Shown here piece after piece: positions 1 to 64,000 of a DNA stretch of 64,000 nucleotides. This DNA is from a virus. Each line of letters opens with the position of its first letter. Position 1 is the stretch's first letter. The DNA lies in IMG/VR virus record IMGVR_UViG_3300034524_000011, positions 1-64,000 of that record. One strand, given 5' to 3'. A program made the position numbers and the translations under genes. Under the pieces are notes generated by a model. It searched no databases. It saw only the letters and a list, made by a program, of their open reading frames with translations, and was not told the DNA's origin.

Positions 1-505
1 ATACCGGGACATGAACTCATCGGATAAACCAATCCGGAAACGCAGCCTTCAAAGGCTGGCCAAGGAGCTGGGACTTTCACTGGACCACCTAAAGAAGTTA
101 AGCGCCAAGAATGACTGGGTAAGCAGAGCCGCAGCATATGACGAATACCTGGATGAGCTGGCCAGAGAGCAAAACGAGGCTGAAATCATCAAGATGCGTA
201 AGAACCATGCGCTGCTGGCCTCTCAAATGATCACCAAGGCGGCCAAGAGGCTGCTAACAATGCCGGAAGAGGAGATAACCGCAGCCGACCTCGTGCGCCT
301 GGTCGATGTCGGAGTTAAAATCGAAAGATTAAGCCGCGGCGAATCCACCGAAAATAGACAGATAAGCGGAGAGGCAAAGGTCATTCACCAGGGAGAAGTA
401 ACGGTTAAAAATCCGATGAGCCTGGACCTTTCCCGATTATCTGACGAGGAGCTGTCGAACCTTGAACAGCTACTGGAAAAACTACATCCAGAGCCAGATG
501 TTTGA
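1..505 (+). CDS. terS: Terminase small subunit (5' end outside the window)
   Basis: HTH-like N-terminus (RSLQRLAKELG...WVSRAAAYD), directly upstream of terL; full-length copy at 56364-56948. Confidence 0.8.
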   Translation, partial: YRDMNSSDKPIRKRSLQRLAKELGLSLDHLKKLSAKNDWVSRAAAYDEYLDELAREQNEAEIIKMRKNHALLASQMITKAAKRLLTMPEEEITAADLVRLVDVGVKIERLSRGESTENRQISGEAKVIHQGEVTVKNPMSLDLSRLSDEELSNLEQLLEKLHPEPDV

Positions 506-1955
506 TGTTAACGCTCTGCGGGAAGCGATCCTGAAGGAGAAAGCGGAGCGCAACCTTTCAGAGTTCATCAAACAAGCGTGGCAAGTAATCGAACCAGGCA
601 CGCCGTATGTAGAGAACTGGCACATTGATTTAATAAGCGAGTATCTCCAAGCGGTGGATAACTGCGAGATATTGAGGCTTATAATCAATATCCCGCCCCG
701 GCACATGAAGTCCATACAAACAACAGTGTGCTACCCAGCCTGGTCATGGATCAAGAAACCGGAAAAGCGTTTTATAAAAGTTTCATACAGTGACAGCTTA
801 TCCAGGAAGCATAACGTACTCTGCAGAGATATTATTAGAAGCCCATGGTACCAGAAAAACTGGGGAGACCGGTTCAAGATCAAGGACGACGTCGACAGGC
901 AGGATGAGTTCAAAAATAATCACCACGGAATGATGTTCTCCACGAGCGTAGGCGGCCGATTAACCGGTGAAGGCGGAGACGTAATCATCGTGGACGACCC
1001 GCAAAATCCTCTCATGGCCAACAGCGCCACAGAGAGAGAAGCATCGATAGCATTCTTTAAGAACACGCTGCAGACCCGTCTCAATGATCCGAAAAAAGGC
1101 GCAATAATCGTAATCATGCAGAGACTGCATGAGAACGACCTGACAGGCTACATTCTTTCAGAGCAGCTGGGATATGAACATGTATGTCTGCCGGCAGAAG
1201 CTCCAGAAAGGACAATTATTCATTTTCCGATAAGTGGCCGTGAGATTATCCGGGAGAAAGGAGATCTTCTTAATCCACAGCGCTTTGACAAAGAAACCCT
1301 GGAAGGCCTCAAGAAATCCATGGGAAGCGCTCAATATGCCGGACAGTTCCAGCAGACACCGGCGCCGGCTGAAGGTTTAATATTCAAGAGAGAATGGCTG
1401 GGGAATTTCTTCAAGGCAGCACCTCACCAAAGCATGCTTATTCAATCCTGGGATATGCCGTTCACTAAAAGCGAAGGCAGCGCCAAATGTGCAGGCATTG
1501 TCATGGGAAGGAATGGCTCCAACATTTACATCCATGACCTGGTGAACGACAAAATGAGCTTCACAGAGAGCGTGGCTGCAGTTCGCACACTTACAGGCAA
1601 GTGGCCAAAAGCCAGAGCGAAGGTTATAGAAAACAAAGCAAATGGCCCGGCCATCGTTGACCTTCTGAAAAAAGAGATCCCAGGCATGGTGGAGTTTAAC
1701 CCGAAGGGCAGTAAGGAAGAGCGTGCAATCAGTGTAACACCTTACTTTGAAGCGGGAAATATCTGGTTCCCAGATCCAGAAACGCACCCATGGGTACACG
1801 ACTTAATCAATGACCTTTTGATATTTCCAAAAGGGCAATACAAGGATACAGTAGACGCCCTGGTACAAGGTATTTTATATCTCATGGATAAACCGTCCAT
1901 GACAGGTCCGCCAAAGGATACTACCCTCACAAAGAGCAGCTACTGGCGACGATAA
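498..1955 (+). CDS. terL: Terminase large subunit
   Basis: Walker A-like INIPPRHMKS, Walker B IIVDDP, nuclease motifs QSWD and DTVDA; likely ATG at 498 (ORF track starts at 462). Confidence 0.95.
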   Translation: MFDVNALREAILKEKAERNLSEFIKQAWQVIEPGTPYVENWHIDLISEYLQAVDNCEILRLIINIPPRHMKSIQTTVCYPAWSWIKKPEKRFIKVSYSDSLSRKHNVLCRDIIRSPWYQKNWGDRFKIKDDVDRQDEFKNNHHGMMFSTSVGGRLTGEGGDVIIVDDPQNPLMANSATEREASIAFFKNTLQTRLNDPKKGAIIVIMQRLHENDLTGYILSEQLGYEHVCLPAEAPERTIIHFPISGREIIREKGDLLNPQRFDKETLEGLKKSMGSAQYAGQFQQTPAPAEGLIFKREWLGNFFKAAPHQSMLIQSWDMPFTKSEGSAKCAGIVMGRNGSNIYIHDLVNDKMSFTESVAAVRTLTGKWPKARAKVIENKANGPAIVDLLKKEIPGMVEFNPKGSKEERAISVTPYFEAGNIWFPDPETHPWVHDLINDLLIFPKGQYKDTVDALVQGILYLMDKPSMTGPPKDTTLTKSSYWRR

Positions 1956-1959
1956 AGAA

Positions 1960-2280
1960 AAGCACCGTGCAAGCACAGTGCAAGTATAGTGCTTTTATTA
2001 TACCAATATCAGCCCAGCACAGGGAGAGCACTACAAAAAGAGAGATAATCTAAAAAACGGTTTTTGTTATTAAAAATGTCATAAAAACGATGAGGTTTAG
2101 GAAGCGTTTATAGCGCTTCTTTTTATTTATTCCAATTACTCCAAACCCAGCAATAATGCGGTTTTGCAAAAAGCATAGTGCAAGCACCATACAAGCACAG
2201 TAAAAGCACAGAACGAGCCCTGCTGGTACCCTATTACCTTTAACCTATTACCTTTTACCTTTTACCTATCACTGTATAGT
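1960..2280. repeat. Iteron-like 11-bp arrays (AAGCACNGTGC-like) plus 7-bp repeats (CTATTAC/CTTTTAC)
   Basis: 3 units at 1960-1992, 4 units at 2171-2214, then ~7 heptamers at ~2224-2275; conserved in copy B. Confidence 0.8.
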
Positions 2281-2337
2281 GCGACAGGTAGGACGGGAAA
2301 GGAGGGATAAATAAATCAAAGAGAGGAGAGATCCATC

Positions 2338-2571
2338 ATGGACACCAAAGGCTATCAATTAAGGGCCCGTTTCCTTCAGGAAGCTGAAGAGAAAGGACCA
2401 ACAGCACAAATGCTGATAGTAGCTGTCAAGCTGCCAACCGGAGCCGTCGAGCTTATCACAAACACGGCCCTGCTGCACACAAAGATAGACTACTACAAAA
2501 ACGCATATGATGAGGAATTCAGGCTAAAAGGGAACTCCAACGTGCAGATAGTAGGCTTCATGTTTGTGTAG
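2338..2571 (+). CDS. Hypothetical phage protein (77 aa) between terL and portal
   Basis: GAGGAG RBS; identical protein in copy B. Confidence 0.8.
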   Translation: MDTKGYQLRARFLQEAEEKGPTAQMLIVAVKLPTGAVELITNTALLHTKIDYYKNAYDEEFRLKGNSNVQIVGFMFV

Positions 2572-2605
2572 CCAGGACAAGGCGGAAAGGGAGGTGAGAA
2601 AGTAA

Positions 2606-4006
2606 ATGGCTAACAATAATTTCAGGGAAATCGGCCGCATCGGACAAAAAAGATATGGTGGCTTTTTCTATGAGGAATTCCTGAAAGATCTCCAGGGAAG
2701 GAAAGGCGTCGAGGTTTACAAGGAGATGAGTGAGAACGACGATGTAATCGGCGCAATCCTTTATGCGATCGAGATGTTAATCAGGCAAGTATCCTGGATG
2801 GTTCAACCGGGAGGACCCACAGCAAAGGATGAGGAAGCTGCAGAGTTCATCTACCAATGTATGGACGATATGCAGGATACCTGGACCGATACCATATCGG
2901 AAATCCTTTCATTCCTGACATATGGATGGAGCGCTCACGAAATCGTGTACAAGAGGCGCGCCGGCAAGAGCAAGGATCCAAGACTTAACAGCAAATACAG
3001 CGATGGCCTCATAGGATGGCGCAAGCTCCCGATAAGAGCCCAGGAGACCCTCTGGGAATGGGTATATGACGACGAGGACAATCTTCTCGGAATGATCCAG
3101 ATGCCGCCGCCAAAGTATGAGCTCATCACGATACCAATTGAAAGGCTTCTAATCTTCAGGACCAAGAGCAGGAAAGGTAGCCCGGAAGGAAAGAGCATCC
3201 TCCGTAATGCATACCGCAGTTGGTACTTCAAGCGCAGGATCCAGGAGATAGAGGGAATAGGTATCGAAAGAGACCTGGCCGGTTTTCCGACATTGACAGC
3301 TCCGGAGGGAATGAACATCTGGGATGAAGACGACCCAGAAATGGTAGCTGTCAGGATGGCCGCAGACCGAATTGTCCAAAACATAAGACGGGACAGTCTG
3401 GAAGGTTTGACATTACCGGCCGGCTGGAAGCTGGAGCTCTTAAGCACAGGAGGGCGCCGACAGTTTGACACCAATGCAATTATTGAGAGATACGACACCA
3501 GGATAGCAATGACCGTCCTGGCCGATTTTGTTTTATTAGGTCACCAGAAGGTGGGAAGTTTCGCACTGTCCAGTGATAAGACAGAACTCTTTGCAATGGC
3601 CGTCGGAGCATACCTTGACATCATCTGCGAAACTTTCAACAACAAGGCAATCCCAGCGCTGATTGATTTAAACGCTCAACACTTCGCCGGCATCACCGAT
3701 TATCCTACGCTGCAGCATGGCGACATTGAGAGCGCAGACATTCAGGCTCTGGCCTCTTATATCAAGGATATGACAGGCGTCGGCATACTGGTACCGGACG
3801 ACCACCTCGAAGATTATGTGAGAGAAGTGGCCGGCCTGCCAGAAAGGCTGGATGAAGGGACCAATCCAAGGAAGCCAAGGCCAACAAGAGAGCGCAATCC
3901 TGACGTTCAGCCAGGCAAGGAGGCAGACATTGACGATCTGGGATATTTAGAGGACGATGAGGAAGCTGTAAAGAAGGCCATGGAGAGATTGGGGAGGTAT
4001 GATTGA
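2606..4006 (+). CDS. Portal protein (Mu gp29/DUF935-like)
   Basis: Position after terL; motifs LTYGWSAHEIVYK, GKSILRNAYRSWYFK, EGIGIERDLAG. Confidence 0.9.
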   Translation: MANNNFREIGRIGQKRYGGFFYEEFLKDLQGRKGVEVYKEMSENDDVIGAILYAIEMLIRQVSWMVQPGGPTAKDEEAAEFIYQCMDDMQDTWTDTISEILSFLTYGWSAHEIVYKRRAGKSKDPRLNSKYSDGLIGWRKLPIRAQETLWEWVYDDEDNLLGMIQMPPPKYELITIPIERLLIFRTKSRKGSPEGKSILRNAYRSWYFKRRIQEIEGIGIERDLAGFPTLTAPEGMNIWDEDDPEMVAVRMAADRIVQNIRRDSLEGLTLPAGWKLELLSTGGRRQFDTNAIIERYDTRIAMTVLADFVLLGHQKVGSFALSSDKTELFAMAVGAYLDIICETFNNKAIPALIDLNAQHFAGITDYPTLQHGDIESADIQALASYIKDMTGVGILVPDDHLEDYVREVAGLPERLDEGTNPRKPRPTRERNPDVQPGKEADIDDLGYLEDDEEAVKKAMERLGRYD

Positions 4007-7000
4007 TGTTCAGGATCCGGAAGTCAATTCACCTTCATCCGATATACAAGGCAAAGAAGAAAAGTAAAGCAGCGCAAGAGGTCCTCGATAAGTTAAATAC
4101 ATTCCTGGATGCAACGGAGCCCGAACCGGTGTTTTTCCTCACCAGGCTATGGAAGGACCAGCAGCAGGCCATAACATATAAGGAATTAAGAGAGGCAATT
4201 CTCAACGGTTACATCGACGAAAAGACCATCCAGGCCTGGCAGAACGACTACGCAAACTTTGTAAACGAGCACTTAAAACCTCTATGGATTGAGGCGATGC
4301 AGGCAGCTAACGCAGATTTGATGGCAGCACATCCTGAGTATTTCTTCGACCCAATGAGCCAGGGTGTCCTTAAGTGGACCAATGAACATGGGGCTCAATG
4401 GGTAACTGTAATAACGGAAGAACAGAAGGAAGCAATATCGGCCATGCTGGAGCATGCATACAGCGGAGCATTTTCTGTTGACGAGCTGGCCAGAGCAATC
4501 CGACCAACAATAGGACTAACCAAGGTTCAAGCCAAGGCCAACCTGAACTATTATCAGCATGTGAAAAACACACTCCTGGAGAACAACCCAGGAATGAAGG
4601 AATCCACGGCCCAGAAAAAGGCTCAAGAAGCAGCGGCAAAATATGCAGCCAAGCAGCATAGGCAAAGAGCTTTCACTATTGCCACAACCGAAATGGCATT
4701 CGCTTATAACAAGGGAGCTGATGAGGGAATAAAGCAGGCCCAGGAGCAGAACCTTATAGGCAAAGTGGTGAAAGTTTGGAGCACAGCCGCAGATGAAGGT
4801 GTATGCTCTATATGTGGAGCATTGGACGGCGTCGAAGTAGAAATGGGCGCTGATTTTGATTTCAAAGGCAATGAATTATACAGCGGTCAGAAGGAAACCC
4901 CGCCGGCGCACCCACGCTGCAGATGTGCATTGCTTTATGTCGAAAAAGAACCTCCGAAATACCAGGCGGTACCTGATCAGGAAGTGATCCAGAACTGGAA
5001 CCCGGAAGATCAAATACCAACACCTGAACATCCGGAATCAGCAAAGCCAATAATACCGCCGGCAGAGAAAATGCCACCAGGCATGAAATACAAAGGCAAG
5101 GCAAATCTCGGAGGAACCGGGGAAATGCATTTATACATCGATGATACCGGCCAGGAATGGCTATTCAAGCCAGCACAAAGCAAAGCTGGAAAACCAGAAG
5201 CCTTCAGAGCGTATGTCCAGGAGGCCGGATATAAGGTCCAGGCGATAATAGATCCAGACACAGCGGTACCCGTAGGAACCGGGGAACTGGGCGGCAAGTT
5301 TGGAGCCTACCAGAAGAGAATAACAACCATAAGCGACAAAATAGACCTGAAGCATTGGCAATACACCAGCGAACAGCTACCACCAGGAATGGCAGCGCAG
5401 CTACAAAGAGAGCATGTAACTGATTGGCTATTGGCCAACTTTGACAGCCATGGTGGTAACTTCGTAATGGACGAGGCAGGACGGCTCATAGGAACAGACA
5501 AAGAACAGGCTTTCAGGTACATCAAGCAGATAGGCGCCCAGCAGATGAGCTACACATACCACCCCAATGCAACCTATGGAGAGACAGAGCCGATTTATAA
5601 TACTTTATTCCGAAGGTTCGCAAAAGGAGAAATAGATCTGGATCTGCAGGATACATTGACTTACATCAAGAGAGTGGAGGCAATCCCAGATAACCAGTAC
5701 CGGGAAATATTCAGAGACTATGCCGAAGCTCTATATGGGAAAGGCAAAGAAGCAGAGGAGCTGCTGGACCTGATCGTCGAGAGAAAAAACCGGTTAAGAG
5801 AAGACTACCGTCAATTTTTCAGCGACCTTCTCACAGAGCGAACCGGTAAAAAACAAGTGTTCGTCTGGGCAGACGAGGCTGCAGAGCATATGAAACAGCC
5901 ACTAACGGCAGTAACACACAGCCCGGAAACCCTGCAAAAGATGAACATGGCAGAGCTTAAGCAACTGGCCAAACAAAAGCAGATCCCATACTACAACAAT
6001 ATGAATAAGACCCAGCTGGTAACAGCAATATCGGACCCGGTAAAAGCACCAGAAATGAGCGCCCAGGTAAGAAATAGGCTGCTGGCCAACGAGGCAGCCA
6101 GGAAAGCTGCAGCAAGAACACCAGCAGCGCAGAAGGCCAAAGAAATCGTATCTGCAGATGAAATATTCAAAGACGCCTCAATCATTCCAGAGAAAAAGCT
6201 GGGAGTTCCGGTCAGAAGCGATAAGGGCAGCGTTGAAGGTCTCAATTTAACGGCCAGGAGAATGCGGTTATTAGACGACGCAAGCGGTACGGAATATGAG
6301 GTCTATGAAATAACCGGCAAGCTGACCAGGGAAACATGGTCCAAGACATGGGACAAGATGAAACCCATAGGAGAGATAGGAGAGCTTGAATTTGAGCTCG
6401 CAGACGATGCCAAAAAGCTCTTTGCTTCCAAAGCGGACCTTGGAGCTTCCATCAGAAGCATTAAGGTAATAGATGGAGAAACAACATTCGAGCTTTACAT
6501 TGATGGCCAGACCAGGAGATACAATGGCTGGCGCGGCTTCTTTAGATTGAGAACACCGGTAACCTCAAATGGAGCCGCAGACGCTGCGAACATGAGAAAT
6601 ATGCTGCAAAAACTGGAGCTTGATGATCTTTTATTGAACCCGGATAGCGAAGCTGAAAGAGTGTTCAAAATGAGCCGACTTGTATGGCAACACGCTCCCC
6701 ATCGTATCCAGGAATTAGATGGTTTGACGCCAGAGCAGATACCGATTAAACTGGATATGATAATGAGGCAAGAAGGAATAGACCCGAAACGTATAAATAA
6801 CATGAAGCTGGTTAAAGTCTTTGATGGATATTCAACATACGTCGAAGAGGGAATTGTCGAAACATACAAGAAGGCAGGCCTAAAATATGTCTGGACTGGA
6901 GTTCCGGATGCAGACGATATCGTAAAGATCATTCAGAGCCCAGGCCTGATGTCAAACAACAACCGTTTCAGAGCAGGATTGAGGCGCACAGGAGCAAGCC

Positions 7001-7425
7001 CGGTAGAGGATTTCAGGACCGGCGGCAGCGATAACGTATTCACCAGGATAGGCGTCAAAAGCAAAAGTAACCCAAGATTTGACGACTGCTACCGTGGGAA
7101 CCGATATCGCATTCTTATTGATCCAAGAGTCATGGAAAGAACAGACTGGTACGCATACGATGGAGACTCCTTCGGGAGCTCGGATCCGTCGGCCATGGCC
7201 GGCAGAGTCTCACCGGTGGAATTCATCAAGCGAATGGCCACAAGCTACCGGTACGGCAATGAAATTATGTTCAGGCACGGCATAGCGAAGGAGACATTCA
7301 TCGGAATATCGTGTCAGAGCAATGCCCTGCGAGCAGAACTCCTGGAGAAGTTCAAACAGGCGCACATTACTAAGATAAACGGGATACCGATAGAAGATTT
7401 TGTAAAGGTGGGATCTACGATATGA
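4003..7425 (+). CDS. MuF/SPP1 gp7-like minor head protein with kinase-like, Rho-N-like and possible ART-like C-terminal domains (candidate polymorphic toxin)
   Basis: MuF signature IATTEMAFAYN...KVWSTAAD..CSIC...PPAHPRCRC; kinase-like GGTG..LFKP, DWLLANFDSHGGN, IGTDKE; ELKQLAKQKQIPYYNNMNKTQLV. Confidence 0.8.
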   Translation: MMFRIRKSIHLHPIYKAKKKSKAAQEVLDKLNTFLDATEPEPVFFLTRLWKDQQQAITYKELREAILNGYIDEKTIQAWQNDYANFVNEHLKPLWIEAMQAANADLMAAHPEYFFDPMSQGVLKWTNEHGAQWVTVITEEQKEAISAMLEHAYSGAFSVDELARAIRPTIGLTKVQAKANLNYYQHVKNTLLENNPGMKESTAQKKAQEAAAKYAAKQHRQRAFTIATTEMAFAYNKGADEGIKQAQEQNLIGKVVKVWSTAADEGVCSICGALDGVEVEMGADFDFKGNELYSGQKETPPAHPRCRCALLYVEKEPPKYQAVPDQEVIQNWNPEDQIPTPEHPESAKPIIPPAEKMPPGMKYKGKANLGGTGEMHLYIDDTGQEWLFKPAQSKAGKPEAFRAYVQEAGYKVQAIIDPDTAVPVGTGELGGKFGAYQKRITTISDKIDLKHWQYTSEQLPPGMAAQLQREHVTDWLLANFDSHGGNFVMDEAGRLIGTDKEQAFRYIKQIGAQQMSYTYHPNATYGETEPIYNTLFRRFAKGEIDLDLQDTLTYIKRVEAIPDNQYREIFRDYAEALYGKGKEAEELLDLIVERKNRLREDYRQFFSDLLTERTGKKQVFVWADEAAEHMKQPLTAVTHSPETLQKMNMAELKQLAKQKQIPYYNNMNKTQLVTAISDPVKAPEMSAQVRNRLLANEAARKAAARTPAAQKAKEIVSADEIFKDASIIPEKKLGVPVRSDKGSVEGLNLTARRMRLLDDASGTEYEVYEITGKLTRETWSKTWDKMKPIGEIGELEFELADDAKKLFASKADLGASIRSIKVIDGETTFELYIDGQTRRYNGWRGFFRLRTPVTSNGAADAANMRNMLQKLELDDLLLNPDSEAERVFKMSRLVWQHAPHRIQELDGLTPEQIPIKLDMIMRQEGIDPKRINNMKLVKVFDGYSTYVEEGIVETYKKAGLKYVWTGVPDADDIVKIIQSPGLMSNNNRFRAGLRRTGASPVEDFRTGGSDNVFTRIGVKSKSNPRFDDCYRGNRYRILIDPRVMERTDWYAYDGDSFGSSDPSAMAGRVSPVEFIKRMATSYRYGNEIMFRHGIAKETFIGISCQSNALRAELLEKFKQAHITKINGIPIEDFVKVGSTI

Positions 7426-7757
7426 TAGACCAAAGAGCTGTATACGTCTTCAAGCCACCGGGAGAAAAAGATTTCACCGGGATAGCGCTGGATGTTCACA
7501 TTCACAAAGAGACCCTCCGGTTCTTTGACACCAACAGAGGACACGAACTGCCAGGCAAGGTAACCCAGGAGACTGACAACGGATTTATATTCACATCAAC
7601 AGGAATCATTCAAGGGGAATGGCAGTTCAAAGTGCTGGGAATTGGAGAGTTTAAACGGAAATATTTCAAACTGGTCGAAGGCGGCCAAACGCTGGCGGCC
7701 AAGTTACAAACAACAGAGGACCTCCACCAATGGTATCGGAGGGAGTTCAAGATTTAA
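7422..7757 (+). CDS. Small protein coupled to MuF; candidate immunity protein
   Basis: ATGA overlap with the MuF stop; followed by a terminator; role inferred from position only. Confidence 0.5.
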   Translation: MIDQRAVYVFKPPGEKDFTGIALDVHIHKETLRFFDTNRGHELPGKVTQETDNGFIFTSTGIIQGEWQFKVLGIGEFKRKYFKLVEGGQTLAAKLQTTEDLHQWYRREFKI

Positions 7758-7789
7758 GGCGAGGGAAATAGACCTCGTCTTTTTGCTTT
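7756..7789 (+). terminator. Rho-independent terminator
   Basis: AAGGCGAGG-loop-CCTCGTCTT followed by a T run. Confidence 0.6.
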
Positions 7790-7807
7790 GAAAGGAGGTT
7801 GATATCA

Positions 7808-8281
7808 ATGCCTAAATTCAGCGACCTGGTGAACATCAAGAAGGACCAGCCGAAACCGGCAAAAAAAACTTCAGGCGTGATAAAAGGTCGCTTCAAGATC
7901 CAGAAATCAGACGATGACAAAATGCTGGCCTTTGGATGGGCCAACGTAGCAGTCACTGCCAGCGGCCAACAGATAGAAGACTATCACGAGGACATGATAG
8001 ATCCGGAAGAGCTGGAGCAGGCCGCATACACATTCGTGGAGCTTTATCGTGAAGGTGGAGAGCAACACGAGCGCGGAGGAGTGGCTGTACTCATTGAAAG
8101 CATGGTATTCACCAAGGAGAAGATGAGGCTCCTGAACATTCCAGAAGGTACGCTGCCTGAAGGCTGGTGGATAGGCTTCAAGGTATTAGATCCGGATGTA
8201 TGGGAGAAGGTCAAGGATGGAACGTACCCGATGTTCAGCATTGAAGGAGAGGCCATCAGAGAGGAAGTTACCGAAGAATAA
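7808..8281 (+). CDS. XkdF-like putative prohead serine protease
   Basis: DYHEDMIDPEELEQAAY, PEGWWIGFKV, WEKVKDG..MFSIEG motifs. Confidence 0.85.
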   Translation: MPKFSDLVNIKKDQPKPAKKTSGVIKGRFKIQKSDDDKMLAFGWANVAVTASGQQIEDYHEDMIDPEELEQAAYTFVELYREGGEQHERGGVAVLIESMVFTKEKMRLLNIPEGTLPEGWWIGFKVLDPDVWEKVKDGTYPMFSIEGEAIREEVTEE

Positions 8282-8367
8282 TAGCATATCGGTAAATCAA
8301 GAAACGGCGAGAAATCGTCGTTTTTTGTTTTATATAAATCAGCCGGGAAAGGAGGAGAGACACGAAA

Positions 8368-9627
8368 ATGGCATTTAAACTGAAGGACCTTAAAATCACC
8401 AAGGTGGATTTTGTGGAGGCCGGAGCAAACCCAGAGGCAAATATCCTGTTTTTTAAGAGCAAAGACGGCACTCCTGGAGCAAAATCTTCCGAACCCATTG
8501 CAGCGAAAGGAGGTGAAAAAAGCGAGAACCCCGTCAAAAAGTTTTTCTCTGCCATAGCAAAAGCTCTGGGAATAGCCGAAGACGAACACGTAGGTGAGGC
8601 AATCGAAGAAATAGCCAAAGGATACGAGGCAGCTACATTCGGAGAGAAGATGGATGAGCAGAAGCGCAGGAGAGTAACCAGTGAAATCTGGGACGTTTGC
8701 TACGCCCTGGAGGAAAGCCTGTGCTCTATCATCTGCGACGACGATGTGCCGGAAGATGAAAAACCGGCCATGATGGAACAGAGCCTGAATGAGTTCGCAG
8801 AGGCCGTGAAAGAGCTTATTCCAACCTGGGCCCAGGGAAAGACCACAAATAAGATCGCAAAGAATGATCAGCCTATCACACCCGCAAGGCTTGAATTAGC
8901 CAAGGCTGCGAAGGAAAAGCTGGAAGCAATCATAGCCAAAGCGGAAAAGGATCCGGAAACAGATCCTGAAGACACGTCCGTTCAGGACGGATGTAAAAAA
9001 CCAAAACAAAAAAAATCGAAAGGAGACGTAGAGGACATGAAAATCGATAAGAGCAAACTGACACCTGAAGAGCTCGCAATGCTTGAGGCTATCGAAAAGA
9101 AGGCCGGCATTCCTGACGAGCCCGCAAATGACCCTAATCCCGCCGCACCTGCAACTGAAGTAAACAAGAGCGCAGGCCAGGCAGGGGACAATCAGAACAC
9201 CGGAGAAGAGGAAGACATCTACAAGGGACTTCATCCTGCAGTGAAGGCAGAGCTTGAAAGACTTCGTAAGGCAGCAGACCAGGCAGAGGAAAAAGAACTG
9301 ACCGAGATCGCAAAGAAGTATGAGATCATCGGCAAAAAGCCCGAGGAGCTGGTACCTCTCTTTAAGAGCTTAAAGAAAGCCGGCGGCAATGCATATGAGC
9401 AAATGATCGCCATACTCGACGCCAGCGTGGAAGCTGTGGAGAAGTCCGGGATATTCTCCGAAATCGGCAAAAAAGGCAACGATGGTACCATCGATGCATG
9501 GGCGGCCATTGAAAAGCACGCCGACGAGATCATGAAATCCATGCCTAATTTAACGAGAGCTCAAGCTATCGACAAGGCATGCCAGCTTCACCCCGAACTC
9601 GTACATGAGTACGAGAAAAACAGATAA
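8368..9627 (+). CDS. Capsid scaffolding-like protein
   Basis: Acidic, helical; N-terminus LKDLKITKVDFVEAGAN; lies between protease and capsid genes. Confidence 0.65.
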   Translation: MAFKLKDLKITKVDFVEAGANPEANILFFKSKDGTPGAKSSEPIAAKGGEKSENPVKKFFSAIAKALGIAEDEHVGEAIEEIAKGYEAATFGEKMDEQKRRRVTSEIWDVCYALEESLCSIICDDDVPEDEKPAMMEQSLNEFAEAVKELIPTWAQGKTTNKIAKNDQPITPARLELAKAAKEKLEAIIAKAEKDPETDPEDTSVQDGCKKPKQKKSKGDVEDMKIDKSKLTPEELAMLEAIEKKAGIPDEPANDPNPAAPATEVNKSAGQAGDNQNTGEEEDIYKGLHPAVKAELERLRKAADQAEEKELTEIAKKYEIIGKKPEELVPLFKSLKKAGGNAYEQMIAILDASVEAVEKSGIFSEIGKKGNDGTIDAWAAIEKHADEIMKSMPNLTRAQAIDKACQLHPELVHEYEKNR

Positions 9628-9633
9628 GGAGGA

Positions 9634-10029
9634 ATGAACATGTATATCAGCACAGGAATCAATGATAGCCCGGTAATCACCGGAGTAGCAGCGCTGCAAA
9701 TGGTAAATGCAGCTTTTCACGCTGCGAAATTTGACGTCAACGGAAACATTGCCCCTGCAGGAGCGGGCGAAAATGCACTCGGCCTGTTCATTGCAACAAC
9801 GCCGGAAACCGTAAATGCTGGTGAAGAAGTGACCGTTCAGATCAAGGACATCGGCCTCTGGGTAACTGGAGACGCTGTAGCAGCCGGTGATGAGCTCACT
9901 TCTAATGAAAACGGAGCAGCCGTACCAGCTGGGCAGGGGGATTATGTCACTGCGATTGCACTTGAAGCTGCACCAGCTGCAGGCCAGGTAATCAAAGTGC
10001 AAATCGTTAAGTCAGGCATTAGGCCTTAA
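9634..10029 (+). CDS. Capsid decoration/cement protein
   Basis: Small Ala/Gly-rich beta protein directly upstream of the major capsid gene. Confidence 0.65.
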   Translation: MNMYISTGINDSPVITGVAALQMVNAAFHAAKFDVNGNIAPAGAGENALGLFIATTPETVNAGEEVTVQIKDIGLWVTGDAVAAGDELTSNENGAAVPAGQGDYVTAIALEAAPAAGQVIKVQIVKSGIRP

Positions 10030-10059
10030 GACAACTAAAAAGAAAGGAGATAACAGACT

Positions 10060-11079
10060 ATGAAAGGAACAAGTATATCCAACCTTCAGGTACAGATAGC
10101 AAAAGGCTGGAGACCCAATAATTATTTGACTAACATGAGCATGGCCTTCTTCCAGGAGGAAGGAGACTTTGTGGCAACATCGATATTCCCGATTTGCCCT
10201 GTAGCATTGAGCTCCAGCTATTACTACACATTCAGCAAGGCTGATCTCGCGAGAGACAACGTGCAGAGAAAACCTGCATTTGGAAAGGTTCAGCCTGCAT
10301 TGATGGGGCAGACAGACAACACCTACAAATGCGAAGTGGATCAGGTAATCGTAGGCATCGACCAAATCGACGCATTGAACTACCAGAGAGCAAAAGCACC
10401 TGGCGTAGCAGATCCGAGAAGGGCAAAAGTCAGATTTGTTACAGAACAACTGAAGCTCCACCTGGATATTCTCTTTGCTCGTAACTTCTTCACTCCACTG
10501 GCATGGCAGAATGTATGGACCGGCGTAAACGCCAACCCTGGTGCTAATCAGTTCCTGAAGTTCAACGATGCCAACTTCGATCCCGTTAACTTCTTCGATG
10601 CCAGAATTAAGGACATCAAACAGGCTGGCCGCAGAAGACCTAACAGGCTGGCCCTCGGTATCGACGCATACAATGCATTGAAGAACCATCCAGACATTGT
10701 CGAGAGGGTAAAATACACCGGTAGCACAGCCAACCCTGCAATCGTAACACCTCAAGCGCTTGCAGCAATCTTGCAGATTGAGGAAGTAAAGGTTCTCGAA
10801 AGCACTTACAACGCAGGCGGCATCGGTCAGGAAGACATGCAGTTTGTATGTGCAACCGACGGCGCACTGCTCTGCTATGCAACCGACAATCCTTCCATCG
10901 ATGAGCCCAGCGCAGGATACATCTTCACCTGGGATATGCTCGGAAACGGTCAGTACATCGCAATTGACCAGTACGAAGGAGAAAGAGGCACACATGCAGA
11001 GTTCATCGAAGGCTTGATGGCCACTGACATGAAGAAGACCTGCGACGATCTGGCAATCTACTTTGATCAGTGCGTATAA
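10060..11079 (+). CDS. Major capsid protein
   Basis: 339 aa, position, LTNMSMAF...SIFPICPV pattern of gpE-like capsids. Confidence 0.85.
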   Translation: MKGTSISNLQVQIAKGWRPNNYLTNMSMAFFQEEGDFVATSIFPICPVALSSSYYYTFSKADLARDNVQRKPAFGKVQPALMGQTDNTYKCEVDQVIVGIDQIDALNYQRAKAPGVADPRRAKVRFVTEQLKLHLDILFARNFFTPLAWQNVWTGVNANPGANQFLKFNDANFDPVNFFDARIKDIKQAGRRRPNRLALGIDAYNALKNHPDIVERVKYTGSTANPAIVTPQALAAILQIEEVKVLESTYNAGGIGQEDMQFVCATDGALLCYATDNPSIDEPSAGYIFTWDMLGNGQYIAIDQYEGERGTHAEFIEGLMATDMKKTCDDLAIYFDQCV

Positions 11080-11104
11080 AAGAAAAGAAGGAGGATGGGC
11101 ACAG

Positions 11105-11647
11105 ATGAACGGTAACAGTTACGGTTACATTTGCAAAAAAGCGTGTGTACTTGGAGGCGTCGCCTATTCAGAAGGCGACGCTATTCCAGCTGAAGCCGTT
11201 CTTCCGAGCCGTGAAAAGGTCTTAATCAAGCAAGGGCTTATAGTTCCGGCAGTGAATGTTGACGTGCTACTGGAGGAAAACAAATTTTTAAGAGCGAAGG
11301 TAGCCGAGCTTCAAAAGACCGGCGGAGAAGCCCCAGAATCGCCCAGGAACGACGAAAAAGAGCAAAAGGGTATTATTATACCTATCACTGCAAAAGGCGG
11401 CCTAATTGAGCTGGAAATGACGCCAGAGGATATAGTAAAAGCTATAGCTACCCTGCAGCTTAATGCAGAGGAGGCTGCCAAGGAAGTGGGCGCAATCGAT
11501 AAAGAGGAAATCCTTATACTGATTGATGCGCTTGACTACAGAAAAACGGTCAAGACAGCAATCATGGAAAGGGTAGCCCAAATGGAGACCAGCGGAGAGG
11601 AAGAGCAGGGCGACAACGAGGAGGATAAGGGTCAGGGTGATGCATAA
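11105..11647 (+). CDS. Hypothetical head-associated protein
   Basis: GGAGG RBS, ATG at 11105; follows the capsid gene. Confidence 0.6.
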   Translation: MNGNSYGYICKKACVLGGVAYSEGDAIPAEAVLPSREKVLIKQGLIVPAVNVDVLLEENKFLRAKVAELQKTGGEAPESPRNDEKEQKGIIIPITAKGGLIELEMTPEDIVKAIATLQLNAEEAAKEVGAIDKEEILILIDALDYRKTVKTAIMERVAQMETSGEEEQGDNEEDKGQGDA

Positions 11648-12093
11648 TGGCAGAGAGAAAATACACCTATGACCCAACGAAGATTAAGGAAAAAGGCAAA
11701 GATAGAATGCGCTTTGAGCTTGGCGACACCATGGTAGAGGGAGGAGCCGAAACAGCAGCCCTTTCCGACGAGGAAATCAATGCTGTTTTGGAGATGTACC
11801 CAAACAAGTGGAAAAAAGCAAAGCTGGTGTTACTTGAAAGTATATGTCGGCGATTTTCCTACGAGGTAGATACAGATGTCGGTCCTCTTTCCCTGGGCCT
11901 ACAGGCCCGTGCAGAAGTATGGCGTGAAATGTATAAGGAGCTCAAGGCCGAATTAGGCAATTATTCAGTGCCGAGCGCAAATCCGGCCGCGATAAGCGGA
12001 GACCCATACTTCTACAAAGGAATGATGGATAACCCGACAGCAGGACGAAAGGAAGGTGGGGGATGTGTATCTCAGGCCAGGAAACCTTTATAA
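11647..12093 (+). CDS. Head-tail adaptor/connector
   Basis: RMRFELGDT...LSDEEI motif; position. Confidence 0.7.
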   Translation: MAERKYTYDPTKIKEKGKDRMRFELGDTMVEGGAETAALSDEEINAVLEMYPNKWKKAKLVLLESICRRFSYEVDTDVGPLSLGLQARAEVWREMYKELKAELGNYSVPSANPAAISGDPYFYKGMMDNPTAGRKEGGGCVSQARKPL

Positions 12094-12412
12094 AGACTTT
12101 ATTGTAGAGAAGAAAGACAGGTCCATAAGCTCACGCGGAAGGGCAAAAAGCGGATATAACGACGAGGGAGAGAAAATAAGAGGCGTCCTGGCCGAGGCCA
12201 AACCCCAGGAGAAGGAGAGATGGCGGCAGCTCCAACATCCTATAAGTCACGTAATAGTCCAAAAAGGGAAACCCAAGGCGGCTCCGGAGGACCGCCTGAT
12301 TTTTGGAGATAGAATATTCTTCATCCAGGGAGTAGACGAACCGGGCGCCTTGGGACTTTGGACCATTTACTATGTGGAGGAACGCTTCGATGGCCATGAA
12401 TATCAAGATTAA
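12056..12412 (+). CDS. Head closure/stopper protein
   Basis: Size, position, DRLIFGDRIFFIQGVDEPG. Confidence 0.65.
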   Translation: MGDVYLRPGNLYKDFIVEKKDRSISSRGRAKSGYNDEGEKIRGVLAEAKPQEKERWRQLQHPISHVIVQKGKPKAAPEDRLIFGDRIFFIQGVDEPGALGLWTIYYVEERFDGHEYQD

Positions 12413-12881
12413 GCCCGAGATAGACAAGATCGTGGACCAGATAAACTACGAAGCGAAATCCAGAGCTTTCAGGGCCGCCAATGAGCTCCGAAATGCAGCG
12501 CTTAATGTCCTACGAGGCCAAAGATCAGGTCGCGTTTACAAAAGGCCTTTTTCAAGCAGCAGATATACGGCATCAGCGCCAGGAGAACCACCTGCAGCAA
12601 GGACCGGTAACCTGCGCTTAAGCTGGAAGACAAGGACAGGATCGGAGACAGCAGGCAACAGTCTAACGGTAAGGCCTGCAATTATTACTGACGTGAAATA
12701 TGCCCCAATCCTCGAAAAAGGATTTGACGGCGAAGTTCAGAAGATAAAGAAGCTGAAAAAAGGCGGAACAAAAACCATAGCTTACCATCTCACTATTGAG
12801 CCGCGTCCATTCGAGGAGCCGATAATCGAGGCTGCAAAGCCAAAGATTAAACAGATCTACAGCGAGCCATATCTTAAATAA
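12390..12881 (+). CDS. HK97 gp10-like neck/tail protein
   Basis: ASAPGEPPAARTGNLRLSW, YAPILEKG, IEPRPF motifs. Confidence 0.8.
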   Translation: MAMNIKIKPEIDKIVDQINYEAKSRAFRAANELRNAALNVLRGQRSGRVYKRPFSSSRYTASAPGEPPAARTGNLRLSWKTRTGSETAGNSLTVRPAIITDVKYAPILEKGFDGEVQKIKKLKKGGTKTIAYHLTIEPRPFEEPIIEAAKPKIKQIYSEPYLK

Positions 12882-12901
12882 ACCAGGGAAGGAGGGAAGC
12901 C

Positions 12902-13186
12902 ATGCCGTTAATAATTGACGCCACAAGCAAAGTGTTTGATAAAGCCAGCGTGCACAAAGGAGACTTAATCAGAGCGAAGCATGAGACATGGGATGAACCC
13001 AGGAATGGGATTGTAACAGCGGTGAGCGATAAAAAGCTGACCGTTTTATTTTTGCCAGGCCTGGGGAATGTCACGAACTACTTCACGATACTCGCTTCAG
13101 AAGTAGCTGCCGGGAAATGGACGGTCAAATGGACTACCGACATGGAGACCATCAAAACCGAAGGCACGGCAGGCGATGAACAATGA
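12902..13186 (+). CDS. Hypothetical protein
   Basis: RBS and ORF within the morphogenesis operon. Confidence 0.6.
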   Translation: MPLIIDATSKVFDKASVHKGDLIRAKHETWDEPRNGIVTAVSDKKLTVLFLPGLGNVTNYFTILASEVAAGKWTVKWTTDMETIKTEGTAGDEQ

Positions 13187-14154
13187 CATTGGAAGATTTG
13201 ATCTATAACCGACTTTTAGCCAGCAAAAACCTCACGGACAAGCTGGCCAAGTTCGACAATCTGCCGGCGATTTTCTATCAGGCAGCTCCTGGAGACCAGA
13301 ACGAAGGCTGGAAAGGCAAAAAGCAGTATCCGAGGATTGATTTTGTGGTAGATATGCAGGCCAATCCGGAACGGCAGAGCTCCGGATTAATGACGCTCAA
13401 TATATGGTGCATTGAATCAGGAATCCCTCCGGAAGAAATAGAACCGGAAGTGCGCGCTGCTTTATGCGATGTGTTCATGCAGCCGGCCGAACAGCCTCCG
13501 TATTGCCTGGCCTGGGTAAGATCAGACAGCTTCGAAGTAAGCGCAAACACAATAAAAGGATCCCATGTAAACGGCATAACAGTTCTTTTTGACGTGCTGG
13601 CTTTTCCCTGCCAAGAGACAACAGACCCGGATCCCATCATGGCCATGAGCGAGTTCATCAAGGAATGGGAGCCGGCCGCTGTATTGATAGGGAGAGACAA
13701 GATCCCGGACTATTTCACAGCAGGCAATGACAAGCCTGCTTTTTATTTCAGGCTTGCGACTTTAGAGCTGGCCCAGGAAACAAATACAGTGGCATGGATG
13801 CACGGGACCATAGCTGGACATGTGTTTGCTCCATCCGCAGAAGCAAGGCTGCAATGGCTTAAATACCTCGTAGACACGCTGGCAACCCAGGGAGAGGTTA
13901 CAATGCTGGACACATCTCCCATGTTTATACGAAGCATAAGGGCCGACAGCGCGGCCAATTACCTTATAACAGGACAACTTCGAATAAATGTTCGGTTTGG
14001 CATACTCCGCAGACCGAAATATTCACATGTGCTGGCAAAGACGAATATCCCGCGTGAGAAACTGGAGGAAAAGGTAAATGTCAACGTAGCGCCGCAGCCA
14101 ACTGCAGGATATACGGTCGAATATAAGCTCGCAGGAACAGATTATGAGGAATAG
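13183..14154 (+). CDS. Tail completion/terminator-like protein
   Basis: Position before the sheath gene. Confidence 0.55.
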   Translation: MTLEDLIYNRLLASKNLTDKLAKFDNLPAIFYQAAPGDQNEGWKGKKQYPRIDFVVDMQANPERQSSGLMTLNIWCIESGIPPEEIEPEVRAALCDVFMQPAEQPPYCLAWVRSDSFEVSANTIKGSHVNGITVLFDVLAFPCQETTDPDPIMAMSEFIKEWEPAAVLIGRDKIPDYFTAGNDKPAFYFRLATLELAQETNTVAWMHGTIAGHVFAPSAEARLQWLKYLVDTLATQGEVTMLDTSPMFIRSIRADSAANYLITGQLRINVRFGILRRPKYSHVLAKTNIPREKLEEKVNVNVAPQPTAGYTVEYKLAGTDYEE

Positions 14155-14165
14155 GAGGTTATTCT

Positions 14166-14393
14166 ATGGCTGGCAAAACCGAAAACATCAAGAAGACCAG
14201 CTCCGAGGAGCAGATAATCCAGGAGCCCGAATACACAGCCGAAGAGCTCGCTGCAGCATCAGAAAAGGTATTCGGGAAAAAGGTCTTGCCTGAATGCGTA
14301 ATAGCTGCCTTCCGCGTGGCGGGCATCACAAAGGCCACAAAAACACAGGCAGCAAAAATAGTAAAAGATTTCATGACGAAGGAGGTCAAGTAA
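14166..14393 (+). CDS. Small hypothetical tail protein
   Basis: GGAGG RBS; directly before the sheath gene. Confidence 0.6.
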   Translation: MAGKTENIKKTSSEEQIIQEPEYTAEELAAASEKVFGKKVLPECVIAAFRVAGITKATKTQAAKIVKDFMTKEVK

Positions 14394-14394
14394 C

Positions 14395-15807
14395 ATGGCA
14401 GGAGTTTTCACAATAGGTGAAAAGAAAGTCCGCCCTGGCGTCTATACCAGATATGAGAACGCCGGCGGCGTATCGCTGGCCGGAGCCGTAAACGGTATAG
14501 GCGCAGTAGTTATCAGGGCAAACTGGGGACCGCTCAACAAGCTTGTAGAACTTGACAGCCCCAGCGCGGCAGCTTCCACCTTTGGAACAGAGCTCACCGT
14601 GGATGCAATCACAGAAATGTTCAACGGAGGCTGCAGCAAAGTAAAAGCAGTAAGAGCCGGTACCGGTGGAACAGCCGCAACAATAACCTTGAAAGACAGT
14701 GCTTCAGCTGACGTGGTAAAGATCACCGCAAAATATGTCGGAGACCGTCCGTTCAGCGTAACCATCAGGGATAGCTTACTGAACGATGATAAACGCGAAT
14801 GCATCATCTATTCAGGGACCGCAGAATTTGAAAAGGTGGAGTTTACAAAAGGCTCAACCGGAGCAGGAGAACCTGAAGCTCTCGTGGCAGCATTTGCCAA
14901 CAGCAAGAACTTCACAGCAGAAAAGCTCGCCGATGGAAACAAGTTACTGGCAACAGTAGCACAGGCGGCCATGACACCAGGAACCAATCCGACAGTAACC
15001 AACGCCGAATACAGCGCAGCGCTTAATGTTCTGGAAGCTGGCAAGTGGAACGTGCTGTGCGTAGACACATCAGATACAGCAGTTCATGCACTGGTTCAAT
15101 CATTTATCCAGAGGATCTACCTCGCAGGAGCTACATCGATGGCCTGCATAGCAGAGACAAAGGACGTGGACCTCGACACCAGAATGAACCATGCTGCAGC
15201 TTTCAACGACGAGAAAATAATCTACGTCTTGAACCCGGCATATGACGCCAGTGGCAACCTTTATGACGGATACAAGCTGGCAGCCAGGATCGGTGGCATG
15301 ATAGCAGCCGCAGCTTCCAACACAAGCCTGACCCACACCGTGGTAAACGGCTTTGTTTCTCTTGCAGAGCCGCTGACAAATAGCCAGATTGAGAAGGCAC
15401 TGCAAAAAGGCTGCCTCGTTCTCACAGTTAACGCAAGCGACCAGATCTGGATAGAGAGCGCCATCAACACCCTGGTAACACCAAGCGGCAACCAGGATGA
15501 AGGCTGGAAGAAAATCCGCAGGACCAAGACCAGGTTTGAGCTCATCGAAAGGATCGTAGCAACCACCGATCCATTGATCGGCAAGATAAACAACGACAGT
15601 GACGGAAGAGCAACATTCATAGCTGCGGCCCAGGGAGTAGTTAACGCCATGATCGGCGAGAAGAAACTCCTGGACGGTACCGTTTACGAGGATCCGCTCA
15701 ATCCACCTGCAGGAGACAGCGCATGGTTTGTAATTGCTGTTGACGACATCGACAGCATAGAAAAGGCATATCTGACCTTCAAGTTCAGATTTTCGCCTGA
15801 ATCTTAA
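14395..15807 (+). CDS. Tail sheath protein (XkdK-like)
   Basis: KVRPGVYTRY, NWGP, IESAINTL, WKKIRRTK motifs. Confidence 0.92.
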   Translation: MAGVFTIGEKKVRPGVYTRYENAGGVSLAGAVNGIGAVVIRANWGPLNKLVELDSPSAAASTFGTELTVDAITEMFNGGCSKVKAVRAGTGGTAATITLKDSASADVVKITAKYVGDRPFSVTIRDSLLNDDKRECIIYSGTAEFEKVEFTKGSTGAGEPEALVAAFANSKNFTAEKLADGNKLLATVAQAAMTPGTNPTVTNAEYSAALNVLEAGKWNVLCVDTSDTAVHALVQSFIQRIYLAGATSMACIAETKDVDLDTRMNHAAAFNDEKIIYVLNPAYDASGNLYDGYKLAARIGGMIAAAASNTSLTHTVVNGFVSLAEPLTNSQIEKALQKGCLVLTVNASDQIWIESAINTLVTPSGNQDEGWKKIRRTKTRFELIERIVATTDPLIGKINNDSDGRATFIAAAQGVVNAMIGEKKLLDGTVYEDPLNPPAGDSAWFVIAVDDIDSIEKAYLTFKFRFSPES

Positions 15808-15823
15808 GGAAGGAGGATAAGGT

Positions 15824-16279
15824 ATGTTAAATAACAGAGCACCGATTGACGCCAGGAAAGTATTGACCGGGAAAGATGGCGCACTTTATAACGACGAGGG
15901 CGTCATGCTGGCCACCGTTGAAACATTCCAGACCCAGGTCAATGTGACAAATGCTAAATATCAGCCGCTGGGAGACGCACAAGAGCATGAAGTGTTCCAG
16001 GCCTACGGCGTGACCCTAACCTTCACAGAAGTAGTAATCGCAGACGAGCGCTTCATCCAGGAGCTGTTCGAAGGAATGAAGACCGGAGTAATGCCGGCTT
16101 GGAATTTCCAAGGCGTGGTAAAGGGACGCAACGGAAGCGAACAGCGCATGATTTACAGACAGTGCGTACCAAGCGGCACTATAGATCTGCAGAACCTTTC
16201 CGTGGGAGACACCATCAAGAGAGCTTGGAGCCTCTTTGTCAACGATCCTCCGGAATTGCAGAGCTTGTTAACCGCCTAA
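15824..16279 (+). CDS. Tail tube protein (XkdM-like)
   Basis: 151 aa after sheath; VLTGKDGALY motif. Confidence 0.85.
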   Translation: MLNNRAPIDARKVLTGKDGALYNDEGVMLATVETFQTQVNVTNAKYQPLGDAQEHEVFQAYGVTLTFTEVVIADERFIQELFEGMKTGVMPAWNFQGVVKGRNGSEQRMIYRQCVPSGTIDLQNLSVGDTIKRAWSLFVNDPPELQSLLTA

Positions 16280-16330
16280 TACGCAGCCTAATACGCAATG
16301 GAGGCGTGCAGGCATATAACCAAATATTGA

Positions 16331-16364
16331 TGGCCGTCCTGCACACCAGGGCGGCCAATTTTTT
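16331..16364 (+). terminator. Terminator between tube and chaperone genes
   Basis: 11-bp stem TGGCCGTCCTG/CAGGGCGGCCA followed by ATTTTTT. Confidence 0.65.
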
Positions 16365-16386
16365 AATTTAAGGAGGTTATGAAATC

Positions 16387-16902
16387 ATGGCAAACGATAA
16401 AATCGAAAAAACCAAAATCGAAGAGATCGAGCTTACTGAAGAGGAGAACAAAGGCCAGTTAAGGGCATACGAGGACGATATCCTCAAAGGCTTGTTGGCG
16501 GCCGCAAACTTCAAGGCCGAGGAAGACAATATTCAAACCATCGAGATCGCAAGAAACGGCGTGGTTCTCTTTAAATTCCGCATCCGCCCATTGACCGAGG
16601 AAGAGTACCAGAACTGCAAAGAGAAGTACACGAAATACGTCAGAAACAAGCAACTTGGCATTAAATTCCCTGAATACACCGACACTGTAAGATACAGAAG
16701 TGCCTTGATTTACCAGGCAACCATAGAGGAAGACAGGGCAAAGATCTGGGACAACAAGAGCGCATGGAAAGCCTTAAATGTGCTCAATGGTGTGGACCTT
16801 ATAGACAAGACCCTGCTTGCCGGAGAGAAGGACGCTGTGCTTGAACTTATCGACAAAATCAGCGGTTATTCAGTCACTGCGGAGGAAACAGCAAAAAACT
16901 AA
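16387..16902 (+). CDS. Tail assembly chaperone (XkdN-like); -1 frameshift extension to 17063
   Basis: Between tube and tape measure; ends in slippery AAAAAAC at 16893-16899 with an open -1 frame to TGA 17061-17063. Confidence 0.85.
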   Translation: MANDKIEKTKIEEIELTEEENKGQLRAYEDDILKGLLAAANFKAEEDNIQTIEIARNGVVLFKFRIRPLTEEEYQNCKEKYTKYVRNKQLGIKFPEYTDTVRYRSALIYQATIEEDRAKIWDNKSAWKALNVLNGVDLIDKTLLAGEKDAVLELIDKISGYSVTAEETAKN

Positions 16903-17070
16903 TAAAAGCCGGAGGAATGGCCACTTTACTCCATCACATATTCCAGCGGATGGGCATTCCTCCGGACGAGGTTATGGCCAAACCGCCAGGAGTGAGAGCT
17001 TTCATGTTAGCCTCTATGCGCGTGCAGCTTGAGGAAGAGAATAACGAAGGAGAGGAGGATTGATTGATGG

Positions 17071-20000
17071 ATGGCAGCTGAAACATTTCGCATTGAGATA
17101 CCTATCCACGTCGAGGATAAGACAGATCCTGGCGTCTCCCAGGCAACACGGAAGATAAATAAATTTGACGAGGCCAACCAGAGGACGCAGGAACGGCTAA
17201 ACCAGATGAATAAAACAAAATATCAGGTCGTCCTTGACGCGCTGGATAGGGCGTCAAGCATTGTCGGTAAAGTTTCATCAAAAGCACGCAGCATAGCAGG
17301 TAAGACGTTTAGCTTTACGATGAAAGTAATCGACTTGGCCACGGCGCCATTAAGAGCCTTATGGAATTTCGCGACATCCATACAAGGCGCCATACTCGGC
17401 GCTACCGGTGCATTTGCCGGTATTTATAAACCGATGGAAATAGCCGCAGATTTTGAGCAAACGCAGATTGCATTTGAAACCATGCTAAAAAGCGCCGAGA
17501 AAGCAGAGAAATTCCTGAAGGAAGCGTCAGAATTCGCAAATAAAACACCGTTTGAATTCCCGGAACTGATCAACAGCAGTAAGCTGCTAATGGCCTTCGG
17601 ATTTGAAGCCGATAAGGTGCTGGATATGCTAAAGACCATAGGTGATACTGCCAGCGGCCTGGGAGCTGGATCGGAGGGAATAGACAGAATCACAAGAGCC
17701 CTCGGTCAGATGCGGGCCAAGGGACGAGCACAAACAGAAGAACTCTTGCAGCTCCAGGAACTCGGCGTGCCGGCTAACCAAATCCTGCAGGAAGAGCTCG
17801 GTCTCACCGGAGAGCAGGTAGCAAACATCGGTAAAGAAAGCATAGAAGCATCAAAGGTTATAGAGGCATTGCTGCGAGGAATGGAAAAGCGCTTCGGAGG
17901 CATGATGGACAACCAATCCAGGACGGCCAAAGGTATGATATCAACCCTTAAGGACACTCTCGAAAATTCACTTTTAAGACCATGGGGACAAGGTCTATGG
18001 GAAGGTATAAAGCCGGGACTTGAAAGGATCACAACCTGGATAGATGAGAACCAGGATATCATCGCAGAATGGGGAGAAGCCTGGAAGAAAGCAGGAGCAA
18101 ATATCTCCAAATGGGTAATGGTCAGAGTAGATGGATTGAGAAACAGCATACAGCGTATGGTTAACTCCCAGGAGTGGAAAGACGCCAAAAACTTCGGAGA
18201 AAAGCTGAAGATAGCATGGGATCAGATAATAGCGCAGCCATTCAACGAATGGTGGAATTCAACCGGCAAAGCCTGGCTTGCAGATAAAGCCAGTAAGATA
18301 GGCGAAGGAATAGGAACTGCACTCTCCGCAGGATTACTGACCATACTCGGAATAGACGCAAAAGGCGCTGTAGAGGAAGGGACCAGCATAGGTGCTTCAT
18401 TTGCTGAAGGCTTCAAAAAGGGATTTGATGGGAAGAAGGTAGGAGAGGCACTCCTGAATGCTATAAAGGGAGTATTTAAAGATGCGGCAACGCTACTCCC
18501 AGGAGGAGAGGAAGCAAGCTCAACGTCCTGGCTGTCGGCTGGAGCAATAGTTCTCGCAATGCAAAAGCTCGGAATTTTCAAGCTGTTAGGCAAAGGCGGT
18601 AAAGGATTAATTAACCTCTTTGGCAAAGGCAGTAAAAGCGGAGCACCGGATACAACTGGAATACCATCGGCTTATGGAACAGACACCGTTTATATGACAG
18701 CTTCAATAGTTTATATTTACGGGAAGACAATCCAGGGTCCAGGAGGATCCCCAACAGGTGGCTCGCCGTTAGGAGGATATCCTTCACTGCCAACAGCAGG
18801 AAAAACCCCGTCATTGCCGCCGGCCGGAGGTTCGCCTTTAGCACTTCCGGGAGCTGCAGGAGCAGCGGGTAAAGCATTAAATACAGTGCAGCTGTCCAAC
18901 GGAACTTATGTAGTCACAGGCGGAGCATTAGCAACCGGACTGGCCAAGACTGGCGTAGCGCTTGGCAGCGGAGCAACAACTGCAGGTGGAGCCATAGCAG
19001 CCGGAGCTTCAAGCGTACTGGGAGGCGCTTTCGGTATTGCTGGACTTGGAGCCGGAGCAATAGACATCTACCAGGGCACAAAGAAAACCGGAAAAGAGGC
19101 CAAGGACGAATACTTCCAAGGCGGAACCAAGATAGGTATGGTAGGAGCAGGCGCCGGCATAGGAGCTGCGGTAGGTTCCGTGGTACCGGTAATAGGAACC
19201 GGCGTAGGAGCTCTTGTAGGAGCAGGAATCGGTGGAGTGGCCGCACTTTTCACCGGAGATAAAGCAGGTAAAGCCTTATCGGACGCAACAGACAAAGACG
19301 GAGCTTTATCAAAGTTCTGGGAAAACACAAAGCAATGGGCAAGCAACACATGGGACTCCATCAAGACCGGAGCTTCAAACGCCGGATCCTGGGTGGCCGA
19401 GAAGTGGAACGCGGCTGGAGATTGGATCAGCAACAAATGGAGCAGCTTCAGCGACTGGTTCGACACTTCGGTATGGACCCCGGTAAAAGACGTCGGAATA
19501 TCGGCCATTAACATAGCAGCCGGCGCATGGAGTGAAGTCAGAGACTGGGTAGGAGAGAAATGGATCGATTTCTCCGCATGGTTCGACGAAAGCGTATGGA
19601 CTCCGGTAAAAGACGCGGCGCAAGCTGCAGGTGAATGGGTAAGCCAGAGATGGGATGAAGCCAGGACGTGGATCGGAGACAGATGGTCTGATTTTTCTTC
19701 CTGGTTTGACGAATCCATATGGACCCCAGTAAGCAATGCAGCGCAGGCAGCCGGCCAATGGGTAAGTGACCGCTGGAACGAGGCAAGGACATGGATAGGC
19801 GAACGCTGGTCCGACTTTTCAACATGGTTTGAAGAGAGCATATGGACCCCGGTCAAAACAGGAGCCCAGGCGGCAGGTCAGTGGGTAAGCGAAAGATGGA
19901 GCGAGGCCAAGGCCTGGGTAAGCGAGACATGGGGAACTGTAAGCACCTGGTTTGATGAAACGGTATGGCAGCCGGTAAAAAGCGCAGCACTGACAGCCGG

Positions 20001-20661
20001 AGCATGGCTGGGAGATCAGTTCACAGCGGCAAAGAACGCCATAAGCGAGGCCTGGTCCGGAGTATCCGACTGGTTCTCAAATAACGTATGGGAGCCCATC
20101 AAGAACGGAGCAACCAAAGCATGGGAATGGGTAGGCGAGAAGCTCGGCGGCATTGGCGAATGGATCGGAGACCTGGGCCAAAAAGGCTCAAAGGAAACCG
20201 GCCTGACAACCAGCAAGGGCAAAGGCAGTATCCTCGAACATGCATACGGCGGAATTATGACAAAACCGCACATGGGCATCGTGGCCGAGGACGGAGCCGA
20301 AAGCCTTATCCCGTTAAGCCCAAGCAAGAGACAAAGAGGCCTTGATTTATGGCAGCGGACCGGTGAACTTCTCGGAGTCAGGGCCTACGAAGACGGCGGA
20401 ATAGTAGGTGAGGAACCGGACGAAATTCCGGTAGCTCCTGCAACCGGAAAAACTGGCCAGAACATAACCGTAAAAGTGGAAGTCAAAGCAGAACCTAAAT
20501 TCGTGATTGAAGGCAGCGGAGATAACACTGACGAAAACAAAGTGGTGGCCATATTGAAAGCCTATATCCGTGAAATGACCGACGACATAGGAGACGAGCT
20601 GGCAGAGAGACTGGCCCGCATTTTTGCAAATATGCCGGTGAAAGGAGGAGCTGAAGCGTAA
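17071..20661 (+). CDS. Tape measure protein
   Basis: 1196 aa; FEQTQIAFETML...TPFEFPEL tape-measure domain; Trp-periodic repeats; C-terminal HAYGG...VAEDGAESLIPL. Confidence 0.95.
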   Translation: MAAETFRIEIPIHVEDKTDPGVSQATRKINKFDEANQRTQERLNQMNKTKYQVVLDALDRASSIVGKVSSKARSIAGKTFSFTMKVIDLATAPLRALWNFATSIQGAILGATGAFAGIYKPMEIAADFEQTQIAFETMLKSAEKAEKFLKEASEFANKTPFEFPELINSSKLLMAFGFEADKVLDMLKTIGDTASGLGAGSEGIDRITRALGQMRAKGRAQTEELLQLQELGVPANQILQEELGLTGEQVANIGKESIEASKVIEALLRGMEKRFGGMMDNQSRTAKGMISTLKDTLENSLLRPWGQGLWEGIKPGLERITTWIDENQDIIAEWGEAWKKAGANISKWVMVRVDGLRNSIQRMVNSQEWKDAKNFGEKLKIAWDQIIAQPFNEWWNSTGKAWLADKASKIGEGIGTALSAGLLTILGIDAKGAVEEGTSIGASFAEGFKKGFDGKKVGEALLNAIKGVFKDAATLLPGGEEASSTSWLSAGAIVLAMQKLGIFKLLGKGGKGLINLFGKGSKSGAPDTTGIPSAYGTDTVYMTASIVYIYGKTIQGPGGSPTGGSPLGGYPSLPTAGKTPSLPPAGGSPLALPGAAGAAGKALNTVQLSNGTYVVTGGALATGLAKTGVALGSGATTAGGAIAAGASSVLGGAFGIAGLGAGAIDIYQGTKKTGKEAKDEYFQGGTKIGMVGAGAGIGAAVGSVVPVIGTGVGALVGAGIGGVAALFTGDKAGKALSDATDKDGALSKFWENTKQWASNTWDSIKTGASNAGSWVAEKWNAAGDWISNKWSSFSDWFDTSVWTPVKDVGISAINIAAGAWSEVRDWVGEKWIDFSAWFDESVWTPVKDAAQAAGEWVSQRWDEARTWIGDRWSDFSSWFDESIWTPVSNAAQAAGQWVSDRWNEARTWIGERWSDFSTWFEESIWTPVKTGAQAAGQWVSERWSEAKAWVSETWGTVSTWFDETVWQPVKSAALTAGAWLGDQFTAAKNAISEAWSGVSDWFSNNVWEPIKNGATKAWEWVGEKLGGIGEWIGDLGQKGSKETGLTTSKGKGSILEHAYGGIMTKPHMGIVAEDGAESLIPLSPSKRQRGLDLWQRTGELLGVRAYEDGGIVGEEPDEIPVAPATGKTGQNITVKVEVKAEPKFVIEGSGDNTDENKVVAILKAYIREMTDDIGDELAERLARIFANMPVKGGAEA
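19456..20110 (+). repeat. 41-aa (123-bp) Trp-rich tandem repeats in the tape measure gene
   Basis: WF.ES.WTPV recurs every 123 nt, ~6 units. Confidence 0.85.
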
Positions 20662-21323
20662 TGGATATATACCTCACTGAAATAGAAACAGGAGCAAGGC
20701 TGGCGCTTTCCATGCTCCCCGAAAAAACAAAGCAAGAAGGCGACGCTGCATTCCAGGTTTATGACATTATCAATGTCGGGGAGGTAAGGATCCCGAAGGG
20801 TACCAACCTTTTAACCTTCTCGTGGAGCGGTACCCTCCCCGGCAAAAGCCGAAGGAACGCCAGCTATGTAAAATCCCAATACTGGCAAAGCCCGGAGGAG
20901 ATCCAGAACATATGGGAAAGATGGCGTAAAGAAGGCACCAAAATAAGGCTCATGGTCACAGAGACACCAATCAACCACGATGTATACCTGGACAGTTACA
21001 CTGCAGAGGCCGCCGGAGGAAACGGCGACTACGAGTACACAATCACCTTTATTGAAGCAAAGCCTATAGAGGTTTACACGGTAAACGAGCTGAACATCAA
21101 GCCCAAAACGCAGACAAATAAGACGAGCACATCAACTCGGCCTCCGGCAGCAAAAGCTGCAGCCAAGACTTATACCGTTAAAAGTGGAGATAGTCTCTGG
21201 AAAATTGCACAAGTGACCCTTGGCAAGGGCGGAAGGTATATGGAGATTTACAACCTGAACAAAGACAAGCTGAAAAACCCAAATCTAATATACCCGGGAC
21301 AAGTCCTAACGCTGCCGAGTTAG
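20661..21323 (+). CDS. LysM-domain tail tube initiator (XkdP-like)
   Basis: C-terminal YTVKSGDSLWKIA...NPNLIYPGQVLTLP. Confidence 0.92.
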   Translation: MDIYLTEIETGARLALSMLPEKTKQEGDAAFQVYDIINVGEVRIPKGTNLLTFSWSGTLPGKSRRNASYVKSQYWQSPEEIQNIWERWRKEGTKIRLMVTETPINHDVYLDSYTAEAAGGNGDYEYTITFIEAKPIEVYTVNELNIKPKTQTNKTSTSTRPPAAKAAAKTYTVKSGDSLWKIAQVTLGKGGRYMEIYNLNKDKLKNPNLIYPGQVLTLPS

Positions 21324-21336
21324 GAGGTGAAGAGCC

Positions 21337-22587
21337 ACGATAGACATTAGCAGAATCAAATACAGAGTGATACTAATTACATCTTCAGGCAAACAGATCG
21401 ATGTCACCCAGGCTGCCGAAAGTCTCGGATGGGAGGAAGGCGACGCAGAGCTGGCCATGAGAACCAGCATATCACTCCATAATATCACATACGAAGGCAA
21501 AAAACTCTCCAGCATTGCACAACCAGGATGCATAGTGGTCGTTATTGCAGACTGGGGAACAGGCAGCGACGAGGTCGCCAGAGGAACCATAGTGGAATGG
21601 GAACCTGGAGAAATCGGGAACACTGCTACCATCTTTGACATCATGGCTTATGATGAGCTCTTCAACCTTCAACAGAGCCAGGATAACCGGTATTATACGG
21701 CTGGCACAGGAACCAAATCGGCCATCATGGGAATATTCAACGACTGGGGAGTACCCGTCGAAAAATACGAGGGCCCGGATGTAGCACATGCAAAGATGCC
21801 TTTCAAGAACGAATATTTGAGCAATATTCTCCTGCAGCTTTTAGATGATGCAGCAAAGAAAGGCGGACCCAAATGCATTATCCGAGCCACAAAAGGCAAG
21901 GTAAGCGTGCTGCCGAAAGGAAGCAATAAAACCATATACCACTTTGATGAAGACACAAACGCGACGCTGGTCAGAGATAAGATCAGCACCGCGGATCTTG
22001 TCACCAGGGTAAAGGTGGTAGGCAAGGAAGACAGCGAAGGAAGGCAGCCGGTGGAGGCCGTACTTGACGGATTAACCCAATACGGTATCCGGCAAAGGAT
22101 CTACAATAGGTCCGAAGACGATACACTGGCCACAGCGAAATCAGCGGCCCAGCAAATGCTGGACGAGCAAGGCAAACCGGCCAGGCCAATAGTCCTCGAA
22201 GCTCCAGACGTGCCAATGATCCGCAAAGGAGACAAAATCCATGTCAAGGCAGGTACCCTCAACGGATACTACATCATCAAGGCCATAAGGCACGATGCCG
22301 GCAGCAGAACCATGACCATGGAGCTGGAAGACGAAGAGGACAAAACAACAACAGCTACCACCACACAGGCCACAACCACTGCAGCTTCAAGCTCCGGAGA
22401 GTTCAACAAGGGAGATACCGTAATCTTGAACGGACCGGTATACCGCGACAGCTACGGAAACGGCAAAGGAAAAACCTTCACCAACCGGAAATGCACCATC
22501 ACCATTAAAGTGGACACTTCAAGGCCATGCCCGTACCATGTGGACGCCATCGGCTGGGTAAAGCCAAATACAATAACTAAAGCATAG
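21337..22587 (+). CDS. Baseplate hub protein (XkdQ-like)
   Basis: Position and size; RBS GGAGGTG points to an in-frame ACG at 21337 (first canonical start is GTG 21367). Confidence 0.8.
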   Translation, partial: TIDISRIKYRVILITSSGKQIDVTQAAESLGWEEGDAELAMRTSISLHNITYEGKKLSSIAQPGCIVVVIADWGTGSDEVARGTIVEWEPGEIGNTATIFDIMAYDELFNLQQSQDNRYYTAGTGTKSAIMGIFNDWGVPVEKYEGPDVAHAKMPFKNEYLSNILLQLLDDAAKKGGPKCIIRATKGKVSVLPKGSNKTIYHFDEDTNATLVRDKISTADLVTRVKVVGKEDSEGRQPVEAVLDGLTQYGIRQRIYNRSEDDTLATAKSAAQQMLDEQGKPARPIVLEAPDVPMIRKGDKIHVKAGTLNGYYIIKAIRHDAGSRTMTMELEDEEDKTTTATTTQATTTAASSSGEFNKGDTVILNGPVYRDSYGNGKGKTFTNRKCTITIKVDTSRPCPYHVDAIGWVKPNTITKA

Positions 22588-22598
22588 GAGGTGGGAGC

Positions 22599-23045
22599 AT
22601 GAAACCATCATCGGGAAGCTCAGGCATAAACAAGCTGGCCAGGGTAATGCAGCAGCGCATGAAGGAAGTAAATGCATCTCCCCTTCTGCTTGATTTTGGA
22701 GTAATCCAAGCGGATTACAGCTTGCTGACCAACACATACCCGATACCAATACCTAAAACGGATTACCTGGTATGCAGGGATGTAACCCATGACCCAGGCA
22801 AACCATTAACCCAAACCAAAACCGGACAAGGACAGCACCCACATGGCCCAAGCGGAAGCCACGACCAATACCAAGGCGACGGAACTCACAGCCACCCAAA
22901 TACAGAGGGAGCTCATGTTCACGATGTAGTGGTTCCGGAAAGCATGCACTGGCTGAAGCCGGGAGACAGGGTCCTGGTGGCCTGGGTACAAAACGACGCC
23001 GTAGTCATTGATATCGTGCTACCGGCAACAAAGATAGGAGGATGA
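22599..23045 (+). CDS. Baseplate spike-like protein (XkdR-like, His-rich tip)
   Basis: HxH repeats and LKPGDRVLVAW. Confidence 0.7.
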   Translation: MKPSSGSSGINKLARVMQQRMKEVNASPLLLDFGVIQADYSLLTNTYPIPIPKTDYLVCRDVTHDPGKPLTQTKTGQGQHPHGPSGSHDQYQGDGTHSHPNTEGAHVHDVVVPESMHWLKPGDRVLVAWVQNDAVVIDIVLPATKIGG

Positions 23046-23049
23046 TCAT

Positions 23050-23499
23050 ATGGCAGATAAAAACCTGTTTCCTGTCTTTGACGTTCCAGAGATCAACATA
23101 ACAACTCCTCCGGAGGAGCAGAAATATAAGCCGAGCGTTTATTTTGATTTCCAGCTTGGAGACTTCAGGCGAGACGGAGCCAATAAACTGGTGGTGGCCG
23201 ACGGGAAAGAAGCATACAAACAATGGTGCATTAAAACCGTGCTGACAGAACGCATGGAAAGGCTGGCATACAGCAGCGATATAGGAATCGAGCTTCATGA
23301 CGCCTTAAAACAGGCGGACCGGCAGGCGGTAGAATCGGCCCTGGAGAGAACTATCACAGAGGCACTCATGGTCAACCCAAGGACAGAATATGTCCGGGGA
23401 TTTGAGTTTACATGGACCAGTGACAGCATATACTGCGAGTTCGTTGTAAAGGGCAAAGAATGGGAAGAACAAGAAATCGGTGTGAATTTTCAAACATAA
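23050..23499 (+). CDS. Baseplate wedge/sheath initiator (XkdS/DUF2634-like)
   Basis: EAYKQWCIKTVLTER..YSSDIG...ITEALMVNPR. Confidence 0.85.
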   Translation: MADKNLFPVFDVPEINITTPPEEQKYKPSVYFDFQLGDFRRDGANKLVVADGKEAYKQWCIKTVLTERMERLAYSSDIGIELHDALKQADRQAVESALERTITEALMVNPRTEYVRGFEFTWTSDSIYCEFVVKGKEWEEQEIGVNFQT

Positions 23500-23512
23500 G
23501 GAGGTGGAATAG

Positions 23513-24649
23513 ATGTCGATACCAGAGTTTACACCGCCCAGTTTCCTGAATGATCAGGATGCTGAAACAATTCATAAGCGCATGATGGAAAATCTGCCAC
23601 CGGACATAGACGATACGGAAAATGGCTTTCCTTGGGATTTTACCAAGCCTACAGCACTTGAAAAAGCAGAAATGCTGGAATTCCACCTCGTAGAAACGCT
23701 GAAGATCATGTTCCCGATGTGGGCATATGACGAATGGCTGGACTACCATGCCAAAGGGCGCGGTATAACAAGAAAACCTGCAAACGCAGCTTCAGGAGAG
23801 CTCCTTATAACAGGAGTACCAGGAACAACAATACCTGCAGGTTTCAGGTTCGCCGCACCGGCCACAGCTGACACGCCGGCAATTGAATATCAGACAACCG
23901 AAAAGTATACCATCGGCGAAGATGGGACCGTAAGAGTTCAAGTAACGGCTGTTGAACCAGGGACCAAAGGGAATGTGCCGGCAAATACGGTTACTTTGAT
24001 GATGACGCCAATCAAAGGCATTACATCAATAACCAACGAAGCAAGCATTACAGGCGGAACCGAAGTAGAGAGCGACGATGAGCTGCGCAATAGGATATTA
24101 GAAATTGACGCAGCCAGCGAGGCCAGCTTTGTCGGCAGCGATGGTGATTATAAGCGATGGGCGGAGGAGGTTCCTGGTGTAGGTACCGCGCTGGTAATGC
24201 CGGAATGGGCAGGACCAGGAACGGTGAAGGTGGTCGTAATTGACGCCAACGGCCAGCCGGCCAACCAGGCGATAATTACTGCAGTATACAACAACATCAT
24301 GTCGCCGGACGACAGGCTGCAGAGGAAGGCTCCAATAGGCGCCACGGTCACCGTAGAGGCACCGACGGCCAAGGAGATAAATTATAGCTTCACACTCGAA
24401 TTAAAGGCAGGTGTGAACCAGGAAACTGTTCTGGAGCGTTTCAAAGCGCAGCTTCGAACATATTACGTCGAAGCCAAGAAGGAAGGAGTAGTGAGATACA
24501 ACAGGGTAAGCTCAATTTTAACCAACACAGAAGGAGTGAAAGACTTCACGGGACTGACCATGAACGGAGGTACCGTCAATATCGTGCTTGAGGAGGACGA
24601 ATACCCGGTAACGGGCACTATTGATCCGGGCGGAGGTGGCAGCGAATGA
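23513..24649 (+). CDS. Baseplate J/gp47 protein (XkdT-like)
   Basis: GGTEVESDDELRNR, DYKRWAEEVPGVG, GPGTVKV motifs. Confidence 0.93.
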   Translation: MSIPEFTPPSFLNDQDAETIHKRMMENLPPDIDDTENGFPWDFTKPTALEKAEMLEFHLVETLKIMFPMWAYDEWLDYHAKGRGITRKPANAASGELLITGVPGTTIPAGFRFAAPATADTPAIEYQTTEKYTIGEDGTVRVQVTAVEPGTKGNVPANTVTLMMTPIKGITSITNEASITGGTEVESDDELRNRILEIDAASEASFVGSDGDYKRWAEEVPGVGTALVMPEWAGPGTVKVVVIDANGQPANQAIITAVYNNIMSPDDRLQRKAPIGATVTVEAPTAKEINYSFTLELKAGVNQETVLERFKAQLRTYYVEAKKEGVVRYNRVSSILTNTEGVKDFTGLTMNGGTVNIVLEEDEYPVTGTIDPGGGGSE

Positions 24650-25311
24650 ATTTAGAGAATTTCCCTACCAGCCCGGCGGCCAAGAGAATGCTGAAGACCG
24701 TATCGCCGATTTATGACAAGTCCTATATTGCAAAGTGGATATTCCAGGTCATGGGCCTGGAGATAGACGAGGCATGGCAATTCATCGAAGAGCTGCGCCT
24801 TCAGGCATTCCCGGAGACGGCCACATGGGGAATAACATACTGGGAGCAACGATATAATATCCCACCCGATGAAAGCCTATCCCTTGAGGAACGCCGGCAG
24901 CGCGTGATCATTAAACGAGGTAAGCGCTCTCCAATGAACCCGGCAAGAATTGAACGGATTGTAAGAGACGTGACAGGCAGAGAGGACATGGTAACCGAGC
25001 AAAACGGAGAGTACACCTTTTATATTTCCATTTTGCCGGGAGAATCGACGGTGGACTACCAGGAGCTAATAGACACCATAAAAAGCGTGAAGCCGTCGCA
25101 TCTTGCATTTAAAGTGCTCTTCGAAACCGACGTGTCAATGACAATCCAGGTAAACAACCAGGCCTACACATTCGAATATCCGCTCACAGGGACCATCCCG
25201 GATATAAACACGGTAGGAGGCATAGAACACGGGTCAATATTACCGAGCATTACAGCACAAGGCTCGGTATTTGATTATCAGCTTTGCGGCGAAGGAGAAC
25301 GCGACCTATAG
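24646..25311 (+). CDS. Baseplate wedge protein (XkdU/YmfQ-like)
   Basis: TATWGITYWE, LEERRQRV, VKPSHL motifs. Confidence 0.85.
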   Translation: MNLENFPTSPAAKRMLKTVSPIYDKSYIAKWIFQVMGLEIDEAWQFIEELRLQAFPETATWGITYWEQRYNIPPDESLSLEERRQRVIIKRGKRSPMNPARIERIVRDVTGREDMVTEQNGEYTFYISILPGESTVDYQELIDTIKSVKPSHLAFKVLFETDVSMTIQVNNQAYTFEYPLTGTIPDINTVGGIEHGSILPSITAQGSVFDYQLCGEGERDL

Positions 25312-25325
25312 AAAGGAGGAAAGCC

Positions 25326-25637
25326 ATGGGATTGCTAACAGCGGCGGCGATTGAAGGGTATAAGGAGTATACCAGGAAGACAATCGCATATGCCAGATAC
25401 AAAGCAGGCGGCAATTATTACAACGCTAAAATTTCTTCGGTTTCCGTCCTTCCGGATGGCAGACTGGCGGTCGATTTCCTGATCGACCATATGGTACCAG
25501 GGGACATCAACGTGACGGAGGTTCAGCTTTACGACACGAACAATAACCTCTGGCTTTCAAAGCCGGAAAGCCTGGTCCGAAAGGATGTGCAAGAAGGAAT
25601 TTTATACAGGTTCACATTCATAATTCAGGAAGGGTAG
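25326..25637 (+). CDS. Tail fibre-associated hypothetical protein
   Basis: GGAGG RBS, ATG at 25326; position. Confidence 0.6.
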   Translation: MGLLTAAAIEGYKEYTRKTIAYARYKAGGNYYNAKISSVSVLPDGRLAVDFLIDHMVPGDINVTEVQLYDTNNNLWLSKPESLVRKDVQEGILYRFTFIIQEG

Positions 25638-25647
25638 GTGAAAAAGC

Positions 25648-26166
25648 GTGCATAAACAGACCGAATGGAAGGACCATGTGACCCAGTTTCCGAACCGGAG
25701 GATCATAACTGACAACGGCGACGGAACAGTCACAGTAACAAAAGCGCAGGGAGAGGTTATCCAGCAAGGGACACCTCAAAGCGCAACCAACTTCAACAAC
25801 GTAGAGAACGGGATCCAGGACGCCCATACAGCCTTTCAGGTATTCCTGCATTACTTCATGCAGTTTGACCGCTGGATCAGGCAGAAGGTGGCGGACTTTG
25901 CGGCCGAGTTTCTCAATGAAATTCAGACTGTGACCCTCACGAATACGCTTAAGTTCCCATTCAACGACAGCGTTTATACAGTGAGCCTGGTAACACCAAG
26001 GAAGACGCTTAACTATGACGTGAGCTGGGAGATCACCAGCGCAAACGGCAATGTCGGCGATATTACCGTGTCCGACAAACAGCTGAACGGCTTCAAAATT
26101 GCCTTTGATGGCAGCGCAACAAGCGTAACGATTAAATTAAGAATTAAAGGAGGCATGCTCGTATGA
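25648..26166 (+). CDS. Tail fibre base protein
   Basis: WKDHV...QQGTPQSATNFNNVENGI motif typical of fibre N-termini. Confidence 0.65.
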   Translation: MHKQTEWKDHVTQFPNRRIITDNGDGTVTVTKAQGEVIQQGTPQSATNFNNVENGIQDAHTAFQVFLHYFMQFDRWIRQKVADFAAEFLNEIQTVTLTNTLKFPFNDSVYTVSLVTPRKTLNYDVSWEITSANGNVGDITVSDKQLNGFKIAFDGSATSVTIKLRIKGGMLV

Positions 26167-26489
26167 AGGTAATCGAAAAGAACGAAGGTCCTAAAATCGC
26201 TTACGAAGAAAACGGTACAATGGTATTTCTCGGCGATTACGAGCTCATGATCAACGTGGCCAAGTACCAAAGAGACTGGCCGATGCACATTGATATTTGC
26301 CGCAATAGAGATAACCAACTGGTCATAGGCACAGGAGAGGGCCTGTACTATGTGGCACAATTTGATATACCGGCAATCAAATACACGGAACCAGAGACCG
26401 AAGAGGAAATCCCAGAGCCGCTACCTATCGACATGAGCGAGGTAGTTCTAACGCTTTGGAGCCTTGAAAACCTGGTACCGTCAAACTAA
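26163..26489 (+). CDS. Hypothetical tail protein upstream of the DGR target
   Basis: Coupled ORF with RBS. Confidence 0.6.
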   Translation: MKVIEKNEGPKIAYEENGTMVFLGDYELMINVAKYQRDWPMHIDICRNRDNQLVIGTGEGLYYVAQFDIPAIKYTEPETEEEIPEPLPIDMSEVVLTLWSLENLVPSN

Positions 26490-26505
26490 AGGAGGACTGA
26501 ACAAG

Positions 26506-27597
26506 ATGGCAAATTTTGATTTAGTGAAATTGGCACTAAAGGCGACATGCCCAGGAAACGACGTATTGTTGGACGATAAAGGGCTACCCAGCGTCATGGT
26601 GCGTATTCCGAAGTTTAAGATTTCAGACGTAATCGCCGGAGGCAGCAACAGCACACATCCAGCGTTCATCGTTAATGGAATAGAAGTTCCGGAAATATAC
26701 ATTTCCAAATTCCAGAATGTAATCCATAACGGCAGAGCCTACAGCCTGCCTGGCGAGGACCCCAAGACAAGTATTAACTTTGACACAGCAAGACAGGCAT
26801 GCGAGGCCAAAGGACCAGGCTGGCATCTTATGACGAACGCCGAATGGGCGGCGTTGGCATTATGGTGCAGGAAAAACAGCCTTATGCCTAAAGGCAACAA
26901 CAACTATGGCAAAGACACAAGCGAGAGCACGTTCGTTGCTATTCCAACTTCAGACTCAAATGGCGGCACATACGACACCGGTGACACCATTGGTAGAGTC
27001 GCAACCGGAACCGGCCCTGTGACATGGAGCCACAATGGAGAGGTCACAGGCATATGGGATTTAAACGGCAATGTATGGGAGTGGATAGGTGGATACCGTA
27101 CAGTAGATGGGGAAATTCAAATCCTACCCAATAACGACGCTGCAGATGCAGATAATAGCCAGCTGGTTGATAGCACAAAATGGAAGGCAATCATGCCAGA
27201 TGGAACACTTGTTGCACCAGGAACAGCTGGAACTCTTAAATGGGATTACACTGCCGCAAACCCAACAGGGCAACAGCCATTCAGACTTAATACAACGATC
27301 GAGTTCCCGGCAGCAGATGATACACCGTATGGAGGAATAAGTTTCTCAGCTTTAACTGCTGCATCAGGTGTTAACGTGCCAGAAATATTAAAAGCACTCG
27401 CACTATTCCCTGCAGACACCGGGGACCATGGCGGAGATTATATTTACATGAGAAACAGAGGCGAGCGCCTCGCGTGTCGCGGCGGCGGCTGGTACAACGG
27501 TTCGGCGGCCGGTGTGTTCAGTCTGAGCGGCTACCTTCCGCGCTCGTCCGTCGGCGCGAGCCTCGGGTTCCGCTCCGCTTTTATTCCGGGAATCTGA
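26506..27597 (+). CDS. DGR target protein, C-type-lectin/FGE-like fold, probable receptor-binding protein
   Basis: GWHLMTNAEW, WDLNGNVWEW, RGGGW...GFRSAF; last 115 bp match TR except at adenines. Confidence 0.92.
   Translation: MANFDLVKLALKATCPGNDVLLDDKGLPSVMVRIPKFKISDVIAGGSNSTHPAFIVNGIEVPEIYISKFQNVIHNGRAYSLPGEDPKTSINFDTARQACEAKGPGWHLMTNAEWAALALWCRKNSLMPKGNNNYGKDTSESTFVAIPTSDSNGGTYDTGDTIGRVATGTGPVTWSHNGEVTGIWDLNGNVWEWIGGYRTVDGEIQILPNNDAADADNSQLVDSTKWKAIMPDGTLVAPGTAGTLKWDYTAANPTGQQPFRLNTTIEFPAADDTPYGGISFSALTAASGVNVPEILKALALFPADTGDHGGDYIYMRNRGERLACRGGGWYNGSAAGVFSLSGYLPRSSVGASLGFRSAFIPGI
27465..27579 (+). repeat. DGR variable repeat (VR)
   Basis: 115-bp ungapped match to 28043-28157 with 17 mismatches, all at TR adenines. 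Confidence 0.97.
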
Positions 27598-27625
27598 TAT
27601 CTGGAACCCTGAATATCTGATCATT

Positions 27626-27645
27626 AGGGAGCCGCAAGGCTCCCT
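27626..27645 (+). other. DGR target-recognition hairpin/cruciform downstream of IMH
   Basis: Perfect 8-bp stem AGGGAGCC-GCAA-GGCTCCCT, 28 nt after the target stop. Confidence 0.85.
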
Positions 27646-27671
27646 TTCAATTTTCAAGACGGAGGGATTAG

Positions 27672-28010
27672 ATGGAAGAGCTGAAGATACTGCAGAAGAC
27701 ATACGACATGATCATGTATGGAAACCAGTGCCTTCTGCAATTTCCCAGAGCAGAGCGATATGCACTTGCAGCAGAGATTAAGCAAAGCATGTATAAAATT
27801 TTGAGACTTATCATCCAGGCAAATAAACAACGCAACAAAAGGCAGCTTCAAATCGAAATCGACACAGAGCTGGACGTGCTGCGTACGTTTATCAGATTGG
27901 CGGCAGATAACCAGACGAAATATCTTCCGCTCCGAAAATATGAAATTTGGAGCAAGCAACTGAACGAAATCGGGAAGATGCTCGGAGGCTGGATGAAGTC
28001 CACAAATTAG
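27672..28010 (+). CDS. avd: DGR accessory variability determinant
   Basis: 112-aa basic four-helix protein, FPRAERYALAAEIK...EIGKMLGGW, between VR and TR. Confidence 0.93.
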   Translation: MEELKILQKTYDMIMYGNQCLLQFPRAERYALAAEIKQSMYKILRLIIQANKQRNKRQLQIEIDTELDVLRTFIRLAADNQTKYLPLRKYEIWSKQLNEIGKMLGGWMKSTN

Positions 28011-28042
28011 ATAACACCGGGGATAGATCGCATAAACTTGCG

Positions 28043-28157
28043 GCGCCTCGCGTATCGCGGCGGCAACTGGAACAACGGTTCGGCAGCCGGTGTGTTCAGT
28101 CTGAACGGCAACAATCCACGCTCGAACGTCAACACGAACATCGGGTTCCGCTCCGCT
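28043..28157 (+). ncRNA. DGR template repeat (TR)
   Basis: AAC-rich invariant copy of VR located between avd and RT. Confidence 0.97.
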
Positions 28158-28340
28158 CTGCCCCCACACGTCAGAAGCCTGGCGCTCACGTGGCACCAGG
28201 ACGGAACAGGGGGACAAAGGGATCTATCTCCGTGCCTTTTGAGACAGCAGAGGGCAAAAGATTGAATTGCCGAGAAGACGACCGGTAGGAAACGAAAGCC
28301 GCCACGCTCGGCGTAATCAACAATTCGGAGGGAGGTACAC

Positions 28341-29432
28341 TTGGAAACACTACGAAATATTTACCCCACCATTTATGACTTCGAGAACCTCCACAAAGCA
28401 TACTTAAGCGCCAGAAAGAACAAGCGGTACCGAGGGGATGTACTGGAATTCACAGCAAACCTCGAAGAAAACCTTATCCAGCTGCAAAATGAACTGATTT
28501 ATAAGACATACCAAGTAGGTAGGTACCGGGAGTTCTATGTTTATGAGCCAAAGAAAAGGCTTATCATGGCCCTGCAGTTCAGGGACCGGGTAGTCCAATG
28601 GGCTATATACCGACACCTGAACCCATGGTTTGATAAGCAATTCATATACGACAGCTACGGCTGCCGAGAAGGGAAAGGCACCCACCGTGCAGCGGATCGA
28701 CTTCAATACTGGATAAGACAAGTGAGCAGAAAGGAGGGACGGTATTATTATTTAAAGCTGGATATTTCAAAATTCTTCTACCGGGTAGATCATGCAGTTT
28801 TAATGGACATTCTCCGGAAGAAAATCGAGGACCAGGACCTGCTGGATCTCCTCGAAAAAATTATCAACTGCGAACATACAGCATTTGGCCTGCCGGCATT
28901 TACGGACCCAGAAGACTGTTCCAGGGAGGACAGGCTCTTTGACAAGGGCATGCCCATAGGCAATTTAACCAGCCAGCTCTTTGCAAACATTTATTTGAAC
29001 GAGCTGGACCAGTACGCAAAGAGGGAGCTGCGGCTGCACTACTACATACGGTACATGGACGACATCATCATTCTTCACAACGACAAGCAGTACCTCCGGG
29101 CAATAAAGGATGACATCGAGAACTTTCTCTGGGAGCACTTAAAGCTGAACCTCAATAAAAAGACAGCAATCAGGCCAATAAGTCAAGGCATCGAGTTTGT
29201 AGGCTTCCGGATCTTTCCCACCCATCGCAAATTGAAAAAATCCAGCGTTAAGAAAATGAAAGCCAGACTGAAGTATGTCAGGTCCGCGTATGAACGCGGC
29301 GAAATTGACGAGGAAAGCCTGCGAGCAACGGAGGCATCTTATCTCGGAGTAATGAAACATTTCAACAGCTATGGATTACGGAAAGCTCTGGGTTTTGTAC
29401 CACCGGAGCAATCAGACGGGGAAAAGAGGTGA
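28341..29432 (+). CDS. DGR reverse transcriptase
   Basis: GMPIGNLTSQLFANIYL, YIRYMDD, LKLDISKFF; TTG start with GGAGG RBS. Confidence 0.97.
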   Translation: METLRNIYPTIYDFENLHKAYLSARKNKRYRGDVLEFTANLEENLIQLQNELIYKTYQVGRYREFYVYEPKKRLIMALQFRDRVVQWAIYRHLNPWFDKQFIYDSYGCREGKGTHRAADRLQYWIRQVSRKEGRYYYLKLDISKFFYRVDHAVLMDILRKKIEDQDLLDLLEKIINCEHTAFGLPAFTDPEDCSREDRLFDKGMPIGNLTSQLFANIYLNELDQYAKRELRLHYYIRYMDDIIILHNDKQYLRAIKDDIENFLWEHLKLNLNKKTAIRPISQGIEFVGFRIFPTHRKLKKSSVKKMKARLKYVRSAYERGEIDEESLRATEASYLGVMKHFNSYGLRKALGFVPPEQSDGEKR

Positions 29433-29441
29433 GTTTTATCG

Positions 29442-29759
29442 ATGCAATTTGATATGATAGCAGTTCTGGCCTTTATGGGAGTACCAAGCGCCGTAACAGG
29501 ATTATGCTTCTGGGCAATCCAGAGGAATATCTTAAAGCGGGACGCGAAGAGAGAAGAACTCGACAAGGCCAGAGAGAAGAACGAACTCTTAATGATCAAG
29601 GGAATAGGCGCTGCAATCGCTCTAGGAGAAGCTACAGCCCGCGCAATAAAGGACGGGAAATGCAACGGGGAGCTTACAGCAGCGCTGGAATACGCCCAGA
29701 AGGTAAAGCACGAGCAGAAAGACTTCCTAACGGAGCAAGGGGTGAAAAACTTGTATTAG
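29442..29759 (+). CDS. Holin-like membrane protein
   Basis: N-terminal TM helix plus coiled coil at the start of the lysis module. Confidence 0.6.
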   Translation: MQFDMIAVLAFMGVPSAVTGLCFWAIQRNILKRDAKREELDKAREKNELLMIKGIGAAIALGEATARAIKDGKCNGELTAALEYAQKVKHEQKDFLTEQGVKNLY

Positions 29760-29770
29760 GAGGCACGACC

Positions 29771-30052
29771 ATGAGGAAACGGAATAAAGGCAAGAAAAAG
29801 ATCGCATTTTCAAAAATCATTTTTGCGGGAGTATCGATAATGACCATTTCAGTGGTCATTTTTTCATGCAGGATGATTTATATCACCGGCGACCTTTCAC
29901 CGCTCGCTTACCTGATACCTTCGGTTTTTGCCGAGCTGGCCACGGCCACCGGCTTTTATTACAAGAAGGCAGAAAGGGAGAATACAAAGGGCGGTATTGT
30001 TTACGACTCTGCAATGGCAGAGAAGGTGAACAACGAGGAATACTCGGAATAG
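29771..30052 (+). CDS. Two-TM holin-like protein
   Basis: FSKII...two hydrophobic helices...FYYKKAEREN. Confidence 0.65.
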   Translation: MRKRNKGKKKIAFSKIIFAGVSIMTISVVIFSCRMIYITGDLSPLAYLIPSVFAELATATGFYYKKAERENTKGGIVYDSAMAEKVNNEEYSE

Positions 30053-30063
30053 GAGGTTAGACG

Positions 30064-31182
30064 ATGAACCTTAAAACTTTATTCTTAACTCAAAACAACT
30101 GCTATAAAGCAGGCAAAAGGCACACGGTAAAGGGAATCATGGTTCACAGTACCGGTGCCAACAATCCGTGGCTGAAGAGATACGTCGGCCCGGATGATGG
30201 ACTGCTGGGTCCAAACCCGAACAACAACCACTGGAACACACCGACACCAGGAGGCCGTAGCGTCTGCGTCCACGCTTTCATCGGGAAGCTGCAGGACGGC
30301 AGCATAGCAACATATCAGACCCTGCCCTGGGATATGGTAGGATGGCACAGCGGATCCGGTTCCCTTGGAAGCGCAAATAACGCCAACAACAACGGATATA
30401 TAGGCTTCGAGATCTGCGAGGACGACCTCACAGATCCGGTATATTTCAACCAAGTATACCAGGAAGCCGTGGAGCTTTGCGCGTATCTTTGCAAGATGTT
30501 TAATATTAAGCCTGAAAAGCCATGGCTTATATGCCATAGCGAAGGACACCAGCTCGGAATAGCCAGCAACCATTCTGACGTTATGCACTGGTTCCCACGC
30601 CATGGCAAGAGCATGGACACTTTCAGAGCAGATGTGGCCAAGAAACTGGCTGAAGGATCCACGGGACAAGCTGCCGGCCATCCCATCATGGGAAAGGCAA
30701 CAGCACCGGCACCACAGCCACAGCCAGGCGTTATGTATTATGTCCAGACAGGAGCTTATTCAAACAAGGCAAATGCAGACGCCCAGTATTACAAAGTGAA
30801 GGCAGCCGGCTTTGACGCCATAATCAAAAAATCCGGGAACCTTTACAGGGTACAGGTCGGAGCATTCTCCAAGAAGGCAAATGCTAACGCATTCGCGGCC
30901 AAGGTTAAGGCTGCAGGTTTTGACACCTATATAACGACCGCCGGCGGCACCCAGGTAGCAGCAGGGCCAGCAACACCGGCTCCAGCACCAAAGCAAACCA
31001 TCAAGGTAGGCAGCAAGGTCAAGGTAAAAAACGGAGCCAAGACATACACAGGAGGAAGCCTGGCCAGCTTCGTTTATAACACCGTTTATGACGTGCTGCA
31101 GATAAACGGAAACAGAGTGGTAATAGGCCTTAAAGGTCAAGTCACAGCAGCCGTAAGGCTTGAAGACTTGATACTTCAATAA
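30064..31182 (+). CDS. Endolysin: N-acetylmuramoyl-L-alanine amidase (Amidase_2) with SPOR repeats and a C-terminal cell-wall-binding domain
   Basis: IMVHSTG, IGFEICED, ICHSEG..SNHSD; two YxVQxGAy/fSxKANA repeats. Confidence 0.92.
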   Translation: MNLKTLFLTQNNCYKAGKRHTVKGIMVHSTGANNPWLKRYVGPDDGLLGPNPNNNHWNTPTPGGRSVCVHAFIGKLQDGSIATYQTLPWDMVGWHSGSGSLGSANNANNNGYIGFEICEDDLTDPVYFNQVYQEAVELCAYLCKMFNIKPEKPWLICHSEGHQLGIASNHSDVMHWFPRHGKSMDTFRADVAKKLAEGSTGQAAGHPIMGKATAPAPQPQPGVMYYVQTGAYSNKANADAQYYKVKAAGFDAIIKKSGNLYRVQVGAFSKKANANAFAAKVKAAGFDTYITTAGGTQVAAGPATPAPAPKQTIKVGSKVKVKNGAKTYTGGSLASFVYNTVYDVLQINGNRVVIGLKGQVTAAVRLEDLILQ

Positions 31183-31197
31183 AGAGGAGGAGTTTCA

Positions 31198-31623
31198 ATG
31201 AAGGAAATATTAACAACCCTTGTCCAGGTCGTCATTATTCCGGCCATACCTGTAGTGGCCACCTACCTGGTGAAATACCTGAAGGCCAAAGCAGATCAGA
31301 CCACGACAAAGATCAACAACGAGCTCGTCAGGACATATCTCCAGGAAGCAACAGACGCGGTACTTCAGGCCGTCACTTATACGGCCCAGACCTATGTCGA
31401 CACCCTGAAAAAGCAGGGCAAATTTGATAAGGAAGCGCAGCAGAAGGCATTTAATACAGCAAAGGATATAGCCTTAAAATTGCTCACGGACGAGGCCAAA
31501 CAGATGATAGAGGACCTATACGGAGATTTAATGCTATGGCTTGAGACCAAGATCGAGCAGACAGTCAAAGAACAGAAGACCTTCACCATGGGGGTGCTGG
31601 AGCCAATCCCAACAGAGGAATAA
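31198..31623 (+). CDS. Holin-like protein (LL-H type)
   Basis: Single N-terminal TM helix; QTYVDTLKKQGKF; follows the endolysin. Confidence 0.65.
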   Translation: MKEILTTLVQVVIIPAIPVVATYLVKYLKAKADQTTTKINNELVRTYLQEATDAVLQAVTYTAQTYVDTLKKQGKFDKEAQQKAFNTAKDIALKLLTDEAKQMIEDLYGDLMLWLETKIEQTVKEQKTFTMGVLEPIPTEE

Positions 31624-31630
31624 CACGGAC

Positions 31631-31671
31631 AAGGACCGCCGGGTATTTATTATATCCGGTGGTCTTTTTTT
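31631..31671 (+). terminator. Late-operon terminator
   Basis: AAGGACCGCCGGGTAT / ATATCCGGTGGTCTT followed by a T run. Confidence 0.8.
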
Positions 31672-31672
31672 A

Positions 31673-31719
31673 TTGACTATTAACCAACGGCGGTTTATAA
31701 TGTTCTCAAATAATGAGAA
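31673..31719 (+). promoter_or_regulatory. Sigma-A promoter with a repressor-type operator
   Basis: TTGACT-17bp-TATAAT (31673-31701) followed by TTCTCAAATAATGAGAA (31703-31719). Confidence 0.8.
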
Positions 31720-31733
31720 TTGGAGTGGTGATA

Positions 31734-31883
31734 ATGATAAAGAAAATTAAAACCTTTGATGTGAAGACAGAAGAACAGGAAAAGAGAATAGACCGCATGA
31801 TGAAAAGGGAAGGCTTTAAGTTAACACACCGGAGCCAGAGCAAGTTCGGAATTTACCTCATTTACGAACCCCAAAACAAATAA
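31734..31883 (+). CDS. Small hypothetical protein (49 aa)
   Basis: First ORF after the promoter, GGAGTGG RBS (read manually). Confidence 0.55.
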   Translation: MIKKIKTFDVKTEEQEKRIDRMMKREGFKLTHRSQSKFGIYLIYEPQNK

Positions 31884-31899
31884 CAAGGAGGCAGGATCC

Positions 31900-32163
31900 A
31901 TGACGAAACAAGAGTTCAAATCTCTCACAACCCGAGAATTCACCGACAAGGAGTACGAAGCGATAGAAACCGTTTATACATTCCACCCGGCCATAAGCGA
32001 GACAGAAGGCAAGAAACAGATCGCCAGCCTTTATGACACCTTGAGCAGGCAAAATAAAACGAGGAGGAAAGAACATGGGATACAGGGACGAGTGGAACGG
32101 GACCAAGAAGGAACTTATAGGCCTGGTAGAGTTTTGCATCGAAGACATCCGGAAAGAGCTTGA
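31900..32163 (+). CDS. Hypothetical protein, possibly truncated near 32040
   Basis: Strong RBS; tail overlaps the next gene out of frame. Confidence 0.45.
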   Translation: MTKQEFKSLTTREFTDKEYEAIETVYTFHPAISETEGKKQIASLYDTLSRQNKTRRKEHGIQGRVERDQEGTYRPGRVLHRRHPERA

Positions 32164-32401
32164 TATTAATATCAGCGATAGAGACATGCGGAAACTTTTC
32201 TGTGAAGCATTTGGCAGGAACATAGTGCAGGCCGAATTAAGAGAGATGATAGCTTACATCCTCGATGAAGAGGAGAAGGACGAGAACGAACGGAAGTGCA
32301 GAGTTTGTGGATGCACCGAGGATAACGCCTGCGAAGGTGGCTGCTACTGGGTAGAAGAGGATCTGTGCAGCAAATGCGCAGAAAAGATGGAGGAGGATTA
32401 A
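32075..32401 (+). CDS. Hypothetical protein with C-terminal Cys cluster
   Basis: CRVCGCTEDNACEGGCYWVEEDLCSKC. Confidence 0.65.
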   Translation: MGYRDEWNGTKKELIGLVEFCIEDIRKELDINISDRDMRKLFCEAFGRNIVQAELREMIAYILDEEEKDENERKCRVCGCTEDNACEGGCYWVEEDLCSKCAEKMEED

Positions 32402-32403
32402 CC

Positions 32404-32664
32404 ATGGGCAAACCTTACTACGAGCTGGACCAGGAGACCCGACATATCATCCTGGAGCTCCAAAAGAAGTGCATTGAACTGAACCTGGGAAATGTCAGCT
32501 TTCATTACTACCCCACCAGGACGCAAATGGAGGAAACAGAGTTTTATTTGACAGAGTACAAAGAATACTGGGAACTTGTCGTAAAGCAACGATGGGCAAA
32601 AACAGCCGACATCTACAGAATTAAAGACAGAAACATAACCTATTGCTATTCAGAAAAGGATTGA
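32404..32664 (+). CDS. Hypothetical protein
   Basis: GGAGG RBS, ATG at 32404. Confidence 0.6.
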   Translation: MGKPYYELDQETRHIILELQKKCIELNLGNVSFHYYPTRTQMEETEFYLTEYKEYWELVVKQRWAKTADIYRIKDRNITYCYSEKD

Positions 32665-32678
32665 AGGGAGGACCGGCC

Positions 32679-32831
32679 ATGACCAACGCAGCGGCAATCG
32701 GATATATGATAAAAGCGGCCAAACAGGCCAAGCTGGACAAGAAAACCATTAAGCAGCTGGAAGCCTTAATGCTGGAAGAGATGGACTTTCACACCGAGGA
32801 GGAGGCAGAGCAGGAATATTACAATTTTTGA
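32679..32831 (+). CDS. Small hypothetical protein
   Basis: GGAGG RBS; MTNAAAIGYMIKAAK. Confidence 0.6.
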   Translation: MTNAAAIGYMIKAAKQAKLDKKTIKQLEALMLEEMDFHTEEEAEQEYYNF

Positions 32832-32837
32832 GGAGGA

Positions 32838-33776
32838 ATGAGAATGAAGAATATAAGAGACAGAATCGCCGGCGCATTGTACGGCGTAGCAATAGGGGAC
32901 GCATTAGGAGCTCCCCTGGAGTTCATGAGCAAGGAGGAGATTTCCAGGAAGCATGGCCGGGTAACAGAGATGATCGGAGGCGGCTGGCTGAACGTGATAC
33001 CAGGAGAGATCACCGACGACACACAGATGACCCTGGCAGTAGCTGAAGGAATTATAGAGGACCCGGACAACCCGATTAAGGCCATCGGTAAAAGGTTTAT
33101 CGAATGGGCCAGGAGCGGACCGAAGGACATCGGAGGAACCTGCAGCATGAGTATCCGCTGGGCCATCTTCCTGGGCCAAAATGATGCGCCAGACGAAGAG
33201 AAATGGTTCGAGGCAAGTAAATATACCTCCAAAGCAAACGGAGGCCGTAGCGGCGGAAATGGAGCGCTTATGCGCACGGTTTACCCAGGTCTTTATTACA
33301 AGGATTTGCTGATGGCGGTAGAGACGGCCGGAGCCATAGCACAAATGACACACTGGGATAAAAAATCAACAGAGGCTTGTAATTTATACACGGAAATGAT
33401 ACACTTAATTATCGAATCGGTTAATAAGGAACAGGCCCTGCAGATTATAAGAGACGTGCTCCAGGGAAGCGAATACTGCCTGGAAACCAGGAAGCAGCTC
33501 AACCCCACCGGGTACGTCGTGGACAGTTTCAAATGTGCCTTGCACAGCATTGCAGTTTCGCCGACCTTTGAGGAAGCAATTACCGAAGCTGTCAACCTCG
33601 GAGGAGATGCAGATACCATTGCAGCAATTACCGGAGGACTCGCGGGAGCCATCTATGGATATAATATGATACCGGAACGATGGATAAACACACTTGCACA
33701 AGCAATCAAGAATCGACTCGATAGGCTCGTAGACGCAGCGGTGAAAAATAGGGAGGATGTTAACAAAAATGGATAA
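32838..33776 (+). CDS. ADP-ribosylglycohydrolase (DraG/ARH family)
   Basis: GVAIGDALG, TDDTQM, GNGALMR, GGDADTIAAITG. Confidence 0.95.
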   Translation: MRMKNIRDRIAGALYGVAIGDALGAPLEFMSKEEISRKHGRVTEMIGGGWLNVIPGEITDDTQMTLAVAEGIIEDPDNPIKAIGKRFIEWARSGPKDIGGTCSMSIRWAIFLGQNDAPDEEKWFEASKYTSKANGGRSGGNGALMRTVYPGLYYKDLLMAVETAGAIAQMTHWDKKSTEACNLYTEMIHLIIESVNKEQALQIIRDVLQGSEYCLETRKQLNPTGYVVDSFKCALHSIAVSPTFEEAITEAVNLGGDADTIAAITGGLAGAIYGYNMIPERWINTLAQAIKNRLDRLVDAAVKNREDVNKNG

Positions 33777-34224
33777 CATATATGTTGTATATAATGGTGT
33801 ATATGAAGAACGTGAAGTAGTTTTGGTTACTACCTCACAAGATATAGCGATTAGAAAATATTTACAAATGGATGAATCGCCATTTATAGAAATATGGCAA
33901 GACGGAAAGTTTATAACGGTATTTGGCGATATGAAGTCGGATAATACTATAAAGGATTACGAGTCAATTAGAGATGAAATAGAAAAAAGACTTAAAAGAG
34001 TGAATTTCATGGGTAAAATAGAAAAGATAGAAACTAAAGCCTACATAAGCGGAGTAGATACAGTAACCAATTTTGATGGCTATTCATATTTGGATATTTT
34101 ATTGCCTTTTGATAAGGCAATAAGAATTTTTAAAATAGCGAATAACCAACAAGCTGTACCATTTAAAGTTACTTTTGAATTGGAAGATAATACAAACAGA
34201 GCCAACGGTAAAAGAGGGAGATAA
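33769..34224 (+). CDS. Hypothetical protein (AT-rich)
   Basis: ORF with RBS; lower GC than flanks. Confidence 0.55.
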   Translation: MDNIYVVYNGVYEEREVVLVTTSQDIAIRKYLQMDESPFIEIWQDGKFITVFGDMKSDNTIKDYESIRDEIEKRLKRVNFMGKIEKIETKAYISGVDTVTNFDGYSYLDILLPFDKAIRIFKIANNQQAVPFKVTFELEDNTNRANGKRGR

Positions 34225-34228
34225 GAAA

Positions 34229-34684
34229 ATGGATAAAAATATTTATTTTCCAGATTGGTTAACGGCAAATATAATGATAAGATCATTTTTAAAACAGTTT
34301 GGAGTATATGCATGGAATTATGAGGATGAGCCAACAAGGCTAAATGTAACGTTCCTTCCGCCTGGAATTTTCTATACAGTCCCAGAGGAAGATAGAGAAT
34401 TATTCGTAAGAATATACAACATTTTTTCAAATTGGGTTCAATCCAAAACTAATTTTAAATCAGCCATTGAAAAATATGTATATTCTCCAATGGTAGAAGA
34501 TGTCAAAAAGAGAATTGAACATACAATTCAAAGCATTATGTACAACTACGAAAAAAAGAGCGGAATTGAAATGAAAATATATCTTGCTGCATGCTTTGGA
34601 ATAGAGCCAGCATTCATATTACCTAAAGAGTTATTAGAAGAACTGAACAGAGCAGCTGGCAGTATTCAAAGGGAGGTGAAGTAA
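34229..34684 (+). CDS. Hypothetical protein (AT-rich)
   Basis: ORF with RBS. Confidence 0.55.
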   Translation: MDKNIYFPDWLTANIMIRSFLKQFGVYAWNYEDEPTRLNVTFLPPGIFYTVPEEDRELFVRIYNIFSNWVQSKTNFKSAIEKYVYSPMVEDVKKRIEHTIQSIMYNYEKKSGIEMKIYLAACFGIEPAFILPKELLEELNRAAGSIQREVK

Positions 34685-35014
34685 ATGAGTGACACGAGTA
34701 TGATTAAAAAGTGGCAATATTATGCCGTTCATGCAAAGAAGAAAAGAATCAGGAAGAAATACAGGAATAAACTTAACAATCACATGCTTAAGCTAATCGA
34801 GTTTATATCGGTTAAAAAGAAACTGGAAGAAAAAACAACGGTTGACATCGATGTACAAGGCATGACGAGAGTAGATAAATTCAAGGTCAGGCTGCCAGAC
34901 GGTAGGATAGTCACACACCCAGCCTTCATACGTGACGGGAAGGAGATAGACTGCATTTATATCGGATCTCCAGTTTATGGGGAAGAAATGATGGAAATGG
35001 TAAAACAACGGTAA
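34685..35014 (+). CDS. Hypothetical protein with a segment resembling the DGR-target N-terminus
   Basis: MTRVDKFKV...THPAFIRDGKEIDCIYIG versus target MVRIPKFKI...THPAFIVNGIEVPEIYIS. Confidence 0.55.
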   Translation: MSDTSMIKKWQYYAVHAKKKRIRKKYRNKLNNHMLKLIEFISVKKKLEEKTTVDIDVQGMTRVDKFKVRLPDGRIVTHPAFIRDGKEIDCIYIGSPVYGEEMMEMVKQR

Positions 35015-35116
35015 AAAGAAGGCGCCATGCCAGGTGGAATTCCCATAACTACCAAAAGAAATTTTAATTAAACTGTAAAGCCTTACCAAAGCAGAAAGAG
35101 GAGGAATTGAACTAAA

Positions 35117-35410
35117 ATGGCAGCATACGGTAGGCCACTAAAAGGAAAAACAAGGCGCGTACCAATTACCGTACACGTATTAATAGGTATGCTTGATATT
35201 ATAGATGAGTATGTCAATGAAAGATACCAACAGCAAAAAGGATATTCACGTTCTGATTTTTATAATGAGGCGGCCAAATTTTACCTTGAACATTTGGGAA
35301 GATTGCCAGAAAGAAATGATGAGCGTACCAAAATCGTACCAAAAAAAATTGAAGAGAGAAATAAATATGATAATAAAGATAATATTAATAATATAAATGA
35401 GCAAAAATAA
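35117..35410 (+). CDS. Ribbon-helix-helix-like DNA-binding protein
   Basis: GRP..RVPITVHV....DIIDEY......SRSDFYNEA pattern. Confidence 0.6.
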   Translation: MAAYGRPLKGKTRRVPITVHVLIGMLDIIDEYVNERYQQQKGYSRSDFYNEAAKFYLEHLGRLPERNDERTKIVPKKIEERNKYDNKDNINNINEQK

Positions 35411-35532
35411 GGTGAAATAGCATAAAAAACTTTTCTACAATCGAGTGGGAATAACAGCAAAAAATCCGGAAACCAGCATGAAACCTGGTATTCCGGATTT
35501 AATTTTTATGAAATCGTACCAAAAGCGTACCA
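35323..35532. other. attP-like site: arm-type repeats (CGTACCAAAA pairs) flanking a guaA 3'-end core
   Basis: Repeat pairs at 35323-35344 and 35511-35532; core TCTACAATCGAGTGGGAATAA = STIEWE* at 35434-35454; adjacent to the integrase 3' end. Confidence 0.85.
35462..35507. terminator. Hairpin after the guaA-like stop (replacement terminator, probably bidirectional)
   Basis: AAATCCGGAA-ACCAG...CTGGT-A-TTCCGGATTT. Confidence 0.7.
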
Positions 35533-35556
35533 CTTTTAATTTTTTGACCCTTTTTT

Positions 35557-36708
35557 CTAATTTTTTGAGATTTCTTTTTCTACTTTTTCGAGATCCAAAA
35601 CGACTGCAGAAGGACTTTCATTTTTGATGGTAGCATGCCGATTTAGATCAGCAGCAACCTGCTCCATCTTGTTTGGATACAGATGTGCATAGGTAGACAT
35701 GGCCACCTCGACAGTATCGCCCAGGCGCTCGGCCACAGCCACGATGGAATAACCCAGCTCAACCAGCAAGGCAGCATGAGAATGACGGAGATCATGAACG
35801 CGGATCCGTTTCACGCCGGCAGCCTTGGCCGCCTCATTGAGAGCACGCCCCAGAGTTCCCTTCTGGAAGTAGAATATACGGTCGTGCTCGTCGATATCAT
35901 ACAGAGCATTGATATACCGCATGACCTCATCATAGAGGAAATCAGGCATTGAGACATCCCGGTAACTGTTGTCGGTTTTAGGAGGCCCGTTCTTATCCTG
36001 GCCTTTGCGCCGGTGGTGAGTTTTTTCAATGCGGGCAATCTTTGAGGGAAGGATATCGGCAGGCTGCAGAGCGAGGCACTCGCCTTCACGGAGGCCCAGC
36101 CAGTACATGAGCATAAAGGCAACACGGAAGCTCCAGTTTGTGACGTAAGCCATGGCCTGGTTAAATTCAGACAAGGTCCAGAATTTCATCTTCCCGGCCT
36201 TCTTTTTACCCATGAAGCCGGCAGGATGGCACGGATTAGACTTCAGGTTATAGAACTTAACCGCATAATTGAAAATGGCCGACAGCCGGCTATTTAACGA
36301 CCGGATATAGGTTTCAGAATACTTTTTACCGGTCCGAGGATTTATGGCAGACATGACGGTGTTCTGCCAGTTCCGGATCGTCACGGCGTCAATTTCATTC
36401 ACCGGGAGCTCACCAAAGTAAGGGAGCAGCCACTTGTCGATGATGGAATCCTGCGTGCCCTGCGTACCTTCCCGGACACGATGCTCGGCGTCGGCCCGGT
36501 ACAATTCCACCAGGGAGGCAAACGACATTTCACAGTTCCGGCTATTCTTCAGGAGAAACTCACGCTCGAATGCCTGGGCATCCGACTTTTTATCGAACCC
36601 TTCTTTTTTCTTTTTTCGCCTCTTGCCGGTCCAATCAGTATACCAGAAGGCGGCGTACCATTTTTTAGCTCCACTTTTAGTTTCGTACTTATAGACAGGC
36701 AATCGCAT
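35557..36708 (-). CDS. int: Tyrosine integrase with N-terminal arm-binding domain
   Basis: GLREGE, HDLRHSHA, TYAHLY; N-terminal WYAAFWYTDWTGKRRKK..GF. Confidence 0.95.
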   Translation of the reverse strand: MRLPVYKYETKSGAKKWYAAFWYTDWTGKRRKKKKEGFDKKSDAQAFEREFLLKNSRNCEMSFASLVELYRADAEHRVREGTQGTQDSIIDKWLLPYFGELPVNEIDAVTIRNWQNTVMSAINPRTGKKYSETYIRSLNSRLSAIFNYAVKFYNLKSNPCHPAGFMGKKKAGKMKFWTLSEFNQAMAYVTNWSFRVAFMLMYWLGLREGECLALQPADILPSKIARIEKTHHRRKGQDKNGPPKTDNSYRDVSMPDFLYDEVMRYINALYDIDEHDRIFYFQKGTLGRALNEAAKAAGVKRIRVHDLRHSHAALLVELGYSIVAVAERLGDTVEVAMSTYAHLYPNKMEQVAADLNRHATIKNESPSAVVLDLEKVEKEISKN

Positions 36709-36767
36709 ACCCCCTTTTACAAAAGCCCCGGCCAGGAAGCAGGCCAGGGTTTAATTTTTCCCGAAGT

Positions 36768-37112
36768 TTATTCAGCTGCAGAGCCAGCCAGGACGTTATT
36801 AAAAGCAATTTCCCACTCAAGATATTTAGTAACCGCAAACTTGTACACTTCGCCGGCCTTCGTTTCAATCACAAGGACGTTATTGCTGAAGCCATGCTTC
36901 CCACGAGAGACACCTTTTATATCTTCCAAAGGGATCTCGAATTCATAATCGCCCTGCGTAAGGTTAACCAGGGCCCCGATGGCAATAATCTTTGAGAGTT
37001 TATGTCGGGAATAAATAAACCGACGGTTTGTCAGGATCCCGCGCCCGTTTTGCACGTTAAAAGCGCCTTTTACCCTATTAGCAAGGCCTTCCATGATGAT
37101 TTTTTCCTGCAT
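36768..37112 (-). CDS. PH/GRAM-like domain protein in the lysogeny operon
   Basis: GRGILTNRRFIY...EIPLEDIKGV...LVIETKAGEVYKF pattern. Confidence 0.55.
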   Translation of the reverse strand: MQEKIIMEGLANRVKGAFNVQNGRGILTNRRFIYSRHKLSKIIAIGALVNLTQGDYEFEIPLEDIKGVSRGKHGFSNNVLVIETKAGEVYKFAVTKYLEWEIAFNNVLAGSAAE

Positions 37113-37123
37113 TTCACCACCCC

Positions 37124-37699
37124 CTAAAGATCAGGAAACAATTCCTTCAAATACTCATAGTTTGCAGGAGACAGAGCCCGTGAAGTCAGAACACCCTGGA
37201 GCCAGAGCTCCATCCGGTTCTTGCGGCCACGCTCCGTTTTTAGCTGCGAAGCCTCTTCCCACGCGTGATCATAGGCACGCTTAAGGGCAGCATTAAATAT
37301 CTGATCACGACGAGATCTGATATCCCGCAGCTGCGCTTTAAAATCATTTTGAGCCAGGCCGGCCAAAGCAAGATCAGCGTCCGAGGCCGACGCCAGCTGC
37401 TCCAGGAAATATTCCGCAGCAAAGAAACATGTAATAAACTGCTGAAAAACGAGAGAGGAACTCGCAGCATTAGAGAACTTCACAAAGGCTTCATAAACCC
37501 TTACAAGCCGGTGTTCCAGGAAGGATTCGTCCACCCAGGCAACAGCACACCGGCAACCATCATGTAGCGGAGGCTCCAGGACAGAATGCCCCGCAATTTC
37601 AAAAACCTCATCAATCCTCACGGCCGTGCCTTCCAGTTTAGCACAAAGCGAACAGGTGCAATCGTCGGCCGATGAAGACCACACCTTAAACATACCCAT
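37124..37699 (-). CDS. Protein with an N-terminal MuF-like Cys/His domain
   Basis: KVWSSSADDCTCSLCAKLEG...PPLHDGCRCAV; GGAGG RBS before ATG 37699. Confidence 0.7.
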   Translation of the reverse strand: MGMFKVWSSSADDCTCSLCAKLEGTAVRIDEVFEIAGHSVLEPPLHDGCRCAVAWVDESFLEHRLVRVYEAFVKFSNAASSSLVFQQFITCFFAAEYFLEQLASASDADLALAGLAQNDFKAQLRDIRSRRDQIFNAALKRAYDHAWEEASQLKTERGRKNRMELWLQGVLTSRALSPANYEYLKELFPDL

Positions 37700-37750
37700 G
37701 ACCACCCTCCTCTCAATCCCAGAAGATAAAGTACCGCCGTAATTCGCGCT

Positions 37751-38167
37751 TTAAGCTTTCTCTTTGAAATCAACAACAGGCTCGGAGGACTTGATCTCTT
37801 CGAGCGTTTTCAACATGTCAATATATTCTGCGGCCTTCTCCTTTGCTTCAGGGGAAAGACTTTCAATTTTTTTAATAAGTTCTTTGTCGCCAGACGAAAT
37901 CGCCTCGGCCATCTTCGGCTTTGACTTCGACGTACCACATTTTGAGGATCTGGCTCGACCCATTTCATCGGATAGTCCCAGGATGAAATCGGCGGAGACG
38001 TCATAAAGCTCGATAAGAGCCCTAAGCGTTTCAGGGTCGGGTGTGGTTGCGTTATTCTCGTAGCGAGAAAGGGACTTATTGCTCAAGTTAATCGCCTTGT
38101 AGACATCAAGCTGAGTGAGACCTGCCCGTTCTCGAGCCATACGAAGACGTTCTCCAAAAGTGAGCAT
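37751..38167 (-). CDS. CI-like XRE repressor
   Basis: FGERLRMARERAGLTQ...LSRYEN...YDVSADFILG; divergent from the cro-like gene. Confidence 0.9.
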   Translation of the reverse strand: MLTFGERLRMARERAGLTQLDVYKAINLSNKSLSRYENNATTPDPETLRALIELYDVSADFILGLSDEMGRARSSKCGTSKSKPKMAEAISSGDKELIKKIESLSPEAKEKAAEYIDMLKTLEEIKSSEPVVDFKEKA

Positions 38168-38198
38168 AGAGACACCTCCATTCTAACATTATATAACA

Positions 38199-38300
38199 TT
38201 CGCAGGTTTTGAGAAAAATATTCTCAAAAATTTAGAAATAACTATTGACTTCTCGGAAAACGAGACTTAAAATAGGATTAGAATTCTCAATAATTGAGTA
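38199..38300. promoter_or_regulatory. Genetic switch: four 17-bp operators (TTCTCA-N5-TGAGAA consensus) and rightward promoter
   Basis: Sites at 38199, 38221, 38250, 38284 (another at 38522); TTGACT-17-TAAAAT at 38245-38273. Confidence 0.8.
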
Positions 38301-38320
38301 TACGAAAGGAGGGCACTAAA

Positions 38321-38551
38321 GTGAAGCCAATGCATCAGAGACTCCGAGAATATCGGGAGAGCAAAGGCGTGACCCAAACACACATAGCCAAGAAAACTGG
38401 CAAATCCGTTCAAAGGATAAGCGCGCTGGAAATAGGCGCAATCCGGCTGACGGTCGACGAATTCGAGGAGCTTTGTGTGAATGGCTACGAAGTCAACCCT
38501 GCAATTTTTTTTACGGATCAGTTCTCTAAAAATGAGAACATCAAGCCGTAA
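38321..38551 (+). CDS. Cro-like HTH regulator
   Basis: LREYRESKGVTQTHIAKKTG...ISALEIG; AAGGAGG RBS. Confidence 0.85.
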   Translation: MKPMHQRLREYRESKGVTQTHIAKKTGKSVQRISALEIGAIRLTVDEFEELCVNGYEVNPAIFFTDQFSKNENIKP

Positions 38552-38610
38552 TATCCCCAATATTGAGAATCTTTATGCATCAATTATATTGCAGGGAGGT
38601 GACCAAATAT

Positions 38611-39090
38611 ATGGCCAAAAAGGCTACGAAAGCCGCAGATAACATTTTTTACAAAGCACGAATGGAAGCAGCAGCGTGCAACGACAGATTAAGCAGCCGC
38701 GAAGGAGCAGCTGAACAGCTCGGAATTGACCGTACCAGGCTTGCACGAATAGAACTCGGTAGCCTTAACCCATATCCGGAGGAAGTTCTTTTAATGAGCG
38801 ACGCATACAACGCCCCGGAGCTGAACAACTATTTTTGTTCGAAAATGTGTCCACTCGGAAAAGAGACGATACCGACAGCAGAACTTCTTCACTTGGACAG
38901 GCTCACGATCAGGATCTTGACAGCATTGGGAAATACAGAGTTCATCCAGAGGACTATCCTCGAGATAGTGAAAGACGGGGTTATTTCAGACGATGAGCAA
39001 CCGCGGGTTGAGCAAATACTCACAGCACTTGAAAATGTCTCAAAGGCAGCATTAGAGATGAAGTTGTGGGTAGAGAAAAACTTAAGGTAA
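38611..39090 (+). CDS. HTH regulatory protein (CII-like)
   Basis: SREGAAEQLGIDRTRLARIELG HTH; CPLG motif. Confidence 0.7.
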   Translation: MAKKATKAADNIFYKARMEAAACNDRLSSREGAAEQLGIDRTRLARIELGSLNPYPEEVLLMSDAYNAPELNNYFCSKMCPLGKETIPTAELLHLDRLTIRILTALGNTEFIQRTILEIVKDGVISDDEQPRVEQILTALENVSKAALEMKLWVEKNLR

Positions 39091-39101
39091 AGGGGGTTTT
39101 A

Positions 39102-39293
39102 GTGGTGGCAACCAGCACACAAGAGAAATCGAAGTTTGTAAAAGTAGATGAAGTAGCGGAAATGCTCGAGATTTCAAAAAGCCATGCATATAAAATCATC
39201 CGGCAGCTCAACGAGGAACTGAAGAAACAAGGCAAGATCACAAACGCCGGCAGAGTTTCACGCCGGTACCTGGAGGAAAGGCTCTACTGTTGA
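39102..39293 (+). CDS. Excisionase-like HTH protein
   Basis: VDEVAEMLEISKSHAYKIIRQLNEEL...GRV...Y. Confidence 0.75.
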   Translation: MVATSTQEKSKFVKVDEVAEMLEISKSHAYKIIRQLNEELKKQGKITNAGRVSRRYLEERLYC

Positions 39294-39311
39294 GCTTACG
39301 GAGGACAAGCC

Positions 39312-39995
39312 ATGAAGCATTTCAGGAGAACAACAACCTTGATAATTGCCACGACAATAGTTTTCACAGGCAAAATAATGCTCGACTTGAACGCCGGAGG
39401 CCAGGAGGCACAAACCACATCCAGCGCGGTCGAGCCTGTACATACACAACAGCTCGAACCAGAGCCGACCATAGCAGCGATGATGGTAATCACTCCAAGC
39501 CCGACACCGGAACCGGAAGAGGATCCGGAACCACAGGTCAGATTTTACGACATCCCGCTTTCACGAGAGCTCCAGGAATACACCTTCAGGCTTTGCGAAG
39601 AGAACGGCCTGGATTACGAGATGGTCCTGGCATTGATGGACCAGGAGAGCGACTACCGGGAGAAGGTAATCAGCAAGACCAATGATTACGGCATCATGCA
39701 GATCAACGAGATCAACCACGAATGGCTCAAAGAGGAACTGGGAATAGACGACTTTCTGGAAGCAAAGCAGAACATTCGCGCAGGGATAAGGATCCTGGCA
39801 GAATTGACGGCAAAATACGAAGATCCGCACCTGGTATTGATGGCTTACAACTGCGGAGAGAGTGGAGCCAAAAGGCTCTGGAAACAAGGTAAAACTACGA
39901 GCGAATACAGCCGGTCGATAATGGCCAGAGCTGAAGAATTAAGAAAGGAGGCAGAGCAATGTCAACAGTATGCGGTAAATGCCAACGCCCACTAA
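39312..39995 (+). CDS. Membrane-anchored lytic transglycosylase (SLT domain)
   Basis: N-terminal hydrophobic segment; QES, GIMQIN, AYNCG motifs. Confidence 0.85.
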   Translation: MKHFRRTTTLIIATTIVFTGKIMLDLNAGGQEAQTTSSAVEPVHTQQLEPEPTIAAMMVITPSPTPEPEEDPEPQVRFYDIPLSRELQEYTFRLCEENGLDYEMVLALMDQESDYREKVISKTNDYGIMQINEINHEWLKEELGIDDFLEAKQNIRAGIRILAELTAKYEDPHLVLMAYNCGESGAKRLWKQGKTTSEYSRSIMARAEELRKEAEQCQQYAVNANAH

Positions 39996-40108
39996 AAGAC
40001 CCGAAGAGCATAGAGCGCGGGTACGGGCCGGACTGCTGGAGAGAGATCAAAGCCAAGAGGGCCGAAGAGGAAGAGGCCAAAGAAAACGAAGAGGAGGCAG
40101 AGAAATGA
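39959..40108 (+). CDS. Small zinc-finger protein (DUF6011-like)
   Basis: CGKCQRPLKDPKSIERGYGPDC (read manually). Confidence 0.7.
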   Translation: MSTVCGKCQRPLKDPKSIERGYGPDCWREIKAKRAEEEEAKENEEEAEK

Positions 40109-40395
40109 GGTCAGATTTCACCTACCACACCAGGGAAGTTAATGGGACAAGCGTCCTGGTAATCATCGATTTAGACCGAGGCGGGATGAGCGTCACCAAC
40201 AACGTAGAGGCAGTAGTTAAAAGCATAGCAGCAGAGCTCGGAGAGGACATCTACAAAAGGCCCATCATCTACAAGGACAGCATGGGGATTTATGACGGCA
40301 TAGACGGCACCAACCTGGCGAGCCCCTTCTACCACATAGGCGAGACGGACGAGGCCAGGGTAGCGGCAAAAGCAGCGGAAAGGACAAGGAGGTAG
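40105..40395 (+). CDS. Hypothetical protein
   Basis: ATGA coupling; MSVTNNVEAV. Confidence 0.6.
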   Translation: MRSDFTYHTREVNGTSVLVIIDLDRGGMSVTNNVEAVVKSIAAELGEDIYKRPIIYKDSMGIYDGIDGTNLASPFYHIGETDEARVAAKAAERTRR

Positions 40396-40397
40396 AC

Positions 40398-40535
40398 ATG
40401 AGTTATTTCTGGACTTGTGAGGTCTGCGGCGCCAGCCTGGATCCAGGCGAAAAGTGCGACTGCAGCAAAGAACAACAGAAAACGCCAGAACCGGCGGAAG
40501 CAAAGGGGGAAGAGGAATGCAAGAAAACAGCTTAA
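40398..40535 (+). CDS. Small Cys-rich protein
   Basis: CEVCGASLDPGEKCDC (read manually). Confidence 0.6.
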   Translation: MSYFWTCEVCGASLDPGEKCDCSKEQQKTPEPAEAKGEEECKKTA

Positions 40536-40774
40536 AAACCAACATCATCAAGCTGCGCTTCATCAGAAACGGCCAGCCACAGGGAAGGGAATACACCTAC
40601 TACACACCGGTAGAGGTCGCGGTAGGAGACATAGTAGAGATTGAAGCCAGGGAAGGCATAGCCAAGGGAATAGTAACCCAGGTAAACGTACCGGAGGAAG
40701 AAATAGCGCCTTTCAAGGACAGAGCAAAGTCCATCATCGGAAAGGCCCAGGTCGAGGAGGTCGCAGCGCAATGA
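40517..40774 (+). CDS. Hypothetical protein
   Basis: REYTY....VAVGDIV motif; RBS. Confidence 0.6.
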   Translation: MQENSLKTNIIKLRFIRNGQPQGREYTYYTPVEVAVGDIVEIEAREGIAKGIVTQVNVPEEEIAPFKDRAKSIIGKAQVEEVAAQ

Positions 40775-41070
40775 ACAACAGGATAAAGAAAAAGCCCCTT
40801 CGGTTAGGAAGGAGCATAAGAGCAGGAATCAAGATAGGAGTTCTCATTTTGACGGCCATGAGCACCGTCGAAATCGCCAAGATGGCCTGGGAGACATACC
40901 AGAGCAGGACCGGAGCTCCAGGCGGTGAGATTTTGGTATTGCCGATGATGATCCTGCTTTTTTATACAGGATGGACAGCAAGAGGAGAATGGATAGATTT
41001 CAAAAGAGCCTTTAGAGAAGCGGAAAGGAGAGAATACCATGCAAGCGACAATCCAGCTTATAAGGGATGA
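40771..41070 (+). CDS. Membrane protein
   Basis: Two hydrophobic segments around PGGE. Confidence 0.55.
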   Translation: MNNRIKKKPLRLGRSIRAGIKIGVLILTAMSTVEIAKMAWETYQSRTGAPGGEILVLPMMILLFYTGWTARGEWIDFKRAFREAERREYHASDNPAYKG

Positions 41071-41446
41071 AGCAGCCTTATTCCTTGGGAGAAGACCAAC
41101 AGATGAAGAAATGAAGTGGGCGCTTCCCAGGGCCAAGAAGAAACTCACCTGGATCATCGAGAGAGAAGGAGACGCTGACGGCATAAGACGGCAACCCTGG
41201 TACCTTGGAAAGCTGGTAGAAGAGGTAATCGTGGAAGAGGAATTCTCACAGTATACCCTTGCAAGATGCATGGAGATTGAAGCGCAGAGACAGGCTGCAG
41301 CTTCCGGGGAAAAAGAAAAAGGCCATCCTTTAACGGACGACCCAACCACGCTCCCATTATATCCCAGGGAGATGCAGTTTGTCAATCCAACCCAAAACTA
41401 TGAAACGAGGAGGATGACAAATGAAGCTGTTAACATTGAAACTTGA
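41039..41446 (+). CDS. Hypothetical protein
   Basis: ORF with RBS. Confidence 0.5.
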   Translation: MQATIQLIRDEAALFLGRRPTDEEMKWALPRAKKKLTWIIEREGDADGIRRQPWYLGKLVEEVIVEEEFSQYTLARCMEIEAQRQAAASGEKEKGHPLTDDPTTLPLYPREMQFVNPTQNYETRRMTNEAVNIET

Positions 41447-43397
41447 GAATTTTCAGGGACTGAAAGCAGAGGAATTCAATTTCAACGGCCACAGTGCCAG
41501 CATTTACGGAGACAACGCCACAGGAAAGACGACAGTATTCAACGCTATAACCTGGCTACTTTTTGGAAAGGCCAGCACAGGAGCAAAGAACTTCACACCA
41601 AAGACCAAAGGTCCTGACGGAGACCTTCACTACCTGGACCACGCAGCAGAGGCAACATTCAAGCTGCAGGATGGCCGGGTAATAACCCTCCGCAAGGTTT
41701 TCCACGAGGTCTACAAGAAAAAACGCGGATCGGCCACAGAAGAGTTTGACGGCCATACCATAGACTTTTATATCGACGGCGTGCCAACCAAGGAGAAGGA
41801 ATACGAAGCAACCATGCTTTCACTTTGCGGCGGCAGCGTCGAGAAAATGAAGATGCTGACCATGCCGAACTACTTCCCGGAAGAGATGAGCTGGGACGCC
41901 AGGAGAAAGATCCTGCTGGAGATTTGCGGGGACGTTTCAGACGAGGACGTAATCAACAGCACATCGGAGCTCAAAGACCTTCCAAAATTCCTTCTGAAGC
42001 CAGGAACCACTAATCAATACTACGATGTGGACGAATACAAGAAGATAGCCAGCGCCAAAAAGTCCGAAATCAATAAACAGCTTCAGGAGATACCCGGCCG
42101 CATCGATGAGGCCCGGAGAGCAATACCTGACATCACCGGCCTTGACCCGAAAGCCATAGACCAGAAGATCCAGGAGCTCAATAAACAGAAGAGTGAACTC
42201 GAAATGGAAAAGGCTCAGGCCTTAAGCGGAGACCTTACAACAATGGCCATCAGAAAACAAATATCCGAGGCCAATACCAGGCTTGCAGAAGCCAGGGCAG
42301 CATACGCTGCTAAAACAAGTAGCCTGAACGAAGGAACATACGCAGCAATAAACAGCCTGAAAAGAGATCAGATAACAGTAACAAACCGTATCCAGGACGC
42401 AAAAGCAGACCTGGAGAGAACCCAAAGGACCATAGAAAGGCTCAAGAGCCACAGGGAGAGCTTAATCAACGATTACATGGCCATACAGAAGGAGACCTGG
42501 GACGAAAGCAAGGAAACCTGCCCGACCTGCCACAGGCCACTTCCGGAAGAGGAAATCCAGAAGCTCCGCGAGGCATTCAACCTGCAGAAGAGCAGACGCC
42601 TGGAGCAGATAAACCTTCAGGGCCAGCGCGAATGCAGCAAGGAGATGATCACCGAGCTGGAGGAAAAGGCCAACACATTAAGAGAGCAGATCAAGAAGGA
42701 TGAGCAGCTTATAGAAGACTACGAACTGCAGCTCAAGGCTTTGCAGAGCCAGCTCAAGACGCCGGCGCCTTTCGAGAGCACCGAAGAATACGCCCAGATA
42801 ATGGCCGAGATTGCCAAACTTCGCGAAGAGGAAAACAACAAGAGCGGCCAAATGGAAGCAATAGCAGCCAAATACACAGAGCAGATCCAGGCCCTGAACG
42901 AACAGATCAGAGAGCAGGAACAGCTCAAGACCAAGATATTCATAGCAGAGAGCCAGAAGGAGAGAATCGCAGAGCTGGCCGCCAAGGAAAAGGAGCTTTC
43001 AAAGCAGTACGAGGAGCTGGAGAGAGGCATCTACCTCTGCGAAGTGTTCACAAAGACCAAGGTAAGCCTCCTGGACGACAAGATAAACAGCAAGTTCAAG
43101 AGTGTACGCTTCAGACTTTTTCAGGAGCAGCTTAACGGCGGGATCAAGGACGACTGCGAAGTCATGATACCTACCGAAGACGGCAGGATGGTACCTTTCA
43201 CCTTTGCAAACAATGCGGCCAGAATAAACGCCGGCCTGGAGATCATCGACACCTTGTCGAAGCACTGGAACCTGGCAATGCCGGTATTCATAGACAACGC
43301 CGAGAGCGTGACCAGGCTCCTGAAGATGGACACCCAGGTAATACGCCTGGTAGTTTCAGAGCCGGACAAGAAGCTCCGACTGGAGGTGGACGCATGA
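41421..43397 (+). CDS. SMC/Rad50-like coiled-coil ATPase
   Basis: GDNATGKTT, CPTC zinc hook, VFIDNAESV. Confidence 0.88.
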   Translation: MKLLTLKLENFQGLKAEEFNFNGHSASIYGDNATGKTTVFNAITWLLFGKASTGAKNFTPKTKGPDGDLHYLDHAAEATFKLQDGRVITLRKVFHEVYKKKRGSATEEFDGHTIDFYIDGVPTKEKEYEATMLSLCGGSVEKMKMLTMPNYFPEEMSWDARRKILLEICGDVSDEDVINSTSELKDLPKFLLKPGTTNQYYDVDEYKKIASAKKSEINKQLQEIPGRIDEARRAIPDITGLDPKAIDQKIQELNKQKSELEMEKAQALSGDLTTMAIRKQISEANTRLAEARAAYAAKTSSLNEGTYAAINSLKRDQITVTNRIQDAKADLERTQRTIERLKSHRESLINDYMAIQKETWDESKETCPTCHRPLPEEEIQKLREAFNLQKSRRLEQINLQGQRECSKEMITELEEKANTLREQIKKDEQLIEDYELQLKALQSQLKTPAPFESTEEYAQIMAEIAKLREEENNKSGQMEAIAAKYTEQIQALNEQIREQEQLKTKIFIAESQKERIAELAAKEKELSKQYEELERGIYLCEVFTKTKVSLLDDKINSKFKSVRFRLFQEQLNGGIKDDCEVMIPTEDGRMVPFTFANNAARINAGLEIIDTLSKHWNLAMPVFIDNAESVTRLLKMDTQVIRLVVSEPDKKLRLEVDA

Positions 43398-43660
43398 AAA
43401 AGATAACCACGGCCACAGGATACATCGCATACGAGGCCACAAAGGAAGAAATTCAGCTTTTAGGTGGATACGGAATATGCGATGAGTGTGGAGAGGACAC
43501 AGAAAAAGGCTACCTGGTACCGGTTTTGAACCACTACCAGTGCCCGGAATGCTTCGAATCCTGGAGCAAAACAGCCAGGTATTACCCGGAAGACATCCCG
43601 ATTCAAGACAGAAGAGCAGCCTACTATGAGCGCATGATACCGCTCACAAATCAAAATTAA
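43394..43660 (+). CDS. Zinc-finger hypothetical protein
   Basis: CDEC...CPEC. Confidence 0.6.
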   Translation: MKKITTATGYIAYEATKEEIQLLGGYGICDECGEDTEKGYLVPVLNHYQCPECFESWSKTARYYPEDIPIQDRRAAYYERMIPLTNQN

Positions 43661-43680
43661 GGAGTTAAGGAGGAATTCAC

Positions 43681-44826
43681 ATGTCTACAACCACAAGCGC
43701 AAAGAATCAGAAACCTGCAGTTCAGAACCAGAACCAAGCCACAAATCAGAACCATGGAGCTCTGCAGCCTGCAGAGAACCAGCAGCTCACAATGAGCGAG
43801 CGCTTCACGAACCTGGTGCTCCGCGAATTTGGCAGCAACGTAGCCGGAGCGCTTCAGGTGTCAGAGTACCAGAAGAGACTGATCCAGGGATACTTCATAG
43901 CAATTGACAGGGCCTTAAAGATGGCCGAGGAGACCAGGATCCGCAAGAACGAGGCCAACAAGGACCACAAATACGATAACAACCTGCCAGTAACATGGAA
44001 TAACGTCAACCTTAATGACCTGGCCCTCGATGTAGTGCACTACGCCAAGATGGGCCTGGACATGATGATGGATAATCACCTTTTCCCAATCCCCTACAAG
44101 AACAATAAGACTAACAAATACGACGTCACCCTCATGCCTGGATATAACGGGATCCAGTACATCGCCGAGAAATACGCGGTAGAAAAGCCCAAGGCAGTAA
44201 CCATCGAGCTTGTTTATAGCACCGACACCTTCAAACCAATCAAGAAGAGCAAGGACAACCAGGTGGAGAGTTACATCTTTGAGATCAATAACCCCTTTGA
44301 CAGAGGCGAAATCGTCGGCGGCTTCGGATACATCGAATACGAGGACCCGGTCAAAAACAAGCTGATAATCATGACCAGGAAGGACATCGAGAAGCGCAAA
44401 CCGGCATACGCAGCAGCGGAATTCTGGGGAGGAACCACCAAGGTATGGGAAAACGGCAAACAGGTAGAGAAGGAGACTGATGGCTGGTTTGAAGAGATGT
44501 GCCTGAAGACCATTAAGCGCGAAGTATATAGTGCAAAACACATCCCAAGAGACCCACAGAAGATCGACGAGAACTACCAGTACATGAAGATGCGTGAGGC
44601 CAGATATGCGGAGCTTGAGGCCCAGGCGGAAATTGACGGATATGCCAACGCCATAGTCATAGACACCACACCAACCACACCAGAGGAACCAAAACAGCTA
44701 CAAAGTCCACAGGCTGACCCGGAGACAGGAGAGGTTATAGAGCAGCCATCAGCACAGCCAACACAGAAGGCCGGCATAGAAGAACCGGCCAGACAGCAAA
44801 CCATCTTTGAAGGGCCGAACTTCTAA
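43681..44826 (+). CDS. RecT-like single-strand annealing recombinase
   Basis: GLD..FPIPY..MPGYNG, WFEEMCLKTIKR; lies between SMC ATPase and MBL nuclease. Confidence 0.8.
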   Translation: MSTTTSAKNQKPAVQNQNQATNQNHGALQPAENQQLTMSERFTNLVLREFGSNVAGALQVSEYQKRLIQGYFIAIDRALKMAEETRIRKNEANKDHKYDNNLPVTWNNVNLNDLALDVVHYAKMGLDMMMDNHLFPIPYKNNKTNKYDVTLMPGYNGIQYIAEKYAVEKPKAVTIELVYSTDTFKPIKKSKDNQVESYIFEINNPFDRGEIVGGFGYIEYEDPVKNKLIIMTRKDIEKRKPAYAAAEFWGGTTKVWENGKQVEKETDGWFEEMCLKTIKREVYSAKHIPRDPQKIDENYQYMKMREARYAELEAQAEIDGYANAIVIDTTPTTPEEPKQLQSPQADPETGEVIEQPSAQPTQKAGIEEPARQQTIFEGPNF

Positions 44827-45527
44827 TGGATATCAAGATTTTAGCCTCCAGCAGCGCTGGGAACGCCTATCGCATAAGCGACGGCCGAACCAGCCTGCTG
44901 CTGGATGCCGGCATACCAATCAAGGCAATACAGGTCGGATGTGGCTTCAAGGTGACGCAAATGGATGGCTGCTTTGTGTCACACAGCCACAAGGACCACA
45001 GTAAGGCCGCCAGGGACCTTGCAAAGCTCGGCGTGGACATTTACACCAGCAAGGGGACAATCGAAGCGTGTGGCCTTTCAGGGCACCGAATACACGCGAT
45101 AAAAGCCCTTCAGGAGCTGACGGTAGGAACCTTTAAGGTTTTACCTTTCGATGTGCAGCACGACGCGCCAGAGCCGCTGGGATTTCTTTTTACATCGACC
45201 TTTTCAGGAGAAAAGCTCCTATACTTCACGGACACGTACTACATAAAGTACAAGTTCCAGGGATTGACCCATATCATGGCGGAGTGTAACTACGACACAG
45301 AGACCCTTCAGAGAAGCGTAGAAGCCGGATATATACCAATAGAGCTGGTACCAAGGCTGGTAAAAAGCCACATGAGCCTTGAACACTTCCTGGACCTGCT
45401 AAAAGCCAACGATTTAAGCAAGGTAAAGCAGATATACCTTCTGCACTTAAGCAACAACAACAGCGACGAGAAGCGGTTCAAGGAGGCAGTTCAGAAACTC
45501 ACCGGTGCCGAAGTGTACGTTTGCTAA
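44826..45527 (+). CDS. MBL-fold metallohydrolase/nuclease
   Basis: SSSAGN, SHSHKDH, HDA, LLHLS. Confidence 0.9.
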   Translation: MDIKILASSSAGNAYRISDGRTSLLLDAGIPIKAIQVGCGFKVTQMDGCFVSHSHKDHSKAARDLAKLGVDIYTSKGTIEACGLSGHRIHAIKALQELTVGTFKVLPFDVQHDAPEPLGFLFTSTFSGEKLLYFTDTYYIKYKFQGLTHIMAECNYDTETLQRSVEAGYIPIELVPRLVKSHMSLEHFLDLLKANDLSKVKQIYLLHLSNNNSDEKRFKEAVQKLTGAEVYVC

Positions 45528-45554
45528 GTGAGGCCAAGGGGGTGACTTACACAA

Positions 45555-46424
45555 ATGGCAAGGACGAGAAGCATTAAACCTGGATTTTTTGATAACGAGA
45601 TACTCGGAGACCTCCCGCCATTAACCAGGCTTTTATTCATAGGCTTATGGACCATAGCAGACAGGGAAGGGAGGCTTGAAGATAAACCAAGACGGATCAA
45701 AAAGATGTTACTGGGATACGACGACGTGGACGCAGACGGAGTGGACAAAATGCTCCAATCCTTACACGATACAGGCTTTATTTTCAGGTACACAGTAGAC
45801 GGTAACAAATACATTCAAGTGGTTAATTTCCTGAAGCATCAAAACCCACACGTCAGGGAAAAACCGAGCGAAATACCGCCTCCACCGGACTTTATAGCAG
45901 AGCATCATGAAAGCCCGATACAAGCACCAGACTTGCACAGTGCTGGCACAGTACAAGCCACGCCTATTACCGTTAACCTATCACCTTCTACTGGTACCCT
46001 ATCACCCACTACCGATAACCCGCCAGAAGGCGAGGACGATGTGGACGGGCCTGATGAACAGCCAAAAAAATCCTTGTTAGAGCGACGATTTGACGAGTTC
46101 TGGGCAGCTTACCCCAAGAAGGTAGGCAAGAAGGCAGCTTGGGCGGCCTGGAAAAAGGTCAAACCGGATGCAGAACTGTTTGACAAGATCATGACGGCCA
46201 TAGGCAAGGCCAGAGTAACCGAACAGTGGACAAGAGAAAACGGCAGATTTATTCCGAACCCAACAACCTGGCTCAACCAGGGACGATGGGATGATGAATA
46301 CGAGGAGGGACCGATAAATGGAGTCAATAGCAAGTATTCTGACGGGTATCACCAGCAACCAGCGGCCAGCCCGCCGGGAAGCGAAGGTAAGAGAGATGCG
46401 CTTGCAGGCTTCAAACGAGCATGA
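45555..46424 (+). CDS. Phage replication initiator (replisome organiser)
   Basis: MARTRSIKPGFF N-terminus; FDEFWAAYPKKVGK...PTTWLNQGRWDDE C-terminus; internal repeats. Confidence 0.88.
   Translation: MARTRSIKPGFFDNEILGDLPPLTRLLFIGLWTIADREGRLEDKPRRIKKMLLGYDDVDADGVDKMLQSLHDTGFIFRYTVDGNKYIQVVNFLKHQNPHVREKPSEIPPPPDFIAEHHESPIQAPDLHSAGTVQATPITVNLSPSTGTLSPTTDNPPEGEDDVDGPDEQPKKSLLERRFDEFWAAYPKKVGKKAAWAAWKKVKPDAELFDKIMTAIGKARVTEQWTRENGRFIPNPTTWLNQGRWDDEYEEGPINGVNSKYSDGYHQQPAASPPGSEGKRDALAGFKRA
45900..46020. repeat. Probable replication origin: 11-bp iterons plus 7-bp repeats inside the initiator gene
   Basis: AAGCCCGATAC AAGCACCAGAC TTGCACAGTGC TGGCACAGTAC, then CTATTAC CGTTAAC CTATCAC CTTCTAC... 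Confidence 0.65.
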
Positions 46425-47376
46425 CCAGGAAGAGGAAGCCCAGAACAGGTTCCAGGTACGGTCTGACCAGGCCATAGCCGAAGGGTGGAGATACAACGAG
46501 GATCCGCCGGAGCCAAAGAAATGCGAATATTGCGGCAAGACCTTATACCATTTCGGACTTACAAACCCACTGCAGCATAAACAGATTTTTATGTGGATGC
46601 CCGAACCGGAGCGCTGTGACTGCAAACAGGCCCAGCAACACTGGGCCAAGGTCGAGGCGGAAAAAAAGGCCGCAAAAGAGGAAAAGAAGCGCCGTGAGGA
46701 AGCAGAACGCCTGCAACGCAAGATAAACAAGCTGATCAAGGACAGCGGAATCAGAGGCCGGTTTTTAAACCGGACATTTGAGCGTTTCGAGGTAAACGAG
46801 GTCAACAGGAAAGCCTACGAAGTGGCCAAATATTACGCGGATAACTTCAAGGCCATGCTTCCCAGGAAGGGCCAGGACGGCATAGTAGAGCCGCCGGAGA
46901 CAGAATGCAACGGCCTATTCATAACCGGCAGCTACGGTACCGGAAAAACCCACCTGGCAGCGGCCATATCGAACCAGCTGATCATGGAAGGGATACCGGT
47001 TATATGCATGACGATGATTGACCTTCTGGCCAAGATTAAACAGACATTCGACCGCAACGACGAGGCCACCGAGGCCGAAATCATGAAGATTTATGAAGAG
47101 GTGCCGCTGCTGGTCATTGACGACATAGGCAGCGAGCAGCCAACCGAATGGGGATCCACAAAGATATTCTCGATAATCAACGCCAGATACGAGGCCTACA
47201 TGCCGGTCATAGTGACCACAAACTACGCCGGGGACGAGCTGGTAAGGAGAATGACACCGATAGGACCAAACGGCCGGCCATTGGACAGCAGGAACGCCGA
47301 AAAGACGCTGGACAGGCTGAAAGAGATGTGTGTAGGCATTGAAATGAACTGGGAAAGTTGGCGGTCAAGAGGATAG
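46318..47376 (+). CDS. DnaC/IstB-like helicase loader ATPase
   Basis: GSYGTGKTHLA, LLVIDDIGSE, IVTTN; N-terminal Cys motifs. Confidence 0.9.
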   Translation: MESIASILTGITSNQRPARREAKVREMRLQASNEHDQEEEAQNRFQVRSDQAIAEGWRYNEDPPEPKKCEYCGKTLYHFGLTNPLQHKQIFMWMPEPERCDCKQAQQHWAKVEAEKKAAKEEKKRREEAERLQRKINKLIKDSGIRGRFLNRTFERFEVNEVNRKAYEVAKYYADNFKAMLPRKGQDGIVEPPETECNGLFITGSYGTGKTHLAAAISNQLIMEGIPVICMTMIDLLAKIKQTFDRNDEATEAEIMKIYEEVPLLVIDDIGSEQPTEWGSTKIFSIINARYEAYMPVIVTTNYAGDELVRRMTPIGPNGRPLDSRNAEKTLDRLKEMCVGIEMNWESWRSRG

Positions 47377-47391
47377 AGGAGGGATGAGATC

Positions 47392-47607
47392 ATGAAAAAC
47401 ACATTAACGGACTTGAATAATTACCCTGATGTGAACAAAAGGAAATTGTTGGAGAAATTCTTAGAATCGAAAACTGAGGATTGTCCAGGTTGGTGCAATA
47501 TGTGTGAATACGTTGAAATATGTGACACAATCGAAAGAATGTGGAGAAAGTTAAAGGAGCAGGAAGAATGGGAGAAAGATGAAGATGATGAAACAGATAT
47601 TGAATGA
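47392..47607 (+). CDS. Small chimeric hypothetical protein
   Basis: RBS; MKNTLTDLNN start followed by an AT-richer Cys/acidic segment. Confidence 0.45.
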   Translation: MKNTLTDLNNYPDVNKRKLLEKFLESKTEDCPGWCNMCEYVEICDTIERMWRKLKEQEEWEKDEDDETDIE

Positions 47608-48222
47608 ATTATAACAACATCTTACACCAAAGAGCAGCTCAAATCTTACTACGGGAACCACAAGATAAGCAGCGGCCTGACCGGATACTTTCAAAAGGGC
47701 TACACGCCGGCGAACAAAGGAAAGAAAGGCTACCATGCACCAGGATGCGAGAAGGGATGGTTCAAGAAAGGGCACAAGCCCCTAAACCATAAGCCGGTAG
47801 GCAGCGAGCGAGTAGACAGAGACGGATACACCCTGGTAAAGGTAGCGGAACCGAATGTATGGGAGCCAAAGCATAAGGTGCTCTGGGAAAAGAAAAACGG
47901 GAAGGTACCGGAAGGATATGTTCTAACCTTCCTCGACGGAGATAAAAGCAACATCACACTGGACAACCTGGCCCTCATATCGATGGCCGAATCGCTGGAA
48001 ATCACAAGGTCGAACTTAAGGAGCACCAATCCGGAATTCACAAAAACCGGCATTTTAATAGCAAAGGTTAAGATAGCCAGAAGCAAGCGGAAGCGGAAAA
48101 AGAATCTGATGGGAGGTCGAAACAATGAAGAAAAAGAGAGCATGCAGGATGACACAGGAGGAAAGAGCCATTCACAACAGAGCAGTGAGCATAAGGAAAA
48201 TGACAGATGCGCAGCTTTGTGA
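47608..48222 (+). pseudogene. 5'-truncated HNH endonuclease
   Basis: Open frame from 47608 without start/RBS: FQKGYTPANKG...FKKGHKP...DGY..VKV...KHKVLWE...FLDGDKSNITLDNL. Confidence 0.6.
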
Positions 48223-48454
48223 GTTTATAGACCGCACATACGGAAAAGGCATGGAAGAAGGAGCGAGGCTGGCACAGAGCCAGGCCAAAGCAAAACCTGA
48301 AGACGCAATCGCTCACGTTAGGAAGTTCATCGATTACCTGACCGAGAAAACCGGCTGCGGCAACAGGATCGGCAAAGGAACCATTCTGCAGCTTAACAGA
48401 GAGCTGGAGAATGCCATCAAGAGCGGCCTGTTTTCCGGGGAGGTGAACAAATGA
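48125..48454 (+). CDS. Hypothetical protein
   Basis: GGGAGG RBS; AVSIRKMTDAQL. Confidence 0.6.
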   Translation: MKKKRACRMTQEERAIHNRAVSIRKMTDAQLCEFIDRTYGKGMEEGARLAQSQAKAKPEDAIAHVRKFIDYLTEKTGCGNRIGKGTILQLNRELENAIKSGLFSGEVNK

Positions 48455-49059
48455 GCAGAAGCCACGCGAACAGAGGACAAGCATTCGAGGATTTCTTAAG
48501 GTTTGTTCACCAAAGGTACCAGGCAGACGGAATAGCATGCGTCCACAAGGTACCGACGGAGTTTTTACCACTCCGGAACGCCAAAGGTCAGGTCTGTAGT
48601 GCGAAGGTCGAGCATAAAAGCTGCGTAGATTACCTGGGCAGATACAAAGGCATACCGGTGGCCATTGAGGCAAAGCACACGGAAGAGAACCGGATCGCAT
48701 TCAACCGGGTAGAGCCTCACCAGGCGGAATACCTCGACGACTGGCTCAAGGATCCACACGCAATAGCACTCGTCCTGGTGAGTTTCAGCCTTCGCAGATT
48801 TTACGCGGTACCATGGGAGTTCTGGAAAGCAGCGCTGGAGAGCTGGCAGCAGTACAAGGGTAAGGAGAAGAGGACTGTAACCGCATACGGATGGACATGG
48901 ACCACTCCAGGAATGGCCAGCGTATCGGAAGACCAGCTCCATCCGGAATGGGAGATAAAGACCGGGGGAAGATCAGGACTTCCATACCTTGAGATTATAG
49001 ACAAAATGACAGGGGGAGAGGTCAATGCAAACAGAAGACAAGGTAGTAAAGTCATTTGA
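48451..49059 (+). CDS. recU: RecU-like Holliday junction resolvase
   Basis: ANRGQAFE, KVPT, VDY.G, EAK, HQ motifs. Confidence 0.88.
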   Translation: MSRSHANRGQAFEDFLRFVHQRYQADGIACVHKVPTEFLPLRNAKGQVCSAKVEHKSCVDYLGRYKGIPVAIEAKHTEENRIAFNRVEPHQAEYLDDWLKDPHAIALVLVSFSLRRFYAVPWEFWKAALESWQQYKGKEKRTVTAYGWTWTTPGMASVSEDQLHPEWEIKTGGRSGLPYLEIIDKMTGGEVNANRRQGSKVI

Positions 49060-49288
49060 CATGAGCAATCTCATGAAAATAACGAGGCTTCCGCTGATAT
49101 GCGTTTACAACAGCCCTTCAGACTACCCAGGAAAGTATGTAGCAAGGCTCTGGGACGTGGACAAGCCGACCAACATGGTGGCCGTCGCCGAAAGCCTGGA
49201 GGAAATCAGAGAAGCAAAACCACCGGAGATGATGATCATGGACAGAATGCCAAACGACGATCCGGTGATCGTTGAAACATGGATTTAG
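49025..49288 (+). CDS. Hypothetical protein
   Basis: VYNSPSDYPGKYVAR...DDPVIVETWI. Confidence 0.6.
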   Translation: MQTEDKVVKSFDMSNLMKITRLPLICVYNSPSDYPGKYVARLWDVDKPTNMVAVAESLEEIREAKPPEMMIMDRMPNDDPVIVETWI

Positions 49289-49306
49289 GAGAGGAGGCCC
49301 AACCAC

Positions 49307-49726
49307 ATGAAAGCAATCACATTATGGCAGCCCTGGGCCCAGCTAATCGTCCAGGGAGACAAGCTGATAGAAACGAGGAGTTATAACACCAACATAAGAG
49401 GCCGAGTGGCCATACACGCAGCAAAAAGCGACCACAGCGGGATATTACTTCACATACCAATGAGAGAGCTCGCATACTTCCAGGAAGCAGGAGTAACCGG
49501 CGTGAAAGAGCCGCCAAGGGGAGCAATAGTGGGAACGGTAGAAATCGTAGACAGCCTGCCAATAGAAGAGCTGATAGGCACCAAATACGACACACCGAAG
49601 GAGCGAGCCTTCGGAGATTGGAGTCCAGGACGCTGGGGATGGATACTTCGAAACCCGGTGCTTTTTGAAAAGCCGATACCGGCCAAAGGCGCCCAAGGTT
49701 TCTGGAATTGGAGGACAGACACATGA
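49307..49726 (+). CDS. ASCH domain protein
   Basis: MKAITLWQPWAQLI..G.K.IETR...IHAAK...KGAQGFW. Confidence 0.92.
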   Translation: MKAITLWQPWAQLIVQGDKLIETRSYNTNIRGRVAIHAAKSDHSGILLHIPMRELAYFQEAGVTGVKEPPRGAIVGTVEIVDSLPIEELIGTKYDTPKERAFGDWSPGRWGWILRNPVLFEKPIPAKGAQGFWNWRTDT

Positions 49727-50034
49727 TCAGGTATAAGTGCCCAAGATGCCAAGGAAACCAATATTCCGCGAGCCCAGATAAAGCACACGAGCCGTGCATT
49801 TACTGCGGCCACGAAGGAACGGTACCGATGAAAAGCCTGGAAGAGGAGGGGAACGATGAAAACATACATGAACAGGATCGACCGGGAACACCATGTGATG
49901 ATCCTGGTCATATGGGATTATTTAAACACATGGCTGGAGCAGACCAGCTGCCTCACCAAAGAGGAGAGGAAGAGAGTCAAGACAGCGGCTACCCACCTAC
50001 TCCATACCAGCGACAGCATCGTGAAGAGGCTTGA
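49723..50034 (+). CDS. Small zinc-ribbon protein (3' extent uncertain)
   Basis: CPRC...CIYC; overlaps the next ORF. Confidence 0.4.
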   Translation: MIRYKCPRCQGNQYSASPDKAHEPCIYCGHEGTVPMKSLEEEGNDENIHEQDRPGTPCDDPGHMGLFKHMAGADQLPHQRGEEESQDSGYPPTPYQRQHREEA

Positions 50035-50299
50035 TACCGATTATGCCAAAAGACTATTAAGAACCGCGAAAAACACAGAGGTAAGAGTGGTGGATCGAGC
50101 AAACGTAATGCTCGGCCGAGAGCCAGACACCGTGAACATAAAAATAGACGACCTATACGACATCGCAAGCTACGCTTTGACAGACTGCAGAGGCTGCAAG
50201 AGACCCGACCACAAAAACTGCGATAAATACAAGCTCTTCATGGATTTGAATATACCCGTAGCCCAGGAACAAACGGACGGCTGCCCTTACGAGAATTGA
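49856..50299 (+). CDS. Hypothetical protein with C-terminal Cys cluster
   Basis: CRGC...C...CPY. Confidence 0.6.
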   Translation: MKTYMNRIDREHHVMILVIWDYLNTWLEQTSCLTKEERKRVKTAATHLLHTSDSIVKRLDTDYAKRLLRTAKNTEVRVVDRANVMLGREPDTVNIKIDDLYDIASYALTDCRGCKRPDHKNCDKYKLFMDLNIPVAQEQTDGCPYEN

Positions 50300-50312
50300 C
50301 GGAGGGACGGCC

Positions 50313-50612
50313 ATGAAGATAGAGATTTACTACGAATGCCCGATATGCCACCAAAGCTGGGCAACACAGAGCGCAGCAATCGCCTGCAGGAACCAGCACC
50401 CGGTCATTGAAAAGAAATGGGCCAACTGCGAGGTTTGCGGTCAGGGATGGAACATAACATACTGGGGAGAAAAACAAGCAGTAGAGCTCGCCAGGAAGTG
50501 CGAACAGGAACACGAGGCCAAAGGTGAGACCGAAGAATTAAGCCGAAAAACATTCTTCTTAAGCGGAGGGACAAAAGGCAAATATTACCCACCAAGGAAG
50601 GAGAGTAAATGA
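50313..50612 (+). CDS. Double zinc-finger protein
   Basis: CPIC...C..H and CEVC...C...H. Confidence 0.6.
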   Translation: MKIEIYYECPICHQSWATQSAAIACRNQHPVIEKKWANCEVCGQGWNITYWGEKQAVELARKCEQEHEAKGETEELSRKTFFLSGGTKGKYYPPRKESK

Positions 50613-51274
50613 ATGGGACCGATTGTAAACCAAGGATCATCGAATGCAGCAGGTGCGGCTGCGAATGGAATGTAAGCAGCCAGGCACACATACCGGAAAC
50701 TGGTTATATTTGCCCGCACTGCACGAGCAGAGAGCGAGAAAATAACGCCTTTCAGGAGGATAAGCATATGGCAAATAGATCACTGCTTCACAGAAGCAAG
50801 ATAGAGGATTTCAAGAGCTGGCTTCAGGAAGACGGCTGGCAGATAGAACAGCCCAAAGGAATATACGAGGTCGTAAGGGCCACAAAGGGCACCAGGAAGC
50901 CATTAATAGTTTACACGAGGGATAACAAAGGCAATGAGCATATAACCGTTCAGGACCGCGATGTGCCGGTCGTAAGGGCATACATAAGGGACAGGAGAAG
51001 AGAAGCCAGGGCAAAGGCCAACGGGATCCAGAAAGTAACCAAAGAAGAAATGCTGAAGATAATCGACACCAGGGAGCCACTCGGAAAGTTTTACAGGATA
51101 GAAGGTAAGACCATCATCGCAGTGGATAATTCCACAGGAGACGCCTGGACCGAGGAATTCAAAGACTTTGAAATTTTCCTTCTGTGGATAACCACACAGC
51201 TGACCGTAGAGGATGCGGTAGAAAAAACAAGGAGGAGGAATAAGCATGCAAAATGTGTCAGCATTAGAAATTAA
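50609..51274 (+). CDS. Hypothetical protein (possible fusion; internal RBS/ATG at 50768)
   Basis: N-terminal zinc ribbon, then GGAGG...ATG MANRSLLH. Confidence 0.5.
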   Translation: MNGTDCKPRIIECSRCGCEWNVSSQAHIPETGYICPHCTSRERENNAFQEDKHMANRSLLHRSKIEDFKSWLQEDGWQIEQPKGIYEVVRATKGTRKPLIVYTRDNKGNEHITVQDRDVPVVRAYIRDRRREARAKANGIQKVTKEEMLKIIDTREPLGKFYRIEGKTIIAVDNSTGDAWTEEFKDFEIFLLWITTQLTVEDAVEKTRRRNKHAKCVSIRN

Positions 51275-51304
51275 AGAAAACATATCAAGAGGAGGAGACA
51301 GTGT

Positions 51305-51832
51305 ATGAACGAGCTTAAAAAATGCGAAAGGTGCAGAAACAGCAGGTTTATATACCTGGAGAGAAAATGCAAATTTGAAATGCCGCAATTTCCAATAGAG
51401 GACGAGGGAGAATGTGAGCATTATGACAGCTGGTTTATCGAGTACCCGCTAACAATCGACGGAATAGACAATTGCTTTAACAAAGAAAGAGTAAGGAGCT
51501 TATACGATTGCGGAAAACTCGTCAGGATTTCACCATGCGGAGAAGAGTATAAAGGCAAAACATACCTCGGGATATTGCTTGGCGATCTTCCGATCGGTGC
51601 ACACATTTCTTTTAACAGAGAGAGCAAGATACTGAAGGTTTCACCTCATACGAACCCTGGAATATTTGTACCAGAGCTAAAAAAGATCATTTATGGATGT
51701 GAAAGCTGGTGGGGAGAGATCGAAAACCCAGAAGACCTGAAAGACATAACCAGTGAGGATATAGAAAACACCTGGTATGTTCAACTTCTCAAGAGTATGG
51801 CCGGAATGGAGGCGACCAAAGATGATGAATAA
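51305..51832 (+). CDS. Hypothetical protein
   Basis: KTYLGILLGDLP...NPGIFVPELKKIIYGCESWW. Confidence 0.6.
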   Translation: MNELKKCERCRNSRFIYLERKCKFEMPQFPIEDEGECEHYDSWFIEYPLTIDGIDNCFNKERVRSLYDCGKLVRISPCGEEYKGKTYLGILLGDLPIGAHISFNRESKILKVSPHTNPGIFVPELKKIIYGCESWWGEIENPEDLKDITSEDIENTWYVQLLKSMAGMEATKDDE

Positions 51833-52811
51833 GAGCAAGATAGAATGGTGTGATTTCACCTGGAACCCGGTCACAGGCTGCCGGCACGGCTGCCCATACT
51901 GCTACGCAGCAAAGCAGGCAAGACGCTTTTCCGGAGATGTAAGGCTGAATAAGAGTTCAGACCAGCTGAAAAGAGACGAGAATGGTCTGTATATCCTGGA
52001 CAAGCCATTTAAAAACCAGGTAGGCAAGGTTATACCGGACCCGGTGGGATTTGAGCCGATAATGCACAAATACCGCCTGCCAATGCCGGCACAAAAGAAG
52101 AAACCGGCCAAGATTTTTGTAGTATCCATGGGAGATTTATTCGGATCCTGGATACCGGACAGCTGGATCGAGGAAGTATTCAGGGCCTGTGATGCAGCAC
52201 CATGGCACACCTACATGTTTTTAACAAAGAACCCACGCAGGTATGTGGAGCTGGCCGAAAAAGGCATACTCCGGACCGGCGACAACTTCTGGTACGGCAG
52301 CACAGCGACCACACCGGAAACGGAATTCTTCTGGGACGAAAAACTAAACACATTTGTAAGCATTGAACCAATTCACGCACCATTCCCGGACGTCATACGC
52401 CCGGATAACGGCCTTCAAAAGGTGAAATGGGTAATCATCGGAGCAGAGACAGGAAACCAAAAAGAAAAGGTGGTACCGGAGAAAAGCTGGATCAGGGACA
52501 TAGTCAAGGCCTGCTGGGTAGCAAAGATACCGGTATTCCTGAAGGATAACTTAAAGGAGGTGTGGGGAGAGGACCTCATCCAGGAGTGGCCGGCAGGAAT
52601 GCCGATGGACAAAGGAAACGACGTGCCGCAATGCAAAGAATGCGAGCATTGCGAAATAACACCTGAAGGTAAGAGAGGGAACCGGCACTACTGCAGGAAG
52701 GAAGACCGGCACGTTTTAGGAAGATATGCAAGGACCAGCCCACCATGGTGCCCACTTCGTAGAGAGGAGGAAGCAGCAGATGAAATCACGGATGAAGAAA
52801 CTGATTTATAA
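51822..52811 (+). CDS. DUF5131 / Gp37-Gp68 radical-SAM-like protein
   Basis: SKIEWCDFTWNPVTGCRHGCPYCYA, SMGDLF, LTKNP, WVIIGAETG. Confidence 0.9.
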   Translation: MMNKSKIEWCDFTWNPVTGCRHGCPYCYAAKQARRFSGDVRLNKSSDQLKRDENGLYILDKPFKNQVGKVIPDPVGFEPIMHKYRLPMPAQKKKPAKIFVVSMGDLFGSWIPDSWIEEVFRACDAAPWHTYMFLTKNPRRYVELAEKGILRTGDNFWYGSTATTPETEFFWDEKLNTFVSIEPIHAPFPDVIRPDNGLQKVKWVIIGAETGNQKEKVVPEKSWIRDIVKACWVAKIPVFLKDNLKEVWGEDLIQEWPAGMPMDKGNDVPQCKECEHCEITPEGKRGNRHYCRKEDRHVLGRYARTSPPWCPLRREEEAADEITDEETDL

Positions 52812-53073
52812 CGCCAAGCGCTTTATTCACTCGCTCAAAGTGAGATGGAGGATCCGGAAGACACCGAAATTCATGCGCAAGTTTGCTTTCTGGTGGCACA
52901 TGGCGGCCTATGACACAGCCCAGGTACTAAAGGGAGTCAGGCCAATGGCCAAAGATACACTGGACAGCATGGCAGACCTTGTCGGGACAGAAAGGCAAGA
53001 GGGAGAAACAGACGAGGAGCTGCGAAAGCGAATAATCGAAATCGTTAAAAAGAAAGGAGGAATGGCCCGATGA
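52780..53073 (+). CDS. Hypothetical protein
   Basis: RBS; GETDEELRKRI. Confidence 0.5.
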   Translation: MKSRMKKLIYNAKRFIHSLKVRWRIRKTPKFMRKFAFWWHMAAYDTAQVLKGVRPMAKDTLDSMADLVGTERQEGETDEELRKRIIEIVKKKGGMAR

Positions 53074-53549
53074 TGATTGAGTTTTGTGGAAACTGCAAGG
53101 TCGGTGCAGAGACCAAGGACATATATCCAGGAACATGCCCTTATTACAAGAAAGCATCGGGCAGGCACTGTGCAAACCACAGGCCACTCCCATACAGGCC
53201 CAATGACGGCCGCATGGTTTACATCGCCAGCGCAATGAGAGGAGATATAGAAGGTAACCTCAAAAAGGCAGCAGCATACTGCCAGGCAGCTGCAGAATCC
53301 GGAGCGATACCGATAGCACCGCACCTTTATTTTTCATCCTACCTGGACGACAGGATCCCAGAGGAAAGAGCCGCCGGCATGGAGATGGGACTGCAGATCC
53401 TGAAGAGATGTGACGAGCTCTGGGTATTCGGGCCACCAACGGAAGGTATGAAGGCGGAAATAAGGCTGGCCGAAAGCCTGAAAATTCCGATCCTTTACAT
53501 ACCGGAAGAGACAATAAATAAGATTTTAGAGAGGAGATGTATCGCGTGA
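53070..53549 (+). CDS. DUF4406/nucleoside deoxyribosyltransferase-like protein
   Basis: VYIASAMRGD, PIAPHL, CDELWVFG..TEGMKAEI. Confidence 0.75.
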   Translation: MMIEFCGNCKVGAETKDIYPGTCPYYKKASGRHCANHRPLPYRPNDGRMVYIASAMRGDIEGNLKKAAAYCQAAAESGAIPIAPHLYFSSYLDDRIPEERAAGMEMGLQILKRCDELWVFGPPTEGMKAEIRLAESLKIPILYIPEETINKILERRCIA

Positions 53550-53959
53550 ACAAAGCAATATTCACAGGACGCCTGGGCAGCGACCCAGAGCTCCGCTACA
53601 CAACCACCGGAATACCGGTATGTACTTTTAACCTGGCAGTGGACAGGCCCAAGCCAAAGGACGGAGAAGGAGGAACCGACTGGCCAACCATAGTGGCCTG
53701 GAGACATAAGGCCGAATTTGCAGCAAAGTATCTGACCAAGGGGCGCAAGATCCTTGTCGTGGCCACAGTGAGGACCAGGGTAACAGAGGACAGCAACGGC
53801 AAAAAGCGCAAAATTACAGAGTTCTGGGCCGAGGAAATAGAGTTCTGTGACAGCAAGCCACAAAACAGCGCGGCAGCGAGCGGATACCAGGAAGACGACA
53901 GAGATTATTATACGGACGGTTTCACGCCAGTAGAAGATGATGGCGATTTTCCGTTTTAG
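53546..53959 (+). CDS. ssb: Single-stranded DNA-binding protein
   Basis: NKAIFTGRLGSDPELRYT...acidic tail DDGDFPF. Confidence 0.95.
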   Translation: MNKAIFTGRLGSDPELRYTTTGIPVCTFNLAVDRPKPKDGEGGTDWPTIVAWRHKAEFAAKYLTKGRKILVVATVRTRVTEDSNGKKRKITEFWAEEIEFCDSKPQNSAAASGYQEDDRDYYTDGFTPVEDDGDFPF

Positions 53960-53974
53960 AGAGGAGGGATAAGG

Positions 53975-54580
53975 ATGGCGATGAACAGCAAGGAGTCAAT
54001 GGGCATAGCAGGCATGAGCTTTGCCTGCTTAAGCACAAGAGTATTAGAAATAGCTCTTCAAAAAGGGATAGAGGCAGGAACCAAGGCAGCAATGGAATAC
54101 TTAATCGAGGAAAAGAAGGCGCAGAGGAAAGGGAGGTATGACCGACGACTACGAAATACCCGTCTGCTGCTTAAGAATTACAGGGCATTAAAACAACATG
54201 TCCAAGGCGCCGTGTTCAACGCCAAGCAGGCAAAGGAAAGCGCAATAGACATATTAGATGGTTTGGACGAGTTCAGCTTCGATGATAACCTATACATCGA
54301 AAGCATAAAGAGGAGCCAGCAGAGGACATTCATCATCCTACAACACATAGACGAGATGTTGAAATATTTCAGGATAGCCTGCGAGCAATCAGGCAGGGAG
54401 GAAGAGATGAGATGGTATAGGATCATCATGAAGACCTACATAGACGAGGAAAGGAAAACAGCTGAACAAATTGCAGAGGAAGAACACATAGAAAGGCGCA
54501 CAGTTTATAAGAATATCAATGCAGCAATAAAACCTCTCTCTGCCCTGATTTTTGGCATTGACAGCCTCAAACTTTACTAA
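53975..54580 (+). CDS. Late transcription activator (RinA/ArpU-like C-terminal HTH)
   Basis: NTRLLLKNY; TAEQIAEEEHIERRTVYK; last early gene before the packaging module. Confidence 0.7.
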   Translation: MAMNSKESMGIAGMSFACLSTRVLEIALQKGIEAGTKAAMEYLIEEKKAQRKGRYDRRLRNTRLLLKNYRALKQHVQGAVFNAKQAKESAIDILDGLDEFSFDDNLYIESIKRSQQRTFIILQHIDEMLKYFRIACEQSGREEEMRWYRIIMKTYIDEERKTAEQIAEEEHIERRTVYKNINAAIKPLSALIFGIDSLKLY

Positions 54581-54581
54581 A

Positions 54582-54656
54582 AAGTATGGTGCAAGAACCA
54601 TGCCAGCACAGGGCACAAATTGGGCACTGTAAAGGCACTTTAAATATTATAAAATG
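54582..54656 (+). promoter_or_regulatory. Late promoter region with 11-bp phased repeats
   Basis: AAGTATGGTGC AAGAACCATGC CAGCACAGGGC, GGCAC repeats, then an AT-rich -10-like TAAAAT with no clear -35. Confidence 0.55.
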
Positions 54657-54677
54657 ATAGCGTGGAGGAGTGGAAAT

Positions 54678-56309
54678 ATGGCCAAGAAAAAGGCGACAAA
54701 TACCTTCATCGAGATTGACTACTCAACCGAGGCAACACCGAGGGCAGTAACACCGGACGGCATTCCGGTTTTCTGTGCTCATGATGATATTATTCCGATT
54801 GAGAAGGCAATCCCGAACCCCAAGAACCCGAACCAGCACAGCCAAGCTCAAATAGAGCTGCTGGGGAACATCATCAAAGCAAACGGATGGAGAGTAGCGG
54901 TCACCATTTCAAAGAGGAGCGGCTTCATTGTCAAAGGACATGGCCGACGCCTGGCCGCGCTGCATATCAAGAGCGGATATATCCCGGTAGATTACCAGGA
55001 CTACGCCAGCGAGGCCGAGGAATGGGCGGACCTTATAGCAGACAACAGGCTGGCAGAGCTCTCAACCATCGACACAGGAATGCTGGTCGATTTAATCAAC
55101 GATATGGACACCGGAGAGGTACCGGTGGAGCTGACCGGTTACACCGAGGAGGACCTGGCGGCCATCATAGCAGCTCTGGAAGGAGCAGACGACACGGTGG
55201 ACGACAAGGTCGACGATGTACCGGAGACACAAAACATACCAATGACCAAGGCCGGAGATATCTGGTTCCTTGGACCACATAAACTGATATGCGGCAGCGC
55301 AACGGACCGAGAGACCATCGAAAAGCTGATGGCCGGAGAAAAGGGCCAGATGGTCAACACGGACCCGCCATACGGAGTAAGCTATGAGACCCAGAGCGGC
55401 AAGTTTGACATGATCAAGAACGACGACCTCACTGGCGACGATTTAATGGCCGACCTTTTGATACCGGCATTCAAGAACTATGTAGAGTTCACGGATCCGG
55501 ACGCAGCCTTTTATATCTGGCACGCAAGCAGCACCAGGCGAGACTTTGAGGACGCCATGACAGCTGCAGGCCTTATCGAAAAGCAGTACATCATCTGGGT
55601 AAAGAACGCACCGGTCCTGGGCCATGCAGACTACCAATGGGCGCATGAACCGTGCTTCTATGCAGAGAAGGCAGGCCAGAGCGCTCACTTCTATGGAGAT
55701 CGATCGCAAAGGACCACCTGGAAGGTAGTCCTCCGGGACAGCAACCACATGGCAACGGTCCTCACAGGAGGCGTCGTATTGACCGACGGTGCCGGAGGGA
55801 AGGTATTCATCAACGATAAGCCTCCAAAGGGCAAGAAGATCAGGTATATACGCTTAAGCGAAGGCAAGAGCGTCTGCCTGTATCCGGAGAGCAAAGTGTC
55901 GACCGTCTGGGAAGTAGCCAGAGAAACCGGCACAGAGCACCCGACACAAAAGCCGGTAGAGCTCGCAATCAGAGCCATAGACAACAGCAGCAAGCCAGGA
56001 GACCTGGTACTTGATTTCTTCGGAGGCTCCGGGAGCACGCTCATAGGAGCCGAAATGACCGGCAGGCGATGCAACATGGTGGAACTGGACCCGAGATACT
56101 GCGATGTAATCATTAACCGGTATGTGCGCTTCACAGGAAATATCGGAGTGACCTGCCTGCGAGACGGCCAGGAGCTGACATACATGCAGCTGAAGCAGGA
56201 AAACGACAAGCTCAATGGCCTTGCGGGGGGGTACAGAATATTGATATTTAAAGTAAGATGCGCATTCACCCGATTAATCCGCACAATAAACAAAATATTC
56301 AGGAGATAA
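54678..56309 (+). CDS. ParB-N fused DNA N4/N6 methyltransferase
   Basis: PNPKNPNQH, IVKGHGR, IADNRL; TDPPY, HPTQKP, DFFGGSGSTL. Confidence 0.92.
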   Translation: MAKKKATNTFIEIDYSTEATPRAVTPDGIPVFCAHDDIIPIEKAIPNPKNPNQHSQAQIELLGNIIKANGWRVAVTISKRSGFIVKGHGRRLAALHIKSGYIPVDYQDYASEAEEWADLIADNRLAELSTIDTGMLVDLINDMDTGEVPVELTGYTEEDLAAIIAALEGADDTVDDKVDDVPETQNIPMTKAGDIWFLGPHKLICGSATDRETIEKLMAGEKGQMVNTDPPYGVSYETQSGKFDMIKNDDLTGDDLMADLLIPAFKNYVEFTDPDAAFYIWHASSTRRDFEDAMTAAGLIEKQYIIWVKNAPVLGHADYQWAHEPCFYAEKAGQSAHFYGDRSQRTTWKVVLRDSNHMATVLTGGVVLTDGAGGKVFINDKPPKGKKIRYIRLSEGKSVCLYPESKVSTVWEVARETGTEHPTQKPVELAIRAIDNSSKPGDLVLDFFGGSGSTLIGAEMTGRRCNMVELDPRYCDVIINRYVRFTGNIGVTCLRDGQELTYMQLKQENDKLNGLAGGYRILIFKVRCAFTRLIRTINKIFRR

Positions 56310-56363
56310 CGGCAGGTCGCAACAAGGGCCTGCCTTTTAATATTCAGGAAAGGAGGTAGCAGC

Positions 56364-56948
56364 ATGGGGAAGCGCAAGGAAAATGTCTATCCGTGGGAAC
56401 GGATCCCAGGGGAGACTTCCAGGGAATATCAGAAGTTCTGTGCATACCGGGACATGAACTCATCGGATAAACCAATCCGGAAACGCAGCCTTCAAAGGCT
56501 GGCCAAGGAGCTGGGACTTTCACTGGACCACCTAAAGAAGTTAAGCGCGAAAAACAACTGGGTAGAACGAGCGGCCGCATATGACGCCTACCTGGAAGAG
56601 CTGGCCAGAGAGCAGAACGAGGCAGAGATCCTCAAAATGCGAAAGAACCATGCATTGCTGGCCTCTCAAATGATCACCAAGGCAGCCAAAAGGCTGCTGA
56701 CCATGCCGGAAGAGGAGATAACCGCAGCCGACCTCGTGCGCCTGGTCGATGTCGGAGTGAAAATCGAAAGATTGAGCCGCGGCGAATCCACCGAAAACAG
56801 ACAGATAAGCGGAGAAGCAAAGGTCATTCACCAGGGAGAAGTCACGGTTAAAAATCAGATGAACCTGGATCTTTCCCGCTTAACTGACGAGGAGCTGTCG
56901 GAGCTTGAACAGCTACTGGAAAAACTACATTCAGAGCCCGATGTTTGA
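56364..56948 (+). CDS. terS: Terminase small subunit (copy B)
   Basis: Upstream of terL; homologous to 1-505. Confidence 0.82.
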   Translation: MGKRKENVYPWERIPGETSREYQKFCAYRDMNSSDKPIRKRSLQRLAKELGLSLDHLKKLSAKNNWVERAAAYDAYLEELAREQNEAEILKMRKNHALLASQMITKAAKRLLTMPEEEITAADLVRLVDVGVKIERLSRGESTENRQISGEAKVIHQGEVTVKNQMNLDLSRLTDEELSELEQLLEKLHSEPDV

Positions 56949-58398
56949 TGTTAACGCTCTGCGGGAAGCGATCCTGAAGGAAAAGGCGGAGCGCAACCTT
57001 TCAGAGTTCATCAAACAAGCGTGGCATGTTATCGAACCAGGCACACCGTATGTAGAGAACTGGCACATCGATTTAATAAGCGAGTATCTCCAGGCGGTGG
57101 ATAACAGCGAGATATTGAGGCTTATAATCAACATCCCGCCACGGCACATGAAGTCCATACAAACAACAGTGTGCTACCCGGCCTGGTCATGGATCAAGAA
57201 ACCGACAAAGCGCTTCATAAAGGTTTCGTACAGTGACAGCTTATCCAGGAAGCACAACGTACTCTGCAGAGATATCATCAGGAGCCCATGGTACCAGAAA
57301 AACTGGGGAGACCGGTTCAAAATCAAGGACGACGTCGACAGGCAGGACGAGTTCAAGAACGACCACCACGGAATGATGTTCTCGACCAGCGTCGGCGGCC
57401 GATTAACCGGTGAAGGTGGAGATGTAATCATCGTGGACGACCCGCAGAACCCTCTCATGGCAAACAGCGCTACAGAGAGAGAAGCGTCAATAGCTTTCTT
57501 TAAGAACACGCTGCAGACCCGTCTGAATGACCCGAAAAAAGGCGCAATAATCGTAATCATGCAGAGGCTGCACGAGAACGACCTGACCGGTTACATCCTT
57601 TCAGAGCAGCTGGGATACGAGCATGTATGTCTGCCGGCAGAGGCTCCGGAGCGGACAGTTATTCATTTCCCGATAAGCGGCCGGGAGATCATCCGGGAGG
57701 AAGGAGACCTTCTCAATCCAGGACGATTTGACAAAGAGGCCCTGGAAGGCCTCAAAAAGTCCATGGGAAGCGCTCAATACGCCGGCCAATTCCAGCAGAC
57801 ACCGGCGCCGGCTGAAGGTCTTATCTTCAAGAGAGAATGGCTGGGGAATTTCTTCAAAACCGCACCACACCAGAACATGCTCATTCAATCCTGGGATATG
57901 CCGTTCACCAAAAGTGAAGGCAGCGCCAAATGTGCCGGCATAGTCATGGGGAGAAATGGAGCCAATATTTACATTCATGACCTGGTGAACGACAAAATGA
58001 CATTCACCGAGAGCGCGGCCGCGGTTCGAACACTAACCGGCAAGTGGCCAAAGGCCAGAGCGAAGGTTATAGAGAACAAGGCCAACGGTCCGGCCATTGT
58101 CGACTACCTAAAAAAAGAGATCCCAGGAATGGTAGAGTTCAACCCAAAGGGAAGCAAGGAAGAGCGTGCCATCAGTGTGACACCTTACTTTGAAGCAGGT
58201 AACATCTGGTTCCCGGATCCGGAAACGCACCCATGGGTGCATGACCTAATCAACGACCTTTTGATATTCCCAAAGGGGACATACAAGGACACCGTCGACG
58301 CCCTGGTGCAAGGGATTTTATACCTCATGGATAAACCATCTATGACAGGCCCACCAAAGACCAGTACGCTCACCAAGAGCAGCTACTGGCGGCGATAA
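56941..58398 (+). CDS. terL: Terminase large subunit (copy B)
   Basis: About 18 aa differences from copy A by eye. Confidence 0.95.
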   Translation: MFDVNALREAILKEKAERNLSEFIKQAWHVIEPGTPYVENWHIDLISEYLQAVDNSEILRLIINIPPRHMKSIQTTVCYPAWSWIKKPTKRFIKVSYSDSLSRKHNVLCRDIIRSPWYQKNWGDRFKIKDDVDRQDEFKNDHHGMMFSTSVGGRLTGEGGDVIIVDDPQNPLMANSATEREASIAFFKNTLQTRLNDPKKGAIIVIMQRLHENDLTGYILSEQLGYEHVCLPAEAPERTVIHFPISGREIIREEGDLLNPGRFDKEALEGLKKSMGSAQYAGQFQQTPAPAEGLIFKREWLGNFFKTAPHQNMLIQSWDMPFTKSEGSAKCAGIVMGRNGANIYIHDLVNDKMTFTESAAAVRTLTGKWPKARAKVIENKANGPAIVDYLKKEIPGMVEFNPKGSKEERAISVTPYFEAGNIWFPDPETHPWVHDLINDLLIFPKGTYKDTVDALVQGILYLMDKPSMTGPPKTSTLTKSSYWRR

Positions 58399-58402
58399 CA
58401 AA

Positions 58403-58725
58403 AAGCACTATACAAGCACAGTGCAAGTATGGTGCTTGAATGATACCAATACCAACCCAGCACAGGGAGAGCACAACAAAAGGTGAGGTAACCTCAAAAA
58501 CAGCGTCGAATGATAAAAATCGACACAAAAATGATGAGCTTACAAAAGCGTTCAAAACGCTTATTTTTTATTCGCTTCAACCGTTCCAAACCCAGCAATA
58601 ATGCGGCTTTGCAAAAAGCACAGTGCAAGCACCATACAAGCACAGTAAAAGCACAGAACGAGCCCTGCTGGTACCCTATTACCTTTAACCTATTACCTTT
58701 TACCTATTACCTATCACTATATAGT
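58403..58725. repeat. Iteron-like 11-bp and 7-bp arrays (copy B)
   Basis: 3 units at 58403-58435, 4 units at 58616-58659, heptamers follow. Confidence 0.8.
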
Positions 58726-58783
58726 GCGACGGGTAGGATGGGAAAGGAGGGATAAATAAAAACAAAGAGAGGAGAGATCCATC

Positions 58784-59017
58784 ATGGACACCAAAGGCTA
58801 TCAATTAAGGGCCCGTTTCCTTCAGGAGGCTGAAGAGAAAGGACCAACAGCACAAATGCTGATAGTAGCTGTCAAGCTGCCAACCGGAGCCGTCGAGCTT
58901 ATCACAAACACGGCCCTGCTGCACACAAAGATAGACTACTACAAAAACGCCTACGACGAGGAATTCAGGCTGAAAGGAAACTCCAACGTGCAGATAGTAG
59001 GCTTCATGTTTGTGTAG
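58784..59017 (+). CDS. Hypothetical protein (copy B)
   Basis: Identical protein to 2338-2571. Confidence 0.8.
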   Translation: MDTKGYQLRARFLQEAEEKGPTAQMLIVAVKLPTGAVELITNTALLHTKIDYYKNAYDEEFRLKGNSNVQIVGFMFV

Positions 59018-59051
59018 CCAGGACAAGGCGGAAAGGGAGGTGAGAAAGTAA

Positions 59052-60452
59052 ATGGCTAACAATAATTTCAGGGAAATCGGCCGCATCGGACAAAAAAGAT
59101 ATGGTGGCTTTTTCTATGAGGAATTCCTGAAAGATCTCCAGGGAAGGAAAGGCGTCGAGGTTTACAAGGAGATGAGTGAGAACGACGATGTAATCGGCGC
59201 AATCCTTTATGCGATCGAGATGCTGATCAGGCAAGTGTCCTGGACGGTTCAACCAGGAGGACCCACAACAAAGGACGAGGAGGCCGCAGAGTTCATCTAT
59301 CAGTGCATGGACGACATGCAGGACACCTGGACCGACACGATATCTGAAATCCTTTCATTTCTGACATACGGATGGAGCGCTCACGAAATCGTTTATAAGC
59401 GGCGCGCCGGCAAGAGCAAGGATCCTCGACTAAACAGCAAATACAGCGATGGCCTCATAGGATGGCGCAAGCTGCCGATCAGAGCGCAGGAGACCCTCTG
59501 GGAATGGCTATATGACGACGAGGACAATCTCCTGGGAATGGTTCAGATGCCGCCGCCAAAGTATGAGCTCATAACGATACCGATTGAAAAGCTGCTGATA
59601 TTCAGGACCAAGAGCCGAAAAGGCAGCCCGGAAGGCAAGAGCATTCTCCGTAACGCATACCGCAGCTGGTACTTCAAGCGCAGGATCCAGGAGATAGAGG
59701 GAATAGGTATCGAAAGAGACCTGGCCGGTTTTCCGACATTGACAGCTCCGGAGGGAATGAACATCTGGGACGAAGACGACCCGGAAATGGTAGCTGTCAG
59801 ACTGGCCGCAGACCGAATCGTCCAAAACATCAGGCGTGACAGCCTCGAAGGTTTGACATTGCCGGCCGGCTGGAAGCTGGAGCTCTTAAGCACCGGAGGA
59901 CGCCGGCAGTTTGATACCAATGCAATCATCGAGCGATACGACACCAGGATAGCAATGACCGTCCTGGCCGATTTCGTTTTATTAGGCCACCAGAAGGTGG
60001 GCAGCTTTGCATTATCCAGTGACAAGACGGAACTTTTTGCAATGGCCGTCGGTGCATACCTGGACATCATTTGCGAGACCTTCAACAACAAGGCAATCCC
60101 GGCACTGATTGATTTAAACGCTCAACACTTCGCCGGCATTACCGATTATCCGAAGCTGGGCCACGGAGACATCGAGAGCGCAGACATTCAGGCTCTGGCA
60201 ACTTACATCAAGGATATGACCGGCGTCGGCGTACTGGTACCGGACGACCATCTCGAAGATTACGTGAGAGAAGTGGCCGGCCTGCCGGAAAGGCTGGATG
60301 ATGGGACCAACCCCAGGCAGCCAAAACCGGCAAGGGACAGAAATTCTGACGTGAAGCCTGGCAAAGAGGCAGACAGTGACGACCTGGTAGATTTGGAGGA
60401 CGACGATGAAGCTGTAAAGAAGGCCATGGAGCGACTGGGGAGGTATGATTGA
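59052..60452 (+). CDS. Portal protein (copy B)
   Basis: Homologous to 2606-4006. Confidence 0.9.
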   Translation: MANNNFREIGRIGQKRYGGFFYEEFLKDLQGRKGVEVYKEMSENDDVIGAILYAIEMLIRQVSWTVQPGGPTTKDEEAAEFIYQCMDDMQDTWTDTISEILSFLTYGWSAHEIVYKRRAGKSKDPRLNSKYSDGLIGWRKLPIRAQETLWEWLYDDEDNLLGMVQMPPPKYELITIPIEKLLIFRTKSRKGSPEGKSILRNAYRSWYFKRRIQEIEGIGIERDLAGFPTLTAPEGMNIWDEDDPEMVAVRLAADRIVQNIRRDSLEGLTLPAGWKLELLSTGGRRQFDTNAIIERYDTRIAMTVLADFVLLGHQKVGSFALSSDKTELFAMAVGAYLDIICETFNNKAIPALIDLNAQHFAGITDYPKLGHGDIESADIQALATYIKDMTGVGVLVPDDHLEDYVREVAGLPERLDDGTNPRQPKPARDRNSDVKPGKEADSDDLVDLEDDDEAVKKAMERLGRYD

Positions 60453-63400
60453 TGTTCAGGATCCGGAAGTCAATTCACCTGCACCCGATACACAAGGCAA
60501 AGAGGAAGAGCAAAGCAGCACAAGAGGTCCTCGACAAATTAAACGCATTCCTGGACGCAACGGAACCGGAGCCGGTTTATTTCCTCACCAGGCTATGGAA
60601 CGACCAGCAGCAGGCAATAACATACAAGGAGCTGCGTGAGGCAATCCTCAACGGCTACATCGACGTGAAGACCATCCAGGCCTGGCAAAACGACTACGCA
60701 AACTTTGTAAACGAGCACCTGAAGCCCCTATGGATAGAGGCCATGCAGGCAGCAAATGCAGACTTGATGGCAGCGCATCCGGATTATTTCTTTGACCCCA
60801 TGAGCCAGGGTGTCCTCAAATGGATCAACGAACACGGTGCCCAATGGGTAACGGTAATAGCGGAGGAACAGAAGGAAGCAATATCGGCCATGCTGCAGCA
60901 TGCATACAGCGGAGCCTTCACCGTAGATGAGCTGGCCAGAACGATCCGGGCGACAATTGGCCTAAATAAGGTCCAGGCCAAGGCCAACCTGAACTATTAT
61001 CAGCATGTGAAGAAAACTCTTCTGGAAAACAACCCAGGCATGAAGGAATCAACGGCCCAGAAAAAAGCCCAGGAAGCAGCAGCGAAATACGCGGCCAAGC
61101 AGCATAGGCAAAGAGCTTTCGCCATAGCAACAACAGAAATGGCATTCGCTTATAACAAGGGAGCTGACGAGGGAATAAAGCAAGCCCAGGAGCAGAACCT
61201 TATAGGCAAGGTGGTGAAGGTTTGGAGCACGGCAGCCGACGAACTCGTATGTTCTATATGTGGAGCCCTGGATGGTGTCGAACTGGAGATGGGCGCAGAT
61301 TTTGATTTCAAAGGCAACCAGTTATACAGCGGTCAGAAGCAAACGCCGCCAGCTCACCCACGCTGCAGATGCGCGCTGCTTTACGTGGAGAAGGAACCGC
61401 CGAAATACAAGACGGTACCGGAGCAGGAAGTGATCCAGGACTGGAGCCCGGAAGATCAGATACCAACGCCCGAACCTCCGGACCCGGCAAAGCCCGTAAT
61501 ACCACCGTCAGAGAAAATGCCACCAGGCATGAAATACAAAGGCAAGGCAAACCTCGGAGGAACCGGGGAAATGCATTCATACATCGACGAGACCGGCCAG
61601 GAGTGGTTATTCAAACCGGCACAAAGTAAATCCGGAAAACCGGAAGCCTTCAGAGCATATGTCCAGGAAGCCGGTTATAAGGTCCAGGCGATAATAGATC
61701 CGGACACAGCGGTACCGGTAGGAACAGGAGAGCTGGGCGGGAAGTTTGGAGCTTTCCAGAAGCGAATAAACACCATAGGCGACAAGATAGACCTGAAGCA
61801 CTGGCAATACACCAGCGACCAGCTGCCGCCAGGAACGGCCGCACAGCTGCAGAGGGAACATGTAACTGACTGGCTGCTGGCCAACTTCGACAGCCACGGC
61901 GGCAACTTCGTAATGGACGACGCCGGCAGGCTCATAGGAACAGACAAGGAGCAGGCCTTTAGGTACATCAAGGAAATAGGCGCCCAGCAGATGAGCTACA
62001 CATACCACCCTAACGCAACCTACGGAGAAACAGAGCCGATTTATAATACTTTATTCCGGAGGTTTGCAAAGGGAGAGATTGACCTGGATCTGCAGGATAC
62101 CTTGACCTACATCAAGAGAGTGGAGGCGATCCCGGACGACCAGTATCGTGAGATATTCAGGAGCTATGCAGAGGCCCTTCACGGGAAAGGCAAAGAAGCA
62201 GAGGAGCTGCTGGACCTGATCGTCGAGAGAAAAAACCGGTTAAGAGAAGACTATCGTCAGTTTTTCAGTGACCTTCTCACCGAGCGAACCGGAAAAAAAC
62301 AAGTGTTCGTCTGGGCGGACGAGACAGCAGAGCATATGAAGCAGCCACTGACAGCAGTAACACACGGCTCGGAAACCCTGCAAAAGATGAACATGGCAGA
62401 GCTCAAGCAGCTGGCCAAGCAAAAGCAGATCCCATACTACAACAACATGAATAAGACCCAGCTGGTAACGGCCATATCGGACCCGGCAAAAGCGCCGGAA
62501 ATGAGCGCCCAGGTAAGAAACAGACTGCTGGCCAACGAGGCAGCAAGGAAAGCTGCAGCAAGGACGCCGGCAGCACAGAAGGCCAAAGAGATTATATCTG
62601 CAGATGATGTGTTCCAGGACGCGTCGATTATTCCGGAGAAAAGGCTGGGAGTTCCAGTCAGGAGCGACAAGGGCAGCGTTGAAGGTCTCAATTTGACGGC
62701 CAGGAGAATGCGCCTGTTAGACGACGCAAGCGGTACCGAATATGAGGTATACGAAATATCCGGAAAACTCACCAGGGAAGCATGGTCCAAGACATGGGAT
62801 AAAATGAAGCCAATAGGAGAAATAGGAGAGCTGGAATTTGAGCTTGCAGACGATGTCAAAAAGCTCTTTGCTTCCAAGGCGGACCTCGGAGCTTCCATCC
62901 GGACCATAAAGGTAACCGACGGAGAAACCACATTCGAGCTTTATATCGATGGCCAGACAAGGAGATACAATGGATGGCGTGGTTTTTTCAGATTGAGAAC
63001 TCCGGTAACCTCAAACGGAGCTGCGGACGCTGCAAATATGAGAAACATGCTGCAGAAGCTGGAGCTTGATGATCTTTTATTGAAACCGGACAGCGAGGCA
63101 GAAACGATCCTCAAAAAGAGCCGGCTTGTATGGCAACACGCTCCACATCGTATCCAGGAATTAGATGGTTTGACGCCAGAGCAAATACCGATTAAACTGG
63201 ATATGATATTAAAGCAAGAAGGAATAGACCCGAAGCGTATAAATAACATGAAGCTGGTTAAAGTCTTCGAAGGCTATTCAACTTATGTCGAAGAGGGCAT
63301 CGTGGAAACATACAAGAAGGCAGGCCTGAAATATGTCTGGACCGGAGTTCCGGACGGAGACGACATCGTGAAGATCATCCAAAGCCCTGGCCTGATGTCA

Positions 63401-63871
63401 AATAACAACCGTTTCAGGGCAGGATTGAGGCGCACAGGAGCAAGTCCGGTAGAAGACTTCCGGACCGGCGGCAGCGATAATGTATTCACCAGGATAGGCG
63501 TCAAGAATAAGAACAACCCAAGATTTGACGACTGCTACCGAGGGAACCGATATCGCATTCTTATTGATCCAAAAGTCATGGAGAGAACCGACTGGTATGC
63601 ATATGAAGGAGACTCGTTCGGAAGCTCGGATCCGTCGGCACTGGCCGGCAGGCTTTCGCCGGTGGAATTTATTCAGAGAATGGCCACAAGCTACCGGTAC
63701 GGGAACGAAATCATGTTCAGGCACGGAATAGCTAAGGAGACATTCATCGGGATATCATGCCAGAGCAACGCGCTCCGAGCAGAGCTCCTGGAGAAGTTCA
63801 AACAGGCGCATATTACTGCAGTAAACGGGATACCGATAGAAGATTTTGTAAAGGTGGGATCTACGATATGA
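60449..63871 (+). CDS. MuF multi-domain protein (copy B)
   Basis: 1140 aa; all motifs of copy A conserved. Confidence 0.8.
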   Translation: MMFRIRKSIHLHPIHKAKRKSKAAQEVLDKLNAFLDATEPEPVYFLTRLWNDQQQAITYKELREAILNGYIDVKTIQAWQNDYANFVNEHLKPLWIEAMQAANADLMAAHPDYFFDPMSQGVLKWINEHGAQWVTVIAEEQKEAISAMLQHAYSGAFTVDELARTIRATIGLNKVQAKANLNYYQHVKKTLLENNPGMKESTAQKKAQEAAAKYAAKQHRQRAFAIATTEMAFAYNKGADEGIKQAQEQNLIGKVVKVWSTAADELVCSICGALDGVELEMGADFDFKGNQLYSGQKQTPPAHPRCRCALLYVEKEPPKYKTVPEQEVIQDWSPEDQIPTPEPPDPAKPVIPPSEKMPPGMKYKGKANLGGTGEMHSYIDETGQEWLFKPAQSKSGKPEAFRAYVQEAGYKVQAIIDPDTAVPVGTGELGGKFGAFQKRINTIGDKIDLKHWQYTSDQLPPGTAAQLQREHVTDWLLANFDSHGGNFVMDDAGRLIGTDKEQAFRYIKEIGAQQMSYTYHPNATYGETEPIYNTLFRRFAKGEIDLDLQDTLTYIKRVEAIPDDQYREIFRSYAEALHGKGKEAEELLDLIVERKNRLREDYRQFFSDLLTERTGKKQVFVWADETAEHMKQPLTAVTHGSETLQKMNMAELKQLAKQKQIPYYNNMNKTQLVTAISDPAKAPEMSAQVRNRLLANEAARKAAARTPAAQKAKEIISADDVFQDASIIPEKRLGVPVRSDKGSVEGLNLTARRMRLLDDASGTEYEVYEISGKLTREAWSKTWDKMKPIGEIGELEFELADDVKKLFASKADLGASIRTIKVTDGETTFELYIDGQTRRYNGWRGFFRLRTPVTSNGAADAANMRNMLQKLELDDLLLKPDSEAETILKKSRLVWQHAPHRIQELDGLTPEQIPIKLDMILKQEGIDPKRINNMKLVKVFEGYSTYVEEGIVETYKKAGLKYVWTGVPDGDDIVKIIQSPGLMSNNNRFRAGLRRTGASPVEDFRTGGSDNVFTRIGVKNKNNPRFDDCYRGNRYRILIDPKVMERTDWYAYEGDSFGSSDPSALAGRLSPVEFIQRMATSYRYGNEIMFRHGIAKETFIGISCQSNALRAELLEKFKQAHITAVNGIPIEDFVKVGSTI

Positions 63872-64000
63872 TAGACCAAAGAGCTGTATACGTCTTCAAG
63901 CCACCGGGAGAAAGAGATTTCACCGGGATAGCGCTGGATGTTCACATTCACAAAGAGGCCCTCCGGTTCTTTGACACCAACAGAGGACACGAGCTGCCAG
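63868..64000 (+). CDS. Candidate immunity protein (copy B, partial)
   Basis: Homologous to 7422-7757; cut by the window end. Confidence 0.5.
   Translation, partial: MIDQRAVYVFKPPGERDFTGIALDVHIHKEALRFFDTNRGHELP

Follow-up and report, generated by a model that had tools for sequence, protein, structure and literature searches.

Locus organisation

The window (the whole stretch of DNA that was analysed, 64,000 nt) comes from a 75.9 kb phage record in IMG/VR and contains the ORF191 locus. Four consecutive genes on the minus strand were coding for a cI-like repressor, ORF191, a 114-aa PH-fold protein and a tyrosine integrase (int), with a cro-like gene diverging from cI. The features and their coordinates are shown in Table 1. 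The likely start of ORF191 was the ATG at 37699, which has GGAGG ahead of it. No Pfam peptidase match was obtained for the 138-aa cI.

The spacer from the cI stop to ORF191 was 51 nt and that from ORF191 to the PH-fold gene 11 nt. No terminator-like site was found in either spacer, the first one being located after the PH-fold gene. The spacers, the promoter-like site and the placement of the hairpin together give the anatomy of an operon of cI, ORF191 and the PH-fold gene with int behind the terminator, and the three genes thus appear to form an operon-like arrangement. The structural genes are on the other strand, and some 30 kb separate ORF191 from the head genes and portal. The position of ORF191 directly downstream of cI on the opposite strand, given in the first-pass annotation, was confirmed, with the 51-nt gap free of any terminator-like site.

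Palindromes resembling TTCTC-N7-GAGAA occurred 9 times in the window against 1.9 expected, and 5 of the 9 were in the cI/cro interval. Perfect copies outside this interval were found at 31703-31719, ahead of accessory genes near the lysis end, and at 38522-38538, at the end of cro.

Contigs from four anaerobic-digester metatranscriptome runs spanned int, the PH-fold gene and the whole of ORF191; these are assembled contigs that carry no strand information, and DNA carry-over is possible. Some of the pieces almost matched the window, with 3 differences over 362 nt. One contig (37115-37911) extended from ORF191 into the 3' end of cI and another bridged the PH-fold gene and ORF191, and the contigs left parts of cI uncovered. 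The RNA-library contigs are a weak hint of ORF191 expression.

Table 1. Features of the ORF191 locus and of the portal-MuF region in the window
Feature	Position	Strand	Basis or description
Mu-type portal, 466 aa	2606..4006	+	Portal_Mu E 5.9e-41
MuF, 1140 aa	4003..7425	+	Phage_Mu_F 38.8 bits, residues 207-310; then ~800-aa extension; Rho_N 644-676
Tyrosine integrase, 383 aa	35557..36708	-	Pfam
Terminator-like hairpin, 8 pairs, 7 GC, T-rich tail	36726..36749	-	Between PH-fold gene and int
PH-fold protein, 114 aa	36768..37112	-	Start 11 nt past ORF191 stop
ORF191, 191 aa	37124..37699	-	Open frame 37124-37705
ORF191 residues 61-191 + stop, 7-helix domain	37124..37519	-	AF2 model; wider-family profile; phrog_7974/phrog_17596 in members
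ORF191 residues 1-58, MuF-type zinc module	37526..37699	-	Pfam; PHROGs; alignment to MuF; AF2 beta module 3-57
cI-like repressor, 138 aa	37751..38167	-	HTH_3 residues 8-61, E 9.5e-14; phrog_8, phrog_3
Five TTCTC-N7-GAGAA-like palindromes	38150..38300	.	cI/cro divergent region
Sigma-70-like promoter TTCTCA-16-TATAAT	38188..38215	-	Upstream of cI; overlaps operator-like palindrome 38199-38215

Other features of the phage genome

The late region (terminase, portal and MuF) was present twice, at 1-7554 and 56444-64000, 56.4 kb apart. With 761 mismatches and 15 gaps, the two copies share only 89.7% identity, so the record cannot be one circular genome that simply wraps round; two related phages may be joined in tandem, or the assembly may be a chimera of two strains. 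No relative of the resident 1140-aa MuF was found in the PDB by sequence, and the Rho_N/SAP-like motif at residues 644-676 was the sole other Pfam match in its extension. A 111-aa ORF without a Pfam family (7422-7757) overlaps the MuF stop, which is the usual immunity-gene slot of MuF toxin loci. The portal had at least 7976 homologous clusters, the best 120 of which were 69-95% identical and included Heliomicrobium modesticaldum HM1_0049 (82%). The head module is far more widespread than the lysogeny module, ORF191 having only 43 clusters, and this points to a mosaic genome.

An intact ADP-ribosylglycohydrolase gene (PF03747, E 3e-65) was found at 32838-33776, near the attachment end, and its product was 65-86% identical in three related phages (L001, L003, L013). 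The GC content drops to 37% between 34000 and 36000, compared with about 49% elsewhere. Four small plus-strand ORFs without a Pfam family (33757-35410) look like recently acquired cargo beside the att region. The early region contained a gene for a 658-aa SbcC/Rad50-like ATPase (41421-43397; AAA_23), with a weak Rad50 zinc-hook match below the Pfam cut-off. Among the early genes, just after the putative excisionase, was also a gene for an SLT lytic transglycosylase with a hydrophobic N-terminus (39312-39995), which was kept in most related loci.

The N-terminal zinc module of ORF191

Alignment of residues 1-60 of ORF191 with residues 251-315 of the phage's own 1140-aa MuF gave 22 identical positions of 65 (34%) at a pairwise E of 4e-12. 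The CxxC and PPxHxxCRC motifs were in register, with each motif Cys and His aligned, and Cys16, Cys19, His46, Cys49 and Cys51 of ORF191 were nearly invariant in 36 family members. The resemblance of the N-terminus to the resident MuF, proposed in the first-pass annotation, is therefore real and exceeds chance.

Pfam Phage_Mu_F matched ORF191 with E 8.7e-6 and 26.9 bits, which did not reach the gathering cut-off of 29.6. The match covered only positions 66-111 of the 112 in the profile (the last ~45%), with up to ~60% missing upstream, and TIGR01641 scored 19.7 (E 8e-4) against a cut-off of 39.65. Twelve MuF-type PHROGs matched the same ~55 residues, and in BFVD many MuF proteins matched only the ~60-column zinc module. 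Because of the partial profile coverage and the score below the cut-off, ORF191 is described here as having the MuF zinc sub-domain and no MuF domain. What had been called a stand-alone MuF domain proved to be no more than the zinc sub-domain at the C-terminal end of MuF.

In a canonical 319-aa MuF, the zinc module is the very C-terminus and is 34% identical to that of ORF191. A tblastn search of INPHARED with ORF191 produced one match, an ordinary portal-adjacent 319-aa MuF. Since in long MuFs the cargo comes after the zinc module, the layout of ORF191 is that of a MuF end plus cargo without the MuF body. No long protein sharing words with residues 1-60 was found, and hence no recent donor MuF of the module emerged. 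An orphan MuF cassette for recombination was considered and rejected, as the protein identity to the resident MuF was only 34%.

A portal or terminase gene is nearby for 85% of the muf genes in phage genomes (PMC5576092); ORF191 had no such neighbour, nor did its counterpart in 15 related loci. Compared with MuF and SPP1 gp7 (PF04233, PF06152; TIGR01641), the CxxC...PPxHxxCRC zinc module of ORF191 is homologous, whereas ORF191 has no upstream part of the domain and lies off the packaging module, on the opposite strand, in the putative repressor operon. In the MuF polymorphic toxin family, immunity genes are found directly downstream of muf (PMC5576092). ORF191 showed no full MuF domain and no toxin-family match of its helical domain in Pfam or PADLOC, and in one sub-lineage no gene was present downstream. 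HExxH was absent from its 191 residues, and no Pfam match to Peptidase_M78/DUF955, the ImmA-type families, was obtained at E <= 1. The predicted complex of ORF191 with the portal, made with two alignments and without controls, scored 0.00, which speaks neither for nor against contact. The literature search found no MuF-portal structure.

Predicted structure and the helical domain

AlphaFold2 with a 36-sequence alignment predicted ORF191 with a pLDDT of 92.2 and a pTM of 0.87, as a small beta module (residues 3-57) followed by seven helices (residues 64-187). The motif DQIFNAAxKRAYD...LKTERGRKNR lies in the 7-helix domain. No signal peptide or membrane helix was found in the protein.

The helical part had no Pfam family, no PADLOC model and no convincing PDB neighbour. 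Foldseek with the ORF191 model gave nothing below E 0.49 in the PDB, and a sequence search of the PDB with the family profile gave only one chance-level match of 13 bits. The best Z obtained with VIA-align against 48,161 chains was 7.1, for three-helix pieces of MIT type, a score no better than noise for a helical model; its rows covered residues 58-191 only, so this comparison barely bears on the zinc module. The best BFVD rows (E 5e-3 to 2e-2 over 126-145 columns; proteins of 304, 381, 199 and 177 aa) are suspected to be family members. PADLOC-DB 2.0 gave no match at E <= 0.1 for either ORF191 or the PH-fold protein. As the His of 'KRAYDH' is not conserved, a HEPN-like Rx4-6H motif at this place was rejected.

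Close relatives of ORF191

The close relatives of ORF191 formed 43 clusters with 45-100% identity and lengths of 132-260 aa. The 15 loci examined (9 viral contigs, 4 MAG contigs and 2 metagenome contigs) all belong to one phage lineage, and in 15 of 15 the gene was located between cI and int, with homologous cI, cro, HTH and integrase genes. The lineage is a temperate phage of anaerobic Clostridia-type bacteria, the MAG relatives being from Clostridia, Dethiobacter and Bacillota. Among the sampled genomes of the phylum of the Dethiobacter MAG, 3 of 401 had a match, in uninformative contexts, and a metagenome scan yielded nothing beyond this lineage and short contigs.

In two of the loci (L032 and L036) the element was found beside guaA, which makes it a real prophage. 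The convergent guaA (GMP synthase) gene follows the lineage's integrase gene in both (L032 6452-7990, L036 6829-8031), and that of L036 ends ...STIEWE. This supports integration at the 3' end of guaA.

Pairwise dN/dS was 0.18 for ORF191, with similar values in both halves, 0.08 for cI, 0.05 for the PH-fold gene and 0.07 for int, these values being rough because dS was near saturation. ORF191 is a constrained gene under purifying selection that evolves faster than its neighbours.

Two phages (L007 and L008) had the helical domain only, as a protein of 143 aa from the first possible start, encoded directly after cI; the cluster representative that matches this form (P0043) was 132 aa. As both still have the helical domain, the MuF module is accessory and dispensable. 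Both also retain a 78%-identical MuF gene, so that loss of the module is not tied to loss of MuF, and their cI proteins were 79-83% identical. An extra N-terminal zinc ribbon (CxC...CPxC) was present in about 9 clusters.

The gene downstream of ORF191

The gene 3' of ORF191 was the PH-fold gene in eight loci (L001-L004, L007, L008, L010 and L036). In three others (L006, L012 and L013) a 164-aa protein with a zinc ribbon and a TM segment was encoded, its start overlapping the stop, and in L011 the downstream gene was coding for a TM and Pro-rich protein. No gene was found between the ORF191 homologue and int in L005 and L032, and with one sub-lineage lacking an intervening gene the downstream partner is not obligatory. 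The zinc ribbon of the 164-aa protein is the one fused N-terminally in family variants of about 250 aa (39% identity over 36 aa, E 6e-6); being common to the 164-aa protein and the long variants, it links ORF191 functionally to a membrane protein.

The model of the PH-fold protein had a moderate pLDDT of 64. In the structural comparison, all 50 of the 50 rows listed were PH-like folds (PH, PTB, FERM F3 and similar; Z 9.7-12.2), 146 chains had Z >= 8, and the Atlas neighbours were GRAM/bPH_3. The description of this gene as PH-like was right on this moderate model.

The wider family of the helical domain

A profile of residues 61-191 was run against 1.84 billion representatives with a cut-off of E 1e-3, and it retrieved 76 representative clusters, of which 21 were below 1e-10. 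One Arg, Leu-Lys-Thr and one Gly were invariant or nearly so. ORF191 fits this helical 'LKTExGR' family by a profile match over the ~130-residue domain and by the conserved R...LKT.xG. The first-pass annotation had described a fusion to an unrelated helical domain; the helical fold was modelled with confidence, and the domain is no orphan, since it belongs to a wider phage family.

Of 75 proteins examined, about 33 had N-terminal membrane helices by a crude hydropathy scan and 5 had DUF4236, with single cases of TM2, SAP and TerB_N; tandem copies of the helical domain also occurred. The literature search found nothing on the function of DUF4236. Phrog_7974 was matched by 37 of the 75 and phrog_17596 by 30. 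The direct match of ORF191 to phrog_17596 was only E 0.092, and its link to phrog_7974 is through the retrieved proteins. The TerB_N case (P0060, helical domain plus TerB_N) is probably the one member in 75 that matched the PADLOC model SngA of Shango (E 5.8e-12). To judge from these sequences, the helical domain is a mobile module and the constant core of a modular phage protein family.

A MuF-type Pfam match was found in 12 of the 75 clusters. Most of these have the zinc module in front of the helical domain; in P0051 it follows membrane helices, and in P0097, P0106 and P0074 it is at the C-terminus. P0097 and P0106 end in a Phage_min_cap2 stretch of ~100 residues. Two modules that are fused in several arrangements usually work together, and the repeated fusion points to a functional link between the MuF module and the helical domain.

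Relatives were also found at other sites. One was a lone opposite-strand gene between terL and regulatory genes on another viral contig. Gp15 of phiCD38-2 (L038 6001-6642; NC_015568.1 10168-10809) combines DUF4236 with the helical domain as a divergent member, with the motif ELKTEKAR and an hhalign E of 8e-4 at a probability of 25%. The gp15-type gene lies between the tail-chaperone and tape-measure genes in the C. difficile phages phiCD38-2, phiCD146, phiCD111, CDSH1, slur17 and AR1075-1.

Possible function of ORF191

The reading that we tentatively favour, at somewhat less than an even chance, is that ORF191 is a prophage-expressed accessory gene (moron) of the superinfection exclusion or abortive infection kind. 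The protein has two parts, a zinc module from the C-terminal end of MuF and a 7-helix domain; it would be cytoplasmic, and its gene would be transcribed together with cI in lysogens. Through a partner that varies (the PH-fold protein in this phage), the helical domain may act at the membrane or together with it. The N-terminal module would be exchangeable (MuF knuckle, zinc ribbon or none), and the zinc module could be what recognises a target common to MuF and to phages that are entering or assembling, candidates being the portal, MuF itself or the DNA ends. Homology, architecture, position, purifying selection and domain shuffling are observed, and transcription in the lysogen, action at the membrane and anti-phage activity are what we infer.

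The exclusion or moron reading is supported by the conserved position, purifying selection with a faster rate than in the neighbours, the mobile helical module, the fusions, the membrane-linked partner slot and the other insertion points, and weakly by the RNA-library contigs. The repurposing of a head-morphogenesis domain in the lysogen, proposed in the first-pass annotation, is partly supported, by locus anatomy, conservation, purifying selection, the interval in common with the exclusion gene ltp of TP-J34 and the variable membrane-linked partner; contact with portal or capsid is not supported, and two related phages without the MuF module retain both the helical domain and a MuF gene. Against the moron reading, some relatives are encoded within structural modules and in the same direction, as would equally be expected of a morphogenetic protein, and the dN/dS of ORF191 would also be expected from weaker constraint. 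In addition, neither ORF191 nor the PH-fold protein has a PADLOC model, ORF191 has no membrane helix and the partner is sometimes absent.

Known accessory genes give partial parallels. The rexA-rexB genes of lambda are co-transcribed with cI and comprise a soluble and a membrane-associated component. By analogy, the ORF191 locus may likewise pair soluble and membrane-linked accessory products with cI, but there is no homology and the partner of ORF191 is variable and sometimes absent. The superinfection exclusion gene ltp of phage TP-J34 is located between the integrase and cI-like repressor genes and is transcribed in the prophage (PMC3952083). ORF191 has the same position between repressor and integrase genes, whereas Ltp is a lipoprotein of the cell surface. 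Neither a signal peptide nor a membrane helix is present in ORF191, and the two have no sequence similarity. For the wider family, the exclusion moron gene 15 of HK97 presumably occupies the same site as gp15 of phiCD38-2, the interval between tail-chaperone and tape-measure genes. HK97 gp15 is a membrane protein that blocks DNA entry (PMC4737114); any likeness would concern the position of the relative phiCD38-2 gp15 and not ORF191 itself. The likeness to Shango comes from P0060, probably the one protein in 75 with a SngA match; TerB_N is absent from ORF191, and no Shango genes were seen in its vicinity.

In many Gram-positive prophages an ImmA-type metalloprotease is encoded beside cI, and ORF191 would be its positional counterpart if it were a lysogeny-switch factor that acts on the repressor or on integration and excision (anti-repressor, co-repressor or stabiliser). 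In the related loci the gene always adjoins cI, the metal ligands are conserved, and the cI of this phage is without a Pfam peptidase match, so that a further factor may be required for induction. A putative metalloproteinase is encoded next to the cI-like gene in TP-J34 (PMC3952083). We consider this role rather unlikely, since ORF191 has no HExxH and its Cys4/His site looks structural, two phages with 79-83%-identical cI are entirely without the zinc module, and a role confined to cI is hard to square with members that have membrane helices, DUF4236 or TerB_N or that are encoded far from any repressor.

A similarly low probability is given to ORF191 being a morphogenetic or virion-associated protein (an assembly chaperone, for instance, or an internal protein that is ejected) whose role is mainly lytic and whose gene merely happens to be near cI. 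The zinc module derives from a head protein, P0097 and P0106 carry the Phage_min_cap2 stretch, and phiCD38-2 gp15 is co-oriented within tail genes. ORF191, however, is on the anti-late strand, in the putative repressor transcription unit, about 30 kb from the head genes; a complete MuF already adjoins the portal in the same phage, and everything upstream of the zinc module is missing from the MuF domain of ORF191.

A more specific form of the exclusion reading, in line with the portal decoy of the first-pass annotation and in our view unlikely, is that the zinc module mimics MuF. A protein of the lysogen would capture or sense the portal/MuF complex of a superinfecting relative, or the ejected MuF with the DNA end, and signal via the helical domain to the membrane partner. 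If this were true, ORF191 would stand for a new class of exclusion or abortive systems that reuse a part from head morphogenesis, and membrane-anchored, DUF4236 and SngA-like proteins would have in the helical domain a new conflict-system domain in common.

It is less likely still that ORF191 is an immunity protein which shields the lysogen against the effector part of the 1140-aa MuF, whether this arrives by injection from sibling virions or is produced when the prophage is induced. Any such antidote would be needed in the lysogenic state, and many immunity proteins are small, helical proteins. The ~800-aa extension of MuF resembles the kind described for MuF polymorphic toxins (PMC5576092). 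Against this, the immunity genes of those toxins are directly downstream of muf (PMC5576092), a slot filled here by the 111-aa ORF at 7422-7757; no toxin domain was identified in the MuF extension by Pfam or by PDB sequence search, and the helical domain also occurs in phages and architectures without such a MuF nearby. That ORF191 is a decaying, functionless remnant of a partial MuF duplication, as the presence of only a fragment of the MuF domain might suggest, is highly improbable given 43 clusters that keep their full length down to 45% identity, 10 invariant columns, a dN/dS of 0.18 in both halves and a confident fold prediction.

Under the favoured moron reading, ORF191 is of a known kind, an accessory gene in the lysogeny module, and its new parts are the helical domain and a MuF zinc sub-domain encoded away from the packaging module. 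The literature search found no description of a MuF zinc sub-domain employed outside head assembly, nor of a domain like the helical one, which has no Pfam family and recurs in phage proteins together with membrane anchors, DUF4236 or TerB_N. Genes that are co-read with the repressor are where temperate phages keep functions that change the host, including the exclusion of rival phages. That the two modules have been fused repeatedly and independently offers a testable hint at the binding partner of the conserved MuF end, a question unsettled even for SPP1 gp7. Should the family exclude phages, it would be a new type of protein for prophage-encoded immunity, and otherwise an ordinary conserved hypothetical; in the former case it would also open a way into C. 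difficile phage genes, phiCD38-2 gp15 among them.
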